Sequence record: OR776998
Length of the DNA stretch: 64,000 nucleotides
Strand: one strand, 5' to 3'
DNA from: Escherichia phage YX22
Below the pieces are notes generated by a model, which saw nothing but the letters and a program-made list of their open reading frames with translations, did not search any database and had not been told where the DNA came from. Made by a program: the position numbers and the translations under genes. Shown here in pieces: positions 1-64,000 of the stretch. Positions within the stretch are counted from its first letter, which is position 1. The number at the start of each line of letters is the position of its first letter.

Positions 1-2
1 CA

Positions 3-311
3 GGTCAATTTATCACAGGCACCCCAGTTTATCTGACACAGCTGGCGTCAGACAAGAACTTACCATCGGAGCCGCGATTTGTCCCCCTTGGCTTGATGAC
101 AGGCCTGAAAGTTGGTCTGTATGTTGGCGTTGTGACGTTTGATAACGGCATCGAAGCGAAGGTTCTGCCATTCCAATTGAACAGCGAACAAATGCTGAAG
201 GATACGATCAGTGAACACCTGAACGCACAATGTCTGGCTTCTCTGGACAAATTGTTCGGTGTAGTAACTGATGAAGGCGAGGCCACCCCCGCCTATGTGA
301 ATCAAGATTAA
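3..311 (+). CDS. hypothetical protein, 5' end cut by window edge
   Basis: The frame of ORF 93..311 stays open back to nt 3 with no stop. It converges on the uvsW stop at 308. Confidence 0.4.
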   Translation, partial: GQFITGTPVYLTQLASDKNLPSEPRFVPLGLMTGLKVGLYVGVVTFDNGIEAKVLPFQLNSEQMLKDTISEHLNAQCLASLDKLFGVVTDEGEATPAYVNQD

Positions 312-1816
312 TCGTGATTACCCAGCGCCACCTTCATGAACTCCACAGGGTGGCGCTCTGCCAGGTAAAACTTGTAACGCTCGTGAGAGTGCCTAAGAGC
401 GTGGTTCGTGCTGGCGTTGTACGATGCATCATCCACTAAGTCCCATATCCACGCGACGTCCTTAGAGGAGTGCTGACGCATCAGACGACCCAATGTCTGT
501 ATGACGCGGATATATGACTTGCTCGGGTGTGCCAGTACAAGGTGGTGTAGCTTCTTGATCGACACTCCCTGCTGCATTGTCCCGTATGATGCCAACAGGG
601 TGATGTCCTCTCCATCCTCCATCGCTTTCTGTATGCGGCGGCGGTCTTCGATCTTTACTTCCCCGTTGATGACAAACACGTTGGGCTTGACCGCGCTCAG
701 CATATCATACACGACCATCATGTGACCATCAATACGTTCGAACATGATGGCCACGTTTCCTTTCAGATTCAGTGCCATCTTGGCGATCAGTTCGTTGCGG
801 GACTGGTGTGTGATAAGGTATTCTATTTCCTTGGAATAATCCCCGTCCAGACCAACAGCATCCGCCGGAGTGTGCTTCAGCTGGATCATCTTCACTTTGA
901 TGTCAGTGGCGTACCCGAGATTGATAAGATCGCGAGCCGTGATGATCTTATGGTACGCCCCGAAGTGAGCCACCACCTGAAGCCCGGCAACTTTGGTATT
1001 CGCCAGCGTACCTGTAACCCCCAGGCGCTGGTCGGCATAGATGCAGTTGTTTAGGATGTAAGACAGTTTCTCAGACTTGGAGGTGTGCACTTCATCCACC
1101 ACGATATCACCGAACTGGTGGAACCATTCCTTCGGCTGGTCTTGAATGCCTTGCCATGTACTGATGACGATTGGTTTGCTGATATCCTTTGTCGCGCCCT
1201 CAAAAATCAGCTGGGTGTTAACAACGGGCTTCCAATCACTGCCATGTGCATACTCTTCGAAGTTGTCGTACAGCTGAGTGACTAGGTGGATTGACGGCAC
1301 CACGATAAGCGTCTTCAGAGGACTTTCGAGAGCTTCTCTGCGCCGCCTGTAGTACCGCGCCATGACATACAGAATAAAGGACTTACCGGCACTCGTAGCC
1401 AGTTCACAGACGCATCTGGTTTGACGCATAGCCTTGGCGATGGTGTCGTACTGGTAGTCACGAGTCTCGGCATCGATATATTCGTGATTTTCGGTGCGGA
1501 TCTTTGGATGCAGACTGTCGATGAAGTCACGGATTTCTTCATCTGGGATGTCCTGAATGTACTTCAGTGCCGGATCCAGTTCAATGGTGTATCCGTTGTT
1601 CTTACAGAACTTAAATACCTCAAACAGCAGACCGATATCGATTAGACCAGATGACTTGGTAAATAGGCGGACAACCCCGTCCCATTTAGAAAAGGGGTTG
1701 GGAACGAAGTTCGGGTCTTCGAATTTGAAGTAGTCATTAAGTTCTTCCCTGATAGAAAGATCTGCGATGCAACGCATGCGGACTTCGTTAACCTTAACAA
1801 TCTGAATGTCTGCCAT
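308..1816 (-). CDS. uvsW: UvsW-type SF2 helicase
   Basis: Matches remembered T4 UvsW along its length: WDGvvRL, TSAGKS motif I, TWQ..QPKEWF..DEVH motif II, LHHLVLAH..IQTLGR. The ATG at 1816 (MADIQ) has a GGGAGA SD. The ORF-track TTG start overlaps the upstream gene. Confidence 0.85.
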   Translation of the reverse strand: MADIQIVKVNEVRMRCIADLSIREELNDYFKFEDPNFVPNPFSKWDGVVRLFTKSSGLIDIGLLFEVFKFCKNNGYTIELDPALKYIQDIPDEEIRDFIDSLHPKIRTENHEYIDAETRDYQYDTIAKAMRQTRCVCELATSAGKSFILYVMARYYRRRREALESPLKTLIVVPSIHLVTQLYDNFEEYAHGSDWKPVVNTQLIFEGATKDISKPIVISTWQGIQDQPKEWFHQFGDIVVDEVHTSKSEKLSYILNNCIYADQRLGVTGTLANTKVAGLQVVAHFGAYHKIITARDLINLGYATDIKVKMIQLKHTPADAVGLDGDYSKEIEYLITHQSRNELIAKMALNLKGNVAIMFERIDGHMMVVYDMLSAVKPNVFVINGEVKIEDRRRIQKAMEDGEDITLLASYGTMQQGVSIKKLHHLVLAHPSKSYIRVIQTLGRLMRQHSSKDVAWIWDLVDDASYNASTNHALRHSHERYKFYLAERHPVEFMKVALGNHD

Positions 1817-1841
1817 ACAAAATCTCCCAAGGATTATGGGG

Positions 1842-1848
1842 TATTTAG
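1842..1848 (-). promoter_or_regulatory. late-promoter-like core CTAAATAcccc
   Basis: The minus strand reads CTAAATACCCC about 25 nt upstream of the uvsW ATG. It belongs to an 11-member motif family. Confidence 0.45.
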
Positions 1849-2591
1849 TGATCCGGCCAGACTCCGTTTTGTTCTTTATCCATGCGATGATACAGACGAA
1901 CACGCTCAAACATCTTTGTCAGAATGTCATCACGGTTGAACTCAATGACGGTTGGTAGAGGGGAAGACTCGTTGGCGATCACGTTGATGAGGCGGGTGAT
2001 CTTGACGCCGAACATCTGCTGGAACATGACCGAATATAAGCATAGCTGGATACTGTAATCCTCGATCATGCCCCGCGTCTTCATGGTGTTCGATGTCTTG
2101 AAGTCGATGACAGCAGGTTTACCCTCATAAACCCCGATAAGGTCTACACGACCTGCAAGACCAAGCACCTCGCTATATAATGGGATCTCCTGAGCATAGA
2201 TCTTTGTCATCTTGTTCAGGTAAGGGAACAGCTGCTTGAACATGAACATGTATTCGCCAGCCGCTTCCAACACTTCTTTCATTGGGCGGTTCTTTAGATA
2301 CAGTTCACACGCAAGGTGCAGCTTCTCCCCTCGGTCAGCACAGCGCATGGTCTCAAGGTCAGCGGCCTCTGCGCCCAGCTTCTTCCTCCAAGACTCAAGC
2401 CATTCATGATCTCCAGTGCGTCCCAGCATAGTCGTGACGGATGTCAGTTTTACACCAGACGGTGAAACGTAATGACGACCATTCTCCGTCGTAACACACT
2501 CCAGTTCCTTGTAAGGAAGTTCGTATTGCTGGAATGTGTAATGACGGTTTTCGAAGTCGTTCAGCTTGCGTAGATCTTGGAGGGATGCCAT
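1845..2591 (-). CDS. PD-(D/E)XK (RecB/Cas4-like) nuclease
   Basis: GRVDLIGV...AVIDFKTS fits the D..(D/E)xK catalytic pattern. It sits next to the helicase. Confidence 0.6.
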   Translation of the reverse strand: MASLQDLRKLNDFENRHYTFQQYELPYKELECVTTENGRHYVSPSGVKLTSVTTMLGRTGDHEWLESWRKKLGAEAADLETMRCADRGEKLHLACELYLKNRPMKEVLEAAGEYMFMFKQLFPYLNKMTKIYAQEIPLYSEVLGLAGRVDLIGVYEGKPAVIDFKTSNTMKTRGMIEDYSIQLCLYSVMFQQMFGVKITRLINVIANESSPLPTVIEFNRDDILTKMFERVRLYHRMDKEQNGVWPDH

Positions 2592-2606
2592 TATGTGTGA
2601 TCCTCG

Positions 2607-3059
2607 TTATACACCATCAATATATTTTCTCCACTCAATAGCATTTTTCACTTCGTATCCCAGTTTGTTCAGGCGATCCAAACAAGTCTCTATGAACTTG
2701 ACTTTTGCTTTTTGTTCTTGTAACAGAACAGACAACTCCACATAGTCATCGTCTGCTTTGACCCATGTATCTAGGTCAGACTTCAGGGGGCGAACCTTCA
2801 GGGGGCGCTCTGCGTAGATGTTAGGGGGTAACTCCCCTGCATAGTAGCGGCGCAGATAGAGATCGATCTGGCGGAAGCGCCCGTTGAGAAATTCAAGATA
2901 ACGCCCCTCGCGCAGATAATGCCGCTGTACAGCCATCCAAGAGCGCCCGATTTTCAGTGAGATCTGGTCAAGGTTCATGTCTTCTGGGTCCACTGTGATC
3001 AGCGGCTCCAGTTCGTTCATGATGTCCTCGGTAGCCATTGTCTGTAGTTGTTCTTTCAT
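2607..3059 (-). CDS. hypothetical protein
   Basis: Clean 150-aa ORF in the minus-strand operon. No motif recognised. Confidence 0.6.
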   Translation of the reverse strand: MKEQLQTMATEDIMNELEPLITVDPEDMNLDQISLKIGRSWMAVQRHYLREGRYLEFLNGRFRQIDLYLRRYYAGELPPNIYAERPLKVRPLKSDLDTWVKADDDYVELSVLLQEQKAKVKFIETCLDRLNKLGYEVKNAIEWRKYIDGV

Positions 3060-3089
3060 AAAATATCCCAGCTTGTCAATGTCATAGAA

Positions 3090-3815
3090 TTATACCGCAT
3101 TTCGCGGATTAGAATCAATCGCCTTCCCACCAGATAGTGGAACCAGCTGTTGGAACTTGAAGGTCACTGTCGTCACCAGCTGAGGTACAGCTGCGTCTAC
3201 GTCCACCAGTACGTTGTCCAAAGCAGTCGGGCGGGCTTCCTCCAGCACGAGAGTGAGGCCAATCGGTCGGTTGAGGTTATCCAGCAATTCAATGGTAATG
3301 TCCTTGCTGACAGGCAAATCCTTGCCGACGTTGCTGGTAATCCATTGGTGGATCTGTAACCATGATTTCCAGTCCTCGTCTATAACGAAAGTAAATACGA
3401 CGGGATCATAGGTTAAACGCTCTGAAGGTATAGAAACCAACACGTCACCAGGAGACGGACCATCGATGCCTTCGGAGTACACCCCTGGTATACTGAAGTC
3501 GTGGATGTTACGGGTTAGGAGTACAAGGTCTCCGATAGTCAGACGCCACTTATCGGACGCCGCGAAATTAGGGTTTTCGTTCTTAAATTGTACGTTGGAC
3601 ATAATAGCACCTTTGCTGTGGAGATATTTTGTGACCCTGATGCGCGGGATCAGTAGATTGTTGTTGGCATGCTCGATGCTCTTGTTTACGAGCTGTCGCA
3701 TCTTTGTCACGCCAATAATTTCTGTTTCCGAACTCTGGAACCCAGAAGTGCGCACTGTACCTGTGACGTTGTCGGCCAGCGTTCCCACTTGTAACAAGGG
3801 TATGCTGGACATCAT
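3090..3815 (-). CDS. hypothetical (possibly structural) protein; start uncertain
   Basis: The minus frame looks coding up to about 3815. Alternative starts lie at 3701 and 3602 (MSNVQFKNE). The ORF-track start at 3905 would overlap the plus-strand gene. Confidence 0.5.
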   Translation of the reverse strand: MMSSIPLLQVGTLADNVTGTVRTSGFQSSETEIIGVTKMRQLVNKSIEHANNNLLIPRIRVTKYLHSKGAIMSNVQFKNENPNFAASDKWRLTIGDLVLLTRNIHDFSIPGVYSEGIDGPSPGDVLVSIPSERLTYDPVVFTFVIDEDWKSWLQIHQWITSNVGKDLPVSKDITIELLDNLNRPIGLTLVLEEARPTALDNVLVDVDAAVPQLVTTVTFKFQQLVPLSGGKAIDSNPRNAV

Positions 3816-3873
3816 CGTGCAAGAGTTCCAGCCCTTCCAGAAGCTCGTACCTTTAGGTTGCTTTGATGAGAAC

Positions 3874-4281
3874 ATGAGCACCCTCAAGCCATACTGGAAG
3901 ACCACAATTCCTCTCCTGCGGCATGGCGATGAAGGGAAGATTCCATACCTATCAGCAAGTATTTATTACTCTCAGAATAACAGCATCATTATCACTTTTA
4001 ATCCATCATTCCATGCCAAGCTGAAGCAACACATGGTTGGGCGACTGGATACAACATCAGATATAATCGTGACGTTCAAGATCATGAATGACTCAGATAA
4101 ACCAGTACGAATCGCAACTCAGGGTGTGTTCGTTAACAACGACGCGGTTGGAAATGGGATGAGTATCTTTGAAGTTAACCCAGGGGGAACGATCTTGATC
4201 AGACTGAGTAATGTGGGTGTGAACTCCCTGCTGTTGGATGGCATCGAACCAGTGGGAGTTCTTCCGGCGCGGGAGCACTGA
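3874..4281 (+). CDS. hypothetical protein on the opposite strand
   Basis: Only the C-terminal 135 aa of plus ORF 3466..4281 looks protein-like. No credible minus ORF covers 3906-4281. Its stop abuts the stop of the 4282 gene. Confidence 0.45.
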   Translation: MSTLKPYWKTTIPLLRHGDEGKIPYLSASIYYSQNNSIIITFNPSFHAKLKQHMVGRLDTTSDIIVTFKIMNDSDKPVRIATQGVFVNNDAVGNGMSIFEVNPGGTILIRLSNVGVNSLLLDGIEPVGVLPAREH

Positions 4282-5010
4282 TTACTTCAGCGCGTTCTTC
4301 AGATTATCGGAACCAATGCTGTTGATGACACCTCCGGCGCAGATATCTTTCGCCCACTCTGATATCACGTTGGCAAAAGAGAAGTTAAGACACTTACCAA
4401 CCATGTCTTGGATATGGGCTAACTCTGCTGCAATACCGTTCGTGATGTCTTGAGCAATAGAGGCTACTGATGCGACAGCAGTGTCGATGGCTTGAGTAAC
4501 TTCAGCAGCCAGTGCCCGAATAGCATCAAGACCAGCACTGACACCCTGAGCTACCAACTCAGCCAGCTCATTCATCTTGTTTGTGATAGTTGTGAGAACA
4601 CTTTGCATGGTGTTGATCCACTGTTTGCCGAGGTTCTGAATAACCCCAAATGCATTATTGATCAGATCACAGTTGTTCGGTTCTCGACCTATAGACTTCA
4701 GGGCGGACTTATACGACACAGATGTACCGATGCGGGAATATGCCTCGTTCACTGACTGGTCGCCATAGTTGTTCAAAGTAGTGATGCTGTTGTTGGCTGA
4801 GTTGAACATTGCTGTAGATTCGTTGAGTTTGGCTGTAGTCAACCCACCTGCCGTCAGCGCTTCCTGAATCTGCGCATTTCCGGTGTTAGCCAGTGACGCT
4901 GTAGTCGCCTTACCACTGGTGATTAACCCCTGTGAGGCGCTGCTGAGGGACGGGAGAGGATTGGTAAAGGCGTTGCCCTGTGATAGGGCGTCATAGATCT
5001 GTGCGTTCAT
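4282..5010 (-). CDS. hypothetical late protein
   Basis: The ATG at 5010 (MNAQIY) lies just downstream of a late-promoter motif. The longer ORF-track start runs through that promoter. Confidence 0.6.
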   Translation of the reverse strand: MNAQIYDALSQGNAFTNPLPSLSSASQGLITSGKATTASLANTGNAQIQEALTAGGLTTAKLNESTAMFNSANNSITTLNNYGDQSVNEAYSRIGTSVSYKSALKSIGREPNNCDLINNAFGVIQNLGKQWINTMQSVLTTITNKMNELAELVAQGVSAGLDAIRALAAEVTQAIDTAVASVASIAQDITNGIAAELAHIQDMVGKCLNFSFANVISEWAKDICAGGVINSIGSDNLKNALK

Positions 5011-5038
5011 AAGAAAATACCCCCATGGATGATGGGGG

Positions 5039-5045
5039 TATTTAG
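5039..5045 (-). promoter_or_regulatory. late-promoter-like core CTAAATAccccc
   Basis: The minus strand reads CTAAATACCCCCA. It forms an 11-bp inverted repeat with 5015-5025, next to the start codon. Confidence 0.55.
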
Positions 5046-5048
5046 GGA

Positions 5049-5219
5049 TCATGGTAGTTTGTAAACGAAGTTGGACCAGAACTTACGAACAAACTTCTTG
5101 ACATAAACCATTCGGTTGGCGTATTCCCCATCCTTCAGGTCATTGTAGGTCTCAATCCCTACCGCGCCCAAGAAGTACGCCGTGAAGATGTAACAGAACA
5201 GATTGATGACGACAAACAT
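5049..5219 (-). CDS. small membrane protein (56 aa)
   Basis: Below the ORF-track cutoff. GGAGA SD plus ATG at 5219. Hydrophobic N-terminus MFVVINLFCYIFTAYFLGAV. Confidence 0.45.
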   Translation of the reverse strand: MFVVINLFCYIFTAYFLGAVGIETYNDLKDGEYANRMVYVKKFVRKFWSNFVYKLP

Positions 5220-5260
5220 GATGTATCTCCGCTGTGTATACTCAAATTATTTATGATATG

Positions 5261-5683
5261 TTACAAAAGGCGCTTGGTCTTCGGCTTACCCATTAGAGTG
5301 ATATCCACAGGGAGGCCAGCTTTCTTGCAACGGTTGATCATGTCCAGGGTGCCAGTGGACGAACCATCCCACATCGCAATCGGATACACTTCCAGCTTGG
5401 TCTGCCTGACGAGATCCAATGCCTTGTCTAACATGTCCTGATTGCGTTTGTTGCCCATCCCTTTCCCATACTTTTCATAATAGCTCGGAGGTATTGGCAT
5501 AGGAGTGATATGAACATAATTGATTTCAGCCCAGTCACGGCAAATCTTGTCCACACCAGAGGCTTCACCCTCAATCAGTGTATAGACCTCATGAGGATCG
5601 AGGAGTTCGTCCAGCTTGGCGAATACCTTATCCCGCTCGGTGATTGAGCGGGAACCCGTAATGAGAACGATATACTTCTTCAT
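5261..5683 (-). CDS. DUF2493/SLOG-like Rossmann-fold protein
   Basis: The pattern MKKYIVLITGSRS...EGEASGVDKICRDWA...KRNQDML matches the DUF2493 (DprA/LOG-like) layout as I remember it. Start placed at internal M16. Confidence 0.5.
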   Translation of the reverse strand: MKKYIVLITGSRSITERDKVFAKLDELLDPHEVYTLIEGEASGVDKICRDWAEINYVHITPMPIPPSYYEKYGKGMGNKRNQDMLDKALDLVRQTKLEVYPIAMWDGSSTGTLDMINRCKKAGLPVDITLMGKPKTKRLL

Positions 5684-5688
5684 AGAAC

Positions 5689-6033
5689 TCACAGCGCCCC
5701 AAGATTGCCGATTACGTACAGGGAGCACAGAGGAGTGCCTGACGAACGCGGTTCGATCGTCATCCCGCTCAGGCGGATCAGTTCCAGTAAGCCGTCAGTG
5801 GTCTGATACGCGCGTGTCGAACCGTTCGGTCGATATAGCTCCAGCTCAGTTCGCCCTTCCTTTATTGCATTTCGAATGCGAGTGAACACGCTGTGGTCGC
5901 CGAACTTCTGTTTCAGAAGATCCAGCTTGGTGACCAGGCGGCGCGTTTTGCGTGGCTTGCGCTCACTCGGCTTTTCGAATTTGACGATGTGGGGGATCTC
6001 CACGGATTTGTTCAGTTTGGTGTCTGCTGCCAT
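5689..6033 (-). CDS. hypothetical protein
   Basis: 114-aa ORF with an AGAGGA SD. Confidence 0.6.
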   Translation of the reverse strand: MAADTKLNKSVEIPHIVKFEKPSERKPRKTRRLVTKLDLLKQKFGDHSVFTRIRNAIKEGRTELELYRPNGSTRAYQTTDGLLELIRLSGMTIEPRSSGTPLCSLYVIGNLGAL

Positions 6034-6187
6034 GGTAAAGTCCTCTATTTGTAGGGGATAGGGTATGCGGTTAACATACCCTGTTCAAAGGTTTAGAACA
6101 AATTGCTGCAATGTTACTTTGTAACGAGATTGGTGATAGTCCCTTCATTTCAGAGTCAGTGTTGTGCTGCTTATGGAATGAAGTATA

Positions 6188-6214
6188 CGGGGTTTATTGA
6201 AGAATTAAACCCCG
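6188..6214. terminator. 9-bp stem-loop between genes
   Basis: CGGGGTTTA/TAAACCCCG. The T-rich tail is on the plus side only. Two TTCAAT boxes here have no -10 element. Confidence 0.3.
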
Positions 6215-6235
6215 TTTATTGAATAAATTTAAAAT

Positions 6236-6472
6236 TTATTTGAAGCGATCAGGAAGGGTGTCGTGAACCTCGGCGCTCAGCACCAGAAACTTACCATCCG
6301 TCGTTGGGAAGCAATAGTCTTTCTTGATGTGACGCAAGTGTTCAGCTACAGCTGCCACGCAGTCATCTGTCACGTCGGTCTTCTCACCAACCCACATGCT
6401 GGTTTTGGTGTTCAACCTGCCCTGGAATATAGTACCAGTGAGAGGACTTGCGCCGATCTTTTTGATAATCAT
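6236..6472 (-). CDS. hypothetical protein
   Basis: 78-aa ORF with a GAGG SD. Confidence 0.55.
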   Translation of the reverse strand: MIIKKIGASPLTGTIFQGRLNTKTSMWVGEKTDVTDDCVAAVAEHLRHIKKDYCFPTTDGKFLVLSAEVHDTLPDRFK

Positions 6473-6480
6473 GTTTAACC

Positions 6481-6924
6481 TCAGTTGTTAATGCGGAACA
6501 GTTGTGGATAACCACCTGGATGCCCTTCTCCGGTCACGAAGACCTCGTACCGGGCACCTTTAACCAAACCGGGCAAATTGCCTGAGTCGAGTAGATATCG
6601 GATTTTATCCATAGTGTCCATCCAGGACTTAGCAGGTTCAGCTTCAGCCTCTCCACGATTGAGGACGAGTTCACCTTCAGAATAATACTTCCCGCTGTCC
6701 TTCATGTAGTACAGCTTGATATGGATATACTGAGGGGATGGAACTTCTGTCCAACCCTCATCGTTCAAATCCTGGCGATCATTGTCGAAACTCTGAAAAT
6801 CAACATCACCACATGCCAGGCGATAATCTTTGAATTTACGGAAACCTTCCACCTTGTCCCCAACGGAGCTACGGAAGAACTGTTTCTTGGCGGGACTAAT
6901 GAAAATGAAATTCTTGTTACACAT
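6481..6924 (-). CDS. hypothetical protein
   Basis: ATG at 6924 with an AGGAAGGA SD. The ORF-track start at 6945 is TTG. Confidence 0.6.
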   Translation of the reverse strand: MCNKNFIFISPAKKQFFRSSVGDKVEGFRKFKDYRLACGDVDFQSFDNDRQDLNDEGWTEVPSPQYIHIKLYYMKDSGKYYSEGELVLNRGEAEAEPAKSWMDTMDKIRYLLDSGNLPGLVKGARYEVFVTGEGHPGGYPQLFRINN

Positions 6925-6941
6925 GATATAGATCCTTCCTT

Positions 6942-7166
6942 TCAAAGAATGTTGTGTTCGTCGATATCGGACTGCGTTGCAATCTCCCAGCGGACGACAT
7001 TTTCGGTTGTGACGAAATCACGGTTCAGGTGAGAGGCTGGCACATACACCATCGTGTCGACCATGAAGTAACACTGCTCATTGTTACAAGAATCAACGTA
7101 AACCTCGATGAGGCGCACCTCGGCAACACCGGCTTTCGGCTTCTTCACGATCTTTTTCAAGTACAT
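6942..7166 (-). CDS. hypothetical protein
   Basis: ATG at 7166 (MYLKK) with a GAGGG SD, downstream of the promoter at 7196-7221. Confidence 0.55.
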   Translation of the reverse strand: MYLKKIVKKPKAGVAEVRLIEVYVDSCNNEQCYFMVDTMVYVPASHLNRDFVTTENVVRWEIATQSDIDEHNIL

Positions 7167-7195
7167 GGTACAACCCTCGGATAGTAGACGGGGCA

Positions 7196-7221
7196 ATAAT
7201 ACCTCTCACCCCGTTATTGAA
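7196..7221 (-). promoter_or_regulatory. TTCAAT-N14-TATTAT promoter-like element
   Basis: The minus strand reads TTCAATAACGGGGTGAGAGGTATTAT and points at the 7166 start. Confidence 0.5.
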
Positions 7222-7226
7222 AACTG

Positions 7227-7427
7227 TTATCCTTCTTGTTCTTCCCAACCCCATTCATCTTCCCAAGACTGGCGAGGTGTCTTGCCCGCTTCGTAGTCAT
7301 CACGCCAGGCGTCGGCGTCGGCGGCTGAACCACCCTGGCTTTTCGCGACTTTACATAATACGTCGTGCCACTCACGGAAGGTGGAGTTGGCGACTGTGGT
7401 GTTTACAGAATCTTCTTTCAGGCTCAT
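7227..7427 (-). CDS. hypothetical acidic protein
   Basis: 66-aa ORF with a GAGGA SD. Confidence 0.5.
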   Translation of the reverse strand: MSLKEDSVNTTVANSTFREWHDVLCKVAKSQGGSAADADAWRDDYEAGKTPRQSWEDEWGWEEQEG

Positions 7428-7456
7428 TGCGATTTCCTCGATTAATAGAGAGGGTA

Positions 7457-7482
7457 ATGATACCTTTCGCCCCGTTATTGAA
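7457..7482 (-). promoter_or_regulatory. TTCAAT-N14-TATCAT promoter-like element
   Basis: The minus strand reads TTCAATAACGGGGCGAAAGGTATCAT upstream of the 7427 start. Confidence 0.5.
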
Positions 7483-7490
7483 ATGTTCTT

Positions 7491-8963
7491 TTAGTTCAAG
7501 ACATATTTGATCAGTCCACAATTCCAAATCCTGACCAACCCGGCTTCGGTTGCTAATTGGCTTTCTGTTTTGCCTTCTACGTCATACCCCATGCGAGCAA
7601 ATGAACCTTTTCTGAAACCGAATTTGTGCTCACGCATAAATGTGCCAGGCTTGTGATATTTGTAGTCTGGCTTCTGTACTTCCTCTTCTACGAATCCGTG
7701 GGATAGGTAAATGTTGGACAACCTGCTTACAACACACCTATCCCCAAAGGAATAGATTTTGGTGCCGGTAAATTTTCTTCTGAAGTGTGAAAGAAGTTTA
7801 CTGAATGCCCCGTGGCAATCATTAGAGGCAAATCTGACTAATTCCAGGCCATCTTTCCTTTTAGTGAATAGCATCACGGCTTGTATGGCCCCACTCTTGT
7901 CAATTAACGACAAATGGTGGGTGGAAGAAACGGAACCTTGTATGTGGTGGTTGTCTAAAAACTCCCTCAAGCCGCTTATATTTCCCCAAACGACTTTGTG
8001 TTGGCGAGCATATGACGCAGGCGTTTTAATTCCAAGTTTAGCTTTCAGAAGAGATTTTACCACTTCCTGTTTCTCAACCCATTCATCTTCCCAGATGTGG
8101 ATCAACTGGATACCCTGAGTTTCACATATTTCAGTCTTTTCCAGGTGATAATGTTTCTCTTTAAAAACTTCTGAATGCCAGTACAGGCCATTAAATTCAA
8201 TCGCCAATTTGTGTTCAGGGCAATAGATATCCAGTTGTTTACCGGATAATATACTGTAATCAGAAACAGTGTTTACAACTCCCATTGATGTGAGAAACTC
8301 GGATATTTCCTTTTCATAAGAAGATTTCTTGTTCCTGATAGAACCATTGCTGAACAACGCACGTTTTAGTATGTTCGAATTTTTCATAGGGTTGTCAACA
8401 CCATAACGTTCTTGTAACGTTGCCAACGCCTTCTCCCTCACACCAGGTAATTGTAGTGTGGAGCAGCTTCCGTATTTGGATATATTCGAAGTCTCTATGG
8501 CTTTCCGACCAATCCCACCTTTACACATAGAAACCTGATAACATTCTTCAGAACAATATGTTCTGTAATCTTTATTATTGATGTAAAAGTTGGTTTCCTT
8601 GGAACACACCGGGCATATTTTCACGGTTCTATTGTACAGCCAAGCTGTGACTTTACAAGCCAAATCTTGTAGGGTGTTGTGGGTATTGGCGAACACTAAA
8701 AGGTCTACATTGATGTGCTTCATAAGCAGTTCAGATTTGCATTTTTGGATATCCAATTTGTTGTTCTTGGTAAACATATATTTGTAGAAAAATTGGCGAT
8801 ATGATTCCTCGTCAGACAATTCATTCACTGCTTCAAGGAAACCTTCCGGGAGGTTCTTTAGGGTGTTCGATGCGAAGGTCTTGCAAGCATCTGAACAAAA
8901 TTTCTTATCTTTCCTGGATGCTTTGAACTGTTCATGGCAGACACTACAGATTACCTGATACAT
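7491..8963 (-). CDS. free-standing homing-endonuclease-like protein (zinc ribbons + Vsr/PD-(D/E)XK-like core)
   Basis: Cys-pair ribbons CSVCHEQF..FCSDAC and CPVCSKE..YCSEEC, then LAIEFNGLYWHSE...IQLIHIWEDEW. The gene is A+T-rich and lies after the capsid gene. ATG at 8963 with a GGAGGAG SD. Confidence 0.6.
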   Translation of the reverse strand: MYQVICSVCHEQFKASRKDKKFCSDACKTFASNTLKNLPEGFLEAVNELSDEESYRQFFYKYMFTKNNKLDIQKCKSELLMKHINVDLLVFANTHNTLQDLACKVTAWLYNRTVKICPVCSKETNFYINNKDYRTYCSEECYQVSMCKGGIGRKAIETSNISKYGSCSTLQLPGVREKALATLQERYGVDNPMKNSNILKRALFSNGSIRNKKSSYEKEISEFLTSMGVVNTVSDYSILSGKQLDIYCPEHKLAIEFNGLYWHSEVFKEKHYHLEKTEICETQGIQLIHIWEDEWVEKQEVVKSLLKAKLGIKTPASYARQHKVVWGNISGLREFLDNHHIQGSVSSTHHLSLIDKSGAIQAVMLFTKRKDGLELVRFASNDCHGAFSKLLSHFRRKFTGTKIYSFGDRCVVSRLSNIYLSHGFVEEEVQKPDYKYHKPGTFMREHKFGFRKGSFARMGYDVEGKTESQLATEAGLVRIWNCGLIKYVLN

Positions 8964-8988
8964 AATTATTCTCCTCCATATGGTATCT

Positions 8989-9014
8989 AGTATAACCTGT
9001 TCGATAATATGAAC
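8989..9014 (-). promoter_or_regulatory. variant promoter-like element GTTCAT-N14-TATACT
   Basis: Sits between the capsid terminator and the endonuclease start. Confidence 0.3.
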
Positions 9015-9042
9015 AAATAAAAACCCCGCCGAAGCGGGGTTT
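9014..9042 (-). terminator. rho-independent terminator after the capsid gene
   Basis: AAACCCCGC-cgaa-GCGGGGTTT, followed on the minus strand by TTTTATTT. Confidence 0.7.
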
Positions 9043-9067
9043 GTCAGGGTTAAGGACAACTATTCGA

Positions 9068-10390
9068 TTAGAAAAGTCCTTTAATTAACCCTTTGCGGAA
9101 ATACACGTTGGTGTCCTTGGCGATACCATCCGCAGTCACATAGACCTGTGGATCCTGGTTCGCTGGGATCTGAACGAATGGGTTAGCACAAATCCCGTAG
9201 CGGGTCTTGAACGCCATACGTGGTGCGAAGGTGGTTTCACCCTGGGTGCGGTACATTTCCAGCGGTACATACGGTGCGAAGAAGATACCAGCATCCAGCG
9301 CGGTTGCGCCTTTGTATGCCAGGGTGATGTATTCTGCTACTGCATACGGGTCGATGTAGACACGCATACCGTTAGACAGCACACCAGCGAAGGTCTGGCC
9401 AGTCGGATCAATCGCCAGCTTGGTGTTTTCCTGCAGCGCCGGAGCATAATCCAGCATGCCGGACATCGCCAGAGCGGATGCTACGTTCGGGGAGCACAGA
9501 ACACGGTTGCCTTTACCACGACGGGTGTCAACACCGATGCCGTTCGCTTCGACTTCCAGCATGAAAGTCATGTACTTCCATTTTTCCAGCGCCCAACGAC
9601 CGGAGATGTCAGTGGAGATATCTACGATACCGTTGGTGCCGAATTTTTTGAAGCGTACTGCGCTGAAGTTCATGGTGCGGATAAACTCACGGTTCATCTC
9701 TGCCTGAATTTCAGTTACCATCACGTCGGACAGGATGCTGTCAACGTCTTCGCCGTGGATCGCCATCATGTCCTGGCGCAGTTCGTGGCTGTAGTCAGCG
9801 TACAGGCCGCGAGACTTCGCAGTCACGGTTGCTTTCTGAACGGTGATACCAACACGTGCCCATGGGTTGGTGGTGGTGCCCAGCAGTTCAGCGTCGGAGG
9901 TTGACATGCCTTTACCGATGGTGGTGGTAGCAGCGCCGGAACCTTCGATTTCAGTCTGGGAGAAGCCAGATGGGTCGCCAGCCTGTGCAGTATCGTCACC
10001 GGAGTAACCGGAGTTGGCTTCGTTCATGAACAGCTCAGCGCGGGACTGGGCAGTGTTGGAGCCGTCTGCAACGCCCTGGCGAGCACGCAGTGCGAAGATC
10101 TGACCGTCAGGACCAGACAGCGGCTGAACGCCGAAGAAGTCCATCGCGATGTTGACCGGAGCCAGACGTTTGGCCATGTCGATCAGGACTGGCTGCCATT
10201 TGCCCACAGAGGCGTTCACGGAGCCAGGAGCGTCGGATTCGCCCAGGTTTTTGGCGTTCCACTCAGCCTGGTTTTGCAGCAGACGGACGGCAACGTTTTC
10301 GGCAGAAAGCGGCTGGATGCTTTCAGATTCTTTCTGAAGAACTGGCAGCCACTGCTCGCGCATTTGTTCGGTAACAAGTTTCTTAGCCAT
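9068..10390 (-). CDS. major capsid protein
   Basis: 440 aa. Occupies the T4 gp23 position after protease and scaffold, and has its own promoter-like motif and a strong terminator. ATG at 10390 (MAKKLV). Confidence 0.8.
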   Translation of the reverse strand: MAKKLVTEQMREQWLPVLQKESESIQPLSAENVAVRLLQNQAEWNAKNLGESDAPGSVNASVGKWQPVLIDMAKRLAPVNIAMDFFGVQPLSGPDGQIFALRARQGVADGSNTAQSRAELFMNEANSGYSGDDTAQAGDPSGFSQTEIEGSGAATTTIGKGMSTSDAELLGTTTNPWARVGITVQKATVTAKSRGLYADYSHELRQDMMAIHGEDVDSILSDVMVTEIQAEMNREFIRTMNFSAVRFKKFGTNGIVDISTDISGRWALEKWKYMTFMLEVEANGIGVDTRRGKGNRVLCSPNVASALAMSGMLDYAPALQENTKLAIDPTGQTFAGVLSNGMRVYIDPYAVAEYITLAYKGATALDAGIFFAPYVPLEMYRTQGETTFAPRMAFKTRYGICANPFVQIPANQDPQVYVTADGIAKDTNVYFRKGLIKGLF

Positions 10391-10430
10391 GATGGTCATT
10401 CCTTACATTGATATTCAGTTAAGTTGAAAT

Positions 10431-10437
10431 TACTTAG
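10431..10437 (-). promoter_or_regulatory. late-promoter variant CTAAGTA
   Basis: One mismatch from CTAAATA. It lies between the scaffold terminator and the capsid start. Confidence 0.3.
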
Positions 10438-10440
10438 TAG

Positions 10441-10468
10441 TTCAAAATCAAGCCCCCTTTCGAGGGCT
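10441..10468 (-). terminator. terminator after the scaffold gene
   Basis: Minus-strand RNA forms AGCCCTC-GAAA-GGGGGCT followed by TGATTTTG. Confidence 0.5.
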
Positions 10469-10481
10469 GTGGCTGCTAAAA

Positions 10482-11333
10482 TTAGCCGTTGATGCCGAAG
10501 CGACGATTATAGTCGGCCAACTGACGCTTGATAGATTCTTTCAGCTCTTTGTCTGTTTCATCTTCATCGTCATCTTCATCGCCTTCTTTCTTAGGCTTTT
10601 TGCCTTCGGCTTTAACATCTTTGTTGTCGTCATCGCCGTCTTTTCCGCCGACTTTGTCCTGGAAGTCATCGTCATCGTCATCGCCTTCTTTCTTCACGGA
10701 CTTACCTTCTACCAGGTTGCGGAAGGTGTGTACGCGGGAAGCGAATTCGCTTTCGGTGGTGAACTGCACCGCTTCCAGCAGATTGACAACCGTTGCTTTC
10801 TTGGTATCGACCATACCTTCACAGATACGGGCGATCACAGAGTCACGCAGAGTCGCATTCGCGGCTTCTTTGATTTGACGGTTTTCGCTTTCAGCAGCCG
10901 CAGCGCGTTGTTCTGCTTCGGCCAGGCGGGCAGTCAACGCAGCGATCTGGCCGTTTTCGTCGGTGGCAAAGTTAATACCAGCTTCTTTCAGAACACCAGT
11001 CAGGCCAGTCAGCAGGTTTTCAGCCGCTTCACGTTTGATCTGAGCATCGATTGCAGGAGCGTTCTTGTTAGCCCACTCTTCTACAACAGCATTCAGGAAG
11101 CCATCGACTTTCGTCGCGATTTCCATCAAGTGAGACTCTTTCAGCTGAGCAATCTCAGCCTGATGAGCTTCAACCAGACGCAGGCGCTCAATATTGGCAG
11201 CGTTTTCGGTTTCTTGAATAGCGGTCAGGCGAGCGGCTTCTACTTTAGATTCCAGCAGACCAGACACTTTATCCAAGAAGTCGGTGCTGAGGCCGTTAAC
11301 GCCCTCAAACAGTTTTTGCAATTCAGGTTTCAT
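10482..11333 (-). CDS. prohead scaffold protein
   Basis: Ala/Glu-rich coiled-coil sequence with an acidic DDDDDD / EGDEDDDEDE tail. Occupies the T4 gp22 position. Confidence 0.7.
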   Translation of the reverse strand: MKPELQKLFEGVNGLSTDFLDKVSGLLESKVEAARLTAIQETENAANIERLRLVEAHQAEIAQLKESHLMEIATKVDGFLNAVVEEWANKNAPAIDAQIKREAAENLLTGLTGVLKEAGINFATDENGQIAALTARLAEAEQRAAAAESENRQIKEAANATLRDSVIARICEGMVDTKKATVVNLLEAVQFTTESEFASRVHTFRNLVEGKSVKKEGDDDDDDFQDKVGGKDGDDDNKDVKAEGKKPKKEGDEDDDEDETDKELKESIKRQLADYNRRFGING

Positions 11334-11360
11334 GATTGTTTCCTTCTGAACGATTTTCAG

Positions 11361-11367
11361 TATTTAG
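11361..11367 (-). promoter_or_regulatory. late-promoter-like core CTAAATAct
   Basis: 28 nt upstream of the scaffold ATG. Confidence 0.5.
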
Positions 11368-11378
11368 TGAGGCTGAAT

Positions 11379-12047
11379 TCAGCCCAGATGTTTCAATGCG
11401 ATATCGAGGCGGCGCAGGAAGTCGTCTTCTAACTGAATATTGGTTTTCACCAATGAATCGACCACATGCCCCTTAATGTCCTTAGGAACCCAAATTCCTG
11501 AAGATTCATCAAGCTGCCATTCCACAGATTCGCTCACAGCCTTTACATAACAAACTTGTCCAGAAGGACGGTCGACTGCATCAACAGCAGTGAGCATAAA
11601 GCCGGGTTGAACGTCATCATAGCCGTTCACTGACTTGGTCTCACCAAGGCCACGTGTAGACACGGCCAGGTTGAAGTCTGCTTCAGCCAGAGCACGAATG
11701 ATCTGACCTTTCGGTGTATTCAGGATCCGCGCTCGACCGATAGCGTTGGTGCCTTCCCAGCGCAAAGATTCGGTTTTGAGTGCAGCGTGTTCGATATCGG
11801 GGAAAGGATAATCCGGATGCTTGAGTTCACCGATTGCACGACGATCCTGGATATACTCTTTGTCGTATGCTTCGACAGCAGGGATACCCACCTTTTGGAG
11901 ATCGTAGTTGCGACCATTACGGTTCACCTGGTTACACATCACGAATGGACCTTCGATGTACATGGCCTTGCCGCCAGTAGCCGTGGCCGCTTCACCAATC
12001 TGAAGGTCTTTCCCTATCGCAGTGATCTCACGCAACAGTTTCATCAT
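11379..12047 (-). CDS. prohead core protease (T4 gp21-like)
   Basis: 222 aa. Lies between the core proteins and the scaffold. Contains a GELKHPDY-type segment. Confidence 0.65.
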   Translation of the reverse strand: MMKLLREITAIGKDLQIGEAATATGGKAMYIEGPFVMCNQVNRNGRNYDLQKVGIPAVEAYDKEYIQDRRAIGELKHPDYPFPDIEHAALKTESLRWEGTNAIGRARILNTPKGQIIRALAEADFNLAVSTRGLGETKSVNGYDDVQPGFMLTAVDAVDRPSGQVCYVKAVSESVEWQLDESSGIWVPKDIKGHVVDSLVKTNIQLEDDFLRRLDIALKHLG

Positions 12048-12054
12048 TCGCTCC

Positions 12055-12360
12055 TTAACTCAGCCCCATCATACGACGGAACTTCATTGCTTTTTTCTTA
12101 CGACGCTCGATTTTGCGCTGGTATCCCATACCCATGCGTTTCTTGGCTCGGATCGCCTTGCGGTTGCCCAGCTTGCGAGTACGGCGCTCACTGGCGACCA
12201 TCACTTCACAACGGGAACCATCCGCAGACAGTTTGAAACCAGGAGCACACTGCAGACGGCGACGGCGTTTGCCTTTTGCGTTCACCTTGTCAATGACTTT
12301 CTGCTCATCCATGCGGGAAGCCAGGAAATCAGCGAACGTTGCAACTTCTTCGATTTCCAT
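12055..12360 (-). CDS. very basic prohead core/internal protein (gp68 position)
   Basis: Arg/Lys-rich 101 aa. Called on synteny only. Confidence 0.45.
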   Translation of the reverse strand: MEIEEVATFADFLASRMDEQKVIDKVNAKGKRRRRLQCAPGFKLSADGSRCEVMVASERRTRKLGNRKAIRAKKRMGMGYQRKIERRKKKAMKFRRMMGLS

Positions 12361-12372
12361 GATACATTCCTC

Positions 12373-12549
12373 TTACTGGTCGTCGCCGAAAGGACCCATG
12401 TCTTGGCTCAGGGAGTTCAAGACATATTCAGTACCCTGCTGGACCAGTTCTTGGGCGCGAGCGGATAGCTCCATTTCGCATTCAGCAGCAGCGGCATCAG
12501 TATCACCAGCGATGATTGCTTTTACCAGATCGATAGCGGCCATGTTCAT
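12373..12549 (-). CDS. small acidic prohead core protein (gp67 position)
   Basis: ATG at 12549 with an AGAGGA SD. The ORF-track start overlaps the portal gene. Confidence 0.4.
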   Translation of the reverse strand: MNMAAIDLVKAIIAGDTDAAAAECEMELSARAQELVQQGTEYVLNSLSQDMGPFGDDQ

Positions 12550-12580
12550 ATCCTCTAAATGTTTTCTATACTTAGTCGAA

Positions 12581-14275
12581 TTATTCTTCACCACCAGGAG
12601 GGTTAGTCGCTGGGATGACGTTAGGTCTGAATTTCAGTGGACTGACTTCCCCGCTGCCGAAGCCGCCGGACTCATCTGCCTGTACTTCAGGATATTTGCC
12701 TTCTTTCTTCTCTTTCGCGATCTTCTCTTGCTGGTCTTTGATGTCTTCATCAGACATGCGCAGCAGATTGCGTTGAGCAAAATCGATAGAGAAGAGAGTG
12801 CCGATATATGGTTCGATCTGACCGAGAGCCGCCATACGCTGCGACAAGATTTCGTTCTCTTGTTGTTCACGGATGAAGCTGTCAGAAGTGAATTCGAACT
12901 TGACGAACGGCTTGATCTTCTCATTCCAGTCAGCCTGGTCTGTAATGCCTTTTAATATCAGATGGCGACGCAGAAGTTCCAGGAAGATACCAGAAGAATA
13001 ACGACGGCGCAGGCTCGCACAGAACTTGTTGAAGCGCAATTCTTCCTGCGTAATTTCAGCAAGATTGGAACCACCGATGTTGATGGAACCTTCCTCTTGC
13101 AGGCGGCTCTTAGGGATCATCAGAGCCTCGTAGAGTTTCTCGCGGAAGTATACCACATGATCCATTTGACCCAGTTGGTCGCCACCGCCTACGTTGGAGA
13201 TCTCGGTTGCGTTCTGTCCTTCGCGACGTGGTAGCCAGTAGTCCTCAGCGATACCCATCAAATGAGTGTTACCAGCCACCTTACCAGTGGTGCGATCATA
13301 CGCCAGACGGTTCTTGAATTTGCCCATCATGGCTTGCATGTATTCTTCGGCCGACTTCTTACCCAGCGTACCCACGTCGAGATAGAACGCTCGCTTCTCA
13401 GGAGCACGTGTGATCGCATAGATCACCGTTGCATCTTCAGTTGTAACAAGGTTGTTCAGGGGACGGATAGCTGGGTTCAGCAGGCTTGGTACAACCCCAT
13501 TCGCCAGAGGCTCTTCACCACTGTCCAGATACACTATGCTCTCATCATCAAACACCAGCTCTTGCTGTGACGGTTGGAAGTTCTGAGACGTACCGGACTG
13601 GCCAGTGAATTGGTTGCGGTTGTAGTTCGGGTTGTAGTAGTATTGAAGTTTTACGTCATTGATGACTTCGATACCGTCGCGCATCGCTTTTTGAACGATG
13701 TACACTGGGCGGATACAGCGTGAGTCCATCATGATGAGTTTGGCGATACCCGCTTTCTTGTTCTTCGGGTCCACTACAACGTGGAATGCCTGACGGCCTT
13801 CAATATACCATTTGCGGATCTTCTGATACGCCGTGTTGTCAAAGTCAAGGAGATGCATGATCTCTTTGAATGCGTCAGTGATCTTCTCTTTGACTTCGTC
13901 TGTGATGCCATCTACCTTTTCCAGGTTGATGGTTACAGGAGTCTCTTCCTCTTCACAGGTGACGATGTCGTTGACAATGATATCCACAGCTTTACGAATC
14001 TCAGGCTGCTGAGCCATAGACTGGTACTCTTCGACCAGCTGTTTGACGTTGAGCAACTCATTCTCAACACCAACGAAATTGAATGTGTTCGCGCCGCCCT
14101 GGAGGATGATCGAGCCATCCTGAGAATCGTCCAGCGCAACAACAGTCGCTTTTGAAAGCAACTTCTCTTCTTGGTTCGTGACCATCTTGTCGGTATCAAT
14201 CGGCGCTTCTACTTTGCCGCCTCTACCGAACAGGCCGAAGAACCCATTTCCGAATGCACCATTTCCGAATGCCAT
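12581..14275 (-). CDS. portal protein (T4 gp20-like)
   Basis: 564 aa. Lies between the tube gene and the prohead core genes. GAGGA SD. Confidence 0.8.
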   Translation of the reverse strand: MAFGNGAFGNGFFGLFGRGGKVEAPIDTDKMVTNQEEKLLSKATVVALDDSQDGSIILQGGANTFNFVGVENELLNVKQLVEEYQSMAQQPEIRKAVDIIVNDIVTCEEEETPVTINLEKVDGITDEVKEKITDAFKEIMHLLDFDNTAYQKIRKWYIEGRQAFHVVVDPKNKKAGIAKLIMMDSRCIRPVYIVQKAMRDGIEVINDVKLQYYYNPNYNRNQFTGQSGTSQNFQPSQQELVFDDESIVYLDSGEEPLANGVVPSLLNPAIRPLNNLVTTEDATVIYAITRAPEKRAFYLDVGTLGKKSAEEYMQAMMGKFKNRLAYDRTTGKVAGNTHLMGIAEDYWLPRREGQNATEISNVGGGDQLGQMDHVVYFREKLYEALMIPKSRLQEEGSINIGGSNLAEITQEELRFNKFCASLRRRYSSGIFLELLRRHLILKGITDQADWNEKIKPFVKFEFTSDSFIREQQENEILSQRMAALGQIEPYIGTLFSIDFAQRNLLRMSDEDIKDQQEKIAKEKKEGKYPEVQADESGGFGSGEVSPLKFRPNVIPATNPPGGEE

Positions 14276-14309
14276 GATTAAGTCCTCAACATTTTCTTGT
14301 AATTAGTGA

Positions 14310-14327
14310 GGGGGAATAAGATCCCCC
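14310..14327 (-). terminator. stem-loop between tube and portal genes (attenuator?)
   Basis: GGGGGA-ataaga-TCCCCC with no clear U-tract. Confidence 0.3.
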
Positions 14328-14340
14328 AGCACTGAGGACA

Positions 14341-14874
14341 TTAGAGAGACTTGTCTGAGATGGCCTGGAAGTAACGCAGGTCAACAGTGAACTGAGTATA
14401 AGAGTCCATTGCAGACATGTCCAGTTCCAGCTGACCGAGGTTCTGAGGCCAGGTGCCCTGAAGGGTCCAGGTCTTGGTGACGTTGTCATTCGCATCCAGC
14501 AGTTCCATGATTACATCACGGAAATAATCATCTGGGTTAGCAGACGCACGGTTGTTGTTGCTGCCGTTGATGTACTGCTGCCAGACTTCGAATGCGTTGT
14601 ACGGGGCGTTGTCCACGACGTTGATGAACGTCACAGGCAGCGCCTCGAAACGACGGTCACCTGGGAATGGAAGTTCACGACCACCCCATGGGACGAGTAT
14701 TTCTCCGAGCTGGCCTGTTGGGGTATTTGTGGTCACCGCCAACAGCGAAACATCACGGATAGTATCGCTTCCAGCCACGAAGGAAGGGAAGTTAACAGTC
14801 ACACGCCAACGGTGTTGGCGCTGAACGCCACCCCCGCGTGACATAGCTGCTCTGAATTCATTAACTGTAGCCAT
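14341..14874 (-). CDS. tail tube protein (T4 gp19-like)
   Basis: 177 aa, downstream of the sheath gene. Its size and pattern are typical of tube proteins. Confidence 0.75.
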   Translation of the reverse strand: MATVNEFRAAMSRGGGVQRQHRWRVTVNFPSFVAGSDTIRDVSLLAVTTNTPTGQLGEILVPWGGRELPFPGDRRFEALPVTFINVVDNAPYNAFEVWQQYINGSNNNRASANPDDYFRDVIMELLDANDNVTKTWTLQGTWPQNLGQLELDMSAMDSYTQFTVDLRYFQAISDKSL

Positions 14875-14894
14875 TATAGATTCTCCAGAAAGAG

Positions 14895-15608
14895 TTACAC
14901 AATTCTAATTAGCTGCCAACCCGTCGTGTTCAAACGCTCTGCGGTCGCAGTTTTCCTATGATACACAGACGGTGGTGGAACTGGAATACCCTTGTCGATG
15001 TAATCATAGAGTGCTGAATATTTAAGTCCCAACCTCTCCACATATTCACGACAGTTCCCGTGGATTTCGTGTTCTTCACCGGAAGGAGATACCAATTTGA
15101 ATCGCTTTGCATGACCGTTGTTCTTGCCCTTTCTGATTCCAGTTTCAATGCATTTTCGACTAAATGATAATTTACCTTCTTCTTTCCATTCAACCCCGAT
15201 CCGACAGCTAATGATTTCTCCTGTTTTCCACCGTGGATCATCGCAATCAACTAAACCGAGATGTTCACCAGTAGAAGTCAAAACTGCTCCGTGTTTATTG
15301 GAAAATGTGGACCCGTCTCCACCCCAGGTCTTGTTGTACCCTTTCTGAGTTGACATGTGGGTTCCGTGTTGCTTTATAAGAATGATTTCCAATTCTTTTA
15401 GATCTTCCAGGGATTTGGTCTGGGCTAACACTTGAACAGAAAAGGACTCTTCTCCGTACTTTCTTATTGCTTGGTGAATAAAGTAATCAGATCCCTTCTG
15501 AGCACTATTGCAGTGCTCCCACCACCTTTGCATAGGGTCTCTCGTCGTTATCCCAATATAGGCTTTCTGATTTACTAGATTTGTAATTTTGTAAACACTT
15601 CCGATCAT
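14895..15608 (-). CDS. GIY-YIG homing endonuclease (Seg-like)
   Basis: VYKITNLVNQKAYIGIT..R..EH motif. A+T-rich insert between the sheath and tube genes, with its own promoter-like element. Confidence 0.8.
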   Translation of the reverse strand: MIGSVYKITNLVNQKAYIGITTRDPMQRWWEHCNSAQKGSDYFIHQAIRKYGEESFSVQVLAQTKSLEDLKELEIILIKQHGTHMSTQKGYNKTWGGDGSTFSNKHGAVLTSTGEHLGLVDCDDPRWKTGEIISCRIGVEWKEEGKLSFSRKCIETGIRKGKNNGHAKRFKLVSPSGEEHEIHGNCREYVERLGLKYSALYDYIDKGIPVPPPSVYHRKTATAERLNTTGWQLIRIV

Positions 15609-15636
15609 TTCGATGCTCTCTCAGTAAAATCGTTCC

Positions 15637-15662
15637 ATTTTAACCCGCGAGAGACCATTGAA
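15637..15662 (-). promoter_or_regulatory. TTCAAT-N14-TAAAAT promoter-like element
   Basis: The minus strand reads TTCAATGGTCTCTCGCGGGTTAAAAT upstream of the endonuclease gene. Confidence 0.5.
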
Positions 15663-15682
15663 ATGCCCTCCGAAGAGGGCAT
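15663..15682 (-). terminator. stem-loop after the sheath gene
   Basis: ATGCCCTC-cgaa-GAGGGCAT with a weak U-tract. Confidence 0.45.
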
Positions 15683-15690
15683 GGGGTAAA

Positions 15691-17586
15691 TTAAGAAGCG
15701 GCTACGATACCACCACCGGATTCGATCTCACTGAATTCCATGTCTGGACGCACGGAAGCAAAATCAAGATACACCCAATTTATACTGTATTCTGGTTTCA
15801 GCCAGATACCCGCGACCATGGTGTTGGCTGCGATAACATCAGCGGTGTTGTTGTCCTCGTCACACTTCACCATCCCGTCATAGATCGCGCCCATGTTGGC
15901 CAACTGGCGGATATATGGGCGGACAGCGTTGCTGAACAACCCACGAGTGAATGCATCGTTGTTCTCACCAAGGTAGTATTTGGCGATGGCTGCGATGTTC
16001 TGCTCTGCCATAATGAACAGACCACGAACGTTGATGCGGTCGAACGCAGATGGGCGGGTCAGACCAGTCTTGTCGCCGTACAACACGATGCCTTCGTTGG
16101 AGAAGGTGACGATGCTGTTTATCTGGTTGCGATACAGCACAGCACGCTCATCAGAAGACGCAGACCACGCCATTCGATTATAGTTGTTGTATTTACCACG
16201 GTTGTGGAACGCCGGAGATTTGTAGATACCCGCGATTTCAATGCTTCGCGCCCAAACACCTGCGGTGCCACCACAAGCCGGAATCCAACGCATTTTGTCG
16301 TTGTACTTGTCGTACACATACGCCCAGTTGTCATCCATGAAGAAGTAGGAGGAGTCGCGAACAAGGCTTTCACGCCAGGCCACAACATCATCCATCTCAC
16401 GGCCACGGTTTCCGACGACCGTATCGCGAAGAGGAGACACGAAGGACACTGTGTCTTTACGCTCAGTGGACAGGTCGATCAGTGCCTGCTGCTCAATCAG
16501 TTCTTCACAGAAACCGAACACTGGCTTGGCATCATACGCTTCGGCGTTGTTCAGTGCCTGGATAGCCGCAACACGGTTCCCAGTGTAATCGTCTACACCA
16601 CCTTCGAGTTCAATCACACCAGCAGCCAGGGTAGTGGCGAAGGTGTACACCCAATTTGAGTTGCCGTTGATCACGTCTTTGAAGTACGCATTGGATCCAT
16701 CAGATTTCTTAGAACCCTGAGCGGTCTGCACCAGTTCATACTTCTCGATGATCGTACCGGAAGCACCAACAGTGGTGACGGCAGCGGTAGCAGTCAGACC
16801 ATTCGCGTCTGGAACAATCGCAGTCGCAGCCTGAGGACCGATTGCTTTGTGAGTGACGGTGACGGTGTTGGACTTCACGACAACAGAAGAATACACGTCA
16901 GTCAGAGCCGTCAACGCAGTGCCGATTTTGGTCGCCAGGGTGGCCGGGGTGTCAGTGTCAGTGTACGCCACGTCTTCGCCAGCAACAGAGATTGAGCCTG
17001 CACCAGTAGCCGTACCGGATACAGAGATACGATCAACCTGACCAACAGCACCGGAAGAATCTGTGATGCGACCTACTTTGTCAACGATGGCGATATGGTA
17101 CTCGCCATCCTGCGGAGCATATGCGAAGTTGTTACGGAATTCCCAGGTCGGGAACAGCGCAGCGTCACAGATGTTCACAGCAATGTCGTTACCCAGAGAG
17201 CCAGCATAGCGGCCTGTCCAGGTAATAGACGCAGATGGGGACGCAGTTTCGAAGTCTAGTTTGTTGCGGATAAGGATTGCAGTCTGACCTTTGGTTACAG
17301 CGTTGCGTGCCGCCGGACCGACCACACGGGTCACCCATGCAACAGAGCTGTAAGACAGGAAGTCAGCAATCACCAAGAAGTCGGTGGCAGTTGCATCGTT
17401 TGGCTTGAAGAATTTCTTCACCAGACCAGTTTCGCCACCAGTGACCAACACAGGGAGTTCTGCTTCACCCCATTGGAATTTGCCGACAGTCGCACCCTGA
17501 ACAACAACGGATGGAGACGTCTGAAGCGTGGCATCACGCTCAGTCCACTGTACGGACGGCGCAACGCTGAAGCTTTGAGTTGCCAT
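15691..17586 (-). CDS. tail sheath protein (T4 gp18-like)
   Basis: 631 aa, between the terminase and tube genes. ATG at 17586 (MATQSF) with an AAGGA SD and a late motif upstream. Confidence 0.8.
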   Translation of the reverse strand: MATQSFSVAPSVQWTERDATLQTSPSVVVQGATVGKFQWGEAELPVLVTGGETGLVKKFFKPNDATATDFLVIADFLSYSSVAWVTRVVGPAARNAVTKGQTAILIRNKLDFETASPSASITWTGRYAGSLGNDIAVNICDAALFPTWEFRNNFAYAPQDGEYHIAIVDKVGRITDSSGAVGQVDRISVSGTATGAGSISVAGEDVAYTDTDTPATLATKIGTALTALTDVYSSVVVKSNTVTVTHKAIGPQAATAIVPDANGLTATAAVTTVGASGTIIEKYELVQTAQGSKKSDGSNAYFKDVINGNSNWVYTFATTLAAGVIELEGGVDDYTGNRVAAIQALNNAEAYDAKPVFGFCEELIEQQALIDLSTERKDTVSFVSPLRDTVVGNRGREMDDVVAWRESLVRDSSYFFMDDNWAYVYDKYNDKMRWIPACGGTAGVWARSIEIAGIYKSPAFHNRGKYNNYNRMAWSASSDERAVLYRNQINSIVTFSNEGIVLYGDKTGLTRPSAFDRINVRGLFIMAEQNIAAIAKYYLGENNDAFTRGLFSNAVRPYIRQLANMGAIYDGMVKCDEDNNTADVIAANTMVAGIWLKPEYSINWVYLDFASVRPDMEFSEIESGGGIVAAS

Positions 17587-17628
17587 AATCTTATTCCTTC
17601 TCTGTAGAGTTTCGCTCAATTTGAAAGA

Positions 17629-17635
17629 TATTTAG
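17629..17635 (-). promoter_or_regulatory. late-promoter-like core CTAAATAtc
   Basis: 43 nt upstream of the sheath ATG. Confidence 0.5.
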
Positions 17636-17638
17636 TGA

Positions 17639-19849
17639 TCACCGTCTCAGCCATTCTTCCATAGACATACCAGAGCGTTCATCATAAACCTGAATTCCAC
17701 CGAACCCTGAGATGTTCTCCACAGAGTGAGGATCTGGCGTCGACATCATACCCCCAAATGGTAGCATCTGAGATTCTTCCATCGCAGACAACCGTCCTCT
17801 CATGTCCACAGAGATATTTGAATTGGTGAGATCACTAAACCATTCTTGTTTCACCGCCCATGCATACAACACGAGGGGCATTACACAGTCATCATGACAA
17901 CCATCATCGGCTTCATACCTTGTTCCAGTCCATACGAATGTACTGAGTTCATCTATCGTGTCCTGGTCATCTATCACCAGCATTTCACGTTCAATCAGGG
18001 CTTTCAGGTTGGCACAGCCGTTTGTGCGCACCTTCTTGTTGGTATTGATACCAGGTTCAGGGCGGCGACCACCGATTCTCTTGCCTGTACCCTTGGTATC
18101 TGTTGTGGTGAAGATGATCTCTGGATATTCAATTTCTTGGTATAGAATTGTGATTACCTGACCACCCACGTCGTTGTTGGTCTCGACTAGCATCGGGCAC
18201 GTTCCATACTTCTCACCCATATCGGCGATTGTGTACGCATACATCATTGGAGGTATCGTGTTATTTCGATACTTGGCTGCGATCTTGTGAGGATAGTCTG
18301 TGATGTCGATAATGGTCAGCACAGAATAATCCCCTTCGACACCCTTGCCTGTATCTGCGATACCCATATAGATGCGCTTAGGATCGTAGTCGTGATAAAT
18401 CTTGGTGAACTCGTTCGGCTCCTGATACAGCTTCGAGGTCATCTTGTCCAGACACTTGGCAGGTATCAGTGATCCCACAGAACCACGGAACTTAATGCCA
18501 AATTCTTGATCGAAACGTGCATCACCCAGCTTCGCCCTTTGTTTGGATTCCCAGTCTGGATCTTTGGTGTACGTTGGAACACGATACCATGGGACCTCGG
18601 TGAGTTTGAAGTCGTTGTATTGTGGGTGTTCTGGGTTCGCCTTGGTGACGATGTCGTAGAACAACCCGCGCTGACCTTTCGGCGTACTGGTCAGAATACA
18701 ACGTGAAGTCTCTGCAGATGCAATCGCCGGGAATGTAGACTCCCAGAATTCAAAGTCGTTTTCAATGAACGCCACTTCGTCCACATACAGGAGCGATACA
18801 GATCGACCACGGATGGAGTCGGAAGATGTCGCATAGGCGTAGATCTTTGATCCGTTTTCGAACTCTATCAGCGTGGAACCGAACTTCTCACAACCCTGTT
18901 GGAGGAAGAATGGCAAATCTTGATATGCTTTGCGAATACGATCTAGGATTTCAATCGCCTGCTTCTCTTTGTTCGCCAGTACTGCGATCTCTTTGTCGGA
19001 GTGGAACATCGCATACCAGAGCAGGAACGCTGCCACGACAGTCGTGTTGTGGCTGAGGAAGCCGTTGGTGTAGTAGCGCTGATCACTAGATTTCACCTGT
19101 AGGTCATACATGTGATGCGTCTCACCAGTCTGCCAAACCTCACGGATTTCTTCTGGACCTTCTGACGTCATGATGTATGACCCAGCATTCAGGTCTTTGG
19201 CAAATATCTCCTTCATTTCCGGAGTGAAGAATATATGTTCGTCGGCCACGTTAATTCGCCGCCCAGTAACAGTCACAATAACGAATTCCGCATATTTCTT
19301 CGTCTTATGCGCTGCGATAACCGGAACCCAGCCACTATCGGATTGCACAAAGTAACGTTTGCCGAAGCGGCTGTCCACGAACTTGTCATGGTTGCCAATG
19401 GTATTCAGCGGCACAGCGTGGTTGACGTCCTCGAAGCGGCTGTGAAGCTCCCCTATGGTCAGGAGCAACTGCTCTTGGCTGAGAGTATCGTAAACTGTGA
19501 CAAGCGTGTCACCTTTTACACATTTCCCAGACTGACGAGCCTGGACGACCGCATTGAATCGATAGTCCTGGAAGTCATGGAACAACTGCTTCTGGTAATC
19601 GTGCATGTCAAAGAGGATGAAGCCTTTATCGATGGTCGTGATCTTGTAGTAGTTGGCGGCGAAGTAATGGGCGTCCATCGCACACTCGACGAACTCCGAT
19701 TCTTGTTCGTCGGTTAGCATCAACTCCACACGAGGTGCACGCACAGACGGCTTGCGCATGAACGTTTGGTCCATACGCAGTCTGACGTCTTCTGTCTTAA
19801 ACCCCGTCTTGAGCGGGGCGTATTCTACATCACGCTTCTGATACGCCAT
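17639..19849 (-). CDS. terminase large subunit (T4 gp17-like), intein-containing
   Basis: Once residues 113-271 are removed the Walker A reads QARQSGK|TTVVAAFLL, as in T4 gp17 SRQLGKTTVVAIF. Walker B is LLYVDEVAF. Confidence 0.9.
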   Translation of the reverse strand: MAYQKRDVEYAPLKTGFKTEDVRLRMDQTFMRKPSVRAPRVELMLTDEQESEFVECAMDAHYFAANYYKITTIDKGFILFDMHDYQKQLFHDFQDYRFNAVVQARQSGKCVKGDTLVTVYDTLSQEQLLLTIGELHSRFEDVNHAVPLNTIGNHDKFVDSRFGKRYFVQSDSGWVPVIAAHKTKKYAEFVIVTVTGRRINVADEHIFFTPEMKEIFAKDLNAGSYIMTSEGPEEIREVWQTGETHHMYDLQVKSSDQRYYTNGFLSHNTTVVAAFLLWYAMFHSDKEIAVLANKEKQAIEILDRIRKAYQDLPFFLQQGCEKFGSTLIEFENGSKIYAYATSSDSIRGRSVSLLYVDEVAFIENDFEFWESTFPAIASAETSRCILTSTPKGQRGLFYDIVTKANPEHPQYNDFKLTEVPWYRVPTYTKDPDWESKQRAKLGDARFDQEFGIKFRGSVGSLIPAKCLDKMTSKLYQEPNEFTKIYHDYDPKRIYMGIADTGKGVEGDYSVLTIIDITDYPHKIAAKYRNNTIPPMMYAYTIADMGEKYGTCPMLVETNNDVGGQVITILYQEIEYPEIIFTTTDTKGTGKRIGGRRPEPGINTNKKVRTNGCANLKALIEREMLVIDDQDTIDELSTFVWTGTRYEADDGCHDDCVMPLVLYAWAVKQEWFSDLTNSNISVDMRGRLSAMEESQMLPFGGMMSTPDPHSVENISGFGGIQVYDERSGMSMEEWLRR
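19046..19522 (-). mobile_element. mini-intein (159 aa, no endonuclease domain) in the terminase P-loop
   Basis: Starts with CVKGDTLV and ends with YDLQV...NGFLSHN followed by Thr. Both junction codons were checked in the DNA. Confidence 0.8.
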
Positions 19850-20537
19850 TGTCTTCACCTTCTTCCTTCGGCTGCGGCTCGGCCTGAACGTCGATTACAT
19901 CTTCTTCGGGTTCAGGTCCTTTGGACGCAGCTTTCGCTGCAGCACGTTCTTCAGCACGTTTACGGGCGTCTTCGATGGTCTTCAGTAGATCACGGGAAGA
20001 CCTGGCCTGTTTACCGACGTTGACCGTGGTTGTGCCATCAGGGGACGTGGTGACCTCGACGGTTGTTTCATCTCCAGGAGGTGGCTCTCTGTCGCCCGTG
20101 ACCGCCTTGATAGTTTTCTGGTTCTCCATCAGGTCTTTGTTCAGGCCGCGCATGAGTTCACCCAACTCTTTGAAGACTGTAAAGGCACGGGGTGCTTCAG
20201 TCGTCGTCGCAAGTTTGGCTGCCTGTCCCATCATGAACATCGTGGCTTCCTGCATGGCATAAGTCGTGTCACGGATGCGTTTGTAGTCGGTGGTGGCATC
20301 AGTGTCTTCGAAGTCTGGAACCTTAGACTCCTTGGGCTTCAGCTCTTCTGGGTCCAATGAAGGAGGAAACACCACAGGCTCATACCCCGCAGGCTTTTCA
20401 CCCAACCATTCGCCTGTATCCGGATCGTAATCTTTTCCGGCCATAGGCGAGGTCTTCTCCATGACTTCTTGAGCGACCTCATCCCGCGCTTGGATAGCAC
20501 TGAGGGTGGATAATAGGCGTTCTGACATAGCACTCAT
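19830..20537 (-). CDS. terminase small subunit (gp16 position)
   Basis: Sits just upstream of, and overlapping, the large terminase gene. ATG at 20537 with a GGAGAT SD. Called on synteny only. Confidence 0.5.
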   Translation of the reverse strand: MSAMSERLLSTLSAIQARDEVAQEVMEKTSPMAGKDYDPDTGEWLGEKPAGYEPVVFPPSLDPEELKPKESKVPDFEDTDATTDYKRIRDTTYAMQEATMFMMGQAAKLATTTEAPRAFTVFKELGELMRGLNKDLMENQKTIKAVTGDREPPPGDETTVEVTTSPDGTTTVNVGKQARSSRDLLKTIEDARKRAEERAAAKAASKGPEPEEDVIDVQAEPQPKEEGEDNGVSEA

Positions 20538-20539
20538 AA

Positions 20540-21235
20540 TCAATCTCCAGGATGATGTACACCGTCTTTGTCAACACGGAACCACTCCGGCAGTTCCGTC
20601 CACGGTGTTTTCAAATCATTAGACATTTCGATAATTATCTCTTTGATCCCGTTAGGATCCCCGCCTCCCTCGTTGTCCACCCAATAGTCATACCCGTAGA
20701 TGAAGCCGCTCAGCTGGAACATGAAGGAGCAGTCGACGTGTGGTGAATCAGAAGCATCCCCTTCCCAGTTATCGGACATCTGGTGGCTGACCAGTTGGAT
20801 CTTGATCTTCTGGTCTTGCTGTAGTGTATCGTTGTCCTTGATACCACAGTCTAGAGAGGGAGTGAATACCGAATAAACCTGCTCTAGCACCTGTAACATC
20901 TCAACTAATTTCTTGGTTCGGATATTGTACTCAAAATCGATAATCAGGGGGATTCGCTGCTTCGCCCCTGCTGTTGGTGTCGATTGTCGATTGTGGTACG
21001 TCTTCGTCACCTGTTTGTTGATCTCAAACTGACCAAAAGAGAAGGTCGCAAATGGAAGCATGTTGGACGGCACGTTCCTGTTGAGGTCATTGCGTCTCCC
21101 GATGGCCATGTGTAATGGGACTTCCATAAGACCACGCTCTGTGTTCACCTTCAGATCAGACATAATGGTGGCAAACAGATTGATGTATTTCATCAATGAA
21201 TCATGGTAGAAGTAATTTTCAAATGGTCTGGCCAT
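20540..21235 (-). CDS. tail completion/sheath stabiliser (gp15 position)
   Basis: Called on synteny with T4 genes 13-14-15-16-17. Confidence 0.45.
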   Translation of the reverse strand: MARPFENYFYHDSLMKYINLFATIMSDLKVNTERGLMEVPLHMAIGRRNDLNRNVPSNMLPFATFSFGQFEINKQVTKTYHNRQSTPTAGAKQRIPLIIDFEYNIRTKKLVEMLQVLEQVYSVFTPSLDCGIKDNDTLQQDQKIKIQLVSHQMSDNWEGDASDSPHVDCSFMFQLSGFIYGYDYWVDNEGGGDPNGIKEIIIEMSNDLKTPWTELPEWFRVDKDGVHHPGD

Positions 21236-21237
21236 GA

Positions 21238-21888
21238 TTATTCTCCAAAGTCGATCTTCATATCGTCTGTTGCAAGCCCCTTCTCAAGATCATCTGCTAA
21301 AGCATTGTCAGTCTGTAGAGAAGAATCCTTGTACACGTCCGGTTCGTTCTCTTCGTCCAAGATGGACAGACGTTTGTCGATATCGTCGATCTCCGGAACG
21401 CCCGTATCGAAGTTTTCGTTGCCGTACTGGAACAACGTGCACGGCAGAGAGAACGTATACCATTTGCCAAATTGCATGAAGTCTTCATCGTTGTTCGGGT
21501 TGTTGACCTTGAAGATCTTGTTCGCCAGTGGTAGATAGATCAGGTCACCTTCCTGAGGTTGTTGTTCAATCCCAACACCGTTGCCTATCACCTCGGCAAA
21601 TCGGCGGCGCGAGATAGAGAACGTCACTTCGTCTTGCAATTGGATACCCCCAAACTTCTCCCACATCTGGGTGTTGAAGCCCTGATAATCCTGCATGTAC
21701 GCTTCGATGTCGAACGCCTGGTCGAATCTGTGGTTAGCATCGTTGGTGATAGGAAATTTTTCAACGATGGAACGGGGTATATACTTGATGTCTATCCCGC
21801 GCAACTCAATCATTTCCTGTACCAAATCTTCAATCAGCTTCTGTGTGCCTTGGTGATTGGTGGCGTTGAAATATTTAGAAGTGGCCAT
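21238..21888 (-). CDS. neck protein (gp14 position)
   Basis: Called on synteny. A late motif lies upstream. Confidence 0.45.
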   Translation of the reverse strand: MATSKYFNATNHQGTQKLIEDLVQEMIELRGIDIKYIPRSIVEKFPITNDANHRFDQAFDIEAYMQDYQGFNTQMWEKFGGIQLQDEVTFSISRRRFAEVIGNGVGIEQQPQEGDLIYLPLANKIFKVNNPNNDEDFMQFGKWYTFSLPCTLFQYGNENFDTGVPEIDDIDKRLSILDEENEPDVYKDSSLQTDNALADDLEKGLATDDMKIDFGE

Positions 21889-21911
21889 ATCGATACCCTC
21901 AATTTTGAAGG

Positions 21912-21918
21912 TATTTAG
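21912..21918 (-). promoter_or_regulatory. late-promoter-like core CTAAATAcc
   Basis: 24 nt upstream of the 21888 ATG. Confidence 0.5.
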
Positions 21919-21947
21919 TCGAAGTTTATTCTTTTGAGGAATAGCTC

Positions 21948-22160
21948 ATGCAAGTGGAAGACATCAAAGAAGTTCGCAGCGGTCGTCGCGTCCGAATCAT
22001 CTGTGTGGACGCCAAGATTGGAGGTGGTGATTACGACATCGTCGGTCTGGTGAAAGAAGTAGATGGCACAGACTTCATTGAGTGGTGGAACTCCAAAGAT
22101 AAGACAGAAGACGGTCTGCTGCGTGGTAGTGGCGACGGAAACCTGGATTTGAAAATCTAA
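21948..22160 (+). CDS. hypothetical protein, opposite strand inside the neck module
   Basis: GAGGA SD and a terminator directly after the stop. Confidence 0.5.
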   Translation: MQVEDIKEVRSGRRVRIICVDAKIGGGDYDIVGLVKEVDGTDFIEWWNSKDKTEDGLLRGSGDGNLDLKI

Positions 22161-22163
22161 AAG

Positions 22164-22185
22164 AAGGGCGGGTAATCCCGCCTTT
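22164..22185. terminator. bidirectional terminator
   Basis: AAGGGCGGG-taat-CCCGCCTTT between convergent genes. Confidence 0.65.
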
Positions 22186-22187
22186 CC

Positions 22188-22946
22188 TTATCCCATGTAG
22201 AAGTCGATAGGGTACTGCTGACCAGTACGCAATTCTTCCTCTAAACGCTCGATCTCCGCTTCAGCCTCACTGAACATACTATCGCCATCCAGCTCGATAC
22301 CGCCAGGGAGACGGATGCCTCTTGCCTTCTTGAGCACTTCTGCCCAGCGGCGCTTGACCAACGCAGTTGCATATGCCTTCAGCCACATATCATTCCATGC
22401 TTCTTCATTACCCTCAACCTCTGGGTCGATGTTCTGGAAGCATTTGAACGCCAACACCTCGTCCTTTGTCAGGGCGAATTGTGGGTAGAGTTTGCGCTGG
22501 AATTTCTTGTAAACGAAGGTGCGCTTCACGTTCAGCACACTGGTGATGTCAGACAAACGCTGTTGCATTGAAACATAGTCGACCAAGCGGATGGAAACGA
22601 GGGCGGCCTTTGGTACCAACATGGCTTGGGCCATCTGCCATTGAGGGGTTGCCCAGTTACCGATCGATTCAATCGGAGGGCCAACGATGACTTCAACCAC
22701 GTCGTCGATGTCTTTGGGGAATTCGATGTAACCGTTGGTGATAGTTTCTTCAGTCACCTGGTGAACAAAGAATGCGTCCTGACTGCCATCACGATGATAC
22801 TCCCAAAACTTCTGTAGAGCATCGTCTACAGCATCCGAAACTTGCGTTGGGTCAAGGTTGATCTGAATTACAGGTGCCCCCAATTTCTTGAGAATGTAAT
22901 TCATAAATCCTTTACGATCAACAATAGAATTAACGGCCATTGCCAT
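22188..22946 (-). CDS. neck/head-completion protein (gp13 position)
   Basis: Called on synteny only. Confidence 0.45.
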   Translation of the reverse strand: MAMAVNSIVDRKGFMNYILKKLGAPVIQINLDPTQVSDAVDDALQKFWEYHRDGSQDAFFVHQVTEETITNGYIEFPKDIDDVVEVIVGPPIESIGNWATPQWQMAQAMLVPKAALVSIRLVDYVSMQQRLSDITSVLNVKRTFVYKKFQRKLYPQFALTKDEVLAFKCFQNIDPEVEGNEEAWNDMWLKAYATALVKRRWAEVLKKARGIRLPGGIELDGDSMFSEAEAEIERLEEELRTGQQYPIDFYMG

Positions 22947-23268
22947 TCCCCTTGTTGCTCTGGATATCAGCGACGGTGATACGTAAAGTGCGAACGTCGT
23001 CGGATAGACTGTTGCTATTGAGTTTCAACTCAGCAACGTTCTGCTTGACGTAGTTAACGTCTGTGTTTAACACAGCAATCTTCTCATTCATATCGTTCAC
23101 CTTGGTGAGGATTAGGTCGACCTTGTTGGAGTCACGCTCAACCACATCAAGGCGATTCTCAAATTTACCCATCATCCAAACAACCGAGCCAACAGAGACT
23201 ATCGTCGCCGTCAGCACCCCGGTGAGGATCGCTTTCACATCGATCATAGTGTCAGTTTGGGTTGCCAT
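22930..23268 (-). CDS. membrane-anchored coiled-coil protein
   Basis: Start at MATQTD. One TM segment (ILTGVLTATIVSVGSVVWMM) followed by heptad-like sequence. An i-spanin-like layout is possible but unproven. Confidence 0.45.
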   Translation of the reverse strand: MATQTDTMIDVKAILTGVLTATIVSVGSVVWMMGKFENRLDVVERDSNKVDLILTKVNDMNEKIAVLNTDVNYVKQNVAELKLNSNSLSDDVRTLRITVADIQSNKGNGNGR

Positions 23269-23500
23269 CTTGGCCTCCTGACGGGAGTTCAATCCCGAGG
23301 TGTTCCGCCATGAGTTGTACCATCGCTGTTAGTTGATCTATTTGCGCTGCCTGCGCTGCAATAGTTCTGTCCTTTTCTTCCTGATTTCGACGAGCGTTCA
23401 GTGCTGCCAAACCGGCAGCATTGTCTGTGCAGATGATAGCCCCAGGGCAAGAGCTACTTCTCATCATCGATGCATGCCCTTGTACTTTTACACCACGCAT
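23252..23500 (-). CDS. hypothetical protein
   Basis: 82-aa ORF with an AGAGGA SD. Confidence 0.5.
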   Translation of the reverse strand: MRGVKVQGHASMMRSSSCPGAIICTDNAAGLAALNARRNQEEKDRTIAAQAAQIDQLTAMVQLMAEHLGIELPSGGQDGNPN

Positions 23501-23519
23501 GATAATATCCTCTGTTAAT

Positions 23520-23536
23520 GGCGGGGTTGCCCCGCC
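23520..23536 (-). terminator. stem-loop after the 1612-aa gene
   Basis: GGCGGGG-ttg-CCCCGCC. Confidence 0.4.
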
Positions 23537-23549
23537 TTGTTAATACTAC

Positions 23550-26500
23550 TTATGCCAGAGCAATCAAACGGAAATCTTTGAATGACGGCGGTGCTATACG
23601 GTTGCCTCTGACCAGCAGGCGGATCTTCAGGCCAACGAAAGGATTGGTGCTGTCTACAGTCTTGTCATACTCATATTCGAAGAATGCAGAACCGTCATTG
23701 ACCAGAGGGGATGTCGGTGTCACAGTTTCCCATGCCACATTATCCATCTCCTGACCTGCGCGCAGCAGTTTAACCTGCACAGTCATTGAAGACTGAGAAG
23801 GTAGCATCGCGCCGAAGTATTGCTTCAGAGTGGTGCAAGGGTTATCGAATCCGATATCCTTGGTCACATAGCTGAACACATCTTCAAACGGATCCACACC
23901 GTAGGTGTTGAAGATGATAGTGAAATCATCACCGTCGATCATTGGAGCCGTGTAGACATTACTCTCGTTGCGAGTCATGGTTGCACGAACCTGGAAGTCG
24001 CCCACCTGACGATAGATACCTTCCGTCGGCAGAGACACGTCCGTATCGGATTCGAACTCAACCCAATCAGAGAATGAGTTGGAGGTCGCATCGCGATAGC
24101 GGTATTCCAGTTTCAACACAGATCCTTCCAGGGCTGAATTGGTGACGCTTGCGTAGAACATGTCTACCAAGTAGTTGCCTAGGAAAGAAGCCGCTTCACC
24201 ACCAATCTGACCGTCGGAGTCGGCGTTGGAACTCAGAACGAATTTGAACGTCGTGAACGTCGCATCAGTCACAGTGTGTTGAGCGTTCAGTTGCTCAGGA
24301 GTGAAACCGCAACCACCCGTCAGACCAGACAGAGTAACACTTTCGCCCGCAGTCAGGCCATGCCCCGGAGCGTACACAGTAACAGTTGAAGAACCATTGA
24401 CACATTTCACGGTGTTCAGACCCAGAGGGCGGATCTTCGGACCGACTTTAGCATCGAAGGTCACGATGTTTGAACCAGCGGAGAAGTTACAGCGATACAC
24501 ACGGAACTTCATATCGGCAGTCTGGTTTGGAGTCCAGGTCGTACCATTTGAAGATGTGAAGAACACGCCAGTGTACGGCTGTTTGGCAATGAACTCGTTG
24601 GTCAGCAAGTTCTTCTTGCCCATCTCTGCGATGTATGCGTTGTAGTCCTGAGTGTTGGCCAAGAGAACAATCGCGAACTCAGTCTGCGCCTGCAGATACA
24701 CAGGATAATCAAACTTGAACATCGTCGGCACAGAAGAGTCTGTGGAGACGGAAACTTCTGATGGATTCAAAGTCTTACGAGTGACGACAGTCGTCGCTGG
24801 CAGACCATTGCTCATCTCACGGATTTCCAAAGTGATTGGAATATCGCGAGACTTGGTAGAGAAGAACACTTCGATGCCTTCGATGTATTCGCCGCCGATA
24901 TTGGTGGCAACCATAAAGGACTGGGCGATAGGATCTTTCCACTTCGCGACTTCAACCGTCTCTGTTTTGTTTTCCGTAGACTTGGTCGCAGTGTATCCCA
25001 GGACGCGGGTGTTGACATAAGTCTTCTGGATGCCCTGTTTCTTACCGAAGGACTTATGAACAGCCTCAGCATTGGTCAGGGTATCATCAGCAGACTTGCT
25101 GTCCACAGGACTGTCAGTCAGACGGAAGACATTGTCACCCGTGTTAAACTTGATAGTCTCGTTCTGAGGAACCGCAAACACGCCTTTGATGTTGCCGTTG
25201 GCGTCAGTATTCAACGCACCACCCAGAGCGCCACCGTTTGGGGTACAGTACGCGCTCACATCACGCCCAGAGAAGAACGGATACACACGAGTGAACGGAC
25301 GCAGGCCTGTGGCTTCGAAGTTGATGTTCGTTTTGCGCATGTATGGGATTACCTGCGTTTCAACGATCTGCTCGCCAGTCAGGGTAGTGGTCGTCTTGTC
25401 GGTGTACGTGTACGTGGTGACGTCACGGGTAGACACAGTCGTGCGGTAGCGATAGCCCCACCATACACCACCTGCACCATGCGGTTCCCACACACGCTCA
25501 GACACGGACACAGTACGCCATGTGCCATACACAGAACCTTCTTTGATCGCACCACGGGTGTTGATCGTTTCGTTGATCACACGTGGAGTAACATAGTAGT
25601 TCTCAAACCAGTAATCAGTAGTTGGGTTCAGTTTCAGGAATCCTTCCCAGTTGAACACCGCATACGGGTTCACGTTGATGGTCGTGGTTGCATAGTCCTG
25701 GCGGACAGAGATCTCACGGGTGTAGTTGCATACAACCATGCCATCCTGAACGTTGTTCCAACCGACTGGCGTCAGGTCAATCGCGTTCTGCTGAACAAAC
25801 GGACGCAGACGACCATTATCAGTGTCGATTGAACCCACCCAGTCTGCAGACAAATCGTCGATCAGGCGGAAGTCTTTGAACGGGTCTGCTGCGATACCGT
25901 TCTTGAAGCGCGGGTTGCCAGTAATTGGATCGAACACCTGTTGTGACATCGCCGAGGATTCCAGCTGAGACAGTGAGGTGTAATATTCGACATTGGAGAT
26001 ACGGGTCTCCAGTTTACCGATATCGCGCATCGTGTAGCGGCGGTTGTCGATAGTACGAATCTGGATGTCGTCAATGTTGGCCGTGTAAGGCGGGATCATC
26101 AATTCATACAGGCGCATGCCGTTGTCTGGGATCGCAGGGGAAGCCAGGTTGTTGGAACTCACACCACGAGCAACGTTGAACACACCGTTGTCTGCCAGAT
26201 ACACAGCATCAATACGAGGCAGATAGTACTCTGCATCTAGGATGATCGCGGTGTTCGGGCGAACCATGTCCGTGTCAGACGCTCCGCTGGTGATCTTGGG
26301 ACGGAAGTCCAGACTGTCGGCCAACCCATACACAGTACCAGAACTGGATGAAACATAGTTCGGGATGTCTGGATAGTTGATGGACGAATAGGAGTCCGCT
26401 GTGAAGAAATCACCAGAGCTGTGAGCGAAATACTGATACACCACCGTGAACGTCCCTGAAATGGCTCCAGTGGACGATATGAGGTTAGAAAGGTAGTATG

Positions 26501-28388
26501 CCGCATCGCGTTGACCACCGTCCAGAGTGAAGTTAGAGGTGACGTCAGCGCCATTTGCGTTCTTCACGCTGATCAGCTTGTAACCATCATGGTTCCCAAG
26601 TTGTGCGCTGGCTGTCGCAGTAAACGTCACAGTCTCGGTGGCTTCGGTAACAGTCTTGGTCTTGATCGTCGCTGTGGTGCGGACCATCAATGCCAACAGG
26701 TTGATAGACTGGTTGGCGTACCCCGCGCCCAGGGAAATCTGCAGTGCTGAACCAACCGGAGTACCAGCCAGAGACAGTCCCGAAGAGATATCAAACTGAG
26801 CTGCAGTGCCATCTGCTTTCGCTGCGGAGTACAGTGAAAACTCAGGGCTGAAGCTGTAACCCAGAGGAGCAGAAATTGAGCCTGCACCAGCAGCGTTCAA
26901 CGTGATCTTGTTTGACCGCAGGACAGTGTAGTTGATGTCGATGGTGCCTGTAGGTGCTAGAGTCTTCACACCAAATACAGGCAGAGGGAAGATCAGGTCA
27001 ATTGCTGAACTCTGACTGAACTGATTGGACTCCAGTTCGCAGGAGAACATCGTTGTACCGCTTTCTTCATAAGCGACTTTGGTAACAGTACCCATGTCCC
27101 CAGTCACAACCAGGTCGCGCATATACAGACGGAATTCAGTACCAGAGCGCTCTGCCGAAATCAGCAGGGCGGTGGCCTGCACATCGCTGGATGCGTTCAG
27201 GAACTTGTAGCGGATTGTGCGGGAGACAACCGGAACCCCTTTGGAGTTCTTGGACACCAGATAGTTGCCAGTCGAAACAGCCACAGGGTTGTTGTTCAGG
27301 ATATCAGTGTCACGGGCTTTGTCAATTATGACCAGCTCTTCGCCGAGGTTTTCGATACGACGACCACGAACGTAGGAAATGCCTGGCTTCATAACCGCCA
27401 CGAATTTGCTTTCATCACCACCTTCAGCCGGAGTGTAAACGCCGCCGTTGTTGTTCTGTTTCAGATGTTCGCGCAGGTCGATCTGGTGAGTAGAGACGTT
27501 GTAGTCACCATTGGTCTCATAGGTACGCTGAGCCATGGCGTCTTCGAGGATGTTGTACGTTGACTGGGTGACCATGGACTGAACACGACCGTCTTTCACC
27601 TTCGCCAGTTCAACGAAGTCGGCCACTTCTTCATCATAACCGTAGCGAGACAACACGAGGTCGACGCGCAGGCGATGCGCACCAGGGGCTTTAGAGTTCG
27701 GAGTACCCTGAGCATTGGAGAACAGACTTTCATCTTCTGCTTCGGTCACGATTGTTTCTGTAACTTTGAAGCCAATGCGGTGAGATGTAGAGTTCGATGC
27801 GTTGTCTACGATCAGAGTGGCTGGTTCAACATCCAGGAACATACCACGAACGAAATAAACACCCTTTGTCATGCGAGCGACAATCGAACCGCCAACAGTA
27901 TCGGCCACACCATAGCCGACACGGATGAAGTTATCGTTCACGTCATAGGTGTTGAAATATAGATTGTCGCCAGCTTCGAAACCGTCTGAACTACCACTCT
28001 CAGTCATCTCTAAGATGGCATACATTGTATCTGGCTCAGCCGGATAACGTTCCAAGGACAGGACGCGTGCTTTCGCATTGTTGTCCTTGCCCAGAACATA
28101 GAGTTCGGAGATACCTTCCAGATCAGTGAACTCACTACCACCAGCCAGAGTGAACTTCATGGACACAGCAGTGTTGGTGATCGTTAGGCCGCCGGGGATA
28201 ACCATTGAACCGTCTTTGAACAGATGGTTGCCAAGTTTCTCCAGTTGATCCTGGAAGATGGTCTGCATCTGGTTCAGTTCACGCGTCTGAACTTTGATAG
28301 GTGCCGGACGGAATAGGATGCGCGAAAAACGCTTCTCTGGATTCCAGTCATCCCAATATGGGCGGCGGTTGAGGTTCATTTCTTGCAT
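23550..28388 (-). CDS. very large virion structural protein (baseplate/fibre-associated)
   Basis: 1612 aa from the ATG at 28388 (MQEMNLNRRPYW). The N-terminus RILFRPAPIKVQTRELNQMQTIFQDQLEKLG recalls DUF4815-type phage structural proteins, from memory. Confidence 0.6.
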   Translation of the reverse strand: MQEMNLNRRPYWDDWNPEKRFSRILFRPAPIKVQTRELNQMQTIFQDQLEKLGNHLFKDGSMVIPGGLTITNTAVSMKFTLAGGSEFTDLEGISELYVLGKDNNAKARVLSLERYPAEPDTMYAILEMTESGSSDGFEAGDNLYFNTYDVNDNFIRVGYGVADTVGGSIVARMTKGVYFVRGMFLDVEPATLIVDNASNSTSHRIGFKVTETIVTEAEDESLFSNAQGTPNSKAPGAHRLRVDLVLSRYGYDEEVADFVELAKVKDGRVQSMVTQSTYNILEDAMAQRTYETNGDYNVSTHQIDLREHLKQNNNGGVYTPAEGGDESKFVAVMKPGISYVRGRRIENLGEELVIIDKARDTDILNNNPVAVSTGNYLVSKNSKGVPVVSRTIRYKFLNASSDVQATALLISAERSGTEFRLYMRDLVVTGDMGTVTKVAYEESGTTMFSCELESNQFSQSSAIDLIFPLPVFGVKTLAPTGTIDINYTVLRSNKITLNAAGAGSISAPLGYSFSPEFSLYSAAKADGTAAQFDISSGLSLAGTPVGSALQISLGAGYANQSINLLALMVRTTATIKTKTVTEATETVTFTATASAQLGNHDGYKLISVKNANGADVTSNFTLDGGQRDAAYYLSNLISSTGAISGTFTVVYQYFAHSSGDFFTADSYSSINYPDIPNYVSSSSGTVYGLADSLDFRPKITSGASDTDMVRPNTAIILDAEYYLPRIDAVYLADNGVFNVARGVSSNNLASPAIPDNGMRLYELMIPPYTANIDDIQIRTIDNRRYTMRDIGKLETRISNVEYYTSLSQLESSAMSQQVFDPITGNPRFKNGIAADPFKDFRLIDDLSADWVGSIDTDNGRLRPFVQQNAIDLTPVGWNNVQDGMVVCNYTREISVRQDYATTTINVNPYAVFNWEGFLKLNPTTDYWFENYYVTPRVINETINTRGAIKEGSVYGTWRTVSVSERVWEPHGAGGVWWGYRYRTTVSTRDVTTYTYTDKTTTTLTGEQIVETQVIPYMRKTNINFEATGLRPFTRVYPFFSGRDVSAYCTPNGGALGGALNTDANGNIKGVFAVPQNETIKFNTGDNVFRLTDSPVDSKSADDTLTNAEAVHKSFGKKQGIQKTYVNTRVLGYTATKSTENKTETVEVAKWKDPIAQSFMVATNIGGEYIEGIEVFFSTKSRDIPITLEIREMSNGLPATTVVTRKTLNPSEVSVSTDSSVPTMFKFDYPVYLQAQTEFAIVLLANTQDYNAYIAEMGKKNLLTNEFIAKQPYTGVFFTSSNGTTWTPNQTADMKFRVYRCNFSAGSNIVTFDAKVGPKIRPLGLNTVKCVNGSSTVTVYAPGHGLTAGESVTLSGLTGGCGFTPEQLNAQHTVTDATFTTFKFVLSSNADSDGQIGGEAASFLGNYLVDMFYASVTNSALEGSVLKLEYRYRDATSNSFSDWVEFESDTDVSLPTEGIYRQVGDFQVRATMTRNESNVYTAPMIDGDDFTIIFNTYGVDPFEDVFSYVTKDIGFDNPCTTLKQYFGAMLPSQSSMTVQVKLLRAGQEMDNVAWETVTPTSPLVNDGSAFFEYEYDKTVDSTNPFVGLKIRLLVRGNRIAPPSFKDFRLIALA

Positions 28389-28422
28389 TTTGATGCTCCA
28401 TCGATAGGTGCCATTATAGAGA

Positions 28423-28429
28423 TATTTAG
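28423..28429 (-). promoter_or_regulatory. late-promoter-like core CTAAATAtc
   Basis: 35 nt upstream of the 28388 ATG. Confidence 0.5.
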
Positions 28430-28445
28430 TATACAACCAACCGAG

Positions 28446-28475
28446 GAATAGAAAGAAATAAGCCCGAAGGGGCTT
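28446..28475 (-). terminator. terminator upstream of the late promoter
   Basis: The minus strand forms AAGCCC-cttc-GGGCTT followed by ATTTCTTTCT. Confidence 0.5.
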
Positions 28476-28494
28476 TGATTATCTTTCTGTGGTT

Positions 28495-28626
28495 ATGGTC
28501 ATGGATTCGAGACCTCTGCCATTCATGGTAGATGGTATTCAATTAGGTATGTTTAATATATCAGGTCAGACTATTACCTTAACTGCTGTATCGATTAGGG
28601 TAATGCAAACAGTAAACTCTATATAA
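28495..28626 (+). pseudogene. truncated paralogue of small ORF 33385..33624
   Basis: 43 codons. The last 35 align codon for codon with the 33385 ORF. Confidence 0.4.
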
Positions 28627-28650
28627 AAAGTATTATTAATAAGTAAAAAC
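28522..28650. repeat. 129-bp intergenic repeat, copy A
   Basis: Near-identical to 33520-33648. Confidence 0.85.
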
Positions 28651-28677
28651 AACCCCATAGAAGTGGGGTTGTTTTTA
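28644..28677. terminator. bidirectional terminator
   Basis: AAAAAC-AACCCCA-tagaag-TGGGGTT-GTTTTT. Confidence 0.7.
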
Positions 28678-28689
28678 AGTGATTATTAC

Positions 28690-30603
28690 TTACATAACAA
28701 CTGCGGCAGATATGTATCCTGAATCTTGATACGATCCAGAAAGGTCAAAAACTTCTAAGTTAAAAGAGTCAGGGGATGTACTTACGGCATTAATTACTAA
28801 TTTCCCTCCGCTAGTGGTATTGCCAACACTGCATAAAACAGCATAAGCAGAGGAGGGCATAGTATTAGATAGGTTGACGGTATATTTACCGGTCCCGGTT
28901 TTAGTTACAGTTGCTCCATCCGCATACACTAACGACCCCGAAATTCCATTAAAATTGATCATTGCCCGTGTACATGCACTCGACCTTTTTGCGACGGTAG
29001 ACCCAATAAATGCGTATTCTTGGGCCTTGTTAATATAAATCTTATTAACAGAAGTGTCAGGTACTTGTAAGACGTTGTCTATAACAACATTACAGGCTGT
29101 TGCTCCAGATACGGTAGAGCATCTATCTATCTCATAATTGTCGATATTAATAGCCCTTACAAAACCTATACCCCCAAATGCTGACCAGTTTTGTTTAACA
29201 AGAACACCGGAAATACCGGACAGGAAAATAAGATCGCCTGTCGTATCTTTGCTAAACGTGTTGTTGGTTATTGAAACAGAAGAAGAACGCGGTGAGTGAC
29301 TATCATCTGCAACATATACCCTGGCTAAAGAAGAAGCAGTATTCTCTTCAAAGTAGTTACCATCTACCAGTAACTGCTGTGCACCCCCGGCGACAACACC
29401 TACGTCATAGCCCGTGTTTGCTTCAAATAGAGAGTCTCTGACTATGAAATTTCGTACACTACTTGCAGTACCTGAGTCTCCGATAAGAACACCGTTAACA
29501 CCATCAAAGAAAGTACAATTATCAACTTTAACTACGTTGATATCTACCTTTGACGTTTTTACACCATTTGCACATTTAGCGAAATAGCATGAAGTTAGTT
29601 CAGCTACTCCGGAAAAATAGTCTGGGCTATCGTAATGTAAATAGACCCCATATCGAGCGTTTCTGACAACGCAATCTTGAAGTTTTAAATACCAAGCCCC
29701 ACCGAAATCAAAGCCATCAGATGATGAATCCTGGATATCCAGAAAAAGTCCAGAAATCTTAGCTCCTATCGCACCACCTTGAACCCGAATGGCGGGTGAC
29801 GCTAACCCGGTAAACTTAATTACTGAACCTGTTGTTTGGTCATTAACATGTCCAAAACTATTACCAACAATACATAGACTATCAGTGGCAGTTATGATTA
29901 AAGTAGAGCTTATAAGATAAATACCATCCGGTATGTATAAACTCTTTTTCGAATCTATTGCTGCCTGAAACGCGGCGGTATCATCGGTCACACCGTCGCC
30001 AACAGCCCCGAAGTCCTTGACTGACACCAGGTCTTTATTTTTATCATATAGTGTTCGCTTAATGGAGTTGGCCAGAGGTGACTTAAATCCGACCAGACCA
30101 GCGCCATCATCAGATGCAAGATTGATTCTCAAGGCTGCATCACCAACACTAACCCATTTGCCTAACCCAGTACCACCAGCACTTTCAGGAGTTGAGCCAG
30201 AAGAAACGGTTTTAGGTAACTCGCCATCCCAGCGATACTTACCTGTTGTATGGGTAAGCAATTCATTTTTAACATTAAGTGTAGCACCAGTGTCAAACGA
30301 CCCAGGCAATGTAACGTATTCTTCACGGGATACGGCTAATTCCCCAAGATCTATGGAACCAGCTGAATGTACAAGTACAGCATTAGTACCAAGACTTACA
30401 GCAGTAGTTCCTGCCGGAAGTACAGGTAATGAGTAAGCTCGTTGAGTAGTCTTATCGTAAATGACCTTGTAACCACCTAAGTCTACACCTACAGCAAAGT
30501 AGACTACTTCATTCTGCTTAACACCAAACTTACGGGCAATGGCTTGCTTATTGGTAAGAATACCAGTGGAGCCTTTACCACCTTGGGAGAACATCTCGTT
30601 CAT
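28690..30603 (-). CDS. tailspike, pectate-lyase-type beta-helix depolymerase
   Basis: Shared N-terminal module, then DFGAVGDGVTDDTAAFQAAIDS, the typical start of a pectate_lyase_3 tailspike. A+T-rich. Confidence 0.75.
   Translation of the reverse strand: MNEMFSQGGKGSTGILTNKQAIARKFGVKQNEVVYFAVGVDLGGYKVIYDKTTQRAYSLPVLPAGTTAVSLGTNAVLVHSAGSIDLGELAVSREEYVTLPGSFDTGATLNVKNELLTHTTGKYRWDGELPKTVSSGSTPESAGGTGLGKWVSVGDAALRINLASDDGAGLVGFKSPLANSIKRTLYDKNKDLVSVKDFGAVGDGVTDDTAAFQAAIDSKKSLYIPDGIYLISSTLIITATDSLCIVGNSFGHVNDQTTGSVIKFTGLASPAIRVQGGAIGAKISGLFLDIQDSSSDGFDFGGAWYLKLQDCVVRNARYGVYLHYDSPDYFSGVAELTSCYFAKCANGVKTSKVDINVVKVDNCTFFDGVNGVLIGDSGTASSVRNFIVRDSLFEANTGYDVGVVAGGAQQLLVDGNYFEENTASSLARVYVADDSHSPRSSSVSITNNTFSKDTTGDLIFLSGISGVLVKQNWSAFGGIGFVRAINIDNYEIDRCSTVSGATACNVVIDNVLQVPDTSVNKIYINKAQEYAFIGSTVAKRSSACTRAMINFNGISGSLVYADGATVTKTGTGKYTVNLSNTMPSSAYAVLCSVGNTTSGGKLVINAVSTSPDSFNLEVFDLSGSYQDSGYISAAVVM
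30124..30603. repeat. ~480-bp shared RBP N-module, copy 1
   Basis: Encodes ..YKVIYDKTTQRAYSLP..VSREEYVTLPGSFDTGATLNVKNELLTH..KYRWDGELPKTV... Also similar at DNA level to the other copies. Confidence 0.8.
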
Positions 30604-30660
30604 AACAACCTCTTTGTTTTTCTAGTAAACCACCCCTTATGGGGGTGGGGGAGTAGTTGA

Positions 30661-33324
30661 TTAGCTTAATGGTTTTACTTCCCATCGCTTGTCATAGTAA
30701 TGTGCAAAACCACAGTAGGATACAGACAGATGAACGATTGCATTTACTAGGCTTGCTGTAGGTAATGCAATTCTGACAAATGTTTTACCGTCACGTACCA
30801 GTTTAGTTACTGTTACCCCGGAAAGAGATTTATCACCAGCAATCATATTAGACCAGACTGCACCAGAGGCTACATTTTCCTGTGTGCTACCGGATAGCCC
30901 AAACAGAATACTGCCCCCTGATTCAGTACCAGCCAAACCATTTTTGTTAACTGGAATGATATCTGCACGCCCAGCAACGAAGCAACCATCTGGGATTTTA
31001 GTCTCTTCCCCTACAGCACAGAGAAATATATCCAAAGCCCTGTTCCATGGAACCAGTACAGTAGCTTCCTTGTGGTCAACACTCCGGAAGAACGAACTGC
31101 TATTAGAGTGAATTGCCGACAAAGTAGTGCCTGTATATGAGTTACGACCCTGTACAATATCTTCTCCATATACCCTGCCCCGGTAAAGGTTACCACGGTT
31201 ATATGTAGATATTGTGTAGGAACCATCGCTAACTTTTAAAAATTCAAAATTACTATTTAATGTAACACTACGCCCAATATACTGGTTACTTGGAGAAGTG
31301 GTATTCTCCATCAATTTGATAGCATAGTCAGAGTTAACGTAACCACTGTCAAAGATAATCCTACCAGCCTGGTACTCATTAGTAGGTAACTCAATAAAAT
31401 GAGTTACACCAGTATTCATTTTAGACTGAATCCAACAAGAAACATCTCTGAATACGATTGTTGTTTGTGCAGCAGGGGAAGCTAACTGTGAGAAGTCTAA
31501 TGCCACTGGCCCATTTATCCCTTCAATACCGAAGCCAGAGAATGAGAGGCTACGAATATCTCCATAAAATTTATGAGGTAAAATGCAACCATCTGCTGCA
31601 ATGTTGCTAGTAGCAACATACATGACAGGCAATCCATTACTGACTGGCTCATATGTAGTACGGTTAATGGCAGCTCCCCATAAAAAACCAATGTCACAAT
31701 GGTGTGCCCAAATAGATGACATATCCGTACTAGTGCTTCCATTGATACCAAAACCATAGGTACAGTCATATGCATACAAATTGGTCATAACACTAACAAA
31801 GCAAGCCATAGGCAAAGCGAACTTATAGTGGTAAAAGTCCACATCATGCACATTAAATGTCTTACCGCCACCACCTATGCCATTGCTTAAATCGAATGAA
31901 CTAATAACAAGAGGACTACCTACGTAATCAGAATCAGCATTTCGGAAAGAGAGGCGACCAATAGTAATATTGTGTCCCCATCTGGTAGAGATGAATCCAC
32001 CCTTACCTGATGTATAAATAATACTTTGTCTCTGACCAAGACCCGTAATGGATAGAGATCTGCCAGTCCAACGCTGATTGCTAATATCAATCTGTGTATC
32101 ACCAATATACATTGGTTGGGTAATTTTGATATTCAACCCATTAGCTACAGCATATGAATAGGTTGCTAACAAAGCATCCCCATCATTGTGCACACCAGTC
32201 AGGTCAGCAGCCCCCATACTTGGTGCTTTAGGATACGGACCGCCCTGAATGGTGCTGCCGTCGATATATGGGGCGTCCATCCACGCACCAAACATAGATG
32301 GGGTAACTTCGGTGCTACCACGTAAATCACGTACCCAACGTTTGCCGGATGCAGTAACAATAGTCATACCATTATCATCTGCTGATGTAACAGATGGTTT
32401 ATATACAAAATACCCGCCACCTAAATCACCGGCATTGGTTGCAATCATACCGTCAGTATGGGCTTCTACGTAAATACGTTGTTCAGCATAGGTAGGCTCA
32501 ATTGTTCGCAGTACTGCAATATTGGGGCATGTACCAATCAGCTTACTACCATCAGGCTTGCTCAGGTCTTCTCTGAGACTAGCACCAGAATTTGGGACTT
32601 CCATCAAATCTACGGTAATGTTACCTGGACTGTAGGTTAACTGACCATTAGACACAGAACTAATATAGACATTGGTCGGTAATGAAGGCAGGCCATAAAT
32701 TTTCTGAGCAGCTGCATCGAAGATAACTTTCTTGTTATCGAGTACTTGAGATGTATCCGTATTAAGAATTACCTCAGAATCTTTTACATTAGCTGAACGA
32801 GCGATTTCTTGAATACTTCGGTCAAACAACGGACTGATATTCGGTTGTTTAACAGACATTTCAGCGACTACCCAAACGCCTGCAGTCAGCGCAGTTTGTA
32901 AAGACACTTTCCCTGTCGTGCTGTCATAGGAATATTCAATTTCTGGTGTTTTGTACTCACCACCGATATAAAGAGATTGGACTCCATAAGATGTGTAATC
33001 AGGAGTGAACTCGGTTTCACCTCCTATAGCCTGAAACTTATAGATTCGAATCCCGGTTTTATAATCTTCTGGAGACAGAATCTTATCAAACAGACAGAAC
33101 ACAACGTCACCTTTGGATAATGCACACCCGAGATTCAACGTATTTCCATCGATTTCAAAGTTGTCTAACGGAACTTGCATACCACCGTTGATTGTGACTA
33201 TACCCGTGACAGGGTAGAAAGGGAGGGAGATAAACTTCTCTCCGCCCGTTGCTGTGTAAGTGTATGGAATCTGGTGCGGAGCTGTTACGACCGCTCCAAA
33301 GATGCTCTCGACGTTTCTGGTCAT
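30661..33324 (-). CDS. tailspike/receptor-binding protein with N-terminal docking domains
   Basis: 887 aa from the ATG at 33324 (MTRNVESIF). Ig-like N-terminal repeats, a weak copy of the shared module, and a large C-terminal domain. A+T-rich. Confidence 0.6.
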   Translation of the reverse strand: MTRNVESIFGAVVTAPHQIPYTYTATGGEKFISLPFYPVTGIVTINGGMQVPLDNFEIDGNTLNLGCALSKGDVVFCLFDKILSPEDYKTGIRIYKFQAIGGETEFTPDYTSYGVQSLYIGGEYKTPEIEYSYDSTTGKVSLQTALTAGVWVVAEMSVKQPNISPLFDRSIQEIARSANVKDSEVILNTDTSQVLDNKKVIFDAAAQKIYGLPSLPTNVYISSVSNGQLTYSPGNITVDLMEVPNSGASLREDLSKPDGSKLIGTCPNIAVLRTIEPTYAEQRIYVEAHTDGMIATNAGDLGGGYFVYKPSVTSADDNGMTIVTASGKRWVRDLRGSTEVTPSMFGAWMDAPYIDGSTIQGGPYPKAPSMGAADLTGVHNDGDALLATYSYAVANGLNIKITQPMYIGDTQIDISNQRWTGRSLSITGLGQRQSIIYTSGKGGFISTRWGHNITIGRLSFRNADSDYVGSPLVISSFDLSNGIGGGGKTFNVHDVDFYHYKFALPMACFVSVMTNLYAYDCTYGFGINGSTSTDMSSIWAHHCDIGFLWGAAINRTTYEPVSNGLPVMYVATSNIAADGCILPHKFYGDIRSLSFSGFGIEGINGPVALDFSQLASPAAQTTIVFRDVSCWIQSKMNTGVTHFIELPTNEYQAGRIIFDSGYVNSDYAIKLMENTTSPSNQYIGRSVTLNSNFEFLKVSDGSYTISTYNRGNLYRGRVYGEDIVQGRNSYTGTTLSAIHSNSSSFFRSVDHKEATVLVPWNRALDIFLCAVGEETKIPDGCFVAGRADIIPVNKNGLAGTESGGSILFGLSGSTQENVASGAVWSNMIAGDKSLSGVTVTKLVRDGKTFVRIALPTASLVNAIVHLSVSYCGFAHYYDKRWEVKPLS

Positions 33325-33330
33325 TTGAAG

Positions 33331-33404
33331 ATACCCCATAGAGGATTTGCCAATATGGGGTATTTAGTCTGAACTAATAAATTTATGAACAAAGGTATAA
33401 CAAG
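33331..33404. repeat. ~74-bp promoter/leader repeat, copy A
   Basis: Matches 36708-36780 with a 1-nt indel. It includes the late motif and the first 20 nt of the small plus-strand ORF. Confidence 0.8.
33361..33367 (-). promoter_or_regulatory. late-promoter-like core CTAAATAcccc
   Basis: Forms a 10-bp inverted repeat (33331-40 with 33354-63) that spans the promoter and the RBS. Confidence 0.55.
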
Positions 33405-33624
33405 GAGAACCAATGGAACTACAATAGTAGGTTCAGATGCCAGTACCAAAGTTCAGGGTGTAGATATAGCCAACAGGGATAACGTTTTAGCTACTTACAC
33501 ACTAGGTTCAGCAGACCCTTTCATGGTGGATGGTATACAGTTAGGTATGTTCAACATATCAGGTCAGACTATTACCTTAACTGCTGTATCAGTAAGGGTA
33601 ATGCAAACAGTAAACTCTATATAA
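33385..33624 (+). CDS. small conserved protein antisense to the tailspike operon
   Basis: 79 aa. Against the partial copy at 28522-28626, 7 codons differ and 6 of those are synonymous third-position changes in this frame. Confidence 0.6.
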   Translation: MNKGITRRTNGTTIVGSDASTKVQGVDIANRDNVLATYTLGSADPFMVDGIQLGMFNISGQTITLTAVSVRVMQTVNSI

Positions 33625-33648
33625 AAAGTATTATTAATAAGTAAAAAC
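33520..33648. repeat. 129-bp intergenic repeat, copy B
   Basis: Near-identical to 28522-28650. Confidence 0.85.
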
Positions 33649-33676
33649 TAACCCCGCCGAAGCGGGGTTTTGTTTA
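33643..33676. terminator. bidirectional terminator
   Basis: AACCCCGC-cgaa-GCGGGGTT with A- and T-tracts on either side. Confidence 0.7.
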
Positions 33677-36600
33677 TTACTTCTGTTCAAGAGCAGAAAG
33701 TCTGGCTTCGATTCTTTCCAGTTTTCTTCGCTGATAAGCAGCTTCAGCAAAGAAAATTCCGTCAGGCCGCACGCCCCACTCCTCACCCTCTTCGTGAATA
33801 ACCACCTCAGTGAATACAGGCTCTTCCGTGGTGGTGACATTACCCTCCTCGTCAGTGTGTTCAACGATTTCATTGTGCGAAAATACCATATCGGTCATCC
33901 GTGGATACTTGTCATAGCACAGAACGGCATAACGACAATCCGTACTGTTTTCGTCCATCAGACCATGTGCAATGAATACATCACGAATTTGCTGAGCAAT
34001 AACCCCGAAGTGAATACGAGCTTCATTGCCTTTCAGTTGAACAGCATCTAACCACTGGTACATGATGTAGTGAACGTCACCCCAGGCATCCAGGAAAGCA
34101 TCATCAAAAACTACCGGCTCCGTTTTCTTCTCTCCGTTAGAAGTAACAATAGGGTTGCTTCCGAGGTATGCAGTGGTGAAACGGTTGCTGGGCCCACCAA
34201 GAGCAATAGCGTTATCGTTATAAGGCTTAACATCAGCAGTCTGGAACAGGTGCTCAGCTCCGTTGTAAACTATCCTGCGAGAAGCTGTGTTATTCGCACC
34301 GTAAAGCGTAATCTGTGCACCAGTAGAAGAACTGGTTCCTTCTCCACCGCAAAATATGGTGCGCTGTCCTGCTGGGTTATTAGTAGGTACAGATTTCCCA
34401 ATAAACCCATACTCGCCTTCCAGTAGCATTTCAGAGCGAATGTTATTACTGGTGCTGGCCCTAAGGGTCACATGACCTAAACCCAAATCTCCTGTAAATT
34501 CCATTGGCGCAGGGACAGTGCGAACCCCATTCGTATCAAAAAACACGGGAACAGCTCTGTCAGGTACAGCACCATATCTGAAATCCCTGGAAACACGATT
34601 GTCTGGGCCAATCTTCATTTTGTAGCAATACAAATCTGAGGGATGACCATCTGATTTGAATGGGTCTTTCGCTGAGTTATCTCCATATGTCCAGGGGTTC
34701 AGATGGTCTTCCCCACCGAACATGTAATAGATATAACTATCCTTAACAACCACTGAGCCAACACCGACTCCAGAGTTGACAATACCGCCCTGATAAATCT
34801 GGTCAGTGATATTCACCCACTGAGTATTATCCAGGTTCCAGGTGTCTAGGTTCACTCGCGTGTAGAACGTTCGTGGATAAGAAGTAAAGTATCGTTGATC
34901 AGGTACATTGGCTTCCCATTCGTTATCAGCACGCTCTGTGGCGAAAATGATTAGTTCATTACCGACTTTAGCGAACGGCAACGTAGAGTGGTGAACATTA
35001 TTAGGAAATCTGAGTGATTCCCAAGTCATGCCCAAATCATGACTACGATGCAACGAACTCCCCAAACGATCTGAACGAGTACCACGAGTTAAGACATAAA
35101 GAACGCCATCAAAATATTTAACGCAAGGCTCTGCCGCATCAGGTTCATAATCAGCAGGAATACGACGTTTTTGGTATAAACCCGGGTTATTAAACGCATC
35201 CGGGAAATACAACATGCCAACTTCACGAGGAGCAACATCACCTTGGTGATACCCCATCATGAATGAATCATTATTGATGGCGGTAAAACTATGAACTTCA
35301 GTCACCATTGGGATTAACCCAAGGCTGGTTTTACGCCACGGCGACTCATGGAACGATGTACCCATATGCCAACGGCTGGTAGAATTATTTTGGTCAAACG
35401 CCTGTTGATTTGGCGTGGTAACTGTGAAAGTGTTGCGGTCAATAACTGAAGTTACAGTCATATTCCCTGAAACTCCAGTCACCCCAGAGTTTGAGAAGTT
35501 AACAAAATCCCCAGCAAAAAGACCGTGTTCAGGGATAGTAATTACAGCCACAGGCTGGTTGGCGGCTTTAGTGATACCGCCTGTCGGATGGTAGTTACGG
35601 GACATGGGGCGATCCCACAACTCACAGGTTACCAGTGCGTTAGATGCCAATGTACGGGTCTCAATCATCGCAAAGAGACGATTACGCATCACCCCCATAC
35701 TCATGCAGTGGTAGTTAACTGTCGGATAGTCAGGATGTAGGTCGGTTAACCACTCCGGGGTTGTCCAGGTCTGTCCGTCATCCCCTGAACGAACCCAGGA
35801 TACATGCAGCCTGCTAACCCCATGTCTATCACTAGCCATGAACGGACAGTAAATAACATCGTCGTAAACGAACGCTTTATCTTGTGGCCACGCATTGTAA
35901 TAAGGGGTGTCCGTTATTTTGAACAGCTCGCCCTGAACAAATTCTTCAGAGGCATAATAAAGCGGCTGACCAGGAATACGCTCATAAACAAAACGAGTGT
36001 TGACGAATCGACTAATGTCAGGCAAGGATGTGACCTTATATGTCTTCCCATTGCCATTAATTTTCTGACCAACTGGTGCGGCGTTTAATACGCCATTAAG
36101 CGCTGAGGTGTCATCGGTGACCCCATCACCTTTTGCATTCCACCCGCGCGGGTCGAATGTGTCTCTCCATCTTGCGATCTGCAAATCTGGATATTTTGTT
36201 GCGCCATCAGGGTCAGAAAGCTGGCTTCTTAATGAAGCATCACCAACACTAACCCATGCACCAGTTCCAGTGCCACCAGTACTCCCAGGAGTTGAACCAG
36301 CTGGAACTGTTTTAGGGAATTCACCCTCCCAACGATACTTACCCGCTACATGAGTAAGGAGTTCATTTTTAACATTAAGTGTAGCACCAGTATCAAACGA
36401 CCCAGGTAAAGTCACATATTCTTCGCGACTTACGGCTAACTCCCCAAGGTCTACAGAACCAGCCGAATGAGCGAGGATTGCCTGTTCGTTCAGACTAACA
36501 GCAGTCGTTCCTGAAACAATACCTGAAGGAAGAGAATAAGCCCGTTGGGTAGACTCATCATAAATTACTTTAAATCCACTGAGATCAATACCAGCAGTGA

Positions 36601-36703
36601 AATAAACGACTTCGTCTTCTTTGACACCGAAATTTCGAGCGATAGATTGTTTGTTAACTTCTATGGAAGTGGAGCCGCGTGGTTGATTGAATTGAGAAAT
36701 CAT
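33677..36703 (-). CDS. endosialidase tailspike (endo-N-acylneuraminidase) with C-terminal intramolecular chaperone
   Basis: Long stretches match K1F endoNF as I remember it: HGVSRLHVSW..SGDDGQTW, GTRSDRLGSSLHRS, YLGSNPIVTSNGEKKTEPVVFDDAFLDAWGDVHYIMYQWLDAVQLKG, ..RKLERIEARLSALEQK. Confidence 0.9.
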   Translation of the reverse strand: MISQFNQPRGSTSIEVNKQSIARNFGVKEDEVVYFTAGIDLSGFKVIYDESTQRAYSLPSGIVSGTTAVSLNEQAILAHSAGSVDLGELAVSREEYVTLPGSFDTGATLNVKNELLTHVAGKYRWEGEFPKTVPAGSTPGSTGGTGTGAWVSVGDASLRSQLSDPDGATKYPDLQIARWRDTFDPRGWNAKGDGVTDDTSALNGVLNAAPVGQKINGNGKTYKVTSLPDISRFVNTRFVYERIPGQPLYYASEEFVQGELFKITDTPYYNAWPQDKAFVYDDVIYCPFMASDRHGVSRLHVSWVRSGDDGQTWTTPEWLTDLHPDYPTVNYHCMSMGVMRNRLFAMIETRTLASNALVTCELWDRPMSRNYHPTGGITKAANQPVAVITIPEHGLFAGDFVNFSNSGVTGVSGNMTVTSVIDRNTFTVTTPNQQAFDQNNSTSRWHMGTSFHESPWRKTSLGLIPMVTEVHSFTAINNDSFMMGYHQGDVAPREVGMLYFPDAFNNPGLYQKRRIPADYEPDAAEPCVKYFDGVLYVLTRGTRSDRLGSSLHRSHDLGMTWESLRFPNNVHHSTLPFAKVGNELIIFATERADNEWEANVPDQRYFTSYPRTFYTRVNLDTWNLDNTQWVNITDQIYQGGIVNSGVGVGSVVVKDSYIYYMFGGEDHLNPWTYGDNSAKDPFKSDGHPSDLYCYKMKIGPDNRVSRDFRYGAVPDRAVPVFFDTNGVRTVPAPMEFTGDLGLGHVTLRASTSNNIRSEMLLEGEYGFIGKSVPTNNPAGQRTIFCGGEGTSSSTGAQITLYGANNTASRRIVYNGAEHLFQTADVKPYNDNAIALGGPSNRFTTAYLGSNPIVTSNGEKKTEPVVFDDAFLDAWGDVHYIMYQWLDAVQLKGNEARIHFGVIAQQIRDVFIAHGLMDENSTDCRYAVLCYDKYPRMTDMVFSHNEIVEHTDEEGNVTTTEEPVFTEVVIHEEGEEWGVRPDGIFFAEAAYQRRKLERIEARLSALEQK
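36224..36703. repeat. shared RBP N-module, copy 2
   Basis: Same module as 30124-30603. Confidence 0.8.
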
Positions 36704-36707
36704 GATA

Positions 36708-36780
36708 ATACCCCATAAAGGATGACCAATATGGGGTATTTAGGCTGAACTAATAAATTTATGAACAAAGGTATAACAAG
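36708..36780. repeat. promoter/leader repeat, copy B
   Basis: Matches 33331-33404. Only the first 20 nt of the small plus-strand ORF survive here. Confidence 0.8.
36737..36743 (-). promoter_or_regulatory. late-promoter-like core CTAAATAcccc
   Basis: Forms an 11-bp inverted repeat (36707-17 with 36730-40). Confidence 0.55.
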
Positions 36781-36801
36781 AACCCTGCCGAAGAGGGGGT
36801 T
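36781..36801 (-). terminator. degenerate stem-loop after the 993-aa gene
   Basis: AACCC...GGGTT, at the position where the other cassettes have terminators. Confidence 0.35.
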
Positions 36802-36805
36802 AGTT

Positions 36806-39787
36806 TTACGGGTAAGCACTCTCGAACTTACAGAACCAAGTCGTTCCTCCATCAGTTGTTGACAACCTAAAAACTTGTGTTCCAGCTGCTGTCAAAGATG
36901 GGGTACTACTTGCTAATATAACATTTGCACCAAATGTTATTGTTTTAGATGTTGTTGAATAGACAGCCAAAAGAACCTCAACATAACCAATTAGTGTATT
37001 TGTTAATACTGCTGGAGTTATTGTTACATCTCCTGTAACTGTAGCTGCGATGTAAGATGCGTCTGAAAAGTCAGGCGCATAACTTGCTGTTGGCGTCTCG
37101 AACTTTGGATTTCTTACCAATACAGGAACTCCAACATTTTTCCTGAAAATTGTACTATTGCAAACCATATCATACTCTATACCAACAAAATTCTTAGCTG
37201 CGAGTATGTTAGTAAATGTCTGGTCCGCAGAGTAAATATGAGTTATCAGCCTTGCCACCCATGCTGGTGAGTTTGAGTTTTCACACTCAATGAATGAGCA
37301 GTTGGTACTACCAACAGCGAATGGCATTAATGATGCCGTATATGAAGATAGCCCTGCGTCATTGAATGCATTCATATTCACAAAAGTCTGGCATTGAGAG
37401 AACGTATTACCGGTGGCTCCACCATCAATAAAAAAGCCAATCCCGCCGTTAATATAACCATCTACAGGATCTAAATTAGCTTTCGTGTAGTCCCATTTTG
37501 ATGGAGAATCTGCAAAACATTGATTGAAGGAATTGTTTATTGAGTTCTGTACAACAAAGCAGCATTTCATCCTTGAGTTCTGGTCAGTGACTGTATCGTC
37601 ATACATGCCCCAGTTGTGCACCTTACCAATTCTGTTATTACCACCACCACGAACCCAGGTACCAAATCGGAAATAACGACCTTCACCCATGCTAACCTGA
37701 TGATCGCTACCTTCAACAATGTGGGCTGTGCTGAGCGGATTAGTTGGTTTTAATACACCAACAGCATAAAACTTCAATAGGTGCACACCCATACCGCCAG
37801 CAATATGGATGCCATGACCATCAACGTTGGCTACGTAAATGCCTTCTAACTTGTTAGCATAGCCATCGGATATCTTAAACCCATTAACAGTTTTTGCACG
37901 GGCATCAATTAATAAGTTGCTGATATGCCCAGCGTATTGATTACCCGTCCCTTTATCGCATTTAACAGCATAGCCAGAGGAGTCTGCAACGAAGTCATCG
38001 GTGAGGTACACCCCACCGAAACCAGCATCAATGCTAACATCTCCGTGAATGTGTAGTGTCGTACTGATAGGATATTTCTTCCCATTCAGCCTGATAACTT
38101 TGCTTACAGTGTTAGGTTGTAGCCAGTCAGGATGGTTAGCAGCACTACTTGGTGCATGTTCTAAACCTGTTAAAGCTGCCGCAGCATCAATCGCATCCTG
38201 TAATGATGGATACATATCCGGGTTGACATTTATAATTTTCTTAAGCGCATTGCCAACAGTACCAGTTTCGTAATCAATTGACTTATCAAAACCTGAAAAA
38301 CCTGCTCCTGTAGGTTTAGCCAATTCTGACTTCAATGAAGCATCACCAACACTAATCCATGCGCCAACACCAACGCCGCCTGTTGTCATAAGAGTTGAGC
38401 CAGGAGCAACGGTTTTAGGAAGTGTACCATCCCAACGATACTTTCCATCAGTATGGGTGAGTAATTCATTTTTAACATTGATGACAGCACCAGAATCAAA
38501 TGTCCCAGACAATGTAACATATTCTTCACGAGATACAGCCAATTCCCCGAGATCTACAGAACCCGCTGAATGCACAAGTACAGCGGAAGAACTAAGACTG
38601 ACAGCAGTAGTACCAGGGACAATATCAGCAGGCAAGGGATAAGCCCTTTGCGTCTCCTTGTCATAAATAACTTTATACCCACTTAACGCAGCACCAACAC
38701 TAAAATAAACGACCTCTGTATCTTTAACATTGGTTACACGAGCAACTTCCCGCAAAGTATAATCAATTTGATTATAGATGTTTGGTGTTCCATTGATAAT
38801 TACAACAACTTCATCCTCTGGTTCCAGTTCTTGCGCAAGAGTGATTTTACTGGTTAATGGATCGAATGTGAATCCCAGATTTTTATACTGGCGACTTCCG
38901 TTTATATCAATGGCCGGAACATCATCAACAACGACGTCCAACGTGATTTCGGTTTCACCGCCAATCGCTGAACCCCCATTATAGACCCAGGTAATCGTAG
39001 AAGAACTAGAACCACCGCCATTACCCAATTGAATAGGAGTATATTCAATCACCTGAAGTTCTGTGTTGGCTGGCAAAGAAGGGCTGAAAGTGATTACATT
39101 CCCATCTAGTGAATATTTGGATTCCGCAAGACGTTTTCCGTCAGCATACACGTCCACGATTGTTGGTGGGGTATTGAGAGCGACAGTACTTGTTTCAGAC
39201 GCCAAAATTTTTGTAAAGATTTCACGACTGTAGACGCGACCTTGGCCAAGACCGACGCCGGATGTAATAATCCAACCTTGTTCAGGTCCAGACCAAGTGA
39301 ACGTTGCTGATACGTTATCAGTTGTTATAGCCATGTCTTCAGTGGAGCCATACAAATTATTTCCAGAAGGAGACACAGTCAATGGGTAAGTGGCAAATTT
39401 CCCATAAGCATCACAAATAGTAACGGAATCCCCAATACGCGTAGGGGAAGGGAGAACCACTGTAGATGCCCCTGTGGTATTATTAATGAGATAGCCTCGC
39501 CCTTCAGTGAGCGTTGCCGTAGAGGCATGCGGAAGGACTTCCCAGCGGATACCACCGCCACCCAGCGGCAACCATCCACCATTTTCATAGAAGCCCTCAA
39601 ATTCGTCGGAGTCGGCATTGTAGCGAACGGAAGACGGGAGTCCTGCGCTGGCATTACCCTCGGGTAAAGTCAGGACAGCATCTGGTCCATGCTCAATCGT
39701 ACCCGTGTTGAGGAGACCAGCCAAAGTAGACTGCTCTTCAGCCGCCAGACCGAGAGGGAAAACAGGCTGTGTTGGTTTATTAGCCAT
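36806..39787 (-). CDS. tailspike/branching receptor-binding protein
   Basis: 993 aa from the ATG at 39787 (MANKPTQP). Fibre-type N-terminus (VRYNADSDEFEGFYENGGW), Ig-like repeats, an internal copy of the shared module, and a C-terminal enzyme-like domain. Confidence 0.7.
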   Translation of the reverse strand: MANKPTQPVFPLGLAAEEQSTLAGLLNTGTIEHGPDAVLTLPEGNASAGLPSSVRYNADSDEFEGFYENGGWLPLGGGGIRWEVLPHASTATLTEGRGYLINNTTGASTVVLPSPTRIGDSVTICDAYGKFATYPLTVSPSGNNLYGSTEDMAITTDNVSATFTWSGPEQGWIITSGVGLGQGRVYSREIFTKILASETSTVALNTPPTIVDVYADGKRLAESKYSLDGNVITFSPSLPANTELQVIEYTPIQLGNGGGSSSSTITWVYNGGSAIGGETEITLDVVVDDVPAIDINGSRQYKNLGFTFDPLTSKITLAQELEPEDEVVVIINGTPNIYNQIDYTLREVARVTNVKDTEVVYFSVGAALSGYKVIYDKETQRAYPLPADIVPGTTAVSLSSSAVLVHSAGSVDLGELAVSREEYVTLSGTFDSGAVINVKNELLTHTDGKYRWDGTLPKTVAPGSTLMTTGGVGVGAWISVGDASLKSELAKPTGAGFSGFDKSIDYETGTVGNALKKIINVNPDMYPSLQDAIDAAAALTGLEHAPSSAANHPDWLQPNTVSKVIRLNGKKYPISTTLHIHGDVSIDAGFGGVYLTDDFVADSSGYAVKCDKGTGNQYAGHISNLLIDARAKTVNGFKISDGYANKLEGIYVANVDGHGIHIAGGMGVHLLKFYAVGVLKPTNPLSTAHIVEGSDHQVSMGEGRYFRFGTWVRGGGNNRIGKVHNWGMYDDTVTDQNSRMKCCFVVQNSINNSFNQCFADSPSKWDYTKANLDPVDGYINGGIGFFIDGGATGNTFSQCQTFVNMNAFNDAGLSSYTASLMPFAVGSTNCSFIECENSNSPAWVARLITHIYSADQTFTNILAAKNFVGIEYDMVCNSTIFRKNVGVPVLVRNPKFETPTASYAPDFSDASYIAATVTGDVTITPAVLTNTLIGYVEVLLAVYSTTSKTITFGANVILASSTPSLTAAGTQVFRLSTTDGGTTWFCKFESAYP
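38327..38755. repeat. shared RBP module, copy 3 (internal)
   Basis: Residues ~355-497 of the ORF: ..YKVIYDKETQRAYPLP..VSREEYVTLSGTFDSGAVINVKNELLTH..KYRWDGTLPKTV.. Confidence 0.8.
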
Positions 39788-39824
39788 TTCAAATACCCCT
39801 AAATGTGTTCGTTTCATCTAGGGG

Positions 39825-39831
39825 TATTTAG
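39825..39831 (-). promoter_or_regulatory. late-promoter-like core CTAAATAcccc
   Basis: Forms an 11-bp perfect inverted repeat (39791-801 with 39819-29). Confidence 0.55.
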
Positions 39832-39839
39832 TTTTCACT

Positions 39840-41030
39840 TTAGAAAGAAGCTACAATAGAATAATCGACCGAACAAGCAGTTGTTGTATTCGCATTAACA
39901 ACGGAAATTCTCAATTTACCGCCCACCACAGCCCCTGTGAACGTCACTGTACCGCTCGTACTTTTCTGAACCAACAACTCCGATTTGATCGTTCCGTCGC
40001 GAGTTATAGTTACTCGATATGTATCAACAACGTCACCTGTTCCCCATTGCGCGGTCACCAGTATTTGACAAAGGTTCACCAAATCAAAATCTGGAAGAGC
40101 CGTCGTCCCAGAAGCCGAAACCGTGTAAGAAGACAAATTCGTTTTGGTACGATAAACGGCGTTCCCTAAACTATTGTCGACAGAGGTCATCTTGGCATTA
40201 TACGTTGATACATTAACTTTATCACTGGAAAGAGAACTGATGCTGTTATCCAGAGATGTCATCTTCGTGTTGTACGTGCTGACCTCGACTTTATTACCCA
40301 GAGACGTATTGATATTGGAGATACTCAAATCCAACGATGCCATCTTAGTGTTGTAAGTCGATGTGTTGACTTTCCCGTTCAACGACGTGTTGATGCCATT
40401 AATCTGGGACTCTAGACTCAGCATATCTGCGTCATACGCTGTCGTTGTCACATATCCACCAAATCGGTTATCTGCAAACAACGCATCAAAAAATGCAGTC
40501 ATTGTCCAATAACGCGCTCCAGAATCTGTTTGTACTGGAATTGAAGTCGGCAGTGTTGATCCGGTATACGCAGACAATCTGGTGAAGTCCAAATTGAATT
40601 TGTAATATCCGGATGCCAACAACTCCCCAGCCAAACCAGAACCAGGTGGGGTAGTGTCTTCACTGACACCATGCTTTCTCAGCATGCTCAGGTTAACACC
40701 ATCTGTCGCTACCACAGGCTCATCCACGATAGACAGTTTCTTTCCAGCCGGAACAGTCAGGCCGCCGTTGGCTGTCAACAACGCAGCAAAAGTCTTGTTC
40801 CCGTTGATCGTTTGTTCACCACCGTCGGTGCGGATCACTTTGTTTTCCAGTGTGTCGTAGATATTATCCACAGAACGCTTCAGCTCGTATGTCAAATGAG
40901 CTGAAGGAGGGAACAACGGATCATCAACAGCGAAATCGTTGACAACATCAGTCTTGCTTATTTTATCGTCAACAGAAGAAAGGATTGCATCAATCTGCTG
41001 ACCTGTGTATCGACTCAGAAAATCGGCCAT
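39840..41030 (-). CDS. tail fibre protein
   Basis: Fibre-like N-terminus (..EQTINGNKTF..LTANGGLTVPAGKKLSI..) and VSTYNxKMxSLDxS repeats. Confidence 0.7.
   Translation of the reverse strand: MADFLSRYTGQQIDAILSSVDDKISKTDVVNDFAVDDPLFPPSAHLTYELKRSVDNIYDTLENKVIRTDGGEQTINGNKTFAALLTANGGLTVPAGKKLSIVDEPVVATDGVNLSMLRKHGVSEDTTPPGSGLAGELLASGYYKFNLDFTRLSAYTGSTLPTSIPVQTDSGARYWTMTAFFDALFADNRFGGYVTTTAYDADMLSLESQINGINTSLNGKVNTSTYNTKMASLDLSISNINTSLGNKVEVSTYNTKMTSLDNSISSLSSDKVNVSTYNAKMTSVDNSLGNAVYRTKTNLSSYTVSASGTTALPDFDLVNLCQILVTAQWGTGDVVDTYRVTITRDGTIKSELLVQKSTSGTVTFTGAVVGGKLRISVVNANTTTACSVDYSIVASF
40170..40400. repeat. three degenerate tandem repeats (~72-81 bp) inside the fibre gene
   Basis: Units begin near 40188, 40260 and 40341 (catcttNgNgttgtaNgt...). 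They encode V(N/E)xSTYN(T/A)KM(A/T)S(L/V)D. Confidence 0.6.
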
Positions 41031-41032
41031 TT

Positions 41033-41887
41033 TTAACTCCTTGAACTTTCTAGGAATACAGTAAACCCAGCAGGATGGAAATGCTGACGGAAGACGCGGT
41101 CAAACACACCTTCAAAATCAGATACGTTGCCAGGAACTCTTATCACATACGTGAATTCATCATAGTAGTAATCGTCACGCATTCCTGTCGCGCCGTCACA
41201 TTCAAAGTTGTCATCCAGGCCACCAATTGCTTCCTTGGGATAATACACACTCACTGGGCAACCAAAGTAAATCCAGAAGAACAATTCAATCGCTTTCTTC
41301 GTCCCGCGAATGCGATAAATGTGTTTAAGTAACTTCAACCAGCGTACATGGTCCAGTGTCCGGCGTTCAGTTCCCTCGACATACACAGAGAGTGTGTCTC
41401 CGTCTGAAGTCACCAAACTGTCCGAACCAACTGGCACAAACTTCCCGAACTCCAGGAAGGACTTATCAACCGTTCTCTGGAATCCAAAATCAGCATACCA
41501 ATCGTCGATGCGTTCGTTCTTGTCTTCCATTGAGATTAATGGTCGACCGTCCACGTCCAGCAAATCTTCGAAGTCTAGCGCCATCATGTTCTCAAACGTG
41601 CGCGTCAGGAACTTGTCTTCCAAGAAGTCTTTGGCCTCAGTACCTGGCGTCTTGCGCTTCTTGATGTCAATCAACTGCTCAATAGGAGACTGATCCGTAT
41701 TTGGGTTCACCCAACCACCAGTGTCTGCCAGATACGCCAAGATCTCCTCTTCGGTGAATCCCTGCTGGCGATACAACCAGTTGAAGAACGTATCCATAAA
41801 CTCGATGAATACTGGGAATTCATTCTGGTAAAACAATGGGGTTTCATATTTCACCCCATTGTGTCCGTTATTAAGATCTTTGGACAT
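41033..41887 (-). CDS. baseplate wedge protein (P2 gpI-like)
   Basis: Lies between the gpJ-like gene and the fibre gene. Contains an IYRIRGTKKAIELFFWIYFG-type motif. Confidence 0.55.
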   Translation of the reverse strand: MSKDLNNGHNGVKYETPLFYQNEFPVFIEFMDTFFNWLYRQQGFTEEEILAYLADTGGWVNPNTDQSPIEQLIDIKKRKTPGTEAKDFLEDKFLTRTFENMMALDFEDLLDVDGRPLISMEDKNERIDDWYADFGFQRTVDKSFLEFGKFVPVGSDSLVTSDGDTLSVYVEGTERRTLDHVRWLKLLKHIYRIRGTKKAIELFFWIYFGCPVSVYYPKEAIGGLDDNFECDGATGMRDDYYYDEFTYVIRVPGNVSDFEGVFDRVFRQHFHPAGFTVFLESSRS

Positions 41888-43649
41888 AACGCACCTCCGG
41901 CTCCACAGTTACAGCACCGATGCGGAGCACCTGATTCTGTGTGGCCTGAATGTTCTGGTCAAGACCGTCTGGAGACACAATTATTGTCACACCCTCAGTG
42001 TTGTAGTTGGATACTATGATACGCTGGAGTTCAACAACGCCAGTCGCATAATCAACCTTTCCAACAGCTTGTACCAGATATTCCTTGGTCGTGTCTGTTG
42101 TACTCACCTTGTACATATTCAGGACACCACTGACGTCGCGTATGTAGTAAGTGAATTCGACCTCGGCCGGAAGCGGCTTAAACCCACTGATACGCACAGA
42201 ACCAGACGCAATCGAGCGCCCATAATCGAACGTGAAGCTGTCCAGTACCCCATAGTCTGGCTTGAAATGGCGCTTATACTTCACAGAAGTGATGTTTGAC
42301 ACTATCGATCTGTCCATGTCGGTGATTGCCGACTGTAACTGCTCTTTATCGAACAGTTCGTCGAATCCTTCTAGATTCCCCAAGCCCCAGTTGACAACAC
42401 CGTTCTTCACGACTGTCTTCAACTGCTCTTCGGTATAGGACGTGGAAGTCGGATCCCAGAACACGCGGGTGATGACATCAACATAAGTCAGTTCAGCGTC
42501 GACAATCTTGGGTGTGATCGTGCCCACATTGTACTTGTCTAACGTCGCCACGATATCTGCCTTCTCAGCGTCCGAGAGCGCCTCACCAACAGAAGGTATC
42601 ACAGCAATGTAAACGTATCCGGAGTCGGGCGGAGAGAGCGTGTCGCCGCCATATGCTTTGGCGCGGGAGACGTTAGAGAACAGACGCTCGGTCAACACAG
42701 CATAATCGACTTCGGCCACTGCCGCACCCTCAGCCTGATAAGCCAGCGGAGCAAGACGCTTGATGTCCTCAATGCTCTCTGGGTCCTTACCACCGGAAGA
42801 ACGTTCTGACACCAGCTCAACATCTACAAGGTTGAATCCCCCGATGGAAGACGCGGAGGACAAGGCAGTGATGTCATTGCCGTCTGCACCAGCTGTCTCC
42901 AGATACTGGAGGTACACGATGTTCCCGTCTTCTACTCGCTTACAGATATACCCATCACCGAATTCGAACGTGTACATCCCGTCCAACCCCAGCTCAACGA
43001 AGTAGAGTTGCGCATACTGGCTCAAATCGAACGGGCTGACATATCGTGAGAAGGTAGACCGCACGTCAGATGTCTCAGATTCCTGCACCTGCACCACCAT
43101 ATGGTCGATGTCCACGGAAGAAGATGGGATCACATAGGTAGAGATCGCGCTGCCTTCCACATCATAGGACTTGTACAGCCAGTTACCCTGTATGAGTTTG
43201 ATGTTCTCGAACTTGTAAGAGCCGTCTACAAGAGAGGCACTCACAGGTTGGTCAACCGTGAAGTTATAGGATTTTCCATCCTTCACCCCAATGAACATCG
43301 CGCGGCGATCCATCACAATCGTGTCTGGAGCCGTGCTGGCGTCATATGGAGTGACTGTGACGTTTGCGTACAGGTACGCTGCCTGGTAGTTGTGAGGGGT
43401 GTAAGATAAGAACCCCGCCGCCAGACCGACATTAGAACGCTGTTGAGCAGAGTGAAGATGGCTTTCGCCATTCAACATGTTCTGCATGAACCCGATAGAG
43501 TTGGCATCCGAGGCCAAGATACGCACGATTGCACTGAGACCAGAACCTTCAAAGTCATAATCCTTGAAAGTTGGATCAGCTTTCATGCGCTTCTTGATAA
43601 GATACTCGAAAGCCCTGACATCGAGTGAAGGGACTGTTTGCGTGGCCAT
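41871..43649 (-). CDS. baseplate wedge protein (gpJ / T4 gp6-like)
   Basis: 593 aa from the ATG at 43649 (MATQTV) with a GGAGAT SD. It is the first gene behind a late motif. Confidence 0.55.
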   Translation of the reverse strand: MATQTVPSLDVRAFEYLIKKRMKADPTFKDYDFEGSGLSAIVRILASDANSIGFMQNMLNGESHLHSAQQRSNVGLAAGFLSYTPHNYQAAYLYANVTVTPYDASTAPDTIVMDRRAMFIGVKDGKSYNFTVDQPVSASLVDGSYKFENIKLIQGNWLYKSYDVEGSAISTYVIPSSSVDIDHMVVQVQESETSDVRSTFSRYVSPFDLSQYAQLYFVELGLDGMYTFEFGDGYICKRVEDGNIVYLQYLETAGADGNDITALSSASSIGGFNLVDVELVSERSSGGKDPESIEDIKRLAPLAYQAEGAAVAEVDYAVLTERLFSNVSRAKAYGGDTLSPPDSGYVYIAVIPSVGEALSDAEKADIVATLDKYNVGTITPKIVDAELTYVDVITRVFWDPTSTSYTEEQLKTVVKNGVVNWGLGNLEGFDELFDKEQLQSAITDMDRSIVSNITSVKYKRHFKPDYGVLDSFTFDYGRSIASGSVRISGFKPLPAEVEFTYYIRDVSGVLNMYKVSTTDTTKEYLVQAVGKVDYATGVVELQRIIVSNYNTEGVTIIVSPDGLDQNIQATQNQVLRIGAVTVEPEVRYVQRS

Positions 43650-43688
43650 GATAATCTCCATCACCTGAGTTTGAATATGGTGTTGAAG

Positions 43689-43695
43689 ATATTTA
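43689..43695 (-). promoter_or_regulatory. late-promoter-like core CTAAATAtc
   Basis: 40 nt upstream of the 43649 ATG. Confidence 0.5.
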
Positions 43696-43708
43696 GCCAA
43701 CGGGAATC

Positions 43709-43726
43709 AAAACGCTCGCGCGCGTT
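43709..43726. terminator. stem-loop at the divergence point
   Basis: AAACGC-tcgcgc-GCGTTT. A TTTTG run follows on the minus strand. Confidence 0.3.
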
Positions 43727-43951
43727 TAATTTATTCGAATATAACTCGCAAGGGGGCTGACGCCCTCGCTCGTAACACCGCCCTATGCGGGCAGCACCAT
43801 TCCACAGCCATGGAGGCTGCTTCTCGTTGTTCGTTAACACTCACAACTCGAAGGGCACTGCGTTAGGATACAGTTTCTTGATGTTGTAGAAAAGTAGTTT
43901 TTGCCTATTAATAATCACTGTCATTGTTTTATTGGCCATTCCTGTGTTTAT

Positions 43952-43977
43952 ATTCAATAAACATACTCCCAATATAA
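43952..43977 (+). promoter_or_regulatory. TTCAAT-N14-TATAAT promoter-like element
   Basis: TTCAATAAACATACTCCCAATATAAT, 38 nt before the 44015 ATG. Confidence 0.6.
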
Positions 43978-44014
43978 TAACGGAGACATTTAATCAATCC
44001 AGTGAGGCTCCGGA

Positions 44015-44584
44015 ATGCACATTAACACAGCAATCATGAAACACATTATTCCTTTGTTAGCAAAATACGAAGGGGAACGCGCCACGAAAATCCCTTTTGG
44101 AACAATCACCGATGAAGTGAAACGCCTGACAGGTAAAAGTATCAATTTCCGTCGCGTTATTGAATCTGCGTTAGAGTTGGCCCGTTCTGATTTACGAAAT
44201 CCAACATTTTCATTTAATATTGACATAACTTCTTCACTTCGACAAGAAATGGAAGAATCATCACAAGCGCGGCGCAATCGTTTCCGTCATTTATATGTTC
44301 GTAACGAATTCTCTGAAGGTCGTGTTGGTATGAAACTGGAGTCTATTCGTTCTGACATTTGCTTCACTGTCAACTATGTTTTAGAGCCAGAAAGCGGGCG
44401 CATTTATTTTGGTGCGATTATCGGTTTCTATGGGAACTCTATTAATGGTTGGGCAGAACGTGTTGGATTAAAAGAAACCCAGAACACTCATTCCACACCT
44501 TCTACCCATTATATGACGCATGAAGCTGCTGGCGAATATGTTTACCTTCTGCGTCGTATTGTGAAGTTAGAAGTGTTAAAATAA
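44015..44584 (+). CDS. hypothetical protein, first gene of the RNA/tRNA unit
   Basis: 189-aa ORF. No motif recognised. Confidence 0.6.
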   Translation: MHINTAIMKHIIPLLAKYEGERATKIPFGTITDEVKRLTGKSINFRRVIESALELARSDLRNPTFSFNIDITSSLRQEMEESSQARRNRFRHLYVRNEFSEGRVGMKLESIRSDICFTVNYVLEPESGRIYFGAIIGFYGNSINGWAERVGLKETQNTHSTPSTHYMTHEAAGEYVYLLRRIVKLEVLK

Positions 44585-44591
44585 CGCTTTA

Positions 44592-44615
44592 TTCAATAAA
44601 GAATTGCAGTAAAGT
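44592..44615 (+). promoter_or_regulatory. weak TTCAAT-N12-TAAAGT element
   Basis: The box is perfect, but the spacing and the -10 element are off-consensus. Confidence 0.25.
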
Positions 44616-44641
44616 TAGTTGCATGGAAGGGAGGGAACACT

Positions 44642-44788
44642 ATGTTTTACATGATGTTACTCCTCATCCTCCTGATCGGGATTACCTTTACTCTCCTGGG
44701 TCTACCCGATCAGTCTGGTAAACAGACGCCCACTTCGGCGCATCCGGTTTTGAGTGAAGGTTCGTCCGCACTGCTGTGGGCAGTGTAG
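44642..44788 (+). CDS. small membrane peptide (48 aa)
   Basis: Below the ORF-track cutoff. Strong GGGAGGG SD. MFYMMLLLILLIGITFTLLGL is a TM helix. Confidence 0.5.
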   Translation: MFYMMLLLILLIGITFTLLGLPDQSGKQTPTSAHPVLSEGSSALLWAV

Positions 44789-44989
44789 CTCAAAGAGGAG
44801 AGGATTTTTCAAATTAGCTGGGCTGTAGTAAAGTATTAAACACGAGGCGAATAGCGCGGTGGTAGTAGGGCTGGAACCCGAAACCAGGAAAGCCCAGTCT
44901 CAGGGCACCGTGACGAATAGAGGCGTAATATCAACCTCGCTGGTGTCGGTGGACGCACTGACCGTCGGAGAACGAAACCCCCTGTTGTA

Positions 44990-45079
44990 GCGTGATTAGC
45001 TCAGATGCTTGAGAGCGCCCCGTTGGCGAGTCGACACCAACATATAGGGGAGGACGGATCTGCCAGGTTCCATCACGCC
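44990..45079 (+). ncRNA. tRNA-like module (aberrant anticodon and T arms)
   Basis: Perfect 7-bp acceptor GCGTGAT/ATCACGC and a D arm TA-GCTC..GAGC. The anticodon arm is replaced by a 9-bp arm with a 10-nt loop. Confidence 0.35.
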
Positions 45080-45765
45080 GACAACATTATGAGTCTTCGT
45101 AGAGGGTTCATAATGTTGCGTCAAAGGGCAACACAGGCTCCTGTTGGTAGAATTAACTTGATTCATAGTTCCTGCTGATCTTCCCGGATTCGAAGGAGCA
45201 CCAACAGGCGAGGCCGGATGCGTAAGTTCCGGCAAAACGATGGTGGCACCCTCGCCAACAAAATAAAAGGTTTTATCAATAACGGGTTACAAAGTATAGT
45301 TAACCCACTGAACGGCAAGCTGTTTGAGTCCTGGTCACTCATAGCGTTGTGAACTAAGACAGGTACGTTTAGGACTCAAACAGGTTTTCGTTGTGCGTGA
45401 CTTTGCGGGTTTTTAGAAACTGACCAAGCAAATAAATGCTAATGATTCCGAAGTTCTGATGGCGGCGTAATAGCCTATAAGTCAGCGGGGTATTCCAGTT
45501 CCCTGTAACAGAATCTGGCGCATCGCGGCCCTGAGATGTGATTAATAAGTCAGGGCATACAATGACAATTCATTCACATGATAACTTGTCAGCAATCTGT
45601 GAAATTGTTTGTAGGCATACGAACAAGAGGTAATTCGAGGGAGAATCGGCTCCTACCGTGTAACAGACCAAGTGACGTACCACTAAACCGTCCCGGGCGG
45701 TCGAAATGTGGGGAGATGAGAGTGGTCCCCTGAAGTTATCAGTTGAATGAATTGTTAAATAAAAT

Positions 45766-45891
45766 GCCGTTACATCTGACTGTCCAAAGGGGATAATCTC
45801 CTGAGTAAGCAGAGGTGGGTTGCCTAAGTCAGATGGGATGTAAGGTCAACGCTGGCCGAACATTTGGGTTCGACTCCCTAAAACGGCACCA
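45766..45891 (+). ncRNA. 126-nt tRNA-like RNA ending in ACCA
   Basis: GCCGTT/AACGGC acceptor, GGGTTCGACTCCC T arm, and an encoded A-CCA. The core is expanded by a 9-bp helix (45773-81 with 45827-35). Confidence 0.4.
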
Positions 45892-46804
45892 CATCTTTGA
45901 GGATATTCTCACGAGTATCTTGAAAGATGTGAGCGAAGTCTTGCCATCAGCCCTGATCCCTGGCAGGTGAAGGGCACACAAATCGAAGTGCCTTGACAAT
46001 TTATCTTAAACCCAAAGGTTGATCTACAAATTGGGCGGCCAATCCGGTGGACGATAACAGCATATTGGGCCATACTGTTGAGTCAGGGCACTTCGATTTG
46101 TGAACTTGAGAGAGCATTGGGTGAAATAGACCATGCCTTGCAGATTGCGATGCCTACACATTCCGGACACTGGTGGGCACCAAGAAGAACTCAGTAGCAG
46201 ACGAGCCATCAGGGTTAGCTACCCGGCGCGGCGAGGACTGGGAGGCCGAACTAAGGGGAAACCCGAGACAGGCGTAGTATTCTCAAGTTCACAAAATGAA
46301 GAGCATTTAAAGAGTTCGATTCTCTTTCAGGCCATTCGTGGTGTGATGTGAGTCATGAATGTTCTTCATCTTTGGGTGATTTTATGTTGCCGGGCTATCA
46401 ACCCATGCTTGCTGGAGCAACCAGCGGCTCTGAATCAACCAGCCAGCCTCGTTTGGTCCGAGCGTTAGAGGACAAGTTGCTTCTACATAGAAGCTGCGAG
46501 TTTTAACATTTGGTTGCAACTTTGATGGCTCTGGATTTTATAAACCATGTCTATGGGTGACGCGGGATCTTTAGTACCAGAGCTATCAAAGTTGTGTCCA
46601 ACCCGATCTTGCAAGCCCGTATCCCTGTATGGTTAAGACTTGCAAGTGGAAAGCCCTGGAAAAATAAACGCCTGTGGCGAGGCTATGGTGCAAGCCAAAG
46701 ACCCACAGAAGCGCATGCCGTGAGGCGCACAAACAGGCATGCATGAACTGATCATGCACAAACGGGATAAAGGGTTGACAGTCCTTGGTTGGTCACAATA
46801 ATTT

Positions 46805-46881
46805 GGTCCTGTAGCTCAGTCGGTTAGAGCAGTGAACTCATAATTCATTGGTCGTTGGTTCAAATCCAACCAGGATCACCA
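46805..46881 (+). tRNA. tRNA with CAU anticodon (Met by anticodon; ileX-like, so possibly Ile2 reading AUA)
   Basis: Full cloverleaf: GGTCCTG/CAGGATC acceptor, GCTC..GAGC D arm, GTGAA-CTCATAA-TTCAT, GTTGG-TTCAAAT-CCAAC, encoded CCA. The variable loop TTGGTCG matches E. coli ileX. Confidence 0.9.
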
Positions 46882-47134
46882 TGTTAAGGGGTGTGAAACA
46901 TAACACTCCGACAAACACAGTAAGCGTTGCAGCCAGCTGTGTATAAAATGGGGATGACTCCGCATCGGAAACGATGCCCCAACTTCCAGAAATGGTCGGG
47001 CGCAAAGCCTGTAAAGTTCCAGGAGATCGAACCAGAAGGCACTGGTCGCCAGTTAACCAATCGGCGCTGAGAAGCGCGGGGAGTTGGGCTACGGCAGATC
47101 AAATGCTCAATCGGGTGTGAAGCCCGTCCAAATT

Positions 47135-47223
47135 GGAAGGTTGCCCGAGAGGTTTAAGGGACTCGACTGCTAATCGAGTGGGGCTTTTAGCCCCCGAAGG
47201 TTCGAATCCTTCACCTTCCGCCA
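47135..47223 (+). tRNA. tRNA-Ser (GCU)
   Basis: Class II cloverleaf: GGAAGGT/ACCTTCC, CTCGA-CTGCTAA-TCGAG, long variable arm GGGGC-tttta-GCCCC, GAAGG-TTCGAAT-CCTTC, G-CCA. Confidence 0.9.
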
Positions 47224-47442
47224 AATTACGGGCGTGACTTCCTGAAGAGTTAGAAGATGTGCATGTCGACTCTCTCTCGTAATCGGGGTGTTTAGGAAGT
47301 TAAGAAAATCGCGGCGAGGATAGTGAAATGCAAATAGCTTTCTCTACGTCGACGACTTCAGGTTCGACTCCTGACGCGCTCTCCCATAGGGTAGTACCAG
47401 TGCAAGCGTGTAGTCTTTCAACCCATCCCATCGATGTGGTGT

Positions 47443-47471
47443 AGCCGGATATCCTATCCGGCTTTCTTTTT
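47443..47471 (+). terminator. rho-independent terminator ending the RNA/tRNA unit
   Basis: AGCCGGATA-tcc-TATCCGGCT followed by TTCTTTTT. Confidence 0.75.
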
Positions 47472-47528
47472 ATCCCTGTCTTATTATCTTCTTATCGACC
47501 CAAGCATGTTCTCCTTTATCGTAGTTTG

Positions 47529-47555
47529 TTCAATGATACAAAGGGGGTTTAAAAT
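47529..47555 (+). promoter_or_regulatory. TTCAAT-N15-TAAAAT promoter-like element
   Basis: Upstream of the 47597 gene. It overlaps the GGGGGTT/AACCCCC hairpin. Confidence 0.4.
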
Positions 47556-47596
47556 TTAACCGTTAACCCCCCTATCATAGATTTGAGGATACACTA

Positions 47597-48259
47597 ATGC
47601 GTAATGTTTCTATCTGGGAATTGAACGAAGTGATTTCCCATGACACCCCTCCAATTGTCAGACTCTTCCAATACAAGGGTGTCAAGCGCACTCTGAATGA
47701 GTTCCTGTCGCCTGTTTACGTCTACCGTGATGGCGGGTTCTTCCGCCGCGATAAAAACATCCCGAACCTTGGTATGACGTTTGATTTGAGTATCAAAGGC
47801 CAGGTTGTATTGATGGGTTATGGTAGCCTAGAACAATCTGAGAAAGGCCAGGGCGCTCCACTTATGGTCTTCGGTTCGTTTGAACAAGCCGTGCACTGGC
47901 TGATCAGAAACGGATATGATTTCTATGGCGAAGAAAGCGCCAATTGGCGTCGTCGCAAGGTCAAGTCTGTTAATCTGGTGGATTTGAATCTGATGTACCA
48001 GGCCATGGCTCGCGAGTACGAAAAGAATCTCGTCAAGCCTGTCGCCCAGGAGAACAATAACAATGTTGTTAACGACGCAACTGAGTCTTCTCATCATGAC
48101 GTGAACATCGTTCCAGCCTGTGAAACGAAAGCGCCGACACCGCCCACTCCTCCGGCCAGTCGTGTTCTGAATGATCAGGGCGCTCCGGTAAAACAAAAGG
48201 TCAAGAAGCCGACTTTCATGGAAAACATGATGAAGTTCCTTCGTCTGTTCAAGAAATAA
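47597..48259 (+). CDS. hypothetical protein
   Basis: 220-aa ORF with a GAGGA SD. Confidence 0.65.
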   Translation: MRNVSIWELNEVISHDTPPIVRLFQYKGVKRTLNEFLSPVYVYRDGGFFRRDKNIPNLGMTFDLSIKGQVVLMGYGSLEQSEKGQGAPLMVFGSFEQAVHWLIRNGYDFYGEESANWRRRKVKSVNLVDLNLMYQAMAREYEKNLVKPVAQENNNNVVNDATESSHHDVNIVPACETKAPTPPTPPASRVLNDQGAPVKQKVKKPTFMENMMKFLRLFKK

Positions 48260-48283
48260 GCCGAGATTCTCCTTTTCTATATT

Positions 48284-48319
48284 CCTGTAGATACGCTATG
48301 ATAAGCCAATGTCTACAGG
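48284..48319 (+). promoter_or_regulatory. hairpin overlapping the SD of the PLP-enzyme gene
   Basis: CCTGTAGA/TCTACAGG (8 bp). The 3' arm runs into the AGGAG SD, 10 nt before the ATG. Confidence 0.35.
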
Positions 48320-48328
48320 AGAAATAGA

Positions 48329-49522
48329 ATGAACAAGACCATCTTCGATATCCTTTCCCTCGACCGCAACCTGGTCCATTGGGAAGATTATCTCTACAAG
48401 CACACCCCGTGCGAACTTGTCGTCAACCCAGAAACCAACCAGCAGGTCTGGTTCAAGCGTGAAGATTATTTTGCGCCGCTGTCTAACTATGCCAACGCCA
48501 AGCAGGGCATCAATGGCAGCAAACTCCGCCAGGCCATCTGGTTGATGGTTGAGCACCTCAAGGCCGGAGGCTCCCCTGACATCATCCATGGTACTGTCGT
48601 TGGTAGTCCGCAGTCCCCTATGGCGACGGCAGTCTCTCGGCACTTCGGCGGCAAGACAACCACTGTACTCGGAGCGACCAAACCCACCACCTGTATGAAC
48701 CACGACATGGTGGCAATGTCAGCCTGGTTTGGTAGTGAGTTCAACTTCGTCGGCTCGGGTTACAACAGCACGATCCAGCCGCGCTGTAAGAAGTTGATCG
48801 AACAACAGAATCCAAAGGCGTATTATCTGGAATATGGTATCACCCTCGACCATACAGCGCATTCTCCTGAGCGCATCGCTGGCTTCCATATGCTGGGTGG
48901 CGAGCAGGTTGCCAACATCCCTGACCATATTACCGATCTGATTATCCCAGCCGGATCGTGCAACTCTTGCACAAGTATCCTGACCGGGCTGGCAATGCAT
49001 CCGAAGCCTAATCTGAAGCGTGTGTATCTGATTGGCATCGGTCCGAACCGCCTGGACTTTATCGAGAGCCGTCTGCGCATCATCGGCAAACATGCCAATC
49101 TGCCGCACATTGTCGACTTCACCCGTCGCTATCACGACAACCCAGACTATGTACACGGCAAGAAGGAGCTTCAGCATGCCTCTAAGAGCGTTTCGCTGGC
49201 TGGCCTCCTGAGTGGTATCAGACATAAGGAAGAGCCAGAGGTCGTGCTTCCTCGCTTTGAGGTACACCATTGGGATCTTCATACCACTAATTGGGTTCGT
49301 TACAATGACCTGATGGAATATCAGTGGGGTGATATTGAGTTGCACCCTCGCTATGAAGGCAAGGTCATGACCTGGATCCAGCAGAACAAGCCAGAGGTGC
49401 TCAATGAGAACACTCTGTTCTGGATTGTGGGTAGCAAGCCATACATCGATCCGATGAAGGCAGCATGCCCTGAGCTGGCTATCCCTGAAACAGTTCCTGT
49501 AAACGAATTCACCCCTTCCTGA
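48329..49522 (+). CDS. PLP-dependent enzyme, ACC deaminase / D-cysteine desulfhydrase family (fold type II)
   Basis: FKREDY...NGSKLRQ (PLP lysine), IPAGSCNSCTSILTG (phosphate loop) and HPRYEGKVM, compared with the family motifs KRED..GGNKxRKL, GSxxG and DPVYEGK. Confidence 0.7.
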   Translation: MNKTIFDILSLDRNLVHWEDYLYKHTPCELVVNPETNQQVWFKREDYFAPLSNYANAKQGINGSKLRQAIWLMVEHLKAGGSPDIIHGTVVGSPQSPMATAVSRHFGGKTTTVLGATKPTTCMNHDMVAMSAWFGSEFNFVGSGYNSTIQPRCKKLIEQQNPKAYYLEYGITLDHTAHSPERIAGFHMLGGEQVANIPDHITDLIIPAGSCNSCTSILTGLAMHPKPNLKRVYLIGIGPNRLDFIESRLRIIGKHANLPHIVDFTRRYHDNPDYVHGKKELQHASKSVSLAGLLSGIRHKEEPEVVLPRFEVHHWDLHTTNWVRYNDLMEYQWGDIELHPRYEGKVMTWIQQNKPEVLNENTLFWIVGSKPYIDPMKAACPELAIPETVPVNEFTPS

Positions 49523-49617
49523 CCCTCCTGAACACCCCATACAATCCGTGTGGGGTATCTATGAAAACCTTCCTCCAATATTTCCGAGAGGCGTCCTGTA
49601 CAAACCAGACCTGGCAC

Positions 49618-49624
49618 CTAAATA
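49618..49624 (+). promoter_or_regulatory. late-promoter-like core CTAAATAccccc (plus strand)
   Basis: 34 nt upstream of the 49658 ATG. It is the only plus-strand member. Confidence 0.5.
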
Positions 49625-49657
49625 CCCCCATATGGCTAACCCACTGAGGAACCCAAC

Positions 49658-50116
49658 ATGCCAACCTCCAAATTGTTTGAATCAGAATACACCAATGACA
49701 TCCCTGTATGGACTGGTGTTCAAGACGGTATCACGATTGAGCTGTTTGATCGTGAAGAGACAGGCGCGGAAGAGATCTATGCAGGCGTTGAAGGCACTGA
49801 TGTTGTCCGCGCCGCCGTAGCACTTGCCACCTTCCTGGAAGATGCACCGATTGATGGCGTGCCGTTCGAGGCGCACGTAGATCCTAAGGATCCGACCTCT
49901 ATCATCATTACAGTGAATGGGGTGCCATACACTTCGTACAGCATCGAGACGGACGAAGAGGGCAGCGGAGCGCTGTATATTGCCACCGACCTGCAGCTGG
50001 AAGACGATGAGATGGATTATCTGATTCAGAACGGGGTGCTGCCACCGTTTACCGATGAAGAACTGGACACGGAACTGGCTGCTGTCGGGGACGACGAAGA
50101 CTTCTGGGAAGAATAA
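49658..50116 (+). CDS. acidic hypothetical protein
   Basis: 152-aa ORF with a GAGGA SD. Confidence 0.6.
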   Translation: MPTSKLFESEYTNDIPVWTGVQDGITIELFDREETGAEEIYAGVEGTDVVRAAVALATFLEDAPIDGVPFEAHVDPKDPTSIIITVNGVPYTSYSIETDEEGSGALYIATDLQLEDDEMDYLIQNGVLPPFTDEELDTELAAVGDDEDFWEE

Positions 50117-50118
50117 GA

Positions 50119-50139
50119 AAAGGGGCGTTAAGCCCCTTT
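50119..50139. terminator. bidirectional terminator
   Basis: AAAGGGGC-gttaa-GCCCCTTT between convergent genes. Confidence 0.65.
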
Positions 50140-50141
50140 CT

Positions 50142-50693
50142 TCATTTCACCTTGCGAGTTGGATATTGGTTAAAGAGTTTGCCCAGCTTAGACACGTTGA
50201 TGATCGTCTGGGTCTTCCAGCGCTGGATCCCTTCCGGGGTAGTCACGGTCAGGATTGAATGCCCCCAAATGTGAGAACCGTCCAGCACAGCCGCGCTGTG
50301 GCTACCAATCTTGTCTTCCAGTTTGCAAATGAAAGATTCATACTGATGGGCAGCGTTGCAACGGGCTTCTTTGATGAACAGACGCTGGCGCTCTGGATCA
50401 GACTTGACGATGTTAGGCGCACCCACTTGATAAGAGCGGTTCGGCGGGTTATTGTCGGCGGTCAGGCTCATATACAAAGACTGCTTTGCCTTCATGTGTT
50501 GGTAATCGTGGTGATCCATTCTGATGCCAACAGTTGATGGCCAAGGAGCGCACTTCTGAATATCCCAGCCGTTGGCGGCTAGATCGTCCATCACGTTCTT
50601 GATGATTTTGTTCGCGTACTGCTCGGCAGCTTCTTCGGCTTGCGACAACAGAGGCTCAACAGCGATACGGACAGCAGTTTTTGGTATTGTCAT
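50142..50693 (-). CDS. hypothetical protein
   Basis: ATG at 50693 (MTIPKT) with a GAAGGG SD. Confidence 0.6.
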   Translation of the reverse strand: MTIPKTAVRIAVEPLLSQAEEAAEQYANKIIKNVMDDLAANGWDIQKCAPWPSTVGIRMDHHDYQHMKAKQSLYMSLTADNNPPNRSYQVGAPNIVKSDPERQRLFIKEARCNAAHQYESFICKLEDKIGSHSAAVLDGSHIWGHSILTVTTPEGIQRWKTQTIINVSKLGKLFNQYPTRKVK

Positions 50694-50739
50694 GATATAG
50701 CCCTTCAGTTCAAAGTAAGCCCCCGGAGGGGCTTTGTAA

Positions 50740-51048
50740 TTAGACAAAGATGAATTTAGAATCTTTGAATGTCAAGCGGGAGCAAACTTCTTCAACCGCG
50801 TCAACCACCATAAAATCGTTGAATGCTTTGTGTAGGGCTTTCAGGAAGGAAGCCGGAACCAGCCCACACGCTGGGTTGTCAAACAAAGCCGAAGAGACGA
50901 CAGAGTTGAAAGTTGAGTCTGGAGTACAAGACTGGGCAATCATAAGCGCTTCTGCGTTTCTCACTGCGTGGAACTTAAAGGTAGCAACAACGGTTTCTTT
51001 GTTATATTTAGCCAGTTGTGCTTCAAATTGTTCTTTTGTGATTGCCAT
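50740..51048 (-). CDS. hypothetical protein
   Basis: ATG at 51048 (MAITKEQ) with an AAGGA SD. Confidence 0.55.
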   Translation of the reverse strand: MAITKEQFEAQLAKYNKETVVATFKFHAVRNAEALMIAQSCTPDSTFNSVVSSALFDNPACGLVPASFLKALHKAFNDFMVVDAVEEVCSRLTFKDSKFIFV

Positions 51049-51091
51049 GATGTATTTCCTTCTCTTCAGATTGTTGTTTGTTCGTACTACA

Positions 51092-51117
51092 ATTAGAAGT
51101 ATACGCCAGTTATTGAA
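51092..51117 (-). promoter_or_regulatory. TTCAAT-N14-TCTAAT promoter-like element
   Basis: The minus strand reads TTCAATAACTGGCGTATACTTCTAAT upstream of the 51048 start. Confidence 0.4.
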
Positions 51118-51143
51118 GAAGTAAACTTTATTCAATAAATATT

Positions 51144-51356
51144 TTAATAAATTTTGAACTCTGCTCCTTTATACACAGCCGACCCTCGTTCTATGAGACC
51201 GTCAGGGACAATTACCTTTGTTGGCCAACCACCATCTGGAGCCTTAACAGTCAGGCGCGTCTTATGATCGCCCAGCTGTGTTTGTTCATATATCCTTCCG
51301 CGCACTATCGTCGCCCCGCCTTGGGTGACGAGCAATCTCTTGTTTACCACATTCAT
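51144..51356 (-). CDS. hypothetical protein
   Basis: 70-aa ORF. Confidence 0.5.
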   Translation of the reverse strand: MNVVNKRLLVTQGGATIVRGRIYEQTQLGDHKTRLTVKAPDGGWPTKVIVPDGLIERGSAVYKGAEFKIY

Positions 51357-51375
51357 TCCCTAAACACCAAAAGAA

Positions 51376-51393
51376 AGGGGAGTTTCCTCCCCT
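51376..51393 (-). terminator. terminator
   Basis: AGGGGAG-tttc-CTCCCCT. TTTCTTTTGG follows on the minus strand. Confidence 0.6.
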
Positions 51394-51398
51394 TGAAC

Positions 51399-51971
51399 TT
51401 ATTTCTTCAGATCAGGCCACGCACCAGAGGTCGCAGTAGACCCAGCTGGGGGAGCAGACTCAAGATCGGGAGAACCCGACTGAGTAACAACAGTGGGATC
51501 TTTCTGTACGACCCGAACCCCAAATTGCTTGAGAGCATCCATAGCTTGGGCTTTTCGCCTGTTGCTTTTGTAGTGGTTGTAGCCTTTGATACCGAATGAT
51601 GCACTAATTGCTGTCAATAACGAATAGGTATACCATTCAGGTGCGGTATCTAGTGCCTGAAGGCCACCGATTACTGCTTTGATGAAATCCCCTTTATGAT
51701 ACTCACCAGGGAACAGAATCAGTTCCACAACCGGAGCAGTCATGACGAGGATGGCGGGTATGGCCAACACGATAGTCCAGAATTCGTCTTTCCAAGACCC
51801 GCCGACTTCGGTAATCTTAGACAGCTCCCAATCTGAGGAGGACTTGATGGCCTCCAGCTTGACGTCGTGTTTGGCCTGTACAACTTCCCGCTTATATTGG
51901 ATCAAATCAGTCCCGAGGTTCCAGAGTTGCTTGAGCACCCCTGGGATCATACCAACGAGGGGGATTGCCAT
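51399..51971 (-). CDS. membrane protein (possible holin-like)
   Basis: ATG at 51971 with an AAGGAG SD. TM segments FWTIVLAIPAILVMTAPVVELILF and YSLLTAISASFGI. The holin idea is speculative. Confidence 0.5.
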   Translation of the reverse strand: MAIPLVGMIPGVLKQLWNLGTDLIQYKREVVQAKHDVKLEAIKSSSDWELSKITEVGGSWKDEFWTIVLAIPAILVMTAPVVELILFPGEYHKGDFIKAVIGGLQALDTAPEWYTYSLLTAISASFGIKGYNHYKSNRRKAQAMDALKQFGVRVVQKDPTVVTQSGSPDLESAPPAGSTATSGAWPDLKK

Positions 51972-52050
51972 AATAAACTCCTTGGTCAATGAATGGCTCT
52001 ATGGTTAAATATGCCCACGTGCTAACGGCACGGATAACCTGGAGAATTAC

Positions 52051-55050
52051 ATGACCGTTTTCTATACGAACGTTGCCCGCAGGGGCAATGACCTGTTGAT
52101 TCGAATTGCAGATGACATGGGTAATCGCCGTCTGTTGAAAAAGAAATTCGAACCCACTCTCTATTTACCCACGGCTGACTATTCAAATGTTGAAAAGGTC
52201 GGCCTTCTCAATGAACCCCTGGTAGCCAAGCAGTTCCCTTCCATGCGTGACGCTGATAACTATCTTGAAGAGTACAAGGAAGTCCAGGGTGCTGCCATTT
52301 ACGGGCAGACCGATTATGCATACCAGTTCATTGCCCATAGCTTTCCTGGAAAGATTGAGCCGGATTATTCCAACATCCATATTGCTAACCTCGATATCGA
52401 AGTGTTCTCCGCCGGGTGGAAAGATGGAAAGATGACCAAAGGTCCATTCCCTCACCCAACCATTGAGCAGCAGACGTTCAAAGGAAATGAGGCGCGCATT
52501 CGCCGCTTCCATAAACAAGTGCTGGCCAACCATGACTTCATCCGTGAGCACTTCCCTGGTTCTTTCATCAGCAACAACGTCACTGATCAGTTCCCTATCA
52601 TTGACAGCAACGGCAAGATCACCCAAGACATGAATGCGGCGTTCCCTATCACGCTTATCCAGCTTCAGGACATGGCGACCAATAAGTTCATGGTGTGGGG
52701 TATGCCGTGCGCGAAGGATCGTGCGAAGTTCAGATACGATCCAGAAGACGCGGAGATCGGTGGACTTGAGGTTGTCTATCAGGAGTTCACTACTGAACAA
52801 GATCTGCTGCGCTCTTTCCTGGACTTCTGGTCGGAGCGTCAGTTTGATGGCTGGACAGGCTGGAACATTGAAACGTTCGATAGCCCGTATCTTGTTGAGC
52901 GCATGAATCAGGTTCTGGGTGAGGCTGAAACGTCGCGCCTCAGTCCTTGGGGTATCATTAAGAAGCGTATCATTCGCGATAAGAAGGGCGATATCACGAC
53001 GTATCAGTTCGTGGGTTGCCCTATGCTCGATTATATGCAGATCTACAAGAAACACACGTACACCACCCGTGAACGCTACTCTCTTGACTGGATTGCGTAT
53101 TGTGAGCTGGGTGAGAAGAAGATGGACTACAGTGAGAGCAAGTCACTCTTTGATCTGTACTTCAACGACTACTGCAAACACACCCGATATGGTATCAAAG
53201 ACGTTAAGCTGGTATGGCGACTTGAACAGAAGCTGCGCCTGCTCCAGCTGATGTTCGTCCTGGCCTACCGCACCAAGTCCAACTATGAAGACGGTCTGGG
53301 CACTGTGGCTCCGTGGCTGGCCATGTGCTACTATCGTCTGTATGAGAAGGGGATAGTGCCTAAGATCCAGCGTGTATACGATGGTCCGACCGACTTTGAG
53401 GGTGCATACGTCATGGATGTGACACCAGGAATCTACTTCTGGGTCTTCTCGGAAGATTTGAACTCCCTGTATCCTCACATCATTCAGCAGTACAACCTCG
53501 GTCCAGAGACTATCGTTGGCGACAAACACCAGCGCCGTGAGATTATTGAGGCTATGTGTGAAGAGCTGGCTGCTCAGATGAATAACATGGCAACGCCGAT
53601 GCACAAACGTCGGTTGATGAAAGCCCTTCACGACAAGCTGTTGCGTGCGGTTGACGAACGCCTGCAGGTTGTTGATGAGTTGGTTGCCCTGGGTGAGTTC
53701 CACTTTGAAACCCTGCGCCGTTACAACGTGTCGTTCACGCCGAACGTTCAATTCTTCAGCAACGAGAAGATGTCGTTCCTGTCTGAAATCATGCGCGGTA
53801 TCTACAGCGACCGTAAAGTAGAGAAGGCCAAGGGTCTGAAGTATGAGCAGTGGGCTGGCTGGTGTAAAGAGATGTCGAAGGGTGACTTCCATCTTGAGTC
53901 TGCCATGAAGTCTCGCTACTATGACCCAGAGTGGTATGAAGAGCACAAGAACATTGATCTTGATGCCCTGACCGAAGTGATGAAGAAGTGGGAAGACCTG
54001 GGCGTCGCTCAAGATACCCTACAGCAAGGTCTGAAGATCTTGATGAACGCAGGTTATGGCGCTATCTCGAACGTCTGGTTCAAAGAGTACTTCAACCTCA
54101 ACATTGCCGAAGCCATCACCACATCCGGTCAGCTGATCAACAAGTGGAATAAGCGTTACACTGATGACTATCTGAACAAGCTGTGTGGTACAACAGGCCA
54201 GGACTTCGTCATCGCAGGGGATACCGACTCCAACTACATCTGCATTGAGCGTCTTGTCAAGCAGTTGTGGCCTGATGTTACTGACCATCATGCTATGGTT
54301 GATAATATCGACCAATGGATCAAAGACAACTACCAGCCGAAGACCAATGAGTGGGCACAGCTTCTGTGTAACACCATGAACGGATTTGAACAGCGCATGG
54401 TGTGGGAGCGTGAGGTCATTGCGTCAGCCGCTGTCTGGCGAGCCAAGAAGATGTATGCCATGGCCGTGTACGACAGTGAGGGTATCAAGTACGAGAAGCC
54501 GAAGATCAAGTTCAAAGGTCTGGAAGCCCGCAAGTCCACCACGCCGGAATGGTGTCGTGAACGCCTTGTCAAGTGCTATGAGAAGATCCTACTCGGCACC
54601 GAAGAGGAAGTACAGACGCTCATCTCCCAGTACAAAGAGGAGTACATGAAACTCTCTGTAGACGATATCGCCAAGGCTTCCGGCGTGTCCGACATAGAGA
54701 AGTGTGTGGCTGCTGACGGATCGTTCATCTCTGGTGCTCATTTTGCTGCAAAGGCTTGTGTGGGTTACAACCGTCTGGTTGAGAAGAACGAAGATCTGGG
54801 TCTACCGATGATCGAGTCGGGTGATAAGGTACAGATGGTGTTGTTGAAGCCAGGCAACCCATTCGGCCAGAATTACTTTGCATATCCTGAGTTCTTCCCC
54901 GAGGAGCTTGGTCTGGGTAAATGGGTGGATTATCAGGCGGCCTTTGAGAAGTCCTTCATTGATCCGATTCAGTCTATCCTCGACGTGGTCGGCTGGTCAC
55001 ACAAGCGCCGTGTGAACCTTCTTGCCATGATGCAAAAGAAGAAAGGTTGA
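52051..55050 (+). CDS. family B DNA polymerase (T4 gp43-like)
   Basis: ExoI LDIEVF, motif A DLNSLYPHII, motif B KILMNAGYG, motif C IAGDTDSNY. Confidence 0.95.
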   Translation: MTVFYTNVARRGNDLLIRIADDMGNRRLLKKKFEPTLYLPTADYSNVEKVGLLNEPLVAKQFPSMRDADNYLEEYKEVQGAAIYGQTDYAYQFIAHSFPGKIEPDYSNIHIANLDIEVFSAGWKDGKMTKGPFPHPTIEQQTFKGNEARIRRFHKQVLANHDFIREHFPGSFISNNVTDQFPIIDSNGKITQDMNAAFPITLIQLQDMATNKFMVWGMPCAKDRAKFRYDPEDAEIGGLEVVYQEFTTEQDLLRSFLDFWSERQFDGWTGWNIETFDSPYLVERMNQVLGEAETSRLSPWGIIKKRIIRDKKGDITTYQFVGCPMLDYMQIYKKHTYTTRERYSLDWIAYCELGEKKMDYSESKSLFDLYFNDYCKHTRYGIKDVKLVWRLEQKLRLLQLMFVLAYRTKSNYEDGLGTVAPWLAMCYYRLYEKGIVPKIQRVYDGPTDFEGAYVMDVTPGIYFWVFSEDLNSLYPHIIQQYNLGPETIVGDKHQRREIIEAMCEELAAQMNNMATPMHKRRLMKALHDKLLRAVDERLQVVDELVALGEFHFETLRRYNVSFTPNVQFFSNEKMSFLSEIMRGIYSDRKVEKAKGLKYEQWAGWCKEMSKGDFHLESAMKSRYYDPEWYEEHKNIDLDALTEVMKKWEDLGVAQDTLQQGLKILMNAGYGAISNVWFKEYFNLNIAEAITTSGQLINKWNKRYTDDYLNKLCGTTGQDFVIAGDTDSNYICIERLVKQLWPDVTDHHAMVDNIDQWIKDNYQPKTNEWAQLLCNTMNGFEQRMVWEREVIASAAVWRAKKMYAMAVYDSEGIKYEKPKIKFKGLEARKSTTPEWCRERLVKCYEKILLGTEEEVQTLISQYKEEYMKLSVDDIAKASGVSDIEKCVAADGSFISGAHFAAKACVGYNRLVEKNEDLGLPMIESGDKVQMVLLKPGNPFGQNYFAYPEFFPEELGLGKWVDYQAAFEKSFIDPIQSILDVVGWSHKRRVNLLAMMQKKKG

Positions 55051-55076
55051 TTCAATAAACCAAAGGGGGATATAAT
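55051..55076 (+). promoter_or_regulatory. TTCAAT-N14-TATAAT promoter-like element
   Basis: TTCAATAAACCAAAGGGGGATATAAT directly after the polymerase stop. Confidence 0.55.
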
Positions 55077-55112
55077 TCCCCCTGTTAACCCTTTGACAAA
55101 CAGGTGATTGAA

Positions 55113-55454
55113 ATGAAACTCAATAAGATTCTTCTGGTGTGCGCTCTGGCTTTCTCTACCACTGCGTGCTCCACCCTTCTGGACGTTGCGTCTACTGTAG
55201 ACCTTGACGCGCCGACGTTCACCAATGAGCAGGCTGTGTCCAAGATGGAAGACACCATCAAGGCGCATGCGGCGTTGGATAACGCCACCCCAGGTCCGCT
55301 CCAAACTGTCTGCAACTATGACGATTCCATCCAGGAAGACGAAACTTACCACTGCATCACCTACGTGAAGCAGGCCTCCGTCGTTCTGTATGCAGATTGT
55401 ACCGAAGAACAGTGTGTTGCTACAGGCTACGATAAAGTTGAGGAAGACAAATGA
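55113..55454 (+). CDS. putative lipoprotein
   Basis: MKLNKILLVCALAFSTTAC is a signal peptide with a lipobox-like TTAC. AGGTGA SD. Confidence 0.55.
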   Translation: MKLNKILLVCALAFSTTACSTLLDVASTVDLDAPTFTNEQAVSKMEDTIKAHAALDNATPGPLQTVCNYDDSIQEDETYHCITYVKQASVVLYADCTEEQCVATGYDKVEEDK

Positions 55455-56230
55455 ACAACCTGGTTTGTATCTATGATATGAAATCAAAGGTCGGTGGTCT
55501 GTATCGCGTCCTCGTGGATGTTGACCTGACGTTGGTCGACAGCCTCTCCCCTTGGGTGCAGTGGTTCAATGAAGAGAACATCGCCGCCGCTGCTATCGCT
55601 ACGGGGGAACATAAGTCATACCAGTTCCAGCCGATTACTAAAGAGTGTTATATGTCCCATGCTGGCGACCTGGCTATTCTGATGCGTGAACGTGCGCATC
55701 CGGCGTGGCTATACCATGAAGTCCAATTGGGGATGCACAAACAACGTGTGCCAAGCGGTAACGATCCTATGGACTGGTGGCGTCGCCCTGACTTGTACGC
55801 CAAGATGAACCCGCTCCCCGGCGCTTACGAGTTCCTGGTAAATCTGAAGGATATCTTGCTTGAAGATTTCGACAATGTTGAATTCATCGCGGTGTCGAAG
55901 TGCGAGCCGGAACACGAGCGCAGCAAGCGCCAGTTTGTCTATGACAAGTTCCCTGGTATCTTCAACGGGTTTGTCAGCACCGACGAAAAGCATCTGCTGG
56001 CTGGCGATGTCCTGATTGATGACAATCCGAAGTATGTCGAGCCATGCGGCCTGAACAACATCTTTGTCATCTTTGTTCCTCAGGGCAATTATGAAAAACT
56101 GGATCTTTCGAACTCGGAAGATATGCTTTATATTAAACCAGTAGAAGGCCAGAACCACTTCGACTTCCTGAATCACAATATTATTGAAGTGGTCAATCGC
56201 CTGATTAGTCATTATCAATACGTCCGATAG
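55451..56230 (+). CDS. HAD-superfamily 5'(3')-deoxyribonucleotidase-like protein
   Basis: DVDLTLVD (DxDxT motif I) and a late VLIDDNP (DD motif). Confidence 0.55.
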   Translation: MNNLVCIYDMKSKVGGLYRVLVDVDLTLVDSLSPWVQWFNEENIAAAAIATGEHKSYQFQPITKECYMSHAGDLAILMRERAHPAWLYHEVQLGMHKQRVPSGNDPMDWWRRPDLYAKMNPLPGAYEFLVNLKDILLEDFDNVEFIAVSKCEPEHERSKRQFVYDKFPGIFNGFVSTDEKHLLAGDVLIDDNPKYVEPCGLNNIFVIFVPQGNYEKLDLSNSEDMLYIKPVEGQNHFDFLNHNIIEVVNRLISHYQYVR

Positions 56231-56239
56231 GAGGACATC

Positions 56240-56545
56240 GTGCAAGAACAATCCAAGTTTGGGGAAACCCCAGACAAGCGTTCCGGTGATAGCGACATGG
56301 ATAGCGTGATTAACCATGTGAACAACTTCATTCGTCAGCAGGAGACTCCAACTCCTATCGGTGCAGCCAAGGCTCTTCATGATGTACTGGTGAAGATCGG
56401 CCAGCGCTCTGAAGCGGATGAAATCTTCTATAACTTTGAAGACCAGTATAAAGTGAAGTTTGAAGAAAACGGTCGTCCGCAGGTTGCTGTGTTCTGGGCA
56501 CCTTGGCTGGGCGGCGTGAGCTGGCGTATTGAGGATGCTGTGTGA
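56240..56545 (+). CDS. hypothetical protein (GTG start)
   Basis: AGGAGG SD 6 nt before the GTG. Confidence 0.5.
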   Translation: MQEQSKFGETPDKRSGDSDMDSVINHVNNFIRQQETPTPIGAAKALHDVLVKIGQRSEADEIFYNFEDQYKVKFEENGRPQVAVFWAPWLGGVSWRIEDAV

Positions 56546-58143
56546 TGTCTCGCTACCATTACACATATAGGATAACCCATGTCCCAACTGGTAGATTCTA
56601 CGTCGGGATTCGGTCTTGTTCATGCACCCCCGAACAAGATCCCTATATGGGTTCTGGTGTGATCATCAAAAGGTTGTTGGAATCTCACCCCGCTTCTGAA
56701 TTCTTAAAGACGATAATAGAAAAGTTTGAAACCAGGTTGGAAGCATCCGACCTGGAGTCTATTATTGTTACGGAAGAGTTACTGTTGGACCCATTATGCC
56801 TGAACCTGAAATTGGGAGGAGACAATTCTATCATCCCAAACCAATTTAAGGCGGCGTTGGCTAGGACTGGCAAGAAATACAAATCTGGTATAAATCCTTG
56901 GGATGATCCAGAATACCGGGAACGTGTAATAAAATCAATAAAGGAGAACAGGGGTAATTCTCCCTACCCATTCATGGTTTCAAATGGTTATTGGTGGGTT
57001 TGGAAGGACGCCTGTAGGATCTATGATAGATGGGTGAACAACGGTGGTACTGTGAATCCTACCTGTATGCCAAAACGAGGATGTGGTTACAAATCTATCG
57101 GATTGTGGTATTCTAAACTACTGGACACAGAGTATCGTAATCTAAAGGGCGATGAGAGCGTCTTTCGTAATATGATCGCCATGTTTAAAGATGGTTGGAT
57201 TCCCAAAGAGGACAAACGTTTTATGACTATGATAAATTCTAGCGTGACGCCGGGTATTGTCGTTATTCGCGGGACAAGTGGAACGGGAAAGGGGACTCGT
57301 GTCGTTCAATTCCTTGAGTGGTTGAGAACCAAATATGAGCCAGAACTCATAGAATACGAATTCGACAAGAAGATGATCCAGGTTGGGTTTTGGTTCAAGG
57401 AAATCAATCTGGTGTTCATCGGCAAGTATACAGTGTCCAACAAATCAGGTCTAGCATCATGGACTTCCATGGATTTCATACACTCCACTCTCAAGTCTTC
57501 TGAGATGGCCAATTCGTTGTTGAAGTATCTCAAAATAAAGTTCAAAGATGCAACTATCATCTTGGAGGGGGAACCTATGATGCAGAGCCATCGTTGGCGT
57601 CCCGAGTTCGTACACCAGGACTTGGGGTTCAACAACATGGCATTCATCTCCTTTATTTACCAAGCGCGGGAAGATTACGACAAACGTATCATCGGTCGTT
57701 CTGGTAAGGCGGCGAAGGACACTGGCTGGGGAAGAAATGAACAATACACCAAGGATCACGTCAAGATCATGGGTGAGTACGCTTCCATCGGATACGAACT
57801 TGAACCAGACTCTCAGAATGAGTTGTTCATTGCAAAGGCAGCGAATGAAAATGGTGTAAAGGCAGTTGGTTGGAATATACTGAAATTCTTCGATGCCCCT
57901 CTCCACTTTATTGGTAGTTTTATTATAGATTTTGTTGGATTGAGAGGGTTGTCCAAAGAAGAGTTTCAAAAATATTGCGACACCACACCAATGTTGCGCA
58001 AGATTAAGGGTAGCAACCCTTTGGCGCACAGAGTCCCTGAGAAGCCGCAGAAGGCATCCAAAACTAAAACCAAGGCGAGCGCCCAGCCAGAAGCAACGAA
58101 GGCAGCGTCGCGCTCTCTCCTTGACCTGATGAAGAAGGGGTGA
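56545..58143 (+). CDS. GIY-YIG nuclease domain fused to a P-loop NTPase/kinase-like domain
   Basis: The N-terminus YTYRITHVPTGRFYVGIRS..DPYMGSG is GIY-YIG. From about residue 240, VVIRGTSGTGKGT is a Walker A and TIILEGEP is Walker-B-like. It is one uninterrupted frame and is A+T-rich. Confidence 0.65.
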   Translation: MSRYHYTYRITHVPTGRFYVGIRSCSCTPEQDPYMGSGVIIKRLLESHPASEFLKTIIEKFETRLEASDLESIIVTEELLLDPLCLNLKLGGDNSIIPNQFKAALARTGKKYKSGINPWDDPEYRERVIKSIKENRGNSPYPFMVSNGYWWVWKDACRIYDRWVNNGGTVNPTCMPKRGCGYKSIGLWYSKLLDTEYRNLKGDESVFRNMIAMFKDGWIPKEDKRFMTMINSSVTPGIVVIRGTSGTGKGTRVVQFLEWLRTKYEPELIEYEFDKKMIQVGFWFKEINLVFIGKYTVSNKSGLASWTSMDFIHSTLKSSEMANSLLKYLKIKFKDATIILEGEPMMQSHRWRPEFVHQDLGFNNMAFISFIYQAREDYDKRIIGRSGKAAKDTGWGRNEQYTKDHVKIMGEYASIGYELEPDSQNELFIAKAANENGVKAVGWNILKFFDAPLHFIGSFIIDFVGLRGLSKEEFQKYCDTTPMLRKIKGSNPLAHRVPEKPQKASKTKTKASAQPEATKAASRSLLDLMKKG

Positions 58144-58145
58144 TC

Positions 58146-58343
58146 ATGAAACGGTTGTCTAATTATCTGTTGTTCATTGGTCTGGTTATGGCAGCCGTTT
58201 CAATGTGTACTGCCCTAGCCTATCATTTCACCCCTCTGGACTTAACAACCTCAGAGAAGTTGAACGTGACTGTGATGTACTGTATTGGCGCGGTGATGTC
58301 TATCGGCGCTGCTGGTTACAAAATATTCAAGGAACCAAAATGA
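58146..58343 (+). CDS. small membrane protein (2 TM)
   Basis: LLFIGLVMAAVSMCTALAY and VMYCIGAVMSIGAAGY. Confidence 0.5.
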   Translation: MKRLSNYLLFIGLVMAAVSMCTALAYHFTPLDLTTSEKLNVTVMYCIGAVMSIGAAGYKIFKEPK

Positions 58344-58717
58344 AAATTCAAATCCCTCGCGATGCTGTGGCTGTTGCGATTGACTACACCGGAAACGCCA
58401 AGCACATTACTGCCGTGCGCCTGATTCCTGAAAAGAACTGCGTCATCCCTCAGTTCCAGCTGAATGCTAATCCGTCGTCCAAAGACTTCGGCAAGTGGTT
58501 GCAGGCTGCTCCGTTCCGTACCCAGACGAATGCTCAGATGTTCATCTCGGGTAAGACCCAAACTGCAGCCCGTCTGTGGTTCGTGACCGCTGACCGTCGC
58601 TTTGTCGATATGTGGGAACGTCCGATGGGGTTCGTGAAGCCGGAAGATATTCAGCTGGATCCTGAGCCTGAAGCTGTGGCTCCTGAAGAGGAAGCGAAAG
58701 ATGCATCATTTATCTAA
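58340..58717 (+). CDS. hypothetical protein
   Basis: The ATG at 58340 overlaps the previous stop (ATGA). The earlier part of the ORF-track frame is discounted. Confidence 0.5.
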   Translation: MKIQIPRDAVAVAIDYTGNAKHITAVRLIPEKNCVIPQFQLNANPSSKDFGKWLQAAPFRTQTNAQMFISGKTQTAARLWFVTADRRFVDMWERPMGFVKPEDIQLDPEPEAVAPEEEAKDASFI

Positions 58718-59936
58718 AATGCCGACGGGCTATACGCCTCCGGCTGAATGGAAGTACCCGATTGACCTGGCTGTTGATTATCGCAAGCCTGAGAATCGCA
58801 TGTACCTGCTCAAGGCTTGGGTGGAGGCGCTGTCCTACACAGAAGAGCACAACCAGCAGATGCGTCTGATGGACTATGCGATCGAAGTCACTGAAGGCAT
58901 CAGCCTCGAACAGAAAGTCGAGCGCAAGATCTGGATGGCATTCCTGTGGGGTTGTTGCTATAACGCTGTCGGACCGTGGACAATCTACAGTGAGTTCCCT
59001 GTACCACCCCAGTCCAAAGAAGAGATGCAGCGCTTCTCAGACTGGTACAACCTGAACTTTGAACGCATGCGATTCGATACCGACTGTCGCTACCGCAAGT
59101 CCAAGATGATTCCGTGTGTTCAGTCCTATATTGACTGGCTGGCTGGCCGTACTCAATATGACGCTTTCCGTGGGATGTTGGTGTGCATCGATAAGACAGA
59201 ACAATTCACCCAGCTGTGGGACACGGCGATGTCCTGGAAATACTTCGGTCGCCTGAGCGCCTGGAACTTCCTGGAAGCCCTGAACATGGTCTTCGGGAAC
59301 GAATACACCATTGACGTCCCTGGGTTCATGTTGCGTGACCGTGATGGAAGCGAGTCCAACCGTAATGGCGCGGCGTTCTTGTCCAACCGTGACGATTGGG
59401 TGACTAAACACGGGAAGAAAAAGATCAACGGTTGTCCTATCACGGATGAAGAGTGTGACATCCTTGAGGCCGACCTTGAGCAGGCGTTCCAGGATTGTGT
59501 GGCTGAGTTCGGGCACCTGACGTTCATCAACCGCCTGAACTTTGAAACCTCCGGTGCTTGTTGGCTGAAGAAATTCTTCCGACTGAAGAATACCCGTTAC
59601 ATCGGGTGGGACGCAGAGCGTACCTGGGATGAGATAGACTACATGGAACGCGTCTGGCCTGAATACTCCTGCGCAGCGCTCTGGGAAGCCCGTTCTCTCT
59701 GGCTGCCAGATACCCTGTTGTGTGAAAAGGCTCCTGCAGGGCACGTTCCAGGCGTCCAGAAGTGGAAGATGCCTGTGTTCTTTGAGACTGGTGTTCCTCT
59801 GCATATCTGGCACCTGCAAAGGGGTACGCGCTGGGAACCGTCCGAGGTATGTACGAACCTGAAGATGCCTGTGCGCAAGGTTGAGGACAAGCCGAAGTCC
59901 AGCAGCGTCAACCTCATGACACTCTTGAAACGCTGA
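58701..59936 (+). CDS. hypothetical 411-aa protein, Trp/Cys-rich
   Basis: GAGGA SD. No motif that I can name with confidence. Confidence 0.6.
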   Translation: MHHLSKMPTGYTPPAEWKYPIDLAVDYRKPENRMYLLKAWVEALSYTEEHNQQMRLMDYAIEVTEGISLEQKVERKIWMAFLWGCCYNAVGPWTIYSEFPVPPQSKEEMQRFSDWYNLNFERMRFDTDCRYRKSKMIPCVQSYIDWLAGRTQYDAFRGMLVCIDKTEQFTQLWDTAMSWKYFGRLSAWNFLEALNMVFGNEYTIDVPGFMLRDRDGSESNRNGAAFLSNRDDWVTKHGKKKINGCPITDEECDILEADLEQAFQDCVAEFGHLTFINRLNFETSGACWLKKFFRLKNTRYIGWDAERTWDEIDYMERVWPEYSCAALWEARSLWLPDTLLCEKAPAGHVPGVQKWKMPVFFETGVPLHIWHLQRGTRWEPSEVCTNLKMPVRKVEDKPKSSSVNLMTLLKR

Positions 59937-59941
59937 TATAA

Positions 59942-59968
59942 ATATCCTCGCCTATAAAGCGAGGATAT
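59942..59968 (+). promoter_or_regulatory. 10-bp hairpin sequestering the SD of the next ORF
   Basis: ATATCCTCGC-cctataaa... pairs with GCGAGGATAT. The GAGGA SD of the 59973 ORF lies in the 3' arm. Confidence 0.35.
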
Positions 59969-59972
59969 TATC

Positions 59973-60140
59973 ATGTTACAAGATCTGCTGGTTTATGCGC
60001 TTCCTGGCGCGGTTGTCGGCTTCATCGCTGGTGCTCTGGTCTTCCGTAAACACGCGCAAGATGGTGAAGTGATTGTTCAGAAAGGCAAAGAGATTCTGGA
60101 CCAGATCGAAGCCAAACTGGAAGAGCTGAAGAAAAAGTAA
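59973..60140 (+). CDS. small membrane protein (55 aa)
   Basis: Below the ORF-track cutoff. TM segment LLVYALPGAVVGFIAGALVF, then a charged helix. Confidence 0.45.
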   Translation: MLQDLLVYALPGAVVGFIAGALVFRKHAQDGEVIVQKGKEILDQIEAKLEELKKK

Positions 60141-60159
60141 TCTGACTGGGGTTGCTTCC

Positions 60160-60185
60160 TTCAATAAAGGGGAATGGGTTATTAT
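60160..60185 (+). promoter_or_regulatory. TTCAAT-N14-TATTAT promoter-like element
   Basis: The -10 element sits in the loop of the terminator hairpin. Confidence 0.4.
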
Positions 60186-60207
60186 TAGCCCGTTCCCCTT
60201 TCTTTTT
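60169..60207 (+). terminator. rho-independent terminator
   Basis: GGGGAATGGG/CCCGTTCCCC (10 bp, one G.U) followed by TTTCTTTTT. Confidence 0.7.
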
Positions 60208-60308
60208 GCAAGAATATACATCATGGCAATGCAACGAATTGAAGATATGTCTCTACTCAACATGGAAGCGACTTTTGGCGCTTCCGTTATCGTCATGGGA
60301 GAATCCAA

Positions 60309-60527
60309 ATGATCAAGAATACCCGAACAATGAAGCGCGCAATCGCTCACTGTGTCCATTCAGTGGCAACTATTATGTTCCGCCACCACATCACATTTGA
60401 TGAAGCACTGGACCCACAGTACCATGAAGAGCGTTGGGATTTGTTGTTAAAGAACGGTGCCAATCCTGAGCATAAAGATCAACTCCTTGGGATGACCAAG
60501 GCGCAGCTCGTCGGTGAATCCAAATGA
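60309..60527 (+). CDS. hypothetical protein
   Basis: 72-aa ORF with a GGGAGA SD. Confidence 0.5.
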   Translation: MIKNTRTMKRAIAHCVHSVATIMFRHHITFDEALDPQYHEERWDLLLKNGANPEHKDQLLGMTKAQLVGESK

Positions 60528-61636
60528 TCTACCTCCTGTTTGGTGTGCCATTGGTACTGGCTATCCTGTTTGTGATCTACCACCGCAAGACCCATGAGCC
60601 GAAAGAGACTCTGATAGCGACCGCGATTGTAGTGGTGCTATCCTGTCTGATTCAGGCGGGGACTTATGCTGCGTTCTCCCTTGGCAGTTCAGGGGATGTT
60701 GAGATCCTGAACGGGTACGTCACTGCAAAGGAGCGGAATGAGGTGAGCTGTGAGCATTCATATGAATGCAACTGTTACTACACCACATCGTGCTCCGGCT
60801 CCGGCAGCAGCAAGTCCTGTACCCGCACTCGCCATTGCAGTACATGTTATGAGCATTCATATGACGTGGACTGGGATGTGTTGACGACTGTCGGTAATCT
60901 GACGATTGACCGCATTGATCGTCGCGGCCTTGGTCAGCCCCCGCGCTGGGCGCAGGTTCAGATCGGCGAACCCGCAGCCCGTGAGCATTCCTACATGAAC
61001 TATGTGCTGGGTAACAAGGACTCTCTGTTCTCTCGTTCAGACCAGCAGTTTGCTGAGCGCTTCAAAGACAAGATTCCGAAGTATCCCGAAGTCTATGACT
61101 ACTATCGCGTCACTCGTGTACTGAATGTGTCTGGTCTGGCGTTACCGACCACATACTGGAACGATTATCTGAACAATACTCTGAAAACATTAGGTGCTTC
61201 ACGTCAGGTCAATATCGTCTGGGTTGTGACATCCGGTCAGCCAGTTGAATACTTCCAGGGCTTGGTCTATGCTTGGGATGGTGGTAAAAAGAACGACGTT
61301 ATCGTCGTGACCGACATCAGCAAAGATCTGAAGATCAACTGGGGTAAGAGCACTTCGTTCGCTGATGGTATGCATAACCGTGAACTCCATTCTCGTAATG
61401 GCATGGCTCTCACAGGTCACGACATGGGCGTCGGTGTCATGGCTGATGTTGTCGCTAACATCACCAAAGGCTACAACCGCGTTGAGATGAAGGAAATGGA
61501 GTACCTGAAGTGGCGGGAACTCAAGACCTGGGAAGTTGTGGTTGTTGTTCTGCTGGGCTGCTTACCATTCACCGCAATTTTCATATTGCAGCGAATGGAG
61601 TACAATGGTGGTCGTCGTTATCCGTTTAATTTTTAA
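60524..61636 (+). CDS. Cys-rich membrane protein
   Basis: Two N-terminal TM segments and one C-terminal TM. CEHSYECNCYYTTSC..CTRTRHCSTCYEHSY cluster, with the EHSY motif occurring three times. Confidence 0.6.
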   Translation: MIYLLFGVPLVLAILFVIYHRKTHEPKETLIATAIVVVLSCLIQAGTYAAFSLGSSGDVEILNGYVTAKERNEVSCEHSYECNCYYTTSCSGSGSSKSCTRTRHCSTCYEHSYDVDWDVLTTVGNLTIDRIDRRGLGQPPRWAQVQIGEPAAREHSYMNYVLGNKDSLFSRSDQQFAERFKDKIPKYPEVYDYYRVTRVLNVSGLALPTTYWNDYLNNTLKTLGASRQVNIVWVVTSGQPVEYFQGLVYAWDGGKKNDVIVVTDISKDLKINWGKSTSFADGMHNRELHSRNGMALTGHDMGVGVMADVVANITKGYNRVEMKEMEYLKWRELKTWEVVVVVLLGCLPFTAIFILQRMEYNGGRRYPFNF

Positions 61637-61654
61637 TCAAAAGAGGAAGTAAGA

Positions 61655-62224
61655 ATGTCTCAATCTAAGGGTATTGCAACAGGTTGGATAGTTGGTTTGG
61701 CTTTGCTGGGTGTAGTGATTCTCGGCATCGGTACAGTCATCAGCTACTTCAACGACTTCAACCGCACTGAGCAGCAGGTCAAGAAGTTCAACAAAGACTC
61801 CGAGAACTACCTGAGCAACTACACGCTCAAAGTTCAAGAGACGGCGCAGATTCCTGACATGTATAAAGACGGCCTGAAGGAAGTGATCAAAGGCACGTTC
61901 GAAGGACGTTATGGCGCTGATGGTTCCAAGGCCGTCATGCAGTGGATCCAAGAGCAGAATATTCAGTTCGATTCCAGCCTGTACAAAGAGATCCAGGTGG
62001 TGATCAGTTCTGGGCGTGATGAATTCCGCATCAGCCAGACCAAGAAGCTGGATATCTGCACAATATACGAAACCAAGCTGGCTCAGTTCCCTGGTTCGTT
62101 GATTGCTGGCATGTTCGGCTACCCGCGTATCGACCTTGACAAGACCTGTCAGGTGGTGAGTGATACCCGTACCCAGGCCGCGTTCGACGCTGGTATTCAG
62201 AAACCGATTAACTTCAAAGGCTGA
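61655..62224 (+). CDS. LemA-like membrane protein
   Basis: N-terminal TM, then a C-terminal ..IYETKLAQFPGSLIAGMFGY.. that matches the LemA ending YN..I..FPxNLxAxxFGF. Confidence 0.6.
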   Translation: MSQSKGIATGWIVGLALLGVVILGIGTVISYFNDFNRTEQQVKKFNKDSENYLSNYTLKVQETAQIPDMYKDGLKEVIKGTFEGRYGADGSKAVMQWIQEQNIQFDSSLYKEIQVVISSGRDEFRISQTKKLDICTIYETKLAQFPGSLIAGMFGYPRIDLDKTCQVVSDTRTQAAFDAGIQKPINFKG

Positions 62225-62228
62225 TGTC

Positions 62229-62642
62229 ATGAGCGTGAAACTCACTGAATCCCTGACACTGGACCAACAGCAGGCTCTGTTGGATGAAGTAGTGATCTCT
62301 GCTATCAAGCAAGGGATTATCAAAGACGACTTGTTGATTGACCGCCCCGAGATGATCCATCATCTGGTGGTGTGCCTGGGTGAGGCCAGCAACCCTCGCA
62401 AGAAGATCGTGCTGTTTACTGATGGTGTGATCCTTCCGAGCGGGAAATGTGCGTTCTTGGATGTGGTTGAACATCCGAACACGAAAGGCAAAGAGGTCAA
62501 GACTTCTGTTCCGGTGACTCCATACACCGAGGGTGTTGACCAGCTGTCTTGGTTTGAGACAATCAACACCATTTATGTGATGACACCGGACGGTAAACCA
62601 GTTCGGGATCTACGAGGCGGCAAAGTAGAATCTGAAGACTAA
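62229..62642 (+). CDS. hypothetical protein
   Basis: The ATG at 62229 (MSVKLTE) follows the LemA stop. Confidence 0.5.
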   Translation: MSVKLTESLTLDQQQALLDEVVISAIKQGIIKDDLLIDRPEMIHHLVVCLGEASNPRKKIVLFTDGVILPSGKCAFLDVVEHPNTKGKEVKTSVPVTPYTEGVDQLSWFETINTIYVMTPDGKPVRDLRGGKVESED

Positions 62643-62648
62643 TCGTTC

Positions 62649-62674
62649 TTCAATAAAAGGGGATAGGGTATTAT
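62649..62674 (+). promoter_or_regulatory. TTCAAT-N14-TATTAT promoter-like element
   Basis: TTCAATAAAAGGGGATAGGGTATTAT. Confidence 0.4.
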
Positions 62675-62690
62675 TGCTCTATCCCCTTTT
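62659..62690 (+). terminator. rho-independent terminator
   Basis: GGGGATAG...CTATCCCC followed by TTTT. Confidence 0.6.
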
Positions 62691-62753
62691 CATGGACAGG
62701 AACATGACAGACAAGCCAAGAAAGATGAAGAACAAACGCCGGAGCAAACGCTG

Positions 62754-63209
62754 ATGACTACCAAACCAACTTATGAAGAACTGGCACAGACCGTTCTGAC
62801 CTTTGACAGCACCCTGAAGAATCTTTACAAGGTGCTGGGAAATAACCCGACTTCAGAGTCAGGAGAAACAGTTAATCTTCTGTTACTGATGAACCCTCTG
62901 TGGGATATTGATGCCACTGTTGCTGCCCTGAAAGATCCTGAGGCACAGGAGCCGGAGCCAACCCCTGTATCCACTGGGATTCAGAAATACCTGGAGAACT
63001 TTGACGAGTACTCCTTCACCGATCTGCTCCTGCGTGATATGATCAACGCAGAACGCCGTCGCCAGGGGAAGAACTGTCCTGTGGTCCAGTCTGATGAAGA
63101 AATCGAGCAGAGTGTTCGAGAAGATCTGAACAACACCTACTCGCCGATCGATCTGGCTGTAATGATTGTTCAGGCGCTGTCCTATGCTGCCAAGGGGGAA
63201 ACGAAATGA
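62754..63209 (+). CDS. hypothetical protein
   Basis: 151-aa ORF with a GGAG SD. Confidence 0.55.
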   Translation: MTTKPTYEELAQTVLTFDSTLKNLYKVLGNNPTSESGETVNLLLLMNPLWDIDATVAALKDPEAQEPEPTPVSTGIQKYLENFDEYSFTDLLLRDMINAERRRQGKNCPVVQSDEEIEQSVREDLNNTYSPIDLAVMIVQALSYAAKGETK

Positions 63210-63406
63210 AGAAATCATCTGCGGCTGTTGCTGCTATGCTAGCGCTGTCAGAAATGGAAATCGTCGCCGCGCATCGTGGTGATGACATGTGGGGGCGTCG
63301 TTACACTCAGGGTGGCACACCCGGCGAACCGGGACATGGTCGCCCGTCTGTAACCCGCAAGAAGAAGGCGAAGACCAATGGAAAGAACAAGCGCAAACGT
63401 AAGTGA
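63206..63406 (+). CDS. small basic protein
   Basis: ATGA overlap with the previous gene. Lys/Arg-rich tail. Confidence 0.45.
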   Translation: MKKSSAAVAAMLALSEMEIVAAHRGDDMWGRRYTQGGTPGEPGHGRPSVTRKKKAKTNGKNKRKRK

Positions 63407-63468
63407 GGAGTGCCTGAAGGATCTTTCTGCAGGCACTCCAAAGTTGGCCAGATCATGGGTGATGTTTG

Positions 63469-63894
63469 ATGACCGACGAGATAATCTTCCTTCGAGCAGA
63501 GGTCGCTCGATTAAGTAAAACCGAACCCAAAAGTAGAGGATATGTTATGAGTTCTATTGAACAGCTGATCACCCCACAGTATGTGTACTCCAACATTGTT
63601 GAGCACCTGCGCTCACAGTTGAACGTGGGAACCCTGAGCAGCACTGACCTGAAAGATCTACAAATCGTTGAAGTCGAAGTGGCGGCCTTTGGTTCTCGCT
63701 ATCACTTCAATGTGGAATACACGCGTGTAGAAGAGCAGCAGTCCTCTATCATCGCGCTGGCTACTCCAGTCAACCCACGCAAAGAGCCTGTGTCGGTCAC
63801 TCGCACCATCATCGGCTATCTGGAAGAGAAGTTGGAACCTGGTGCCCAGCGCCCAACATTCGACTTCCAGGCGCGATTTGCCACCGAAGATTGA
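63469..63894 (+). CDS. hypothetical protein
   Basis: ATG at 63469. A terminator follows. Confidence 0.55.
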   Translation: MTDEIIFLRAEVARLSKTEPKSRGYVMSSIEQLITPQYVYSNIVEHLRSQLNVGTLSSTDLKDLQIVEVEVAAFGSRYHFNVEYTRVEEQQSSIIALATPVNPRKEPVSVTRTIIGYLEEKLEPGAQRPTFDFQARFATED

Positions 63895-63902
63895 TCTGAA
63901 CA

Positions 63903-63925
63903 AAGCCCTCAGTCGAGGGCTTTTT
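63903..63925 (+). terminator. rho-independent terminator
   Basis: AAGCCCTC-agtc-GAGGGCTT followed by TTT. Confidence 0.7.
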
Positions 63926-63950
63926 CAATTGAAGACACCCACCGTATTAT
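63924..63950 (+). promoter_or_regulatory. TTCAAT-N15-TATTAT promoter-like element
   Basis: Directly after the terminator, pointing out of the window. Confidence 0.35.
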
Positions 63951-64000
63951 ACCCACTCAACCAATATGTTTCCCTTTGACATTGATAGGATTTCTATACT

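Follow-up and report, generated by a model that had tools for sequence, protein, structure and literature searches.

An intein in the large terminase (TerL) of Ackermannviridae phages is already known and is annotated in sister phages of the one studied here. The 2013 genome announcement for the Vi01-like phage Marshall reported its large terminase as intein interrupted (PMC3853055), RefSeq lists an 'intein' peptide for Salmonella phages Maynard and Marshall (YP_008772116), and the GenBank record of phage Mooltan (MH688040) describes an 'intein-containing terminase large subunit precursor' with a mat_peptide 'intein' at the homologous 477 nt. Most Ackermannviridae records, including those of the closest relatives LHE287, RPN242, and AV101, carry the label 'terminase large subunit' only, and inteins are not mentioned in a 2024 review of the family. 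In Dickeya phage records, the name 'pretoxin HINT domain protein' was rejected as a misnaming of the TerL intein. A 2024 paper stated that inteins had never been reported in coliphages (PMC11162368); contrary to that statement, the coliphage lineage described here carries one.

The intein of this lineage shares its host gene, its Lys|Thr insertion site, and its 159-aa length with those of Marshall, Maynard, and Mooltan. It differs from them in sequence, with a protein identity of 76% to their D-type allele and of 96 to 97% to the S-type allele of SE14, PhiSH19, and S118. It also differs in that its host is an Agtrevirus-like coliphage and in that the intein is a chimera of SE14-type and Ag3-type sequences. 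Inteins are classically inserted between the P-loop Lys and Thr (Kelley et al. 2016, PMC5050341), and the TerL intein is a standard case of how inteins favor ATPase P-loops. The mycobacteriophage TerL1-a intein (PMC5050341) likewise lies between the Walker A lysine and the nucleophilic threonine of a large terminase. Its host, however, is a Terminase_1 protein, whereas the terminase studied here is of the T4-type Terminase_6 kind, and the two inteins are likened here by site. The sole Terminase_6-like intein in the same paper occupies the C-motif (site f), outside the P-loop (PMC5050341).

Other described relatives share either the host protein or the compact architecture. The AceL-TerL, GOS-TerL, and Cat inteins are hosted by phage large terminases, as is the present one. 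These three and VidaL are split, with an N-fragment of 16 to 37 aa, and splice in trans, whereas the present intein is contiguous; the C-fragment, tabulated for the split TerL inteins, is 104 to 115 aa long. The residue that follows the intein is Cys in AceL-TerL, GOS-TerL, and Cat but Thr here. The gp41-1 intein (PDB 6qaz), from a cyanophage-like DnaB-type helicase, is likewise a compact, endonuclease-free phage mini-intein, but the protein that it interrupts is another one, its natural form is split, and it is shorter, with 128 aa in the fused chain whose structure was solved.

The Walker A insert of the terL gene

The window analyzed here is a 64,000-nucleotide stretch of Escherichia phage YX22 (OR776998). 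By its sequence, it is part of the T4-like structural module of a Vi01-like coliphage, an Agtrevirus-like member of the Ackermannviridae, and its genes run in the order gp23, gp22, gp21, gp20, gp19, gp18, terL (gp17), terS (gp16), gp15, gp14, gp13, and tail spikes. The assignment to the Agtrevirus-like Ackermannviridae follows from the identity of terL to its counterparts in LHE287 (99.5%), in RPN242, A221, and AV101 (98 to 99%), in the Agtrevirus Shigella phage Ag3 (~87.5%), and in Kuttervirus phages (78 to 84%). Matches to the gene were found in 254 records in total. There is one terL copy per genome, and a search of the window for a second terL or a second intein found neither.

The longest form of the terL open reading frame (ORF) lies at 17639..19858 on the minus strand and encodes 739 aa from a GTG start (ORF list). 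In the public annotations of near-identical phages, the gene starts at the ATG at 19849 and not at the GTG at 19858; the coordinates annotated in LHE287, a 99.5% identical phage, are equivalent to 17639..19849, and a purine-rich, AAGG-type ribosome-binding site lies ~8 nt 5' of this ATG. We therefore give the gene for the terL precursor as 17639..19849 (minus strand; 736 aa). Residues of the intein are C113 to N271 when counted from the GTG and C110 to N268 when counted from the ATG. Pfam Terminase_6N matched residues 272 to 464 of the ORF, starting directly after the insert, and Terminase_6C matched further downstream. On sequence criteria, the gene encodes a T4 gp17-type large terminase, comprising an ATPase domain with the Walker A motif and an RNaseH-like nuclease domain.

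Translation and alignment divide the precursor into three parts. The N-extein (19523..19849, minus strand) comprises 109 aa from the ATG, and aligns to T4 gp17 up to ...SRQLGK; its last residues, QARQSGK (19523..19543, minus strand), are the first half of the Walker A motif. The insert follows at 19046..19522 (minus strand; 159 aa, Cys1 to Asn159); its sequence, at residues 113 to 271, is CVKGDTLV...YDLQVKSSDQRYYTNGFLSHN, with Thr as the next residue. The C-extein (17639..19045, minus strand; 468 aa plus the stop), delimited by translation, Pfam, and the gp17 alignment, starts with this +1 Thr (TTVVAAF), completes Walker A, and continues with the remaining ATPase domain and the RNaseH-like nuclease domain. 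A sequence-only reading of the window had proposed a 159-aa insert from C113 to N271 (19046 to 19522) that starts with CVKGDTLV and is followed by T, and its coordinates, length, and flanks proved exact. The insert and the gene do not differ in GC content (0.50 and 0.48 to 0.51, respectively).

Removal of the insert joins QARQSGK to TTVVAAF. The resulting 580-aa extein (counted from the GTG) matched the T4 gp17 structures 3ezk and 3cpe over residues 31 to 520 (E = 3.5e-72), and the junction aligned without a gap (vvqaRQsGKTTVVAaFL versus cnlsRQlGKTTVVAiFL in T4 gp17). By this gap-free alignment, the insert separates the Walker A Lys from the Thr that follows it, in agreement with the earlier claim that removal restores the gp17 P-loop (SRQLGKTTVVA in T4). 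Orthologues with an empty site define the same boundaries. The TerL of Erwinia phage phiEa2809 (same family, genus Nezavisimistyvirus) is 580 aa long, is 77% identical to the extein, and reads QARQSGK|TTVVAAF; that of Vibrio phage K393, also 580 aa, is 56% identical and reads QCRQSGK|TTVVAAF. In the alignment with both proteins, the gap extends exactly from C to N, and the same exact gap is present in five metagenomic orthologues (P0015 to P0019; 575 to 581 aa, 74 to 85% identical), which read RQSGK|TTVVAAF. In this comparison with intein-free orthologues, which the sequence-only reading had suggested, the segment is precisely what they lack.

Intein motifs and predicted fold

The insert contains the expected intein blocks, all on the minus strand. 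Block A, CVKGDTLV (19499..19522), opens with Cys1, the putative nucleophile of the N-S acyl shift. Block B, ADEH (19235..19246), corresponds to intein residues 93 to 96; the usual Thr of this block is Ala in the whole lineage, a substitution that, in a hidden Markov model (HMM) alignment, is shared with the splicing-active VidaL. Blocks F and G, MYDLQVKSSDQRYYTNGFLSHN (19046..19111), include Asp140 of block F, the penultimate His158, and the terminal Asn159. Across this intein and 29 homologues (identities down to 28%), C1, H96 (within ADxH), D140, S157, H158, and N159 are invariant, and the residue after the intein is Thr in all TerL proteins aligned. Cys1 is the sole cysteine of the intein.

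Blocks B and F are separated by ~43 residues at the place where large inteins hold an endonuclease domain. No endonuclease family of Pfam matched the insert, and its 159 aa form a single compact domain, so that the earlier claim of no room for a homing endonuclease stands. The intein reading frame is uninterrupted and contiguous in one ORF, unlike the separate ORFs of a split intein. A class-3 intein was rejected, since Cys1 is present and the block-B Trp/block-F Cys/block-G Thr pattern is not. A bacterial intein-like (BIL) or Hedgehog-type Hint domain was also rejected, since the insert lies inside the invariant Walker A motif and is followed by a conserved +1 Thr.

Family models gave a divided result. 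NCBIfam intein_Nterm (TIGR01445), searched with the intein alone, scored 25.1, over its cut-off of 24.5. Pfam Intein_splicing (PF14890) reached 35.0 bits, just under its cut-off of 35.8, and NCBIfam intein_Cterm (TIGR01443) aligned to the last 21 residues with a score of 11.9, under its cut-off of 15.6. The sequence-only reading had proposed a check against the Pfam intein-splicing model. A profile made from nine TerL-intein sequences was compared with six-frame translations of the window, in which the terL ORF was the sole match (E = 1.5e-76), a result that makes a chance resemblance implausible. Against solved structures, the profile matched VidaL (6e-11), gp41-1 (5e-10, blocks B to G), and the Cat consensus TerL intein (CatC; 4e-9), with weaker matches to the DnaE, GyrA, DnaX, RadA, and DnaB inteins. 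The profile of nine was needed for this, since a PDB search with the single intein sequence gave weak matches (best, 0.009). In a collection of 5.8 billion proteins, an intein-only query returned two matches, and the diversity was supplied by the full-length query.

An AlphaFold2 model built from the 30-sequence alignment (pLDDT, 95.5; pTM, 0.88) shows an all-beta horseshoe with two short helices. When this model was searched against the PDB with Foldseek, each of the top 50 matches was an intein or a bacterial intein-like domain; query-normalised TM-scores reached 0.79, and VidaL had the best E value (5.8e-11). The insert is therefore predicted to have the HINT fold; VidaL and Cat are its closest solved relatives by profile, and VidaL is so by fold as well. 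The empty sites, the host motif, the catalytic residues, the modeled fold, and the lack of an endonuclease together identify the insert, on sequence and structure prediction, as a class-1 mini-intein. The mini-intein of the sequence-only reading is upheld by the family signals, the profile matches, and the predicted fold.

Distribution, retention, and allele exchange

A full-length intein was found in ~284 phage records among 50,697. Within the relatives that have at least 60% extein identity, it is missing in four Erwinia-phage records only, and its presence is patchy in Vibrio relatives and metagenomes. A neighbour-joining tree of the exteins, built with no bootstrap, nests the sequences that lack the intein among those that carry it. 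Metagenomic TerL proteins carry inserts of 150 to 181 aa and of ~400 to 450 aa at the same Lys|Thr site. The intein is under purifying selection that is weaker (dN/dS, ~0.1 to 0.2) than that on the exteins (0.03 to 0.05), values that are readable from few pairs, with dS saturated in most cross-genus pairs.

These patterns bear on a possible domestication of the intein as a conditional switch, in which splicing would be delayed or gated (by temperature, redox state, assembly state, or a host factor, for example) and the packaging ATPase would be activated late in infection. Such a role would add to the main explanation, and a benefit of this kind would explain why the intein is retained in nearly all enterobacterial Ackermannviridae, as the ~284 carriers and the four exceptions among close relatives attest, and why it is under purifying selection with no endonuclease for selfish maintenance. 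However, the difficulty of a precise deletion in an essential P-loop explains retention equally well, and any intein in an essential gene is expected to be under purifying selection. No sensing feature is visible, the single cysteine makes an intein-internal disulfide trap impossible, and the nesting of intein-free orthologues among carriers indicates that the intein is dispensable. We consider a switch improbable.

The histories of the intein and the extein disagree. A recombinant tract of 423 nt (19143..19565, minus strand; gene nt 285 to 707), recognized by identity and informative sites, is of the Kuttervirus SE14 type, in a gene that is otherwise of the Agtrevirus type. It begins within the N-extein, 43 nt upstream of the N-terminal junction, runs through the first 380 nt (~127 codons) of the intein, and stops 97 nt before the C-terminal junction; both ends lie in stretches conserved between alleles. 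The tract is 97.2% identical to SE14 versus 73.5% to Ag3, whereas terL outside the tract is 77.8% identical to SE14 versus 90.7% to Ag3. The informative sites divide in the same way, with SE14:Ag3 ratios of 105:5 inside the tract and 74:304 outside it (Fisher p = 1e-50). Residues 1 to ~127 of the intein are of the SE14 type and the last ~32 are of the Ag3 type; by this sequence evidence, the intein itself is therefore chimeric. Transfer is likely to have run from an SE14-like Kuttervirus to the LHE287/AV101 Agtrevirus lineage. At least three alleles, with ~75% protein identity to one another, circulate in the Ackermannviridae, and Salmonella phage ISTP3 has another patchwork, made of Det7-type and SE14-type alleles.

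With no endonuclease, the intein would be unable to home by itself, and the 423-nt SE14-type tract is evidence that it moves by recombination. We propose that the intein persists through vertical descent and is carried from phage to phage in co-infections by ordinary homologous recombination, which would be the simplest mechanism of exchange. The mosaic tract shows that intein alleles cross from one genus of therapeutic phages to another with no intein-borne endonuclease. Co-conversion by a free-standing endonuclease was considered and found no support, since the GIY-YIG gene at 14895..15608 is 3.4 kb away and the sequence between is of the Ag3 type; in the window, terS and terL have no endonuclease gene between them, in contrast to LIMEstone1. 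In a further reading, which we consider improbable, the endonuclease-free intein is more than a stranded parasite: the S-type allele would recently have crossed from Kuttervirus into Agtrevirus through short-patch recombination centred on the intein, and it may be kept for a useful effect of splicing, either as a post-translational timer of the packaging ATPase or as a recombination or compatibility barrier at terL in co-infected cells.

Predicted splicing of the terminase precursor

Established intein chemistry suggests a reaction of four steps. The terL precursor would be made as a single 736-aa chain, with the intein portion folding as a HINT domain. Cys1 would first perform an N-S acyl shift, a role suggested by the conservation of this residue, and the thioester would then be attacked by the +1 Thr to give a branched intermediate. 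Asn159 would cyclize with the aid of His158, the block-B His96, and the block-F Asp140, and a final O-N shift would produce a normal peptide bond in ...RQSGK-TTVVAAF..., with the junction SGK-TTVVAAFLLWYAMFH. The mature TerL would be 577 aa long (580 aa if the alternative GTG is counted). Because its P-loop is interrupted, the unspliced precursor is not expected to bind ATP, and an intact ATP-binding loop would exist in the spliced protein alone. Since each genome has a single terL and its Walker A motif is split, we infer, as the sequence-only reading had claimed, that DNA packaging depends on TerL splicing. We assign a probability of about 0.9 to the explanation as a whole, namely, that a class-1 mini-intein occupies the P-loop of terL, restores TerL by splicing, and moves by ordinary recombination.

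It is very unlikely that the insert is instead a decayed or inactive HINT domain, one that stays in the mature terminase or cleaves without ligation. Splicing is deduced here from sequence, the literature searched contained no splicing experiments for any Ackermannviridae TerL, the block-B Thr is Ala, and two curated HMM scores fall marginally under threshold. Against this, the catalytic residues are all invariant in 30 divergent sequences, and the Walker A Lys and Thr are split in the sole terL copy of viable lytic phages; orthologues function without the insert. VidaL, gp41-1, and Cat, which are the solved inteins nearest to it, splice actively, and VidaL does so with the same block-B Ala. 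Removal of the segment at the nucleic acid level, by an intron or translational bypass, is likewise very unlikely: T4-like structural genes often contain group I introns and homing endonuclease genes, and a Campylobacter phage terL has both an intron and an intein (PMC3322345), but the segment here is an uninterrupted in-frame ORF with protein-like codon evolution (dN/dS well below 1), a confidently predicted protein fold, and intein catalytic residues at both junctions.

Under the mini-intein reading, terL of the intein-carrying Ackermannviridae phages should be annotated as an intein-containing precursor with a predicted mature product of 577 aa (580 aa from the GTG), and the intein should be cut out before terL-based phylogenies are built. 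The TerL intein is a compact, contiguous, single-cysteine relative of AceL-TerL, Cat, and VidaL from a mesophilic enteric phage and may be a candidate for protein engineering. Relatives of the TerL intein in PhiW-14 and Atu_ph07 are split.

Inteins related to the YX22 terminase intein

In Delftia phage PhiW-14 (locus L013, about 1920..2810), two in-frame stop codons break the large terminase, TerL, within a related intein at the GK/T site, the same Walker A Lys-Thr bond that is interrupted in YX22. The N-terminal TerL ORF, which carries no annotation, ends in ...ARQMGK-CVQGD...QQLDGRG and thereby includes a 43-aa N-intein piece, and the start of the annotated gp17 falls within the intein, from where the protein continues to ...YYTNGVASHN/TTTVAAF. 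The cultured phage PhiW-14 thus appears to have a naturally split TerL intein of atypical form. In the annotation of Agrobacterium phage Atu_ph07 (locus L015), TerL is divided between two neighbouring genes that are read in different frames (1983..2354 and 2366..4174). The first of these ends in GRQLGK-SVHKST...KLVR and a stop codon, with an N-intein piece of 42 aa that begins with Ser1, and the second includes ...LFYTNGILSHN/TTVAAAYLLW. Atu_ph07 TerL is a candidate for a second naturally split intein, after PhiW-14, at the same P-loop site.

Campylobacter phage CP21 (locus L014, about 2300..2840) also contains a related TerL intein, of 145 aa. This intein lies 3 residues upstream of the Lys/Thr site (MQPRQ/C...SHN/SSKSTT). 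CP21 and YX22 have the same P-loop interrupted but at different peptide bonds, and the +1 residue in CP21 is Ser.

Larger inserts, of roughly 400 to 450 aa, were observed in five metagenomic TerLs of 948 to 987 aa (P0054, P0060, P0061, P0064, and P0069). In each, the first residue of the insert is a Cys immediately after the Walker A GK. The three of these proteins that were scanned (P0054, P0060, and P0069) gave no Pfam endonuclease match. The inserts may represent inteins of full size, located at the same site and carrying an endonuclease that is unrecognised. Unlike this group, P0083 (970 aa) has a P-loop insert of mini-intein size, and a separate, weak SegE-like GIY-YIG match was located further downstream in that protein.

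Endonuclease genes at terL and in the tail module

Dickeya phage LIMEstone1 (locus L007) carries a homing endonuclease gene, F-LimIX, between terS and terL (3192..4076), directly upstream of a terL that contains an intein. An endonuclease gene in the F-LimIX position, between terS and terL, is absent from the window. A GIY-YIG endonuclease domain was found within TerL itself, C-terminal to the ATPase domain, in P0059 (Vibrio phage VP-1), P0052, and P0056 (about aa 500 to 590) and in P0089 (aa 327 to 409). The Terminase_6C nuclease domain was undetectable in these four proteins. This domain layout suggests that, between the two domains, an endonuclease gene either interrupts their terL genes or is fused to them. 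P0059, P0052, and P0056 also contain the P-loop mini-intein.

The window has a free-standing GIY-YIG homing endonuclease gene of 237 aa (14895..15608, minus strand; Pfam GIY-YIG, 5.4e-09), placed between the genes for gp19 (tail tube) and gp18 (tail sheath). This gene is homologous to F-LimII of Dickeya phages, and its counterpart in phage RPN242 is 99.1% identical. Since the annotation of phage LHE287 shows two small hypothetical ORFs in the gp19-gp18 interval, this endonuclease locus is variable among close relatives.

Signs of allele recombination, database records, and numbering

The intein of Salmonella phage ISTP3 (locus L016, 2501..2977) is a patchwork of alleles. The ISTP3 terL gene is SE14-like upstream of nt 270, Det7-type from nt 271 to about 380, SE14-type from about nt 391 to 510, and Det7-type again after about nt 510. 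This pattern gives a second and independent indication of short-patch recombination inside the intein.

An NCBI protein record of 103 aa that is assigned to a bacterial genome (P0002, "hypothetical protein, partial [Salmonella enterica]") shares 98% identity with the end of the N-extein plus the N-terminal part of the YX22 intein. Its source contig is 311 nt long, and the record is probably phage DNA within a bacterial assembly.

The longest terL ORF in the window begins at a GTG 3 codons upstream of the ATG used in all public annotations (19849..19858, minus strand) and shares 20 to 29 nt with the end of terS (19830..20543). The terL residue numbers of the sequence-only reading equal the database numbering plus 3.

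Follow-up and report, generated by a model that had tools for sequence, protein, structure and literature searches.

The cluster of long genes at 28437-39831 in Escherichia phage YX22 (record OR776998, analysed here as a 64,000-nucleotide window) is interrupted by two pairs of repeated segments, and the question that it raises is what unit is exchanged there and what part the repeats play. A preliminary description of this DNA took each gene to be a self-contained cassette, swapped whole by recombination at conserved linkers. Our best explanation, which taken as a whole we regard as probable, is that YX22 is an Aglimvirinae/Agtrevirus-like phage of the Ackermannviridae whose tailspike cluster, TSP4-TSP3-TSP2-TSP1, occupies this region, and that the cluster diversifies by replacement of the C-terminal receptor-binding module of each gene separately.

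Identity of the cluster

The YX22 flanks are 97-98% identical to those of the Agtrevirus-type phages vB_CECAV_050, LHE287 and fGh-Ecl02, and synteny around the cluster agrees with Det7 and Agtrevirus. The tailspike genes lie in tandem between baseplate-wedge genes and a large VriC-like gene, which is the position of the Ackermannviridae tailspike cluster. The four receptor-binding genes of the preliminary description are present as four long minus-strand ORFs, and all are tailspikes. The features, in the direction of tailspike transcription, are:

41871-43700: baseplate wedge gene (phrog_219), upstream of the cluster
39840-41030: conserved 396-aa gene, upstream of the cluster
39788-39835, minus strand: promoter-motif/hairpin element upstream of TSP4, a diverged paralogue of linker 2, with CTAAATACCCC at 39821-39831
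36806-39787, minus strand: TSP4; conserved N-terminal part 38334-39787 (XD/anchor domains and Tail_spike_N), variable receptor-binding module 36806-38333
36704-36805, minus strand: linker 2 copy 2 (36704-36780, motif 36733-36743, hairpin), and a weak stem-loop (36781-36805) after the TSP4 stop
33677-36703, minus strand: TSP3; conserved N-terminal anchor 36227-36703, imported endosialidase and S74 chaperone module 33677-36226
33405-33676, no strand assigned: scar copy 2; bidirectional terminator 33650-33669 and orf14 3' fragment (codons 135-208, plus strand, 33400-33624)
33325-33404, minus strand: linker 2 copy 1; motif 33357-33367, Shine-Dalgarno-like GGGG in the 3' arm of the hairpin, 9 nt upstream of the ATG at 33324
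30661-33324, minus strand: TSP2; conserved N-terminal part about 32600-33324, variable module 30661-32600
30604-30660, minus strand: TSP2/TSP1 spacer; moderate stem-loop and the AAAGAGG Shine-Dalgarno sequence of TSP1, without promoter motif
28690-30603, minus strand: TSP1; conserved N-terminal anchor 30130-30603, variable pectate-lyase-fold module 28690-30129
28519-28689, no strand assigned: scar copy 1; bidirectional terminator 28644-28677 and orf14 3' fragment (codons 174-208, plus strand, 28519-28626)
28437-28518, minus strand: older scar; remnant of a former vB_CECAV_050-type TSP1 (its final 13 codons and stop, 28479-28518), followed, before the VriC-like gene begins, by a small terminator (28460-28475)
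23550-28436: DUF4815/VriC-like gene, downstream of the cluster

The proteins match solved structures, those of CBA120 TSP1-4 and G7C gp63.1. In the case of TSP4, for which the ORF opens at 39817 and homologues begin at 39787, residues 1-338 match PDB 7REJ/7RFO (E 2e-196) and residues 344-507 match 5W6H, CBA120 TSP4. Residues 1-349 of TSP2, which has an in-frame upstream ATG at 33339 within the hairpin arm, match 6W4Q (E 5e-143), and there is also a match to 5W6P, TSP2. We take 7REJ/7RFO and 6W4Q to be the XD regions of CBA120 TSP4 and TSP2, and by these matches the YX22 TSP4 and TSP2 carry the XD (T4 gp10-like) N-terminal hub domains. TSP1 matches 4OJ5 (CBA120 TSP1, E 5e-87) and 4QNL (G7C gp63.1, E 3e-60), and TSP3 has Pfam endosialidase domains (E 1e-204). 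The TD1/Tail_spike_N anchor region is common to TSP1, TSP3 and TSP4, with Pfam PF18668 (Tail_spike_N) at residues 427-492 of TSP4 and 90-155 of both TSP3 and TSP1, and the N-terminal blocks of TSP1 and TSP3 share a 283-nt coding repeat of 78% identity.

The unit of exchange

A coverage profile was made from the syntenic matches of 20 relatives, the denominator varying by site from 11 to 20. The C-terminal modules are covered by almost none (TSP1 0/11, TSP2 1/17, TSP3 0/19, TSP4 1/19) and linker 2 and the N-terminal parts by up to 20/20, the division into conserved N-terminal and variable C-terminal receptor-binding parts that characterises Ackermannviridae tailspikes. The upstream boundaries, seen in 16-20 relatives at 30130, about 32600-32960, 36227 and 38334, are intragenic: near codon 158 of TSP1 and TSP3, at codon 484 of TSP4 and within codons 120-240 of TSP2, directly past the anchor/Tail_spike_N domains. 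The 3' breakpoints are at the outer edge of linker 2, where coverage for copy 1 is 20/20 over 32960-33368, drops to 11/19 at 33404 and is 0/19 from 33405 onward, and for copy 2 drops from 8-14/19 to 1/19 at 36802-36809.

The boundaries in the relatives bear out the proposal of a mosaic receptor-binding cluster with exchanged parts. The unit that is swapped is the C-terminal module together with its terminator, sometimes with hitch-hiking DNA, the scar being included where present; linker 2 (promoter and 5' UTR) and the N-terminal anchor domains of the next gene form the conserved arms for recombination. Breakpoints were expected at the linkers, and this applies to the outer edge of linker 2 and to linker 1, which has a crossover relative to CAU_YEP3, but not to the upstream breakpoints.

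We consider it unlikely that whole genes, each with its own late promoter, ORF and terminator, are swapped at dedicated conserved intergenic linkers. The boundaries at 33404/33405 and 36801-36808 would fit such exchange, as would fGh-Ecl02, which has all of TSP2 (93% identity across 30224-33368) with one boundary at 33368 within linker 2, and whole-gene tailspike exchange has been achieved experimentally in S117 (PMC11414711). However the upstream breakpoints lie inside genes, which removes the whole gene as the swap unit, and linker 2 runs unbroken into the conserved N-terminal coding block. In addition TSP1 lacks the motif, TSP4 lacks a convincing terminator, and linker 1, which most relatives lack, is a piece of a foreign gene.

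There is an earlier proposal, with experimental demonstration, that Ackermannviridae tailspikes are exchanged via their conserved 5' ends (PMC8432352, PMC11414711). The proposed site in this family is the GTTAVSL motif, which occurs in TSP1, whereas the YX22 breakpoints follow the Tail_spike_N domain.

Linker 2, a promoter-motif/hairpin element

The second linker repeat is real, with 69/74 positions identical (93.2%, one gap) between 33331-33404 and 36708-36780, far beyond chance, and the similarity ends sharply on both sides. Hundreds of Ackermannviridae records have it at about 94% identity, usually at two places in each, and it is a family-wide 5'-UTR element with a predicted promoter. A conserved block comprising promoter, UTR and N-terminal anchor domain has this element at its upstream end. 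The related element upstream of TSP4 is conserved in all relatives.

Upstream of TSP4, TSP3 and TSP2, CTAAATACCCC forms one arm of a 10-11 bp hairpin, and the other arm includes a Shine-Dalgarno-like GGGG 7-9 nt ahead of each ATG. The hairpins have predicted energies of -21.0 kcal/mol (z -8.4) upstream of TSP4, -19.6 (z -5.1) in linker 2 copy 2 and -16.3 (z -4.3) in copy 1. When aligned, 94% of cells pair, with compensatory changes at two pairs, which are between paralogous elements rather than within one; the core pairs are invariant and thus uninformative for or against pairing. The motif is enriched in the window: with one mismatch allowed there are 8 matches, 6 of them exact, where 0.55 would be expected; two of the exact sites (1838 and 49618) have no hairpin, and one of these precedes a DNA helicase gene.

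The preliminary description gave every gene its own late motif. That is so for TSP4, TSP3 and TSP2 and not for TSP1, upstream of which there is no CTAAATACCCC but only the 57-bp spacer with its Shine-Dalgarno sequence. The motif is listed as an Ackermannviridae regulatory motif (PMC7283392), and it is this label, together with the likeness of CTAAATA to the T4 motif TATAAATA, that makes CTAAATACCCC a candidate late promoter. The T4 motif itself is absent upstream of the four tailspike genes.

In T4 genes e, soc, 49 and I-TevI a promoter motif is in the 5' strand of a stem-loop and the ribosome-binding site in the 3' strand, just before the start codon (PMC3014915). The YX22 elements are arranged in the same way, as stable stem-loops whose 5' arm contains the motif and whose 3' arm contains the Shine-Dalgarno sequence. 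They differ in the motif, CTAAATACCCC rather than TATAAATA, and in preceding structural genes that lie behind other late genes, whereas in T4 it is a gene that needs early silencing. By analogy linker 2 may act like the gene e, soc and 49 leaders, the hairpin sequestering the ribosome-binding site. Efficient translation would then be limited to transcripts begun at the gene's own promoter, and each gene would thus be insulated from whatever terminator a swapped upstream module had brought.

Terminators

The claim of a terminator downstream of each gene stands for TSP3 and TSP1, which are followed by strong ones (-19.5 and -19.2 kcal/mol). TSP2 is borderline, with a moderate stem-loop (-14.1 kcal/mol, z -2.5) that has a poor U-tract, and for TSP4 the claim fails, as the stem after it is indistinguishable from shuffled sequence (-5.9 kcal/mol, z -0.2). 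Both of the strong terminators belong to the scars, that is to the copies of linker 1.

Linker 1, the 3' end of a podophage gene

The first linker repeat is also real, 28522-28650 and 33520-33648 being identical at 121/129 positions (93.8%) without gaps, far beyond chance. It is not a conserved linker, however, as most relatives lack it (found in 6/11 downstream of TSP1 and 0/19 downstream of TSP3); it is part of a foreign gene and was carried in with a swapped module. Both copies (28519-28656 and 33517-33654) are the 3' end of a 208-aa gene, Bp4 orf14, the extents being set by tblastn. The 79-aa ORF of copy 2 matches phrog_17779 at positions 136-207 of 208 (E 3e-36). Full-length copies of orf14 are found only in podophages, and in the G7C-like ones the gene is convergent with the distal tailspike gene. 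Linker 1 is hitch-hiking DNA from such a Gamaleyavirus (G7C/Bp4-like, N4-like podophage), the 3' end of the gene convergent to the donor's distal tailspike gene.

The scar junctions have microhomology (AACAAG, AAAACC and GACCTC(C/T)GC); in copy 2 AACAAG joins the scar to linker 2 and AAAACC joins it to TSP3. The scars form a nested truncation series on one shared ancestral junction, with the N-terminal truncation point varying from codon 122 to 174, and microhomology-mediated joining has brought them in on at least two occasions. The capture downstream of TSP1 is ancestral; the one downstream of TSP3 is unique to YX22 and arrived with the endosialidase module. That module has 91% nucleotide identity to Gamaleyavirus UE-S5b/PBM-3 over 33666-36092, whereas the best Gamaleyavirus match to scar copy 2 is 83-87%, the actual donor being unsampled. 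The TSP1 module is 90.7% identical to the spike of Phapecoctavirus dw-ec.

Duplication within the genome, moving a TSP1-type cassette and its scar into the TSP3 slot, or gene conversion, the copies otherwise being inert pseudogene DNA, is also unlikely. The two copies are 92-94% identical with UE-S5b-type terminator context in both, and the 78% identical N-terminal block of TSP1 and TSP3 could mediate such a move, but copy 2 keeps more of orf14 than copy 1 and has a different junction, and so cannot derive from it. Moreover CAU_YEP3 has the copy 1 junction too; the distances among copy 1, copy 2 and LHE287 are all about the same; and copy 2 runs directly into a Gamaleyavirus-type endosialidase module, with AAAACC at the join. 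The differences between the copies, 8 synonymous to 1 non-synonymous, are unlike neutral decay.

The fragments have the marks of pseudogenes: they are homologous to only part of a gene whose complete form exists elsewhere, they lack its original start and, in SKML-39 and fGh-Ecl02, they have frameshifts. Their pN/pS of 0.07-0.11 (n=8 scar-bearing genomes, a small sample) is not the value near 1 of neutral sequence, and is on a par with the 0.13-0.21 of intact genes. Between LHE287 and RPN242 the divergence is 1.4% for the flank and 16.7% for the scar (p = 0.0005). YX22 and CAU_YEP3 have 2/120 and 14/73 differences either side of 28556 (p = 3e-5), which gives a crossover in scar copy 1 near 28543-28557, and two terminator types are shuffled among the scars. 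We read the low pN/pS as repeated replacement from functional donors and not as function; divergence that is synonymous-dominated (pN/pS about 0.1), with mosaic breakpoints, suggests that the scar is used again as a region of homology for recombination with podophage donors. The fragment could alternatively still be translated and selected, and the divergence jump could reflect homogenisation of the flank and not replacement of the scar.

That the fragment is retained as a useful small gene or selected element, such as an antisense ORF or bidirectional terminator module, is very improbable, for although it has an intact 79-aa ORF with ATG (33385-33624), a 45-aa GTG ORF (28489-28626), a pN/pS of about 0.1, both strong terminators of the cluster within the scars and annotation as a CDS in the fGh-Ecl02 record, that ATG was created by the fusion to linker 2 and has no Shine-Dalgarno sequence, the truncation point varies, two genomes have frameshifts, most family members lack it, and it is antisense to, and downstream of, a terminator.

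With regard to replacement from podophage donors, the resident scar may provide the homology on the downstream side, with the shared gp63.1-type N-terminal domain providing it upstream, and repeated homologous capture of podophage tailspike modules would thus be possible. Only tentatively do we suggest that the orf14 fragment is a cross-family landing pad for modules of N4-like podophages, which with a promoter-in-hairpin insulating each slot would make up an import-tolerant architecture.

Comparison with known systems

The Gamaleyavirus (G7C/Bp4/UE-S5b) two-tailspike module, with gp66-like and gp63.1-like genes and convergent orf14, agrees with YX22 at the DNA level in the gp63.1-type N-terminal domain and distal-spike RBS spacer, and in the endosialidase module, terminator and orf14 3' end. 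The TSP2/TSP1 spacer and TSP1 N-terminus are common to YX22, Gamaleyavirus and Phapecoctavirus, dw-ec being the Phapecoctavirus case. However only the podophages have the whole of orf14 (208 aa), with codons 135-208 and 174-208 retained in YX22, which carries four spikes on a myovirus baseplate and lacks the distal K5-lyase gene of UE-S5b.

The branched cluster of Ackermannviridae (CBA120 TSP1-4/orf210-213, Det7 gp206-209, S117) has the same tandem four-gene layout from baseplate genes to VriC-like gene. YX22 differs in having a TSP3 with a K1F-type endosialidase, a type that was absent from all of the Ackermannviridae records searched. The promoter-in-hairpin element and orf14 scars are without mention in the tailspike-cluster literature examined, including PMC8432352 and PMC11414711. 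The host-range module exchange system cited in PMC11414711 likewise recombines at short conserved segments flanking hypervariable parts; in YX22 one proposed homology arm is a pseudogene fragment of another phage family, and first capture was by microhomology.

The reference system offered earlier was phi92. The phi92/rV5-like phages also have several different spikes per virion, but belong to a different family and have a different baseplate attachment; synteny and flanks are those of Ackermannviridae, and CBA120 and Det7, with G7C for Gamaleyavirus, are the systems that fit.

Implications

Swapping of Ackermannviridae tailspikes is already used for host-range prediction and engineering, and our analysis adds modest new detail to a known system, leaving the accepted picture unchanged. 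New are natural breakpoints at base resolution, directly past the Tail_spike_N domain on one side and, on the other, at the outer edge of the conserved promoter/UTR element, and a K1 endosialidase in an Ackermannviridae TSP3 slot. The donor-gene scar, microhomology joins and synonymous-only divergence are physical evidence for N4-like podophages as recurrent donors. There is also a testable idea of why each spike might keep its own promoter inside a hairpin that sequesters the ribosome-binding site. For the design of chimeric phages these points amount to practical rules, on junction placement and on the non-coding elements that should be retained. If insulation is confirmed, an imported module would leave expression of the next spike unchanged whatever its terminator, and landing pad and insulation together would be an undescribed non-coding architecture that makes the cluster both tolerant of, and prone to, module import.

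Base composition

The A+T-richness reported for the region is confirmed, the tailspike segments having GC of 0.41-0.47 and GC3 of 0.32-0.41, with a mean GC outside the region of 0.491 (sd 0.023, 1.5-kb windows) and a GC3 of 0.59 in the adjoining VriC-like gene. TSP3 is the least A+T-rich of the four genes, as the preliminary description had implied.

The tailspike cluster

The window is from a phage of the Ackermannviridae. A 12-kb query over the region had matches in 338 phage records, most of them Kuttervirus or Agtrevirus and none with a coverage above 42%, and vB_CECAV_050 (Agtrevirus), LHE287 and fGh-Ecl02 have 97-98% identity to the window flanks. The tailspike cluster lies between baseplate genes (39840-43700) and a VriC-like gene (23550-28436, 1628 aa), and has four genes, which we call A to D.

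Tailspike genes of the window
36806-39787, minus strand: gene A, similar to CBA120 TSP4 over the N-terminal and anchor parts solved there
33677-36703, minus strand: gene B, TSP3-type N-terminus followed by a full K1F-type endosialidase domain set and S74 chaperone
30661-33324, minus strand: gene C, matches TSP2
28690-30603, minus strand: gene D, matches CBA120 TSP1/TSP3 and G7C gp63.1

The order is thus TSP4-TSP3-TSP2-TSP1, which is that of the known branched tailspike cluster (PMC8432352, PMC11414711). The LHE287 cluster has only three annotated tailspike genes.

The preliminary description treated these genes as cassettes, each with its own late motif and terminator, that would be swapped at duplicated linkers, and described those at 28.7-33.3 and 36.8-39.8 kb as more A+T-rich than the flanking core genes. 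As observation this is largely confirmed, and as interpretation partly supported. Both repeat pairs are real, with 121 of 129 positions identical between 28522-28650 and 33520-33648 and 69 of 74 between 33331-33404 and 36708-36780, and the similarity ends abruptly on each side. The region is indeed A+T-rich (GC 0.41-0.47 and GC3 0.32-0.41, against 0.491 ± 0.023 outside and a GC3 of 0.59 in the VriC-like gene), and this extends to the conserved N-terminal parts of the tailspike genes. The complement of signals is less regular than was described: the motif, CTAAATACCCC, is upstream of genes A, B and C and not of D, and a strong terminator follows only B and D, the stem after gene C being moderate and that after gene A no better than in shuffled sequence.

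Exchange boundaries among relatives

Syntenic matches from 20 relatives were used for a profile of exchange breakpoints.

Segments of the cluster and their coverage by relatives
28672-30125: gene D C-terminal module, 0/11
30649-32587: gene C C-terminal module, 1/17
32960-33368: gene C N-terminal part and inner linker 2, 20/20
33405-36226: scar copy 2, terminator and gene B C-terminal module, 0/19
36227-36801: gene B N-terminal part and linker 2 copy 2, 6-14/19
36809-38320: gene A C-terminal module, 1/19

Coverage returns from 30130 and from 38334. The profile is sharp, and by it the upstream breakpoints are intragenic, just past Tail_spike_N (near codon 158 of both D and B, and at codon 484 of A), and those downstream fall on the outer edge either of linker 2 or of the C/D spacer. 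The proposal of exchange at linkers, which relatives lacking boundaries there would contradict, is thus not refuted by the 20-relative profile; but the unit exchanged is the C-terminal module with its terminator and not the whole cassette.

There is also a 283-nt direct repeat in coding sequence (30129-30411, 36229-36511 and 38332-38614; 78% identity) that codes for the anchor region (Tail_spike_N) in TSP1, TSP3 and TSP4, and its downstream end coincides with the intragenic breakpoints. Deletions, or moves from slot to slot within a genome, could occur through this repeat.

Linker 2 - a putative promoter/leader element

Linker 2 (33325-33404 and 36704-36780) is an Ackermannviridae-wide element, a putative promoter and leader. 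Over its 75-80 nt it keeps an identity of about 94% across hundreds of Ackermannviridae genomes, as a rule with two sites in each, and Klebsiella and Dickeya phages of the family still have a recognisable inner part. All 20 relatives examined carry it immediately ahead of TSP3 and of TSP2, and a diverged version precedes TSP4.

The CTAAATACCCC motif is strongly enriched in the window, with 8 matches at no more than one mismatch, 6 of them exact, where chance would give 0.55. At each element it makes up the 5' arm of a hairpin with a stem of 10-16 bp (-16.3 to -21.0 kcal/mol, z -4.3 to -8.4). The 3' arm, GGGGTAT, is 7-9 nt ahead of the start codon, a Shine-Dalgarno-like spacing that supports a gene C start at 33324 rather than 33339. 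Over 18 distinct variants there is pairing in 94% of cells, against 33-58% with the partner slid, and next to the invariant core there are two pairs in which both partners differ between paralogues (AU/UA/CG and UA/AU/UG).

The architecture matches that of the T4 e, soc, 49 and I-TevI leaders, in which the late promoter encodes the 5' strand of a stem that sequesters the RBS, so that only transcripts begun at that promoter are well translated (PMC3014915). By analogy, each spike gene behind linker 2 would be well translated only from transcripts of its own promoter, and we infer that a promoter within the hairpin may insulate the spike slots in this way.

The T4-type late promoter (TATAAATA) is matched just twice in the 64 kb, in neither case ahead of a tailspike gene, and is not enriched. 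A sigma-70 scan was uninformative, with 19 sites, fewer than the 28.8 in shuffled sequence. Further CTAAATACCCC sites are at 1838-1848 (minus), before a DNA helicase gene, and at 49618-49628 (plus), before a gene for a 152-aa protein of unknown function, both with no hairpin; at 5035-5045 (minus), in a 12-bp promoter/RBS hairpin ahead of a gene for a 242-aa protein of unknown function; and, as a one-mismatch variant, at 47285-47295 (minus). Among the motif-bearing genes elsewhere (the helicase and the two unknowns) only the helicase is annotated, and it is not structural; the label "late" finds no confirmation in them.

Linker 1 - a fragment of a podophage gene

Linker 1 is a foreign gene fragment, a scar of orf14, which in full length (208 aa) is found in podophages, chiefly in 70-76 kb Gamaleyavirus genomes (G7C/Bp4/UE-S5b-like). 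In all three Gamaleyavirus loci examined, this gene (orf14 in Bp4) and the distal tailspike gene, of gp63.1 type, are convergent.

Remnants at the linkers
33385-33624, plus strand: 79-aa ORF, matches phrog_17779 positions 136-207 of 208 (E 3e-36)
28479-28518: remnant of an older vB_CECAV_050-type TSP1 gene (its final 13 codons and stop), with the orf14 scar on one side and the VriC-like gene on the other

The orf14 homology of the 79-aa ORF starts at 33399, exactly at the end of linker 2, where AACAAG is present in both sequences, and its ATG is thus an accident of fusion. It is not an internally deleted orf14 with its own start, as there is homology only from 33399, and the ATG is not that of orf14, as it sits in linker 2, whose other copy ends alike. 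The copy at 28519-28626 has orf14 codons 174-208 only. Each scar copy brought one of the two strong bidirectional terminators. Linker 1 lies within the exchanged part, being present downstream of TSP1 in 6 of 11 relatives and downstream of TSP3 in 0 of 19.

The endosialidase module of gene B

The endosialidase module (33666-36092) shares 91% identity with the UE-S5b/PBM-3 proximal spike, and AAAACC is the microhomology at which it meets the segment of terminator and orf14. The arrangement resembles a UE-S5b-like donor locus from which the distal K5-lyase gene has been excised precisely. The module occurs in 48 phage records, all of them non-Ackermannviridae (Gamaleyavirus 91%, IME392 87.5%, K1F 82.7%), and a 2024 review of Ackermannviridae never mentions endosialidase. 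Gene B, with a complete K1F-type endosialidase and S74 chaperone in the TSP3 slot, may be a new TSP3 subtype, which would be predicted to confer K1-capsule tropism.

History of the scar

In every scar-bearing Aglimvirinae genome the same older scar, the last codons of a vB_CECAV_050-type TSP1, lies beside the VriC-like gene. RPN242, PC3 and SKML-39 have one common junction with orf14 (…GACCTCCGC|ATTCTTCAGG…), LHE287 (about 3530-3760 of its locus, L004) keeps about 230 nt more of old TSP1 (some 250 nt of it) ahead of that same junction, and there are nested further deletions at short repeats in fGh-Ecl02 and, together, in the window and CAU_YEP3. The common older scar and the common or nested junctions point to one ancestral capture downstream of TSP1. 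The scars are thus layered, each layer coming from a further replacement by microhomology (GACCTC(C/T)GC).

The scars differ from each other with pS of about 0.45-0.57 and pN/pS of 0.07-0.11, a ratio like that of intact orf14 genes (0.13-0.21). Between LHE287 and RPN242 the adjacent flank differs by 1.4% and the scar by 16.7% (p = 0.0005); for the scar alone p = 0.08, which is not significant. The window and CAU_YEP3 have a deletion junction in common and different terminator types, with 2/120 differences left of 28556 and 14/73 right of it (local Fisher test, p = 3e-5); maximum chi-square over a long stretch places the breakpoint inside the VriC-like gene and not in the scar. The simplest reading of these sequences is that, after the first capture, later modules were imported from donors with a functional orf14 by crossovers inside the scar, which would then have served as a landing pad, that is as a homology arm. 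The scar after TSP3 is a second capture, since its junction is a separate one, more of orf14 is left in it and it runs straight into a podophage module; IMG/VR, JGI metagenomes and E. coli genomes gave no match to its unique linker 2/orf14 junction.

Relation to other phages and to published work

The gene D module recurs at 90.7% identity in a spike of the rV5-like Phapecoctavirus dw-ec (L027, 6655-8554), where the next tandem spike starts MNEMFSQGGKG, as does gene D, behind the same RBS spacer, CTAGAAAAACAAxGAGGTT. Gamaleyavirus phages have the gene D-type N-terminus and spacer at 81-87%, and the TSP1-type N-terminus and spacer are thus common to three phage families. Exchange of receptor-binding modules through conserved 5' ends, and similarity to G7C-like spikes at the protein level, are already published (PMC8432352, PMC11414711). 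The Ackermannviridae papers compared, those two among them, use neither "intergenic" nor "promoter" (in this sense), and neither "pseudogene" nor "endosialidase". The non-coding architecture and the orf14 scar therefore look like details not described before, and not like a new kind of system.

No Pfam family matches the parent orf14 protein, and its similarity to PDB entries is marginal at best (E 0.0035, Dec-like decoration protein). In the Gamaleyavirus loci (L006-L008, 7572-8225) the 208-aa gene is variously annotated as "tail needle knob", "protease" or hypothetical. The fragment is unannotated in other records, and in that of fGh-Ecl02 (L003) it is a 47-aa CDS "similar to protease".

Follow-up and report, generated by a model that had tools for sequence, protein, structure and literature searches.

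Tailspike cluster of phage YX22

The window, i.e., the whole 64,000-nt stretch of Escherichia phage YX22 (OR776998) subjected to our analysis, contains the tailspike (TSP) cluster of an Aglimvirinae/Agtrevirus-like phage of the family Ackermannviridae. A megablast search with positions 33000-34000 matched 254 phage records, mainly Salmonella and Escherichia Ackermannviridae, with vB_CECAV_050 (99.3%) and AV101 (98.3%) as the top matches. Every large gene of the tailspike region lies on the minus strand, and the 337-nt linker at 33340-33676, between the minus-strand tailspike genes at 30661-33339 and 33677-36703, holds an entire 79-codon open reading frame (ORF) on the plus strand. The features considered in this study are as follows:

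23550-28436, minus strand: VrlC (true ATG at 28388 from the alignment of homologues)
28460-28475: resident hairpin terminator upstream of VrlC
28519-28626, plus strand: copy B, the last 35 codons and stop of the donor gene (nt 520-627)
28627-28677: 3'UTR of the copy-B cassette and bidirectional terminator (28644-28677)
28690-30603, minus strand: tailspike gene, 637 aa, colinear with Gamaleyavirus-like contigs together with copy B and the terminator
30661-33339, minus strand: tailspike gene, its right-hand end bordering the linker with the 79-codon ORF
33350-33404, minus strand: tailspike upstream leader, 55 nt, with CTAAATACCCC at 33357-33367; provides the ATG of the ORF at 33385
33385-33624, plus strand: chimeric ORF, 79 codons; codons 1-5 (MNKGI) from the leader, codons 6-79 a Schitoviridae gene fragment
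33399-33624, plus strand: copy A, 3' fragment of a phrog_17779 gene (nt 402-627, residues 135-208), pseudogene remnant
33625-33649, plus strand: co-transferred donor-gene 3'UTR AAAAGTATTATTAATAAGTAAAAAC, which recurs at 28627-28650
33650-33669: bidirectional intrinsic terminator common to the remnant and the endosialidase tailspike gene
33677-36703, minus strand: K1F-type endosialidase tailspike, 1008 aa, its 3' end adjoining copy A
36726-36780, minus strand: second leader copy, in the third linker, with a terminator (36781-36801) directly next to it and no remnant in between
36806-39817, minus strand: tailspike gene

Since the hairpin at 28460-28475 lies upstream of VrlC, the linker of copy B has two terminators, and the remnant is situated between them.

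The 79-codon ORF joins a tailspike leader to a foreign gene fragment

The original prediction regarded this ORF as a small gene of YX22, antisense to the tailspike operon. The 79 codons from ATG to TAA are present as described, no purine-rich stretch that could serve as an SD precedes the ATG, and the ORF does end in a bidirectional terminator, whose hairpin AACCCCGCCGAAGCGGGGTT at 33650-33669 scores on both strands. The label "antisense" does not apply, as the ORF lies wholly within the intergenic linker and overlaps no CDS of the opposite strand. Coding on the minus strand over the ORF was ruled out by stops in each of its three frames, and the three-base periodicity discussed below therefore belongs to the plus frame.

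On sequence grounds, the ORF is a chimera. Its codons 6-79 correspond to part of a Schitoviridae protein of ~208 aa (phrog_17779; Bp4 orf14, B2 gp46), namely residues 135-208. Among the matches listed for the 33000-34000 query, Ackermannviridae homology stops at 33368-33404, mostly at 33404, and homology to the podophage gene begins at 33399; thus, the ATG (33385) and codons 2-5 are part of the leader. The two homologies overlap by AACAAG (33399-33404), a 6-nt microhomology at which the leader and the fragment would have been joined. The left flank of copy A is this Ackermannviridae tailspike leader, and that of copy B is the VrlC linker. The leader is itself a 55-nt repeat (33350-33404 vs 36726-36780, 98.2%). 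Accordingly, the previously noted match of 36761-36780, in the third linker, to the first 20 nt of the ORF is real, but it represents the end of the leader repeat and not a decayed ORF.

Presumably the late-promoter motif of ViI-like phages, CTAAATACCCC has 8 occurrences in the window vs 0.55 expected, with seven of the eight on the minus strand and the sole plus-strand one (49618-49628) far from the ORF. A genome paper on Ackermannviridae includes this motif among the regulatory ones (PMC7283392).

These features bear on whether the 79 codons constitute a genuine small gene whose protein is maintained by purifying selection. The ORF is intact, with an ATG at its start and a terminator at its end, and with no frameshift or stop in its path, it may be translated. 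Nonetheless, an SD is absent, no plus-strand CTAAATACCCC lies near the ORF, and the lone sigma-70-like plus-strand match (33397-33425) falls inside it; the sigma-70 promoter scan as such was uninformative, as it gave fewer matches than in shuffled sequence. In addition, the ATG lies within a conserved leader that is also present without a following ORF, and among the matches listed, no other phage record has a copy at the 33340-33676 linker. The 79-aa product is most likely neither expressed nor functional.

We give hardly any credence to the idea that the segment acts as a non-coding RNA or regulates the tailspike operon. It is indeed intergenic, with a terminator on one side and a promoter-like motif on the other, and is conserved between linkers. 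However, an Rfam search of 28300-36900 gave a best E of about 0.6, with scores far under gathering, and a strict three-base periodicity together with homology to a 208-aa protein family would be unexpected of an RNA element. Moreover, the segment is missing from the third linker and, among the matches listed, from most Ackermannviridae.

The parent gene resides in Schitoviridae

Residues 6-78 of the ORF match positions 136-207 of the 208-position phrog_17779 profile (PHROG, E = 3e-36); searches of Pfam with the ORF and with the parent protein returned no family. A tblastn search with the 79 aa found 65 phage records, and the best among the matches listed (72-93% over residues 6-79) were ~208-217-aa genes of N4-like podophages. 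The strong matches belong to Bp4 (orf14), pSb-1, nithesis, the UE-S5/UE-M phages, PD38, and TR2, and identity to the ORF is 53-61% for B2 gp46 and for homologues from other phages of Salmonella and Aeromonas. The family nearest to the ORF is that of the phrog_17779 proteins (Bp4 orf14, AHN83361; B2 gp46; the UE-S5b "tail needle knob"; the TR2 "protease"): ORF residues 6-79 are 89-93% identical to the C-terminal 74 residues of phrog_17779 proteins and about 99% identical to the metagenomic members P0032-P0040.

The 79-aa query returned short forms only, which had suggested a mini-protein family. This candidate was rejected, as the full-length protein retrieved 39 clusters, the majority 201-225 aa in length, from contigs no longer than ~75 kb. 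A locus search of IMG/VR with the parent protein gave one locus, in the pSb-1 genome. The full-length genes found all come from Schitoviridae records or from contigs that do not exceed ~75 kb.

In Gamaleyavirus, the parent gene lies on the strand opposite to the tailspike gene and converges with it on a terminator common to both; N4-like podophages with such a convergent ~208-aa gene and tailspike are found in Gamaleyavirus, Triduovirus, and Ithacavirus of the Schitoviridae. The window copies resemble these loci in that they converge with a tailspike gene over a common bidirectional terminator, in the same orientation and with the same 3'UTR. They differ in that the window has only the last third of the gene, without the Dec-like module or the initial half of the jelly-roll and without a native start or promoter, and in that the carrier genome belongs to another family, Ackermannviridae.

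An AlphaFold2 model of P0030, a full-length member 92% identical to Bp4 orf14, displays a short N-terminal module followed by one β-jelly-roll at residues ~55-205 (pLDDT 78.4). The first 45 aa of the parent protein share 49% identity with gp45, the capsid decoration protein of B2, whose structure has been solved (PMC11654681). Judging from this identity and the predicted fold, the parent's N-terminal 45 aa are paralogous to B2 gp45 and are followed by a TNF/C1q-like jelly-roll knob. Plausibly, then, the parent protein is a trimeric knobbed head fibre or a decoration-type protein. Comparison with the Sf6 tail needle knob (PDB 3rwn) and other TNF/C1q-like trimeric knobs (PRD1 P5, BclA) gave 5-15% identity; unlike in the Sf6-type knobs, the parent's N-terminal module is gp45-like, and the window fragment comprises part of the fold.

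Indeed, neither window copy has the full-length architecture of a ~45-aa Dec-like module plus a complete jelly-roll (~200-225 aa). Only nt 402-627 (copy A) and 520-627 (copy B) of the parent gene are present, the native start codon and the upstream region, where the parent gene diverges from a gp63-like gene, are absent from both, and tblastn of the full-length parent protein on the window revealed nothing beyond copies A and B. The 79-codon ORF covers about the last 5 of 11 predicted strands, and a fragment that amounts to about half of a jelly-roll domain argues against a genuine small gene.

Copies A and B belong to two tailspike cassettes

Over 225 nt, copy A shares 98.2% identity with the 3' end of a 208-aa gene that is intact on contig L031, and its 74 captured codons are free of frameshifts and stops. 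Extended through the 3'UTR and the terminator, it matches contig L029 at 96.1% over 285 nt. The 3'UTR AAAAGTATTATTAATAAGTAAAAAC is common to pSb-1, UE-S5b, LHE287, AV101, and L029, and the hairpin at 33650-33669 also occurs in pSb-1, UE-S5b, LHE287, AV101, and IME207. Homology of the pSb-1/L029 type stops at 33670-33682, and that of the IME207/K1F-type endosialidase starts at 33644 (IME207) or 33666. Since these ends overlap, the two modules meet on the terminator hairpin, which is the apparent crossover point between them. The endosialidase gene (33677-36703) is 91.2% identical over 2427 nt to that of Gamaleyavirus UE-S5a/b and 82% identical to K1F gene 17. No donor with the parent gene directly beside an endosialidase gene was found in our searches.

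The second copy, predicted at 28495-28626, does exist there as a 43-codon ATG ORF on the plus strand, but its homologous part is just 28519-28626. Homology between copies A and B spans the last 35 codons, the stop, and 24 nt of the 3'UTR to 28650 (129 nt at 93.8%). In copy B, we observed that the homology to a podophage extends much further: positions 28519-30629, i.e., the remnant with its 3'UTR and terminator, plus the complete tailspike gene and its first 26 upstream nt, are colinear with 4115-6249 of L017, a 71.9-kb Gamaleyavirus-like contig (89.6% over 2135 nt), and the left edge of this homology coincides exactly with the start of copy B. The same cassette is colinear with L018 (86.9% over 2132 nt), whose gene is 95.2% identical to copy B. 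In addition, copy B has its left junction and deletion as in CAU_YEP3 and a 3' half of the copy-A/L018 type, a mosaic that suggests a crossover inside the 108-nt remnant. The deletion up to nt 520 in copy B and CAU_YEP3 looks like one between ATTC repeats of a longer remnant of the type that starts at nt 352.

Could copies A and B have arisen by duplication or gene conversion within this genome, with their differences accumulating later? They are identical over 33556-33590 and over the stop codon and 3'UTR at 33595-33648, and given this identity, some intragenomic conversion of the 3' part is possible. Nevertheless, we consider such an origin unlikely. Copies A and B share 91.4% identity and each has a closer relative elsewhere (A-L031, 98.2%; B-L018, 95.2%); hence, they are not diverged paralogues. 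Moreover, the position of copy B is orthologous to that of copies in CAU_YEP3, RPN242, SKML-39, and others, and donor genes hold both alleles at 8 of the 9 differing sites.

Remnants in other phages are truncated to varying extents and carry lesions

The same remnant, with varying cut points, occupies the VrlC-tailspike linker of related Ackermannviridae. Each of the Ackermannviridae copies examined begins at gene nt 352 or later, and we observed a nested series of 5' truncations starting at nt 352, 354, 369, 371, 402, 423, 520, 525, and 582. The start at nt 352 is shared by LHE287, RPN242, A221, PC3, SKML-39, and two metagenomic contigs, that at nt 371 is found in fGh-Ecl02, and that at nt 520 in CAU_YEP3 and in copy B of the window. 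AV101 retains only the last 46 nt of the remnant, at a different linker. Truncated versions in Gamaleyavirus start at nt 354, 369, 423, and 525.

Lesions are frequent among these sister copies. One-nucleotide deletions occur in RPN242/A221/PC3, LHE287, SKML-39, fGh-Ecl02, and ECBP1; SKML-39 has an 11-nt deletion as well, fGh-Ecl02 carries an in-frame TGA, and LHE287 has lost its stop codon. Even the gene of full-length extent is broken in VTCCBPA_322 (frameshift) and L018 (nonsense). Read in the family frame, the copies yield ORFs of 0-105 aa with unrelated N-termini, and neither a start codon, an SD, nor a product length is conserved among them. Gene callers annotate such remnants as hypothetical proteins of 44-101 aa, which would favor a small gene; against it, the sister copies are frameshifted, interrupted by stops, or reduced to 35 or 16 codons. 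Some internal deletions in Gamaleyavirus are in frame and keep the native start, so that a functional C-terminal mini-protein may exist in certain phages.

The synonymous divergence most likely reflects selection on the donor gene

The small-gene interpretation rested on a comparison of the 35 codons shared by copies A and B, reported to differ in 7 codons, six of them synonymously. Our recount gave 8 differing codons, seven with a single synonymous third-position change and one GTA/ATT (Val/Ile) pair that differs at positions 1 and 3. The third-position bias itself was confirmed, with 8 of the 9 differing bases at codon position 3; random placement would put 8 or more of the 9 at a single specified codon position with p = 0.00097, and the A/B periodicity is therefore not due to chance.

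A low ratio was likewise found among the homologues. Using Nei-Gojobori counts over the last 74 codons, we obtained a pN/pS of 0.16 for full-length genes, 0.18 for truncated Gamaleyavirus copies, and 0.10 for truncated Ackermannviridae copies. An ω of about 1 is expected for pseudogenes, and the value of 0.10 among truncated copies at first favored the small-gene view.

We then compared the remnants with their genomic backbone and observed that the two have diverged independently of each other. Fragment dS is 0.39-1.05 where dS of the flanking VrlC is 0.003-0.083, i.e., 10-30 times that of the backbone; the exception is the near-identical RPN242/A221/PC3 trio (0-0.04). In CAU_YEP3, the relation is reversed, with a VrlC dS of about 1.0 and a fragment dS of 0.3-0.9. 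In a neighbor-joining tree, Ackermannviridae and Gamaleyavirus copies are interleaved, and the nearest or near-nearest neighbor of each Ackermannviridae copy is a podophage copy. Furthermore, at 8 of the 9 sites at which A and B differ, both alleles are found among 8 Schitoviridae genes of full-length extent (7 intact, plus L018 with its nonsense codon). Collectively, the backbone comparison, the interleaved tree, and the allele sharing indicate that the variation was imported and not produced in place. In terms of the aligned sequences, the A/B synonymous differences are standing polymorphism of a functional donor gene pool.

Selection on the plus frame, as originally proposed, thus holds insofar as the sequence was shaped at the protein level, but its target was the ~208-aa Schitoviridae gene and not a resident 79-aa gene. 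Despite the pN/pS of 0.10 in truncated Ackermannviridae copies, we found no purifying selection that could be assigned to evolution within the resident phage. Hence, a genuine small gene is very unlikely. The A/B third-position bias (8/9) and the low pN/pS of truncated copies (0.10-0.18) would fit it, but import from functional genes fully explains the low dN/dS, the ATG derives from the leader, and sister copies display frameshifts, stops, and variable truncations.

Singleton substitutions were also counted, with an N:S of 32:31 in truncated and 7:5 in full-length copies, a comparison that does not discriminate between them (Fisher p = 0.76). The ratio of about 1:1 in truncated copies exceeds the overall pairwise ratio of about 0.25-0.3:1, as expected if constraint was relaxed after capture, although this test is weak, and lies below a neutral expectation of about 3:1, which is a rough estimate rather than a computed value.

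The locus illustrates an annotation trap, in that codon-periodic, synonymous-only divergence between copies is no proof of selection at the present site; recombination can carry such a pattern over from functional donor genes.

Proposed transfer of tailspike cassettes between phage families

We consider it highly likely that the 79-codon ORF is a hitch-hiked pseudogene remnant and recombination scar that came with acquired tailspike genes, and not a gene of YX22. Tailspike cassettes would be exchanged between Schitoviridae and Ackermannviridae through one crossover in the conserved N-terminal region of the tailspike and another endpoint inside or just past the neighboring gene, or in the terminator, with the neighbor's 3' end, 3'UTR, and terminator hitch-hiking with the cassette. 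That tailspike N-termini share conserved homology is already documented (PMC10408124, PMC11414711). The direction was probably from Schitoviridae to Ackermannviridae, i.e., from podophage to myophage, because the full-length gene was found in Schitoviridae only.

In YX22, copy B may have arrived, or been refreshed, en bloc with the tailspike gene at 28690-30603. Copy A may come from another donor allele, joined to the endosialidase cassette at the common terminator hairpin and to the resident leader via the 6-nt microhomology, with the leader supplying an in-frame ATG by chance and creating the 79-codon ORF. The remnants would then decay by deletion and frameshift and be overwritten from time to time by incoming cassettes.

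A related proposal is that the remnant, while devoid of a protein function, is retained at the DNA level as a portable homology arm for tailspike swaps between the two families. Both families carry each of two 3' haplotypes (terminator types), gene nt ~370-420 are near-invariant in all copies, copy B is a mosaic of a CAU_YEP3 left junction and a copy-A/L018-type 3' half, and module junctions fall at the terminator. A published analysis (PMC10408124) also proposes that, in Gamaleya- and Kutterviruses, recombination is concentrated at a conserved terminator motif 3' of RBP genes. On the other hand, recent acquisition and slow decay suffice to explain retention, and remnants have been reduced to 35 or 16 codons, or lost altogether in the third linker, at no obvious cost. 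Mapping of breakpoints within the fragment from difference positions had too low a resolution, the sequences being short and similar. Retention for this purpose is therefore a doubtful reading; plausibly, the remnant may now double as a homology arm.

Tentatively, the cut-off 3' part of the knob gene, together with its 3'UTR and terminator, could be a portable cassette boundary, present at several linkers of Ackermannviridae tailspike clusters, that provides downstream homology for repeated tailspike shuttling between Schitoviridae and Ackermannviridae. If so, shuttling would take place in co-infected E. coli (e.g., K1 strains), and the remnant would be an arrow for the direction of transfer.

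Returning to the hitch-hiked remnant, its broader significance is that such pieces provide physical evidence for the passage of whole tailspike cassettes (the end of the neighboring gene, the terminator, and the tailspike itself) between N4-like podophages and Vi1-like myophages. Such pieces also suggest crossover sites, namely the terminator hairpin and the conserved remnant stretch, which may be of use in understanding and engineering the host range of multi-tailspike phages.

The exchange of tailspikes as modules has already been published, as has a terminator motif conserved downstream of them (PMC10408124, Virol J 2023). That source describes "motif three," a 20-nt terminator 3' of RBP genes in Gamaleya-, Kutter-, and Justusliebigvirus, and, by this description, the YX22 locus would resemble it in having a terminator hairpin just 3' of a tailspike gene, at the junction of modules of different origin. 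Motif three, as described there, is non-coding, whereas here the conserved sequence runs 108-226 nt further and represents the 3' end of the donor's neighboring gene. Term searches of PMC10408124, PMC10791037, and PMC11414711 gave no description of a gene remnant of this kind.

The remnant is a new instance of a known feature type and not a new gene. Gene remnants at mosaic boundaries are a known general class in phage genomes, and the YX22 copies resemble them in being a truncated, promoterless donor piece at the edge of an acquired module, joined by apparent microhomology. In contrast to mosaic-boundary remnants generally, the same remnant occurs here at two linkers and in two phage families, and it gives the tailspike exchange a polarity.

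Decay of the parent gene in Schitoviridae

The remnant in the window is a 3' fragment of a ~208-aa Schitoviridae gene, and this parent gene is itself altered in several Gamaleyaviruses. Two carry a disrupted full-length form:

L027 (VTCCBPA_322), 1073-1725: parent gene split by a frameshift into two annotated CDSs
L018, 507-1133: parent gene with a nonsense codon at residue 30

The gene is therefore non-essential and undergoing decay within its home family as well. Several other Gamaleyavirus contigs have in-frame internal deletions, in which the native GTG/ATG start is kept and joined to the last 66-85 codons:

L016, 4001-4291: internally deleted parent gene
L020, 4001-4285: internally deleted parent gene
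L017, 4001-4222: internally deleted parent gene

The proteins of such genes form clusters P0005 (17 member sequences), P0003, and P0012. They could be expressed mini-proteins; alternatively, the internally deleted forms may reflect only the bias that comes from searching called ORFs.

In some Schitoviridae contigs, the parent and tailspike genes are separated by an additional 69-aa ORF, for which Pfam returned no match:

L030, 5636-5845, plus strand: 69-aa ORF
L031, 1147-1356, plus strand: 69-aa ORF

A possible function is offered by Shigella phage B2 (L015), in which the parent-family gene adjoins that of a solved capsid decoration protein:

3213-3512: gp45, decoration protein
3590-4225: gp46, parent-family protein

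Because their first 45 residues are 49% identical (E=1e-14), sequence comparison suggests that B2 has in gp46 a second decoration or head-fibre protein, one that carries a knob. PMC11654681 does not discuss gp46 as a B2 virion protein.

Organization of the linker next to VrlC

Mechanical ORF calling begins the VrlC-like gene at a TTG (28436), 16 codons upstream of the ATG at 28388 that all homologues use (MQEMNLNRRPY...). The real linker, which holds the second remnant copy, is therefore 28389-28689. Two hairpin terminators stand on either side of this copy, consistent with one being resident and the other brought in with the cassette:

28460-28475: hairpin terminator
28644-28677: hairpin terminator

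In LHE287 and one metagenomic Ackermannviridae contig, the VrlC leader is separated from the GACCTCCGCATTCT junction ahead of the remnant by an extra segment, possibly a further captured fragment:

L003 (LHE287), ~5768-5937: additional ~170-nt segment
L019, ~3744-3911: additional ~170-nt segment

Endosialidase tailspike and repeated motifs

33677-36703, minus strand: K1F-type endosialidase tailspike, from nucleotide identity to known endosialidases

This gene shares 91.2% nucleotide identity over 2.4 kb with the Gamaleyavirus UE-S5a/b endosialidase and 82% with K1F gene 17; given its type, the E. coli K1 capsule is probably the target of this Ackermannviridae phage. Relatives of both this tailspike and that at 28690-30603 are present together on contig L017.

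With at most one mismatch allowed, CTAAATACCCC occurs eight times in the window (0.55 expected), and is absent from both the VrlC-side linker and the 57-nt linker 30604-30660:

1838, 5035, 33357, 36733, 39168, 39821, 47285, minus strand: CTAAATACCCC
49618, plus strand: CTAAATACCCC

Three of these matches (33357, 36733, and 39821) are just upstream of tailspike gene starts. Separately, the terminator AACCCCGCCGAAGCGGGGTTT (33650-33670) has an exact 21-nt copy at 9022-9042, far from the tailspike cluster.
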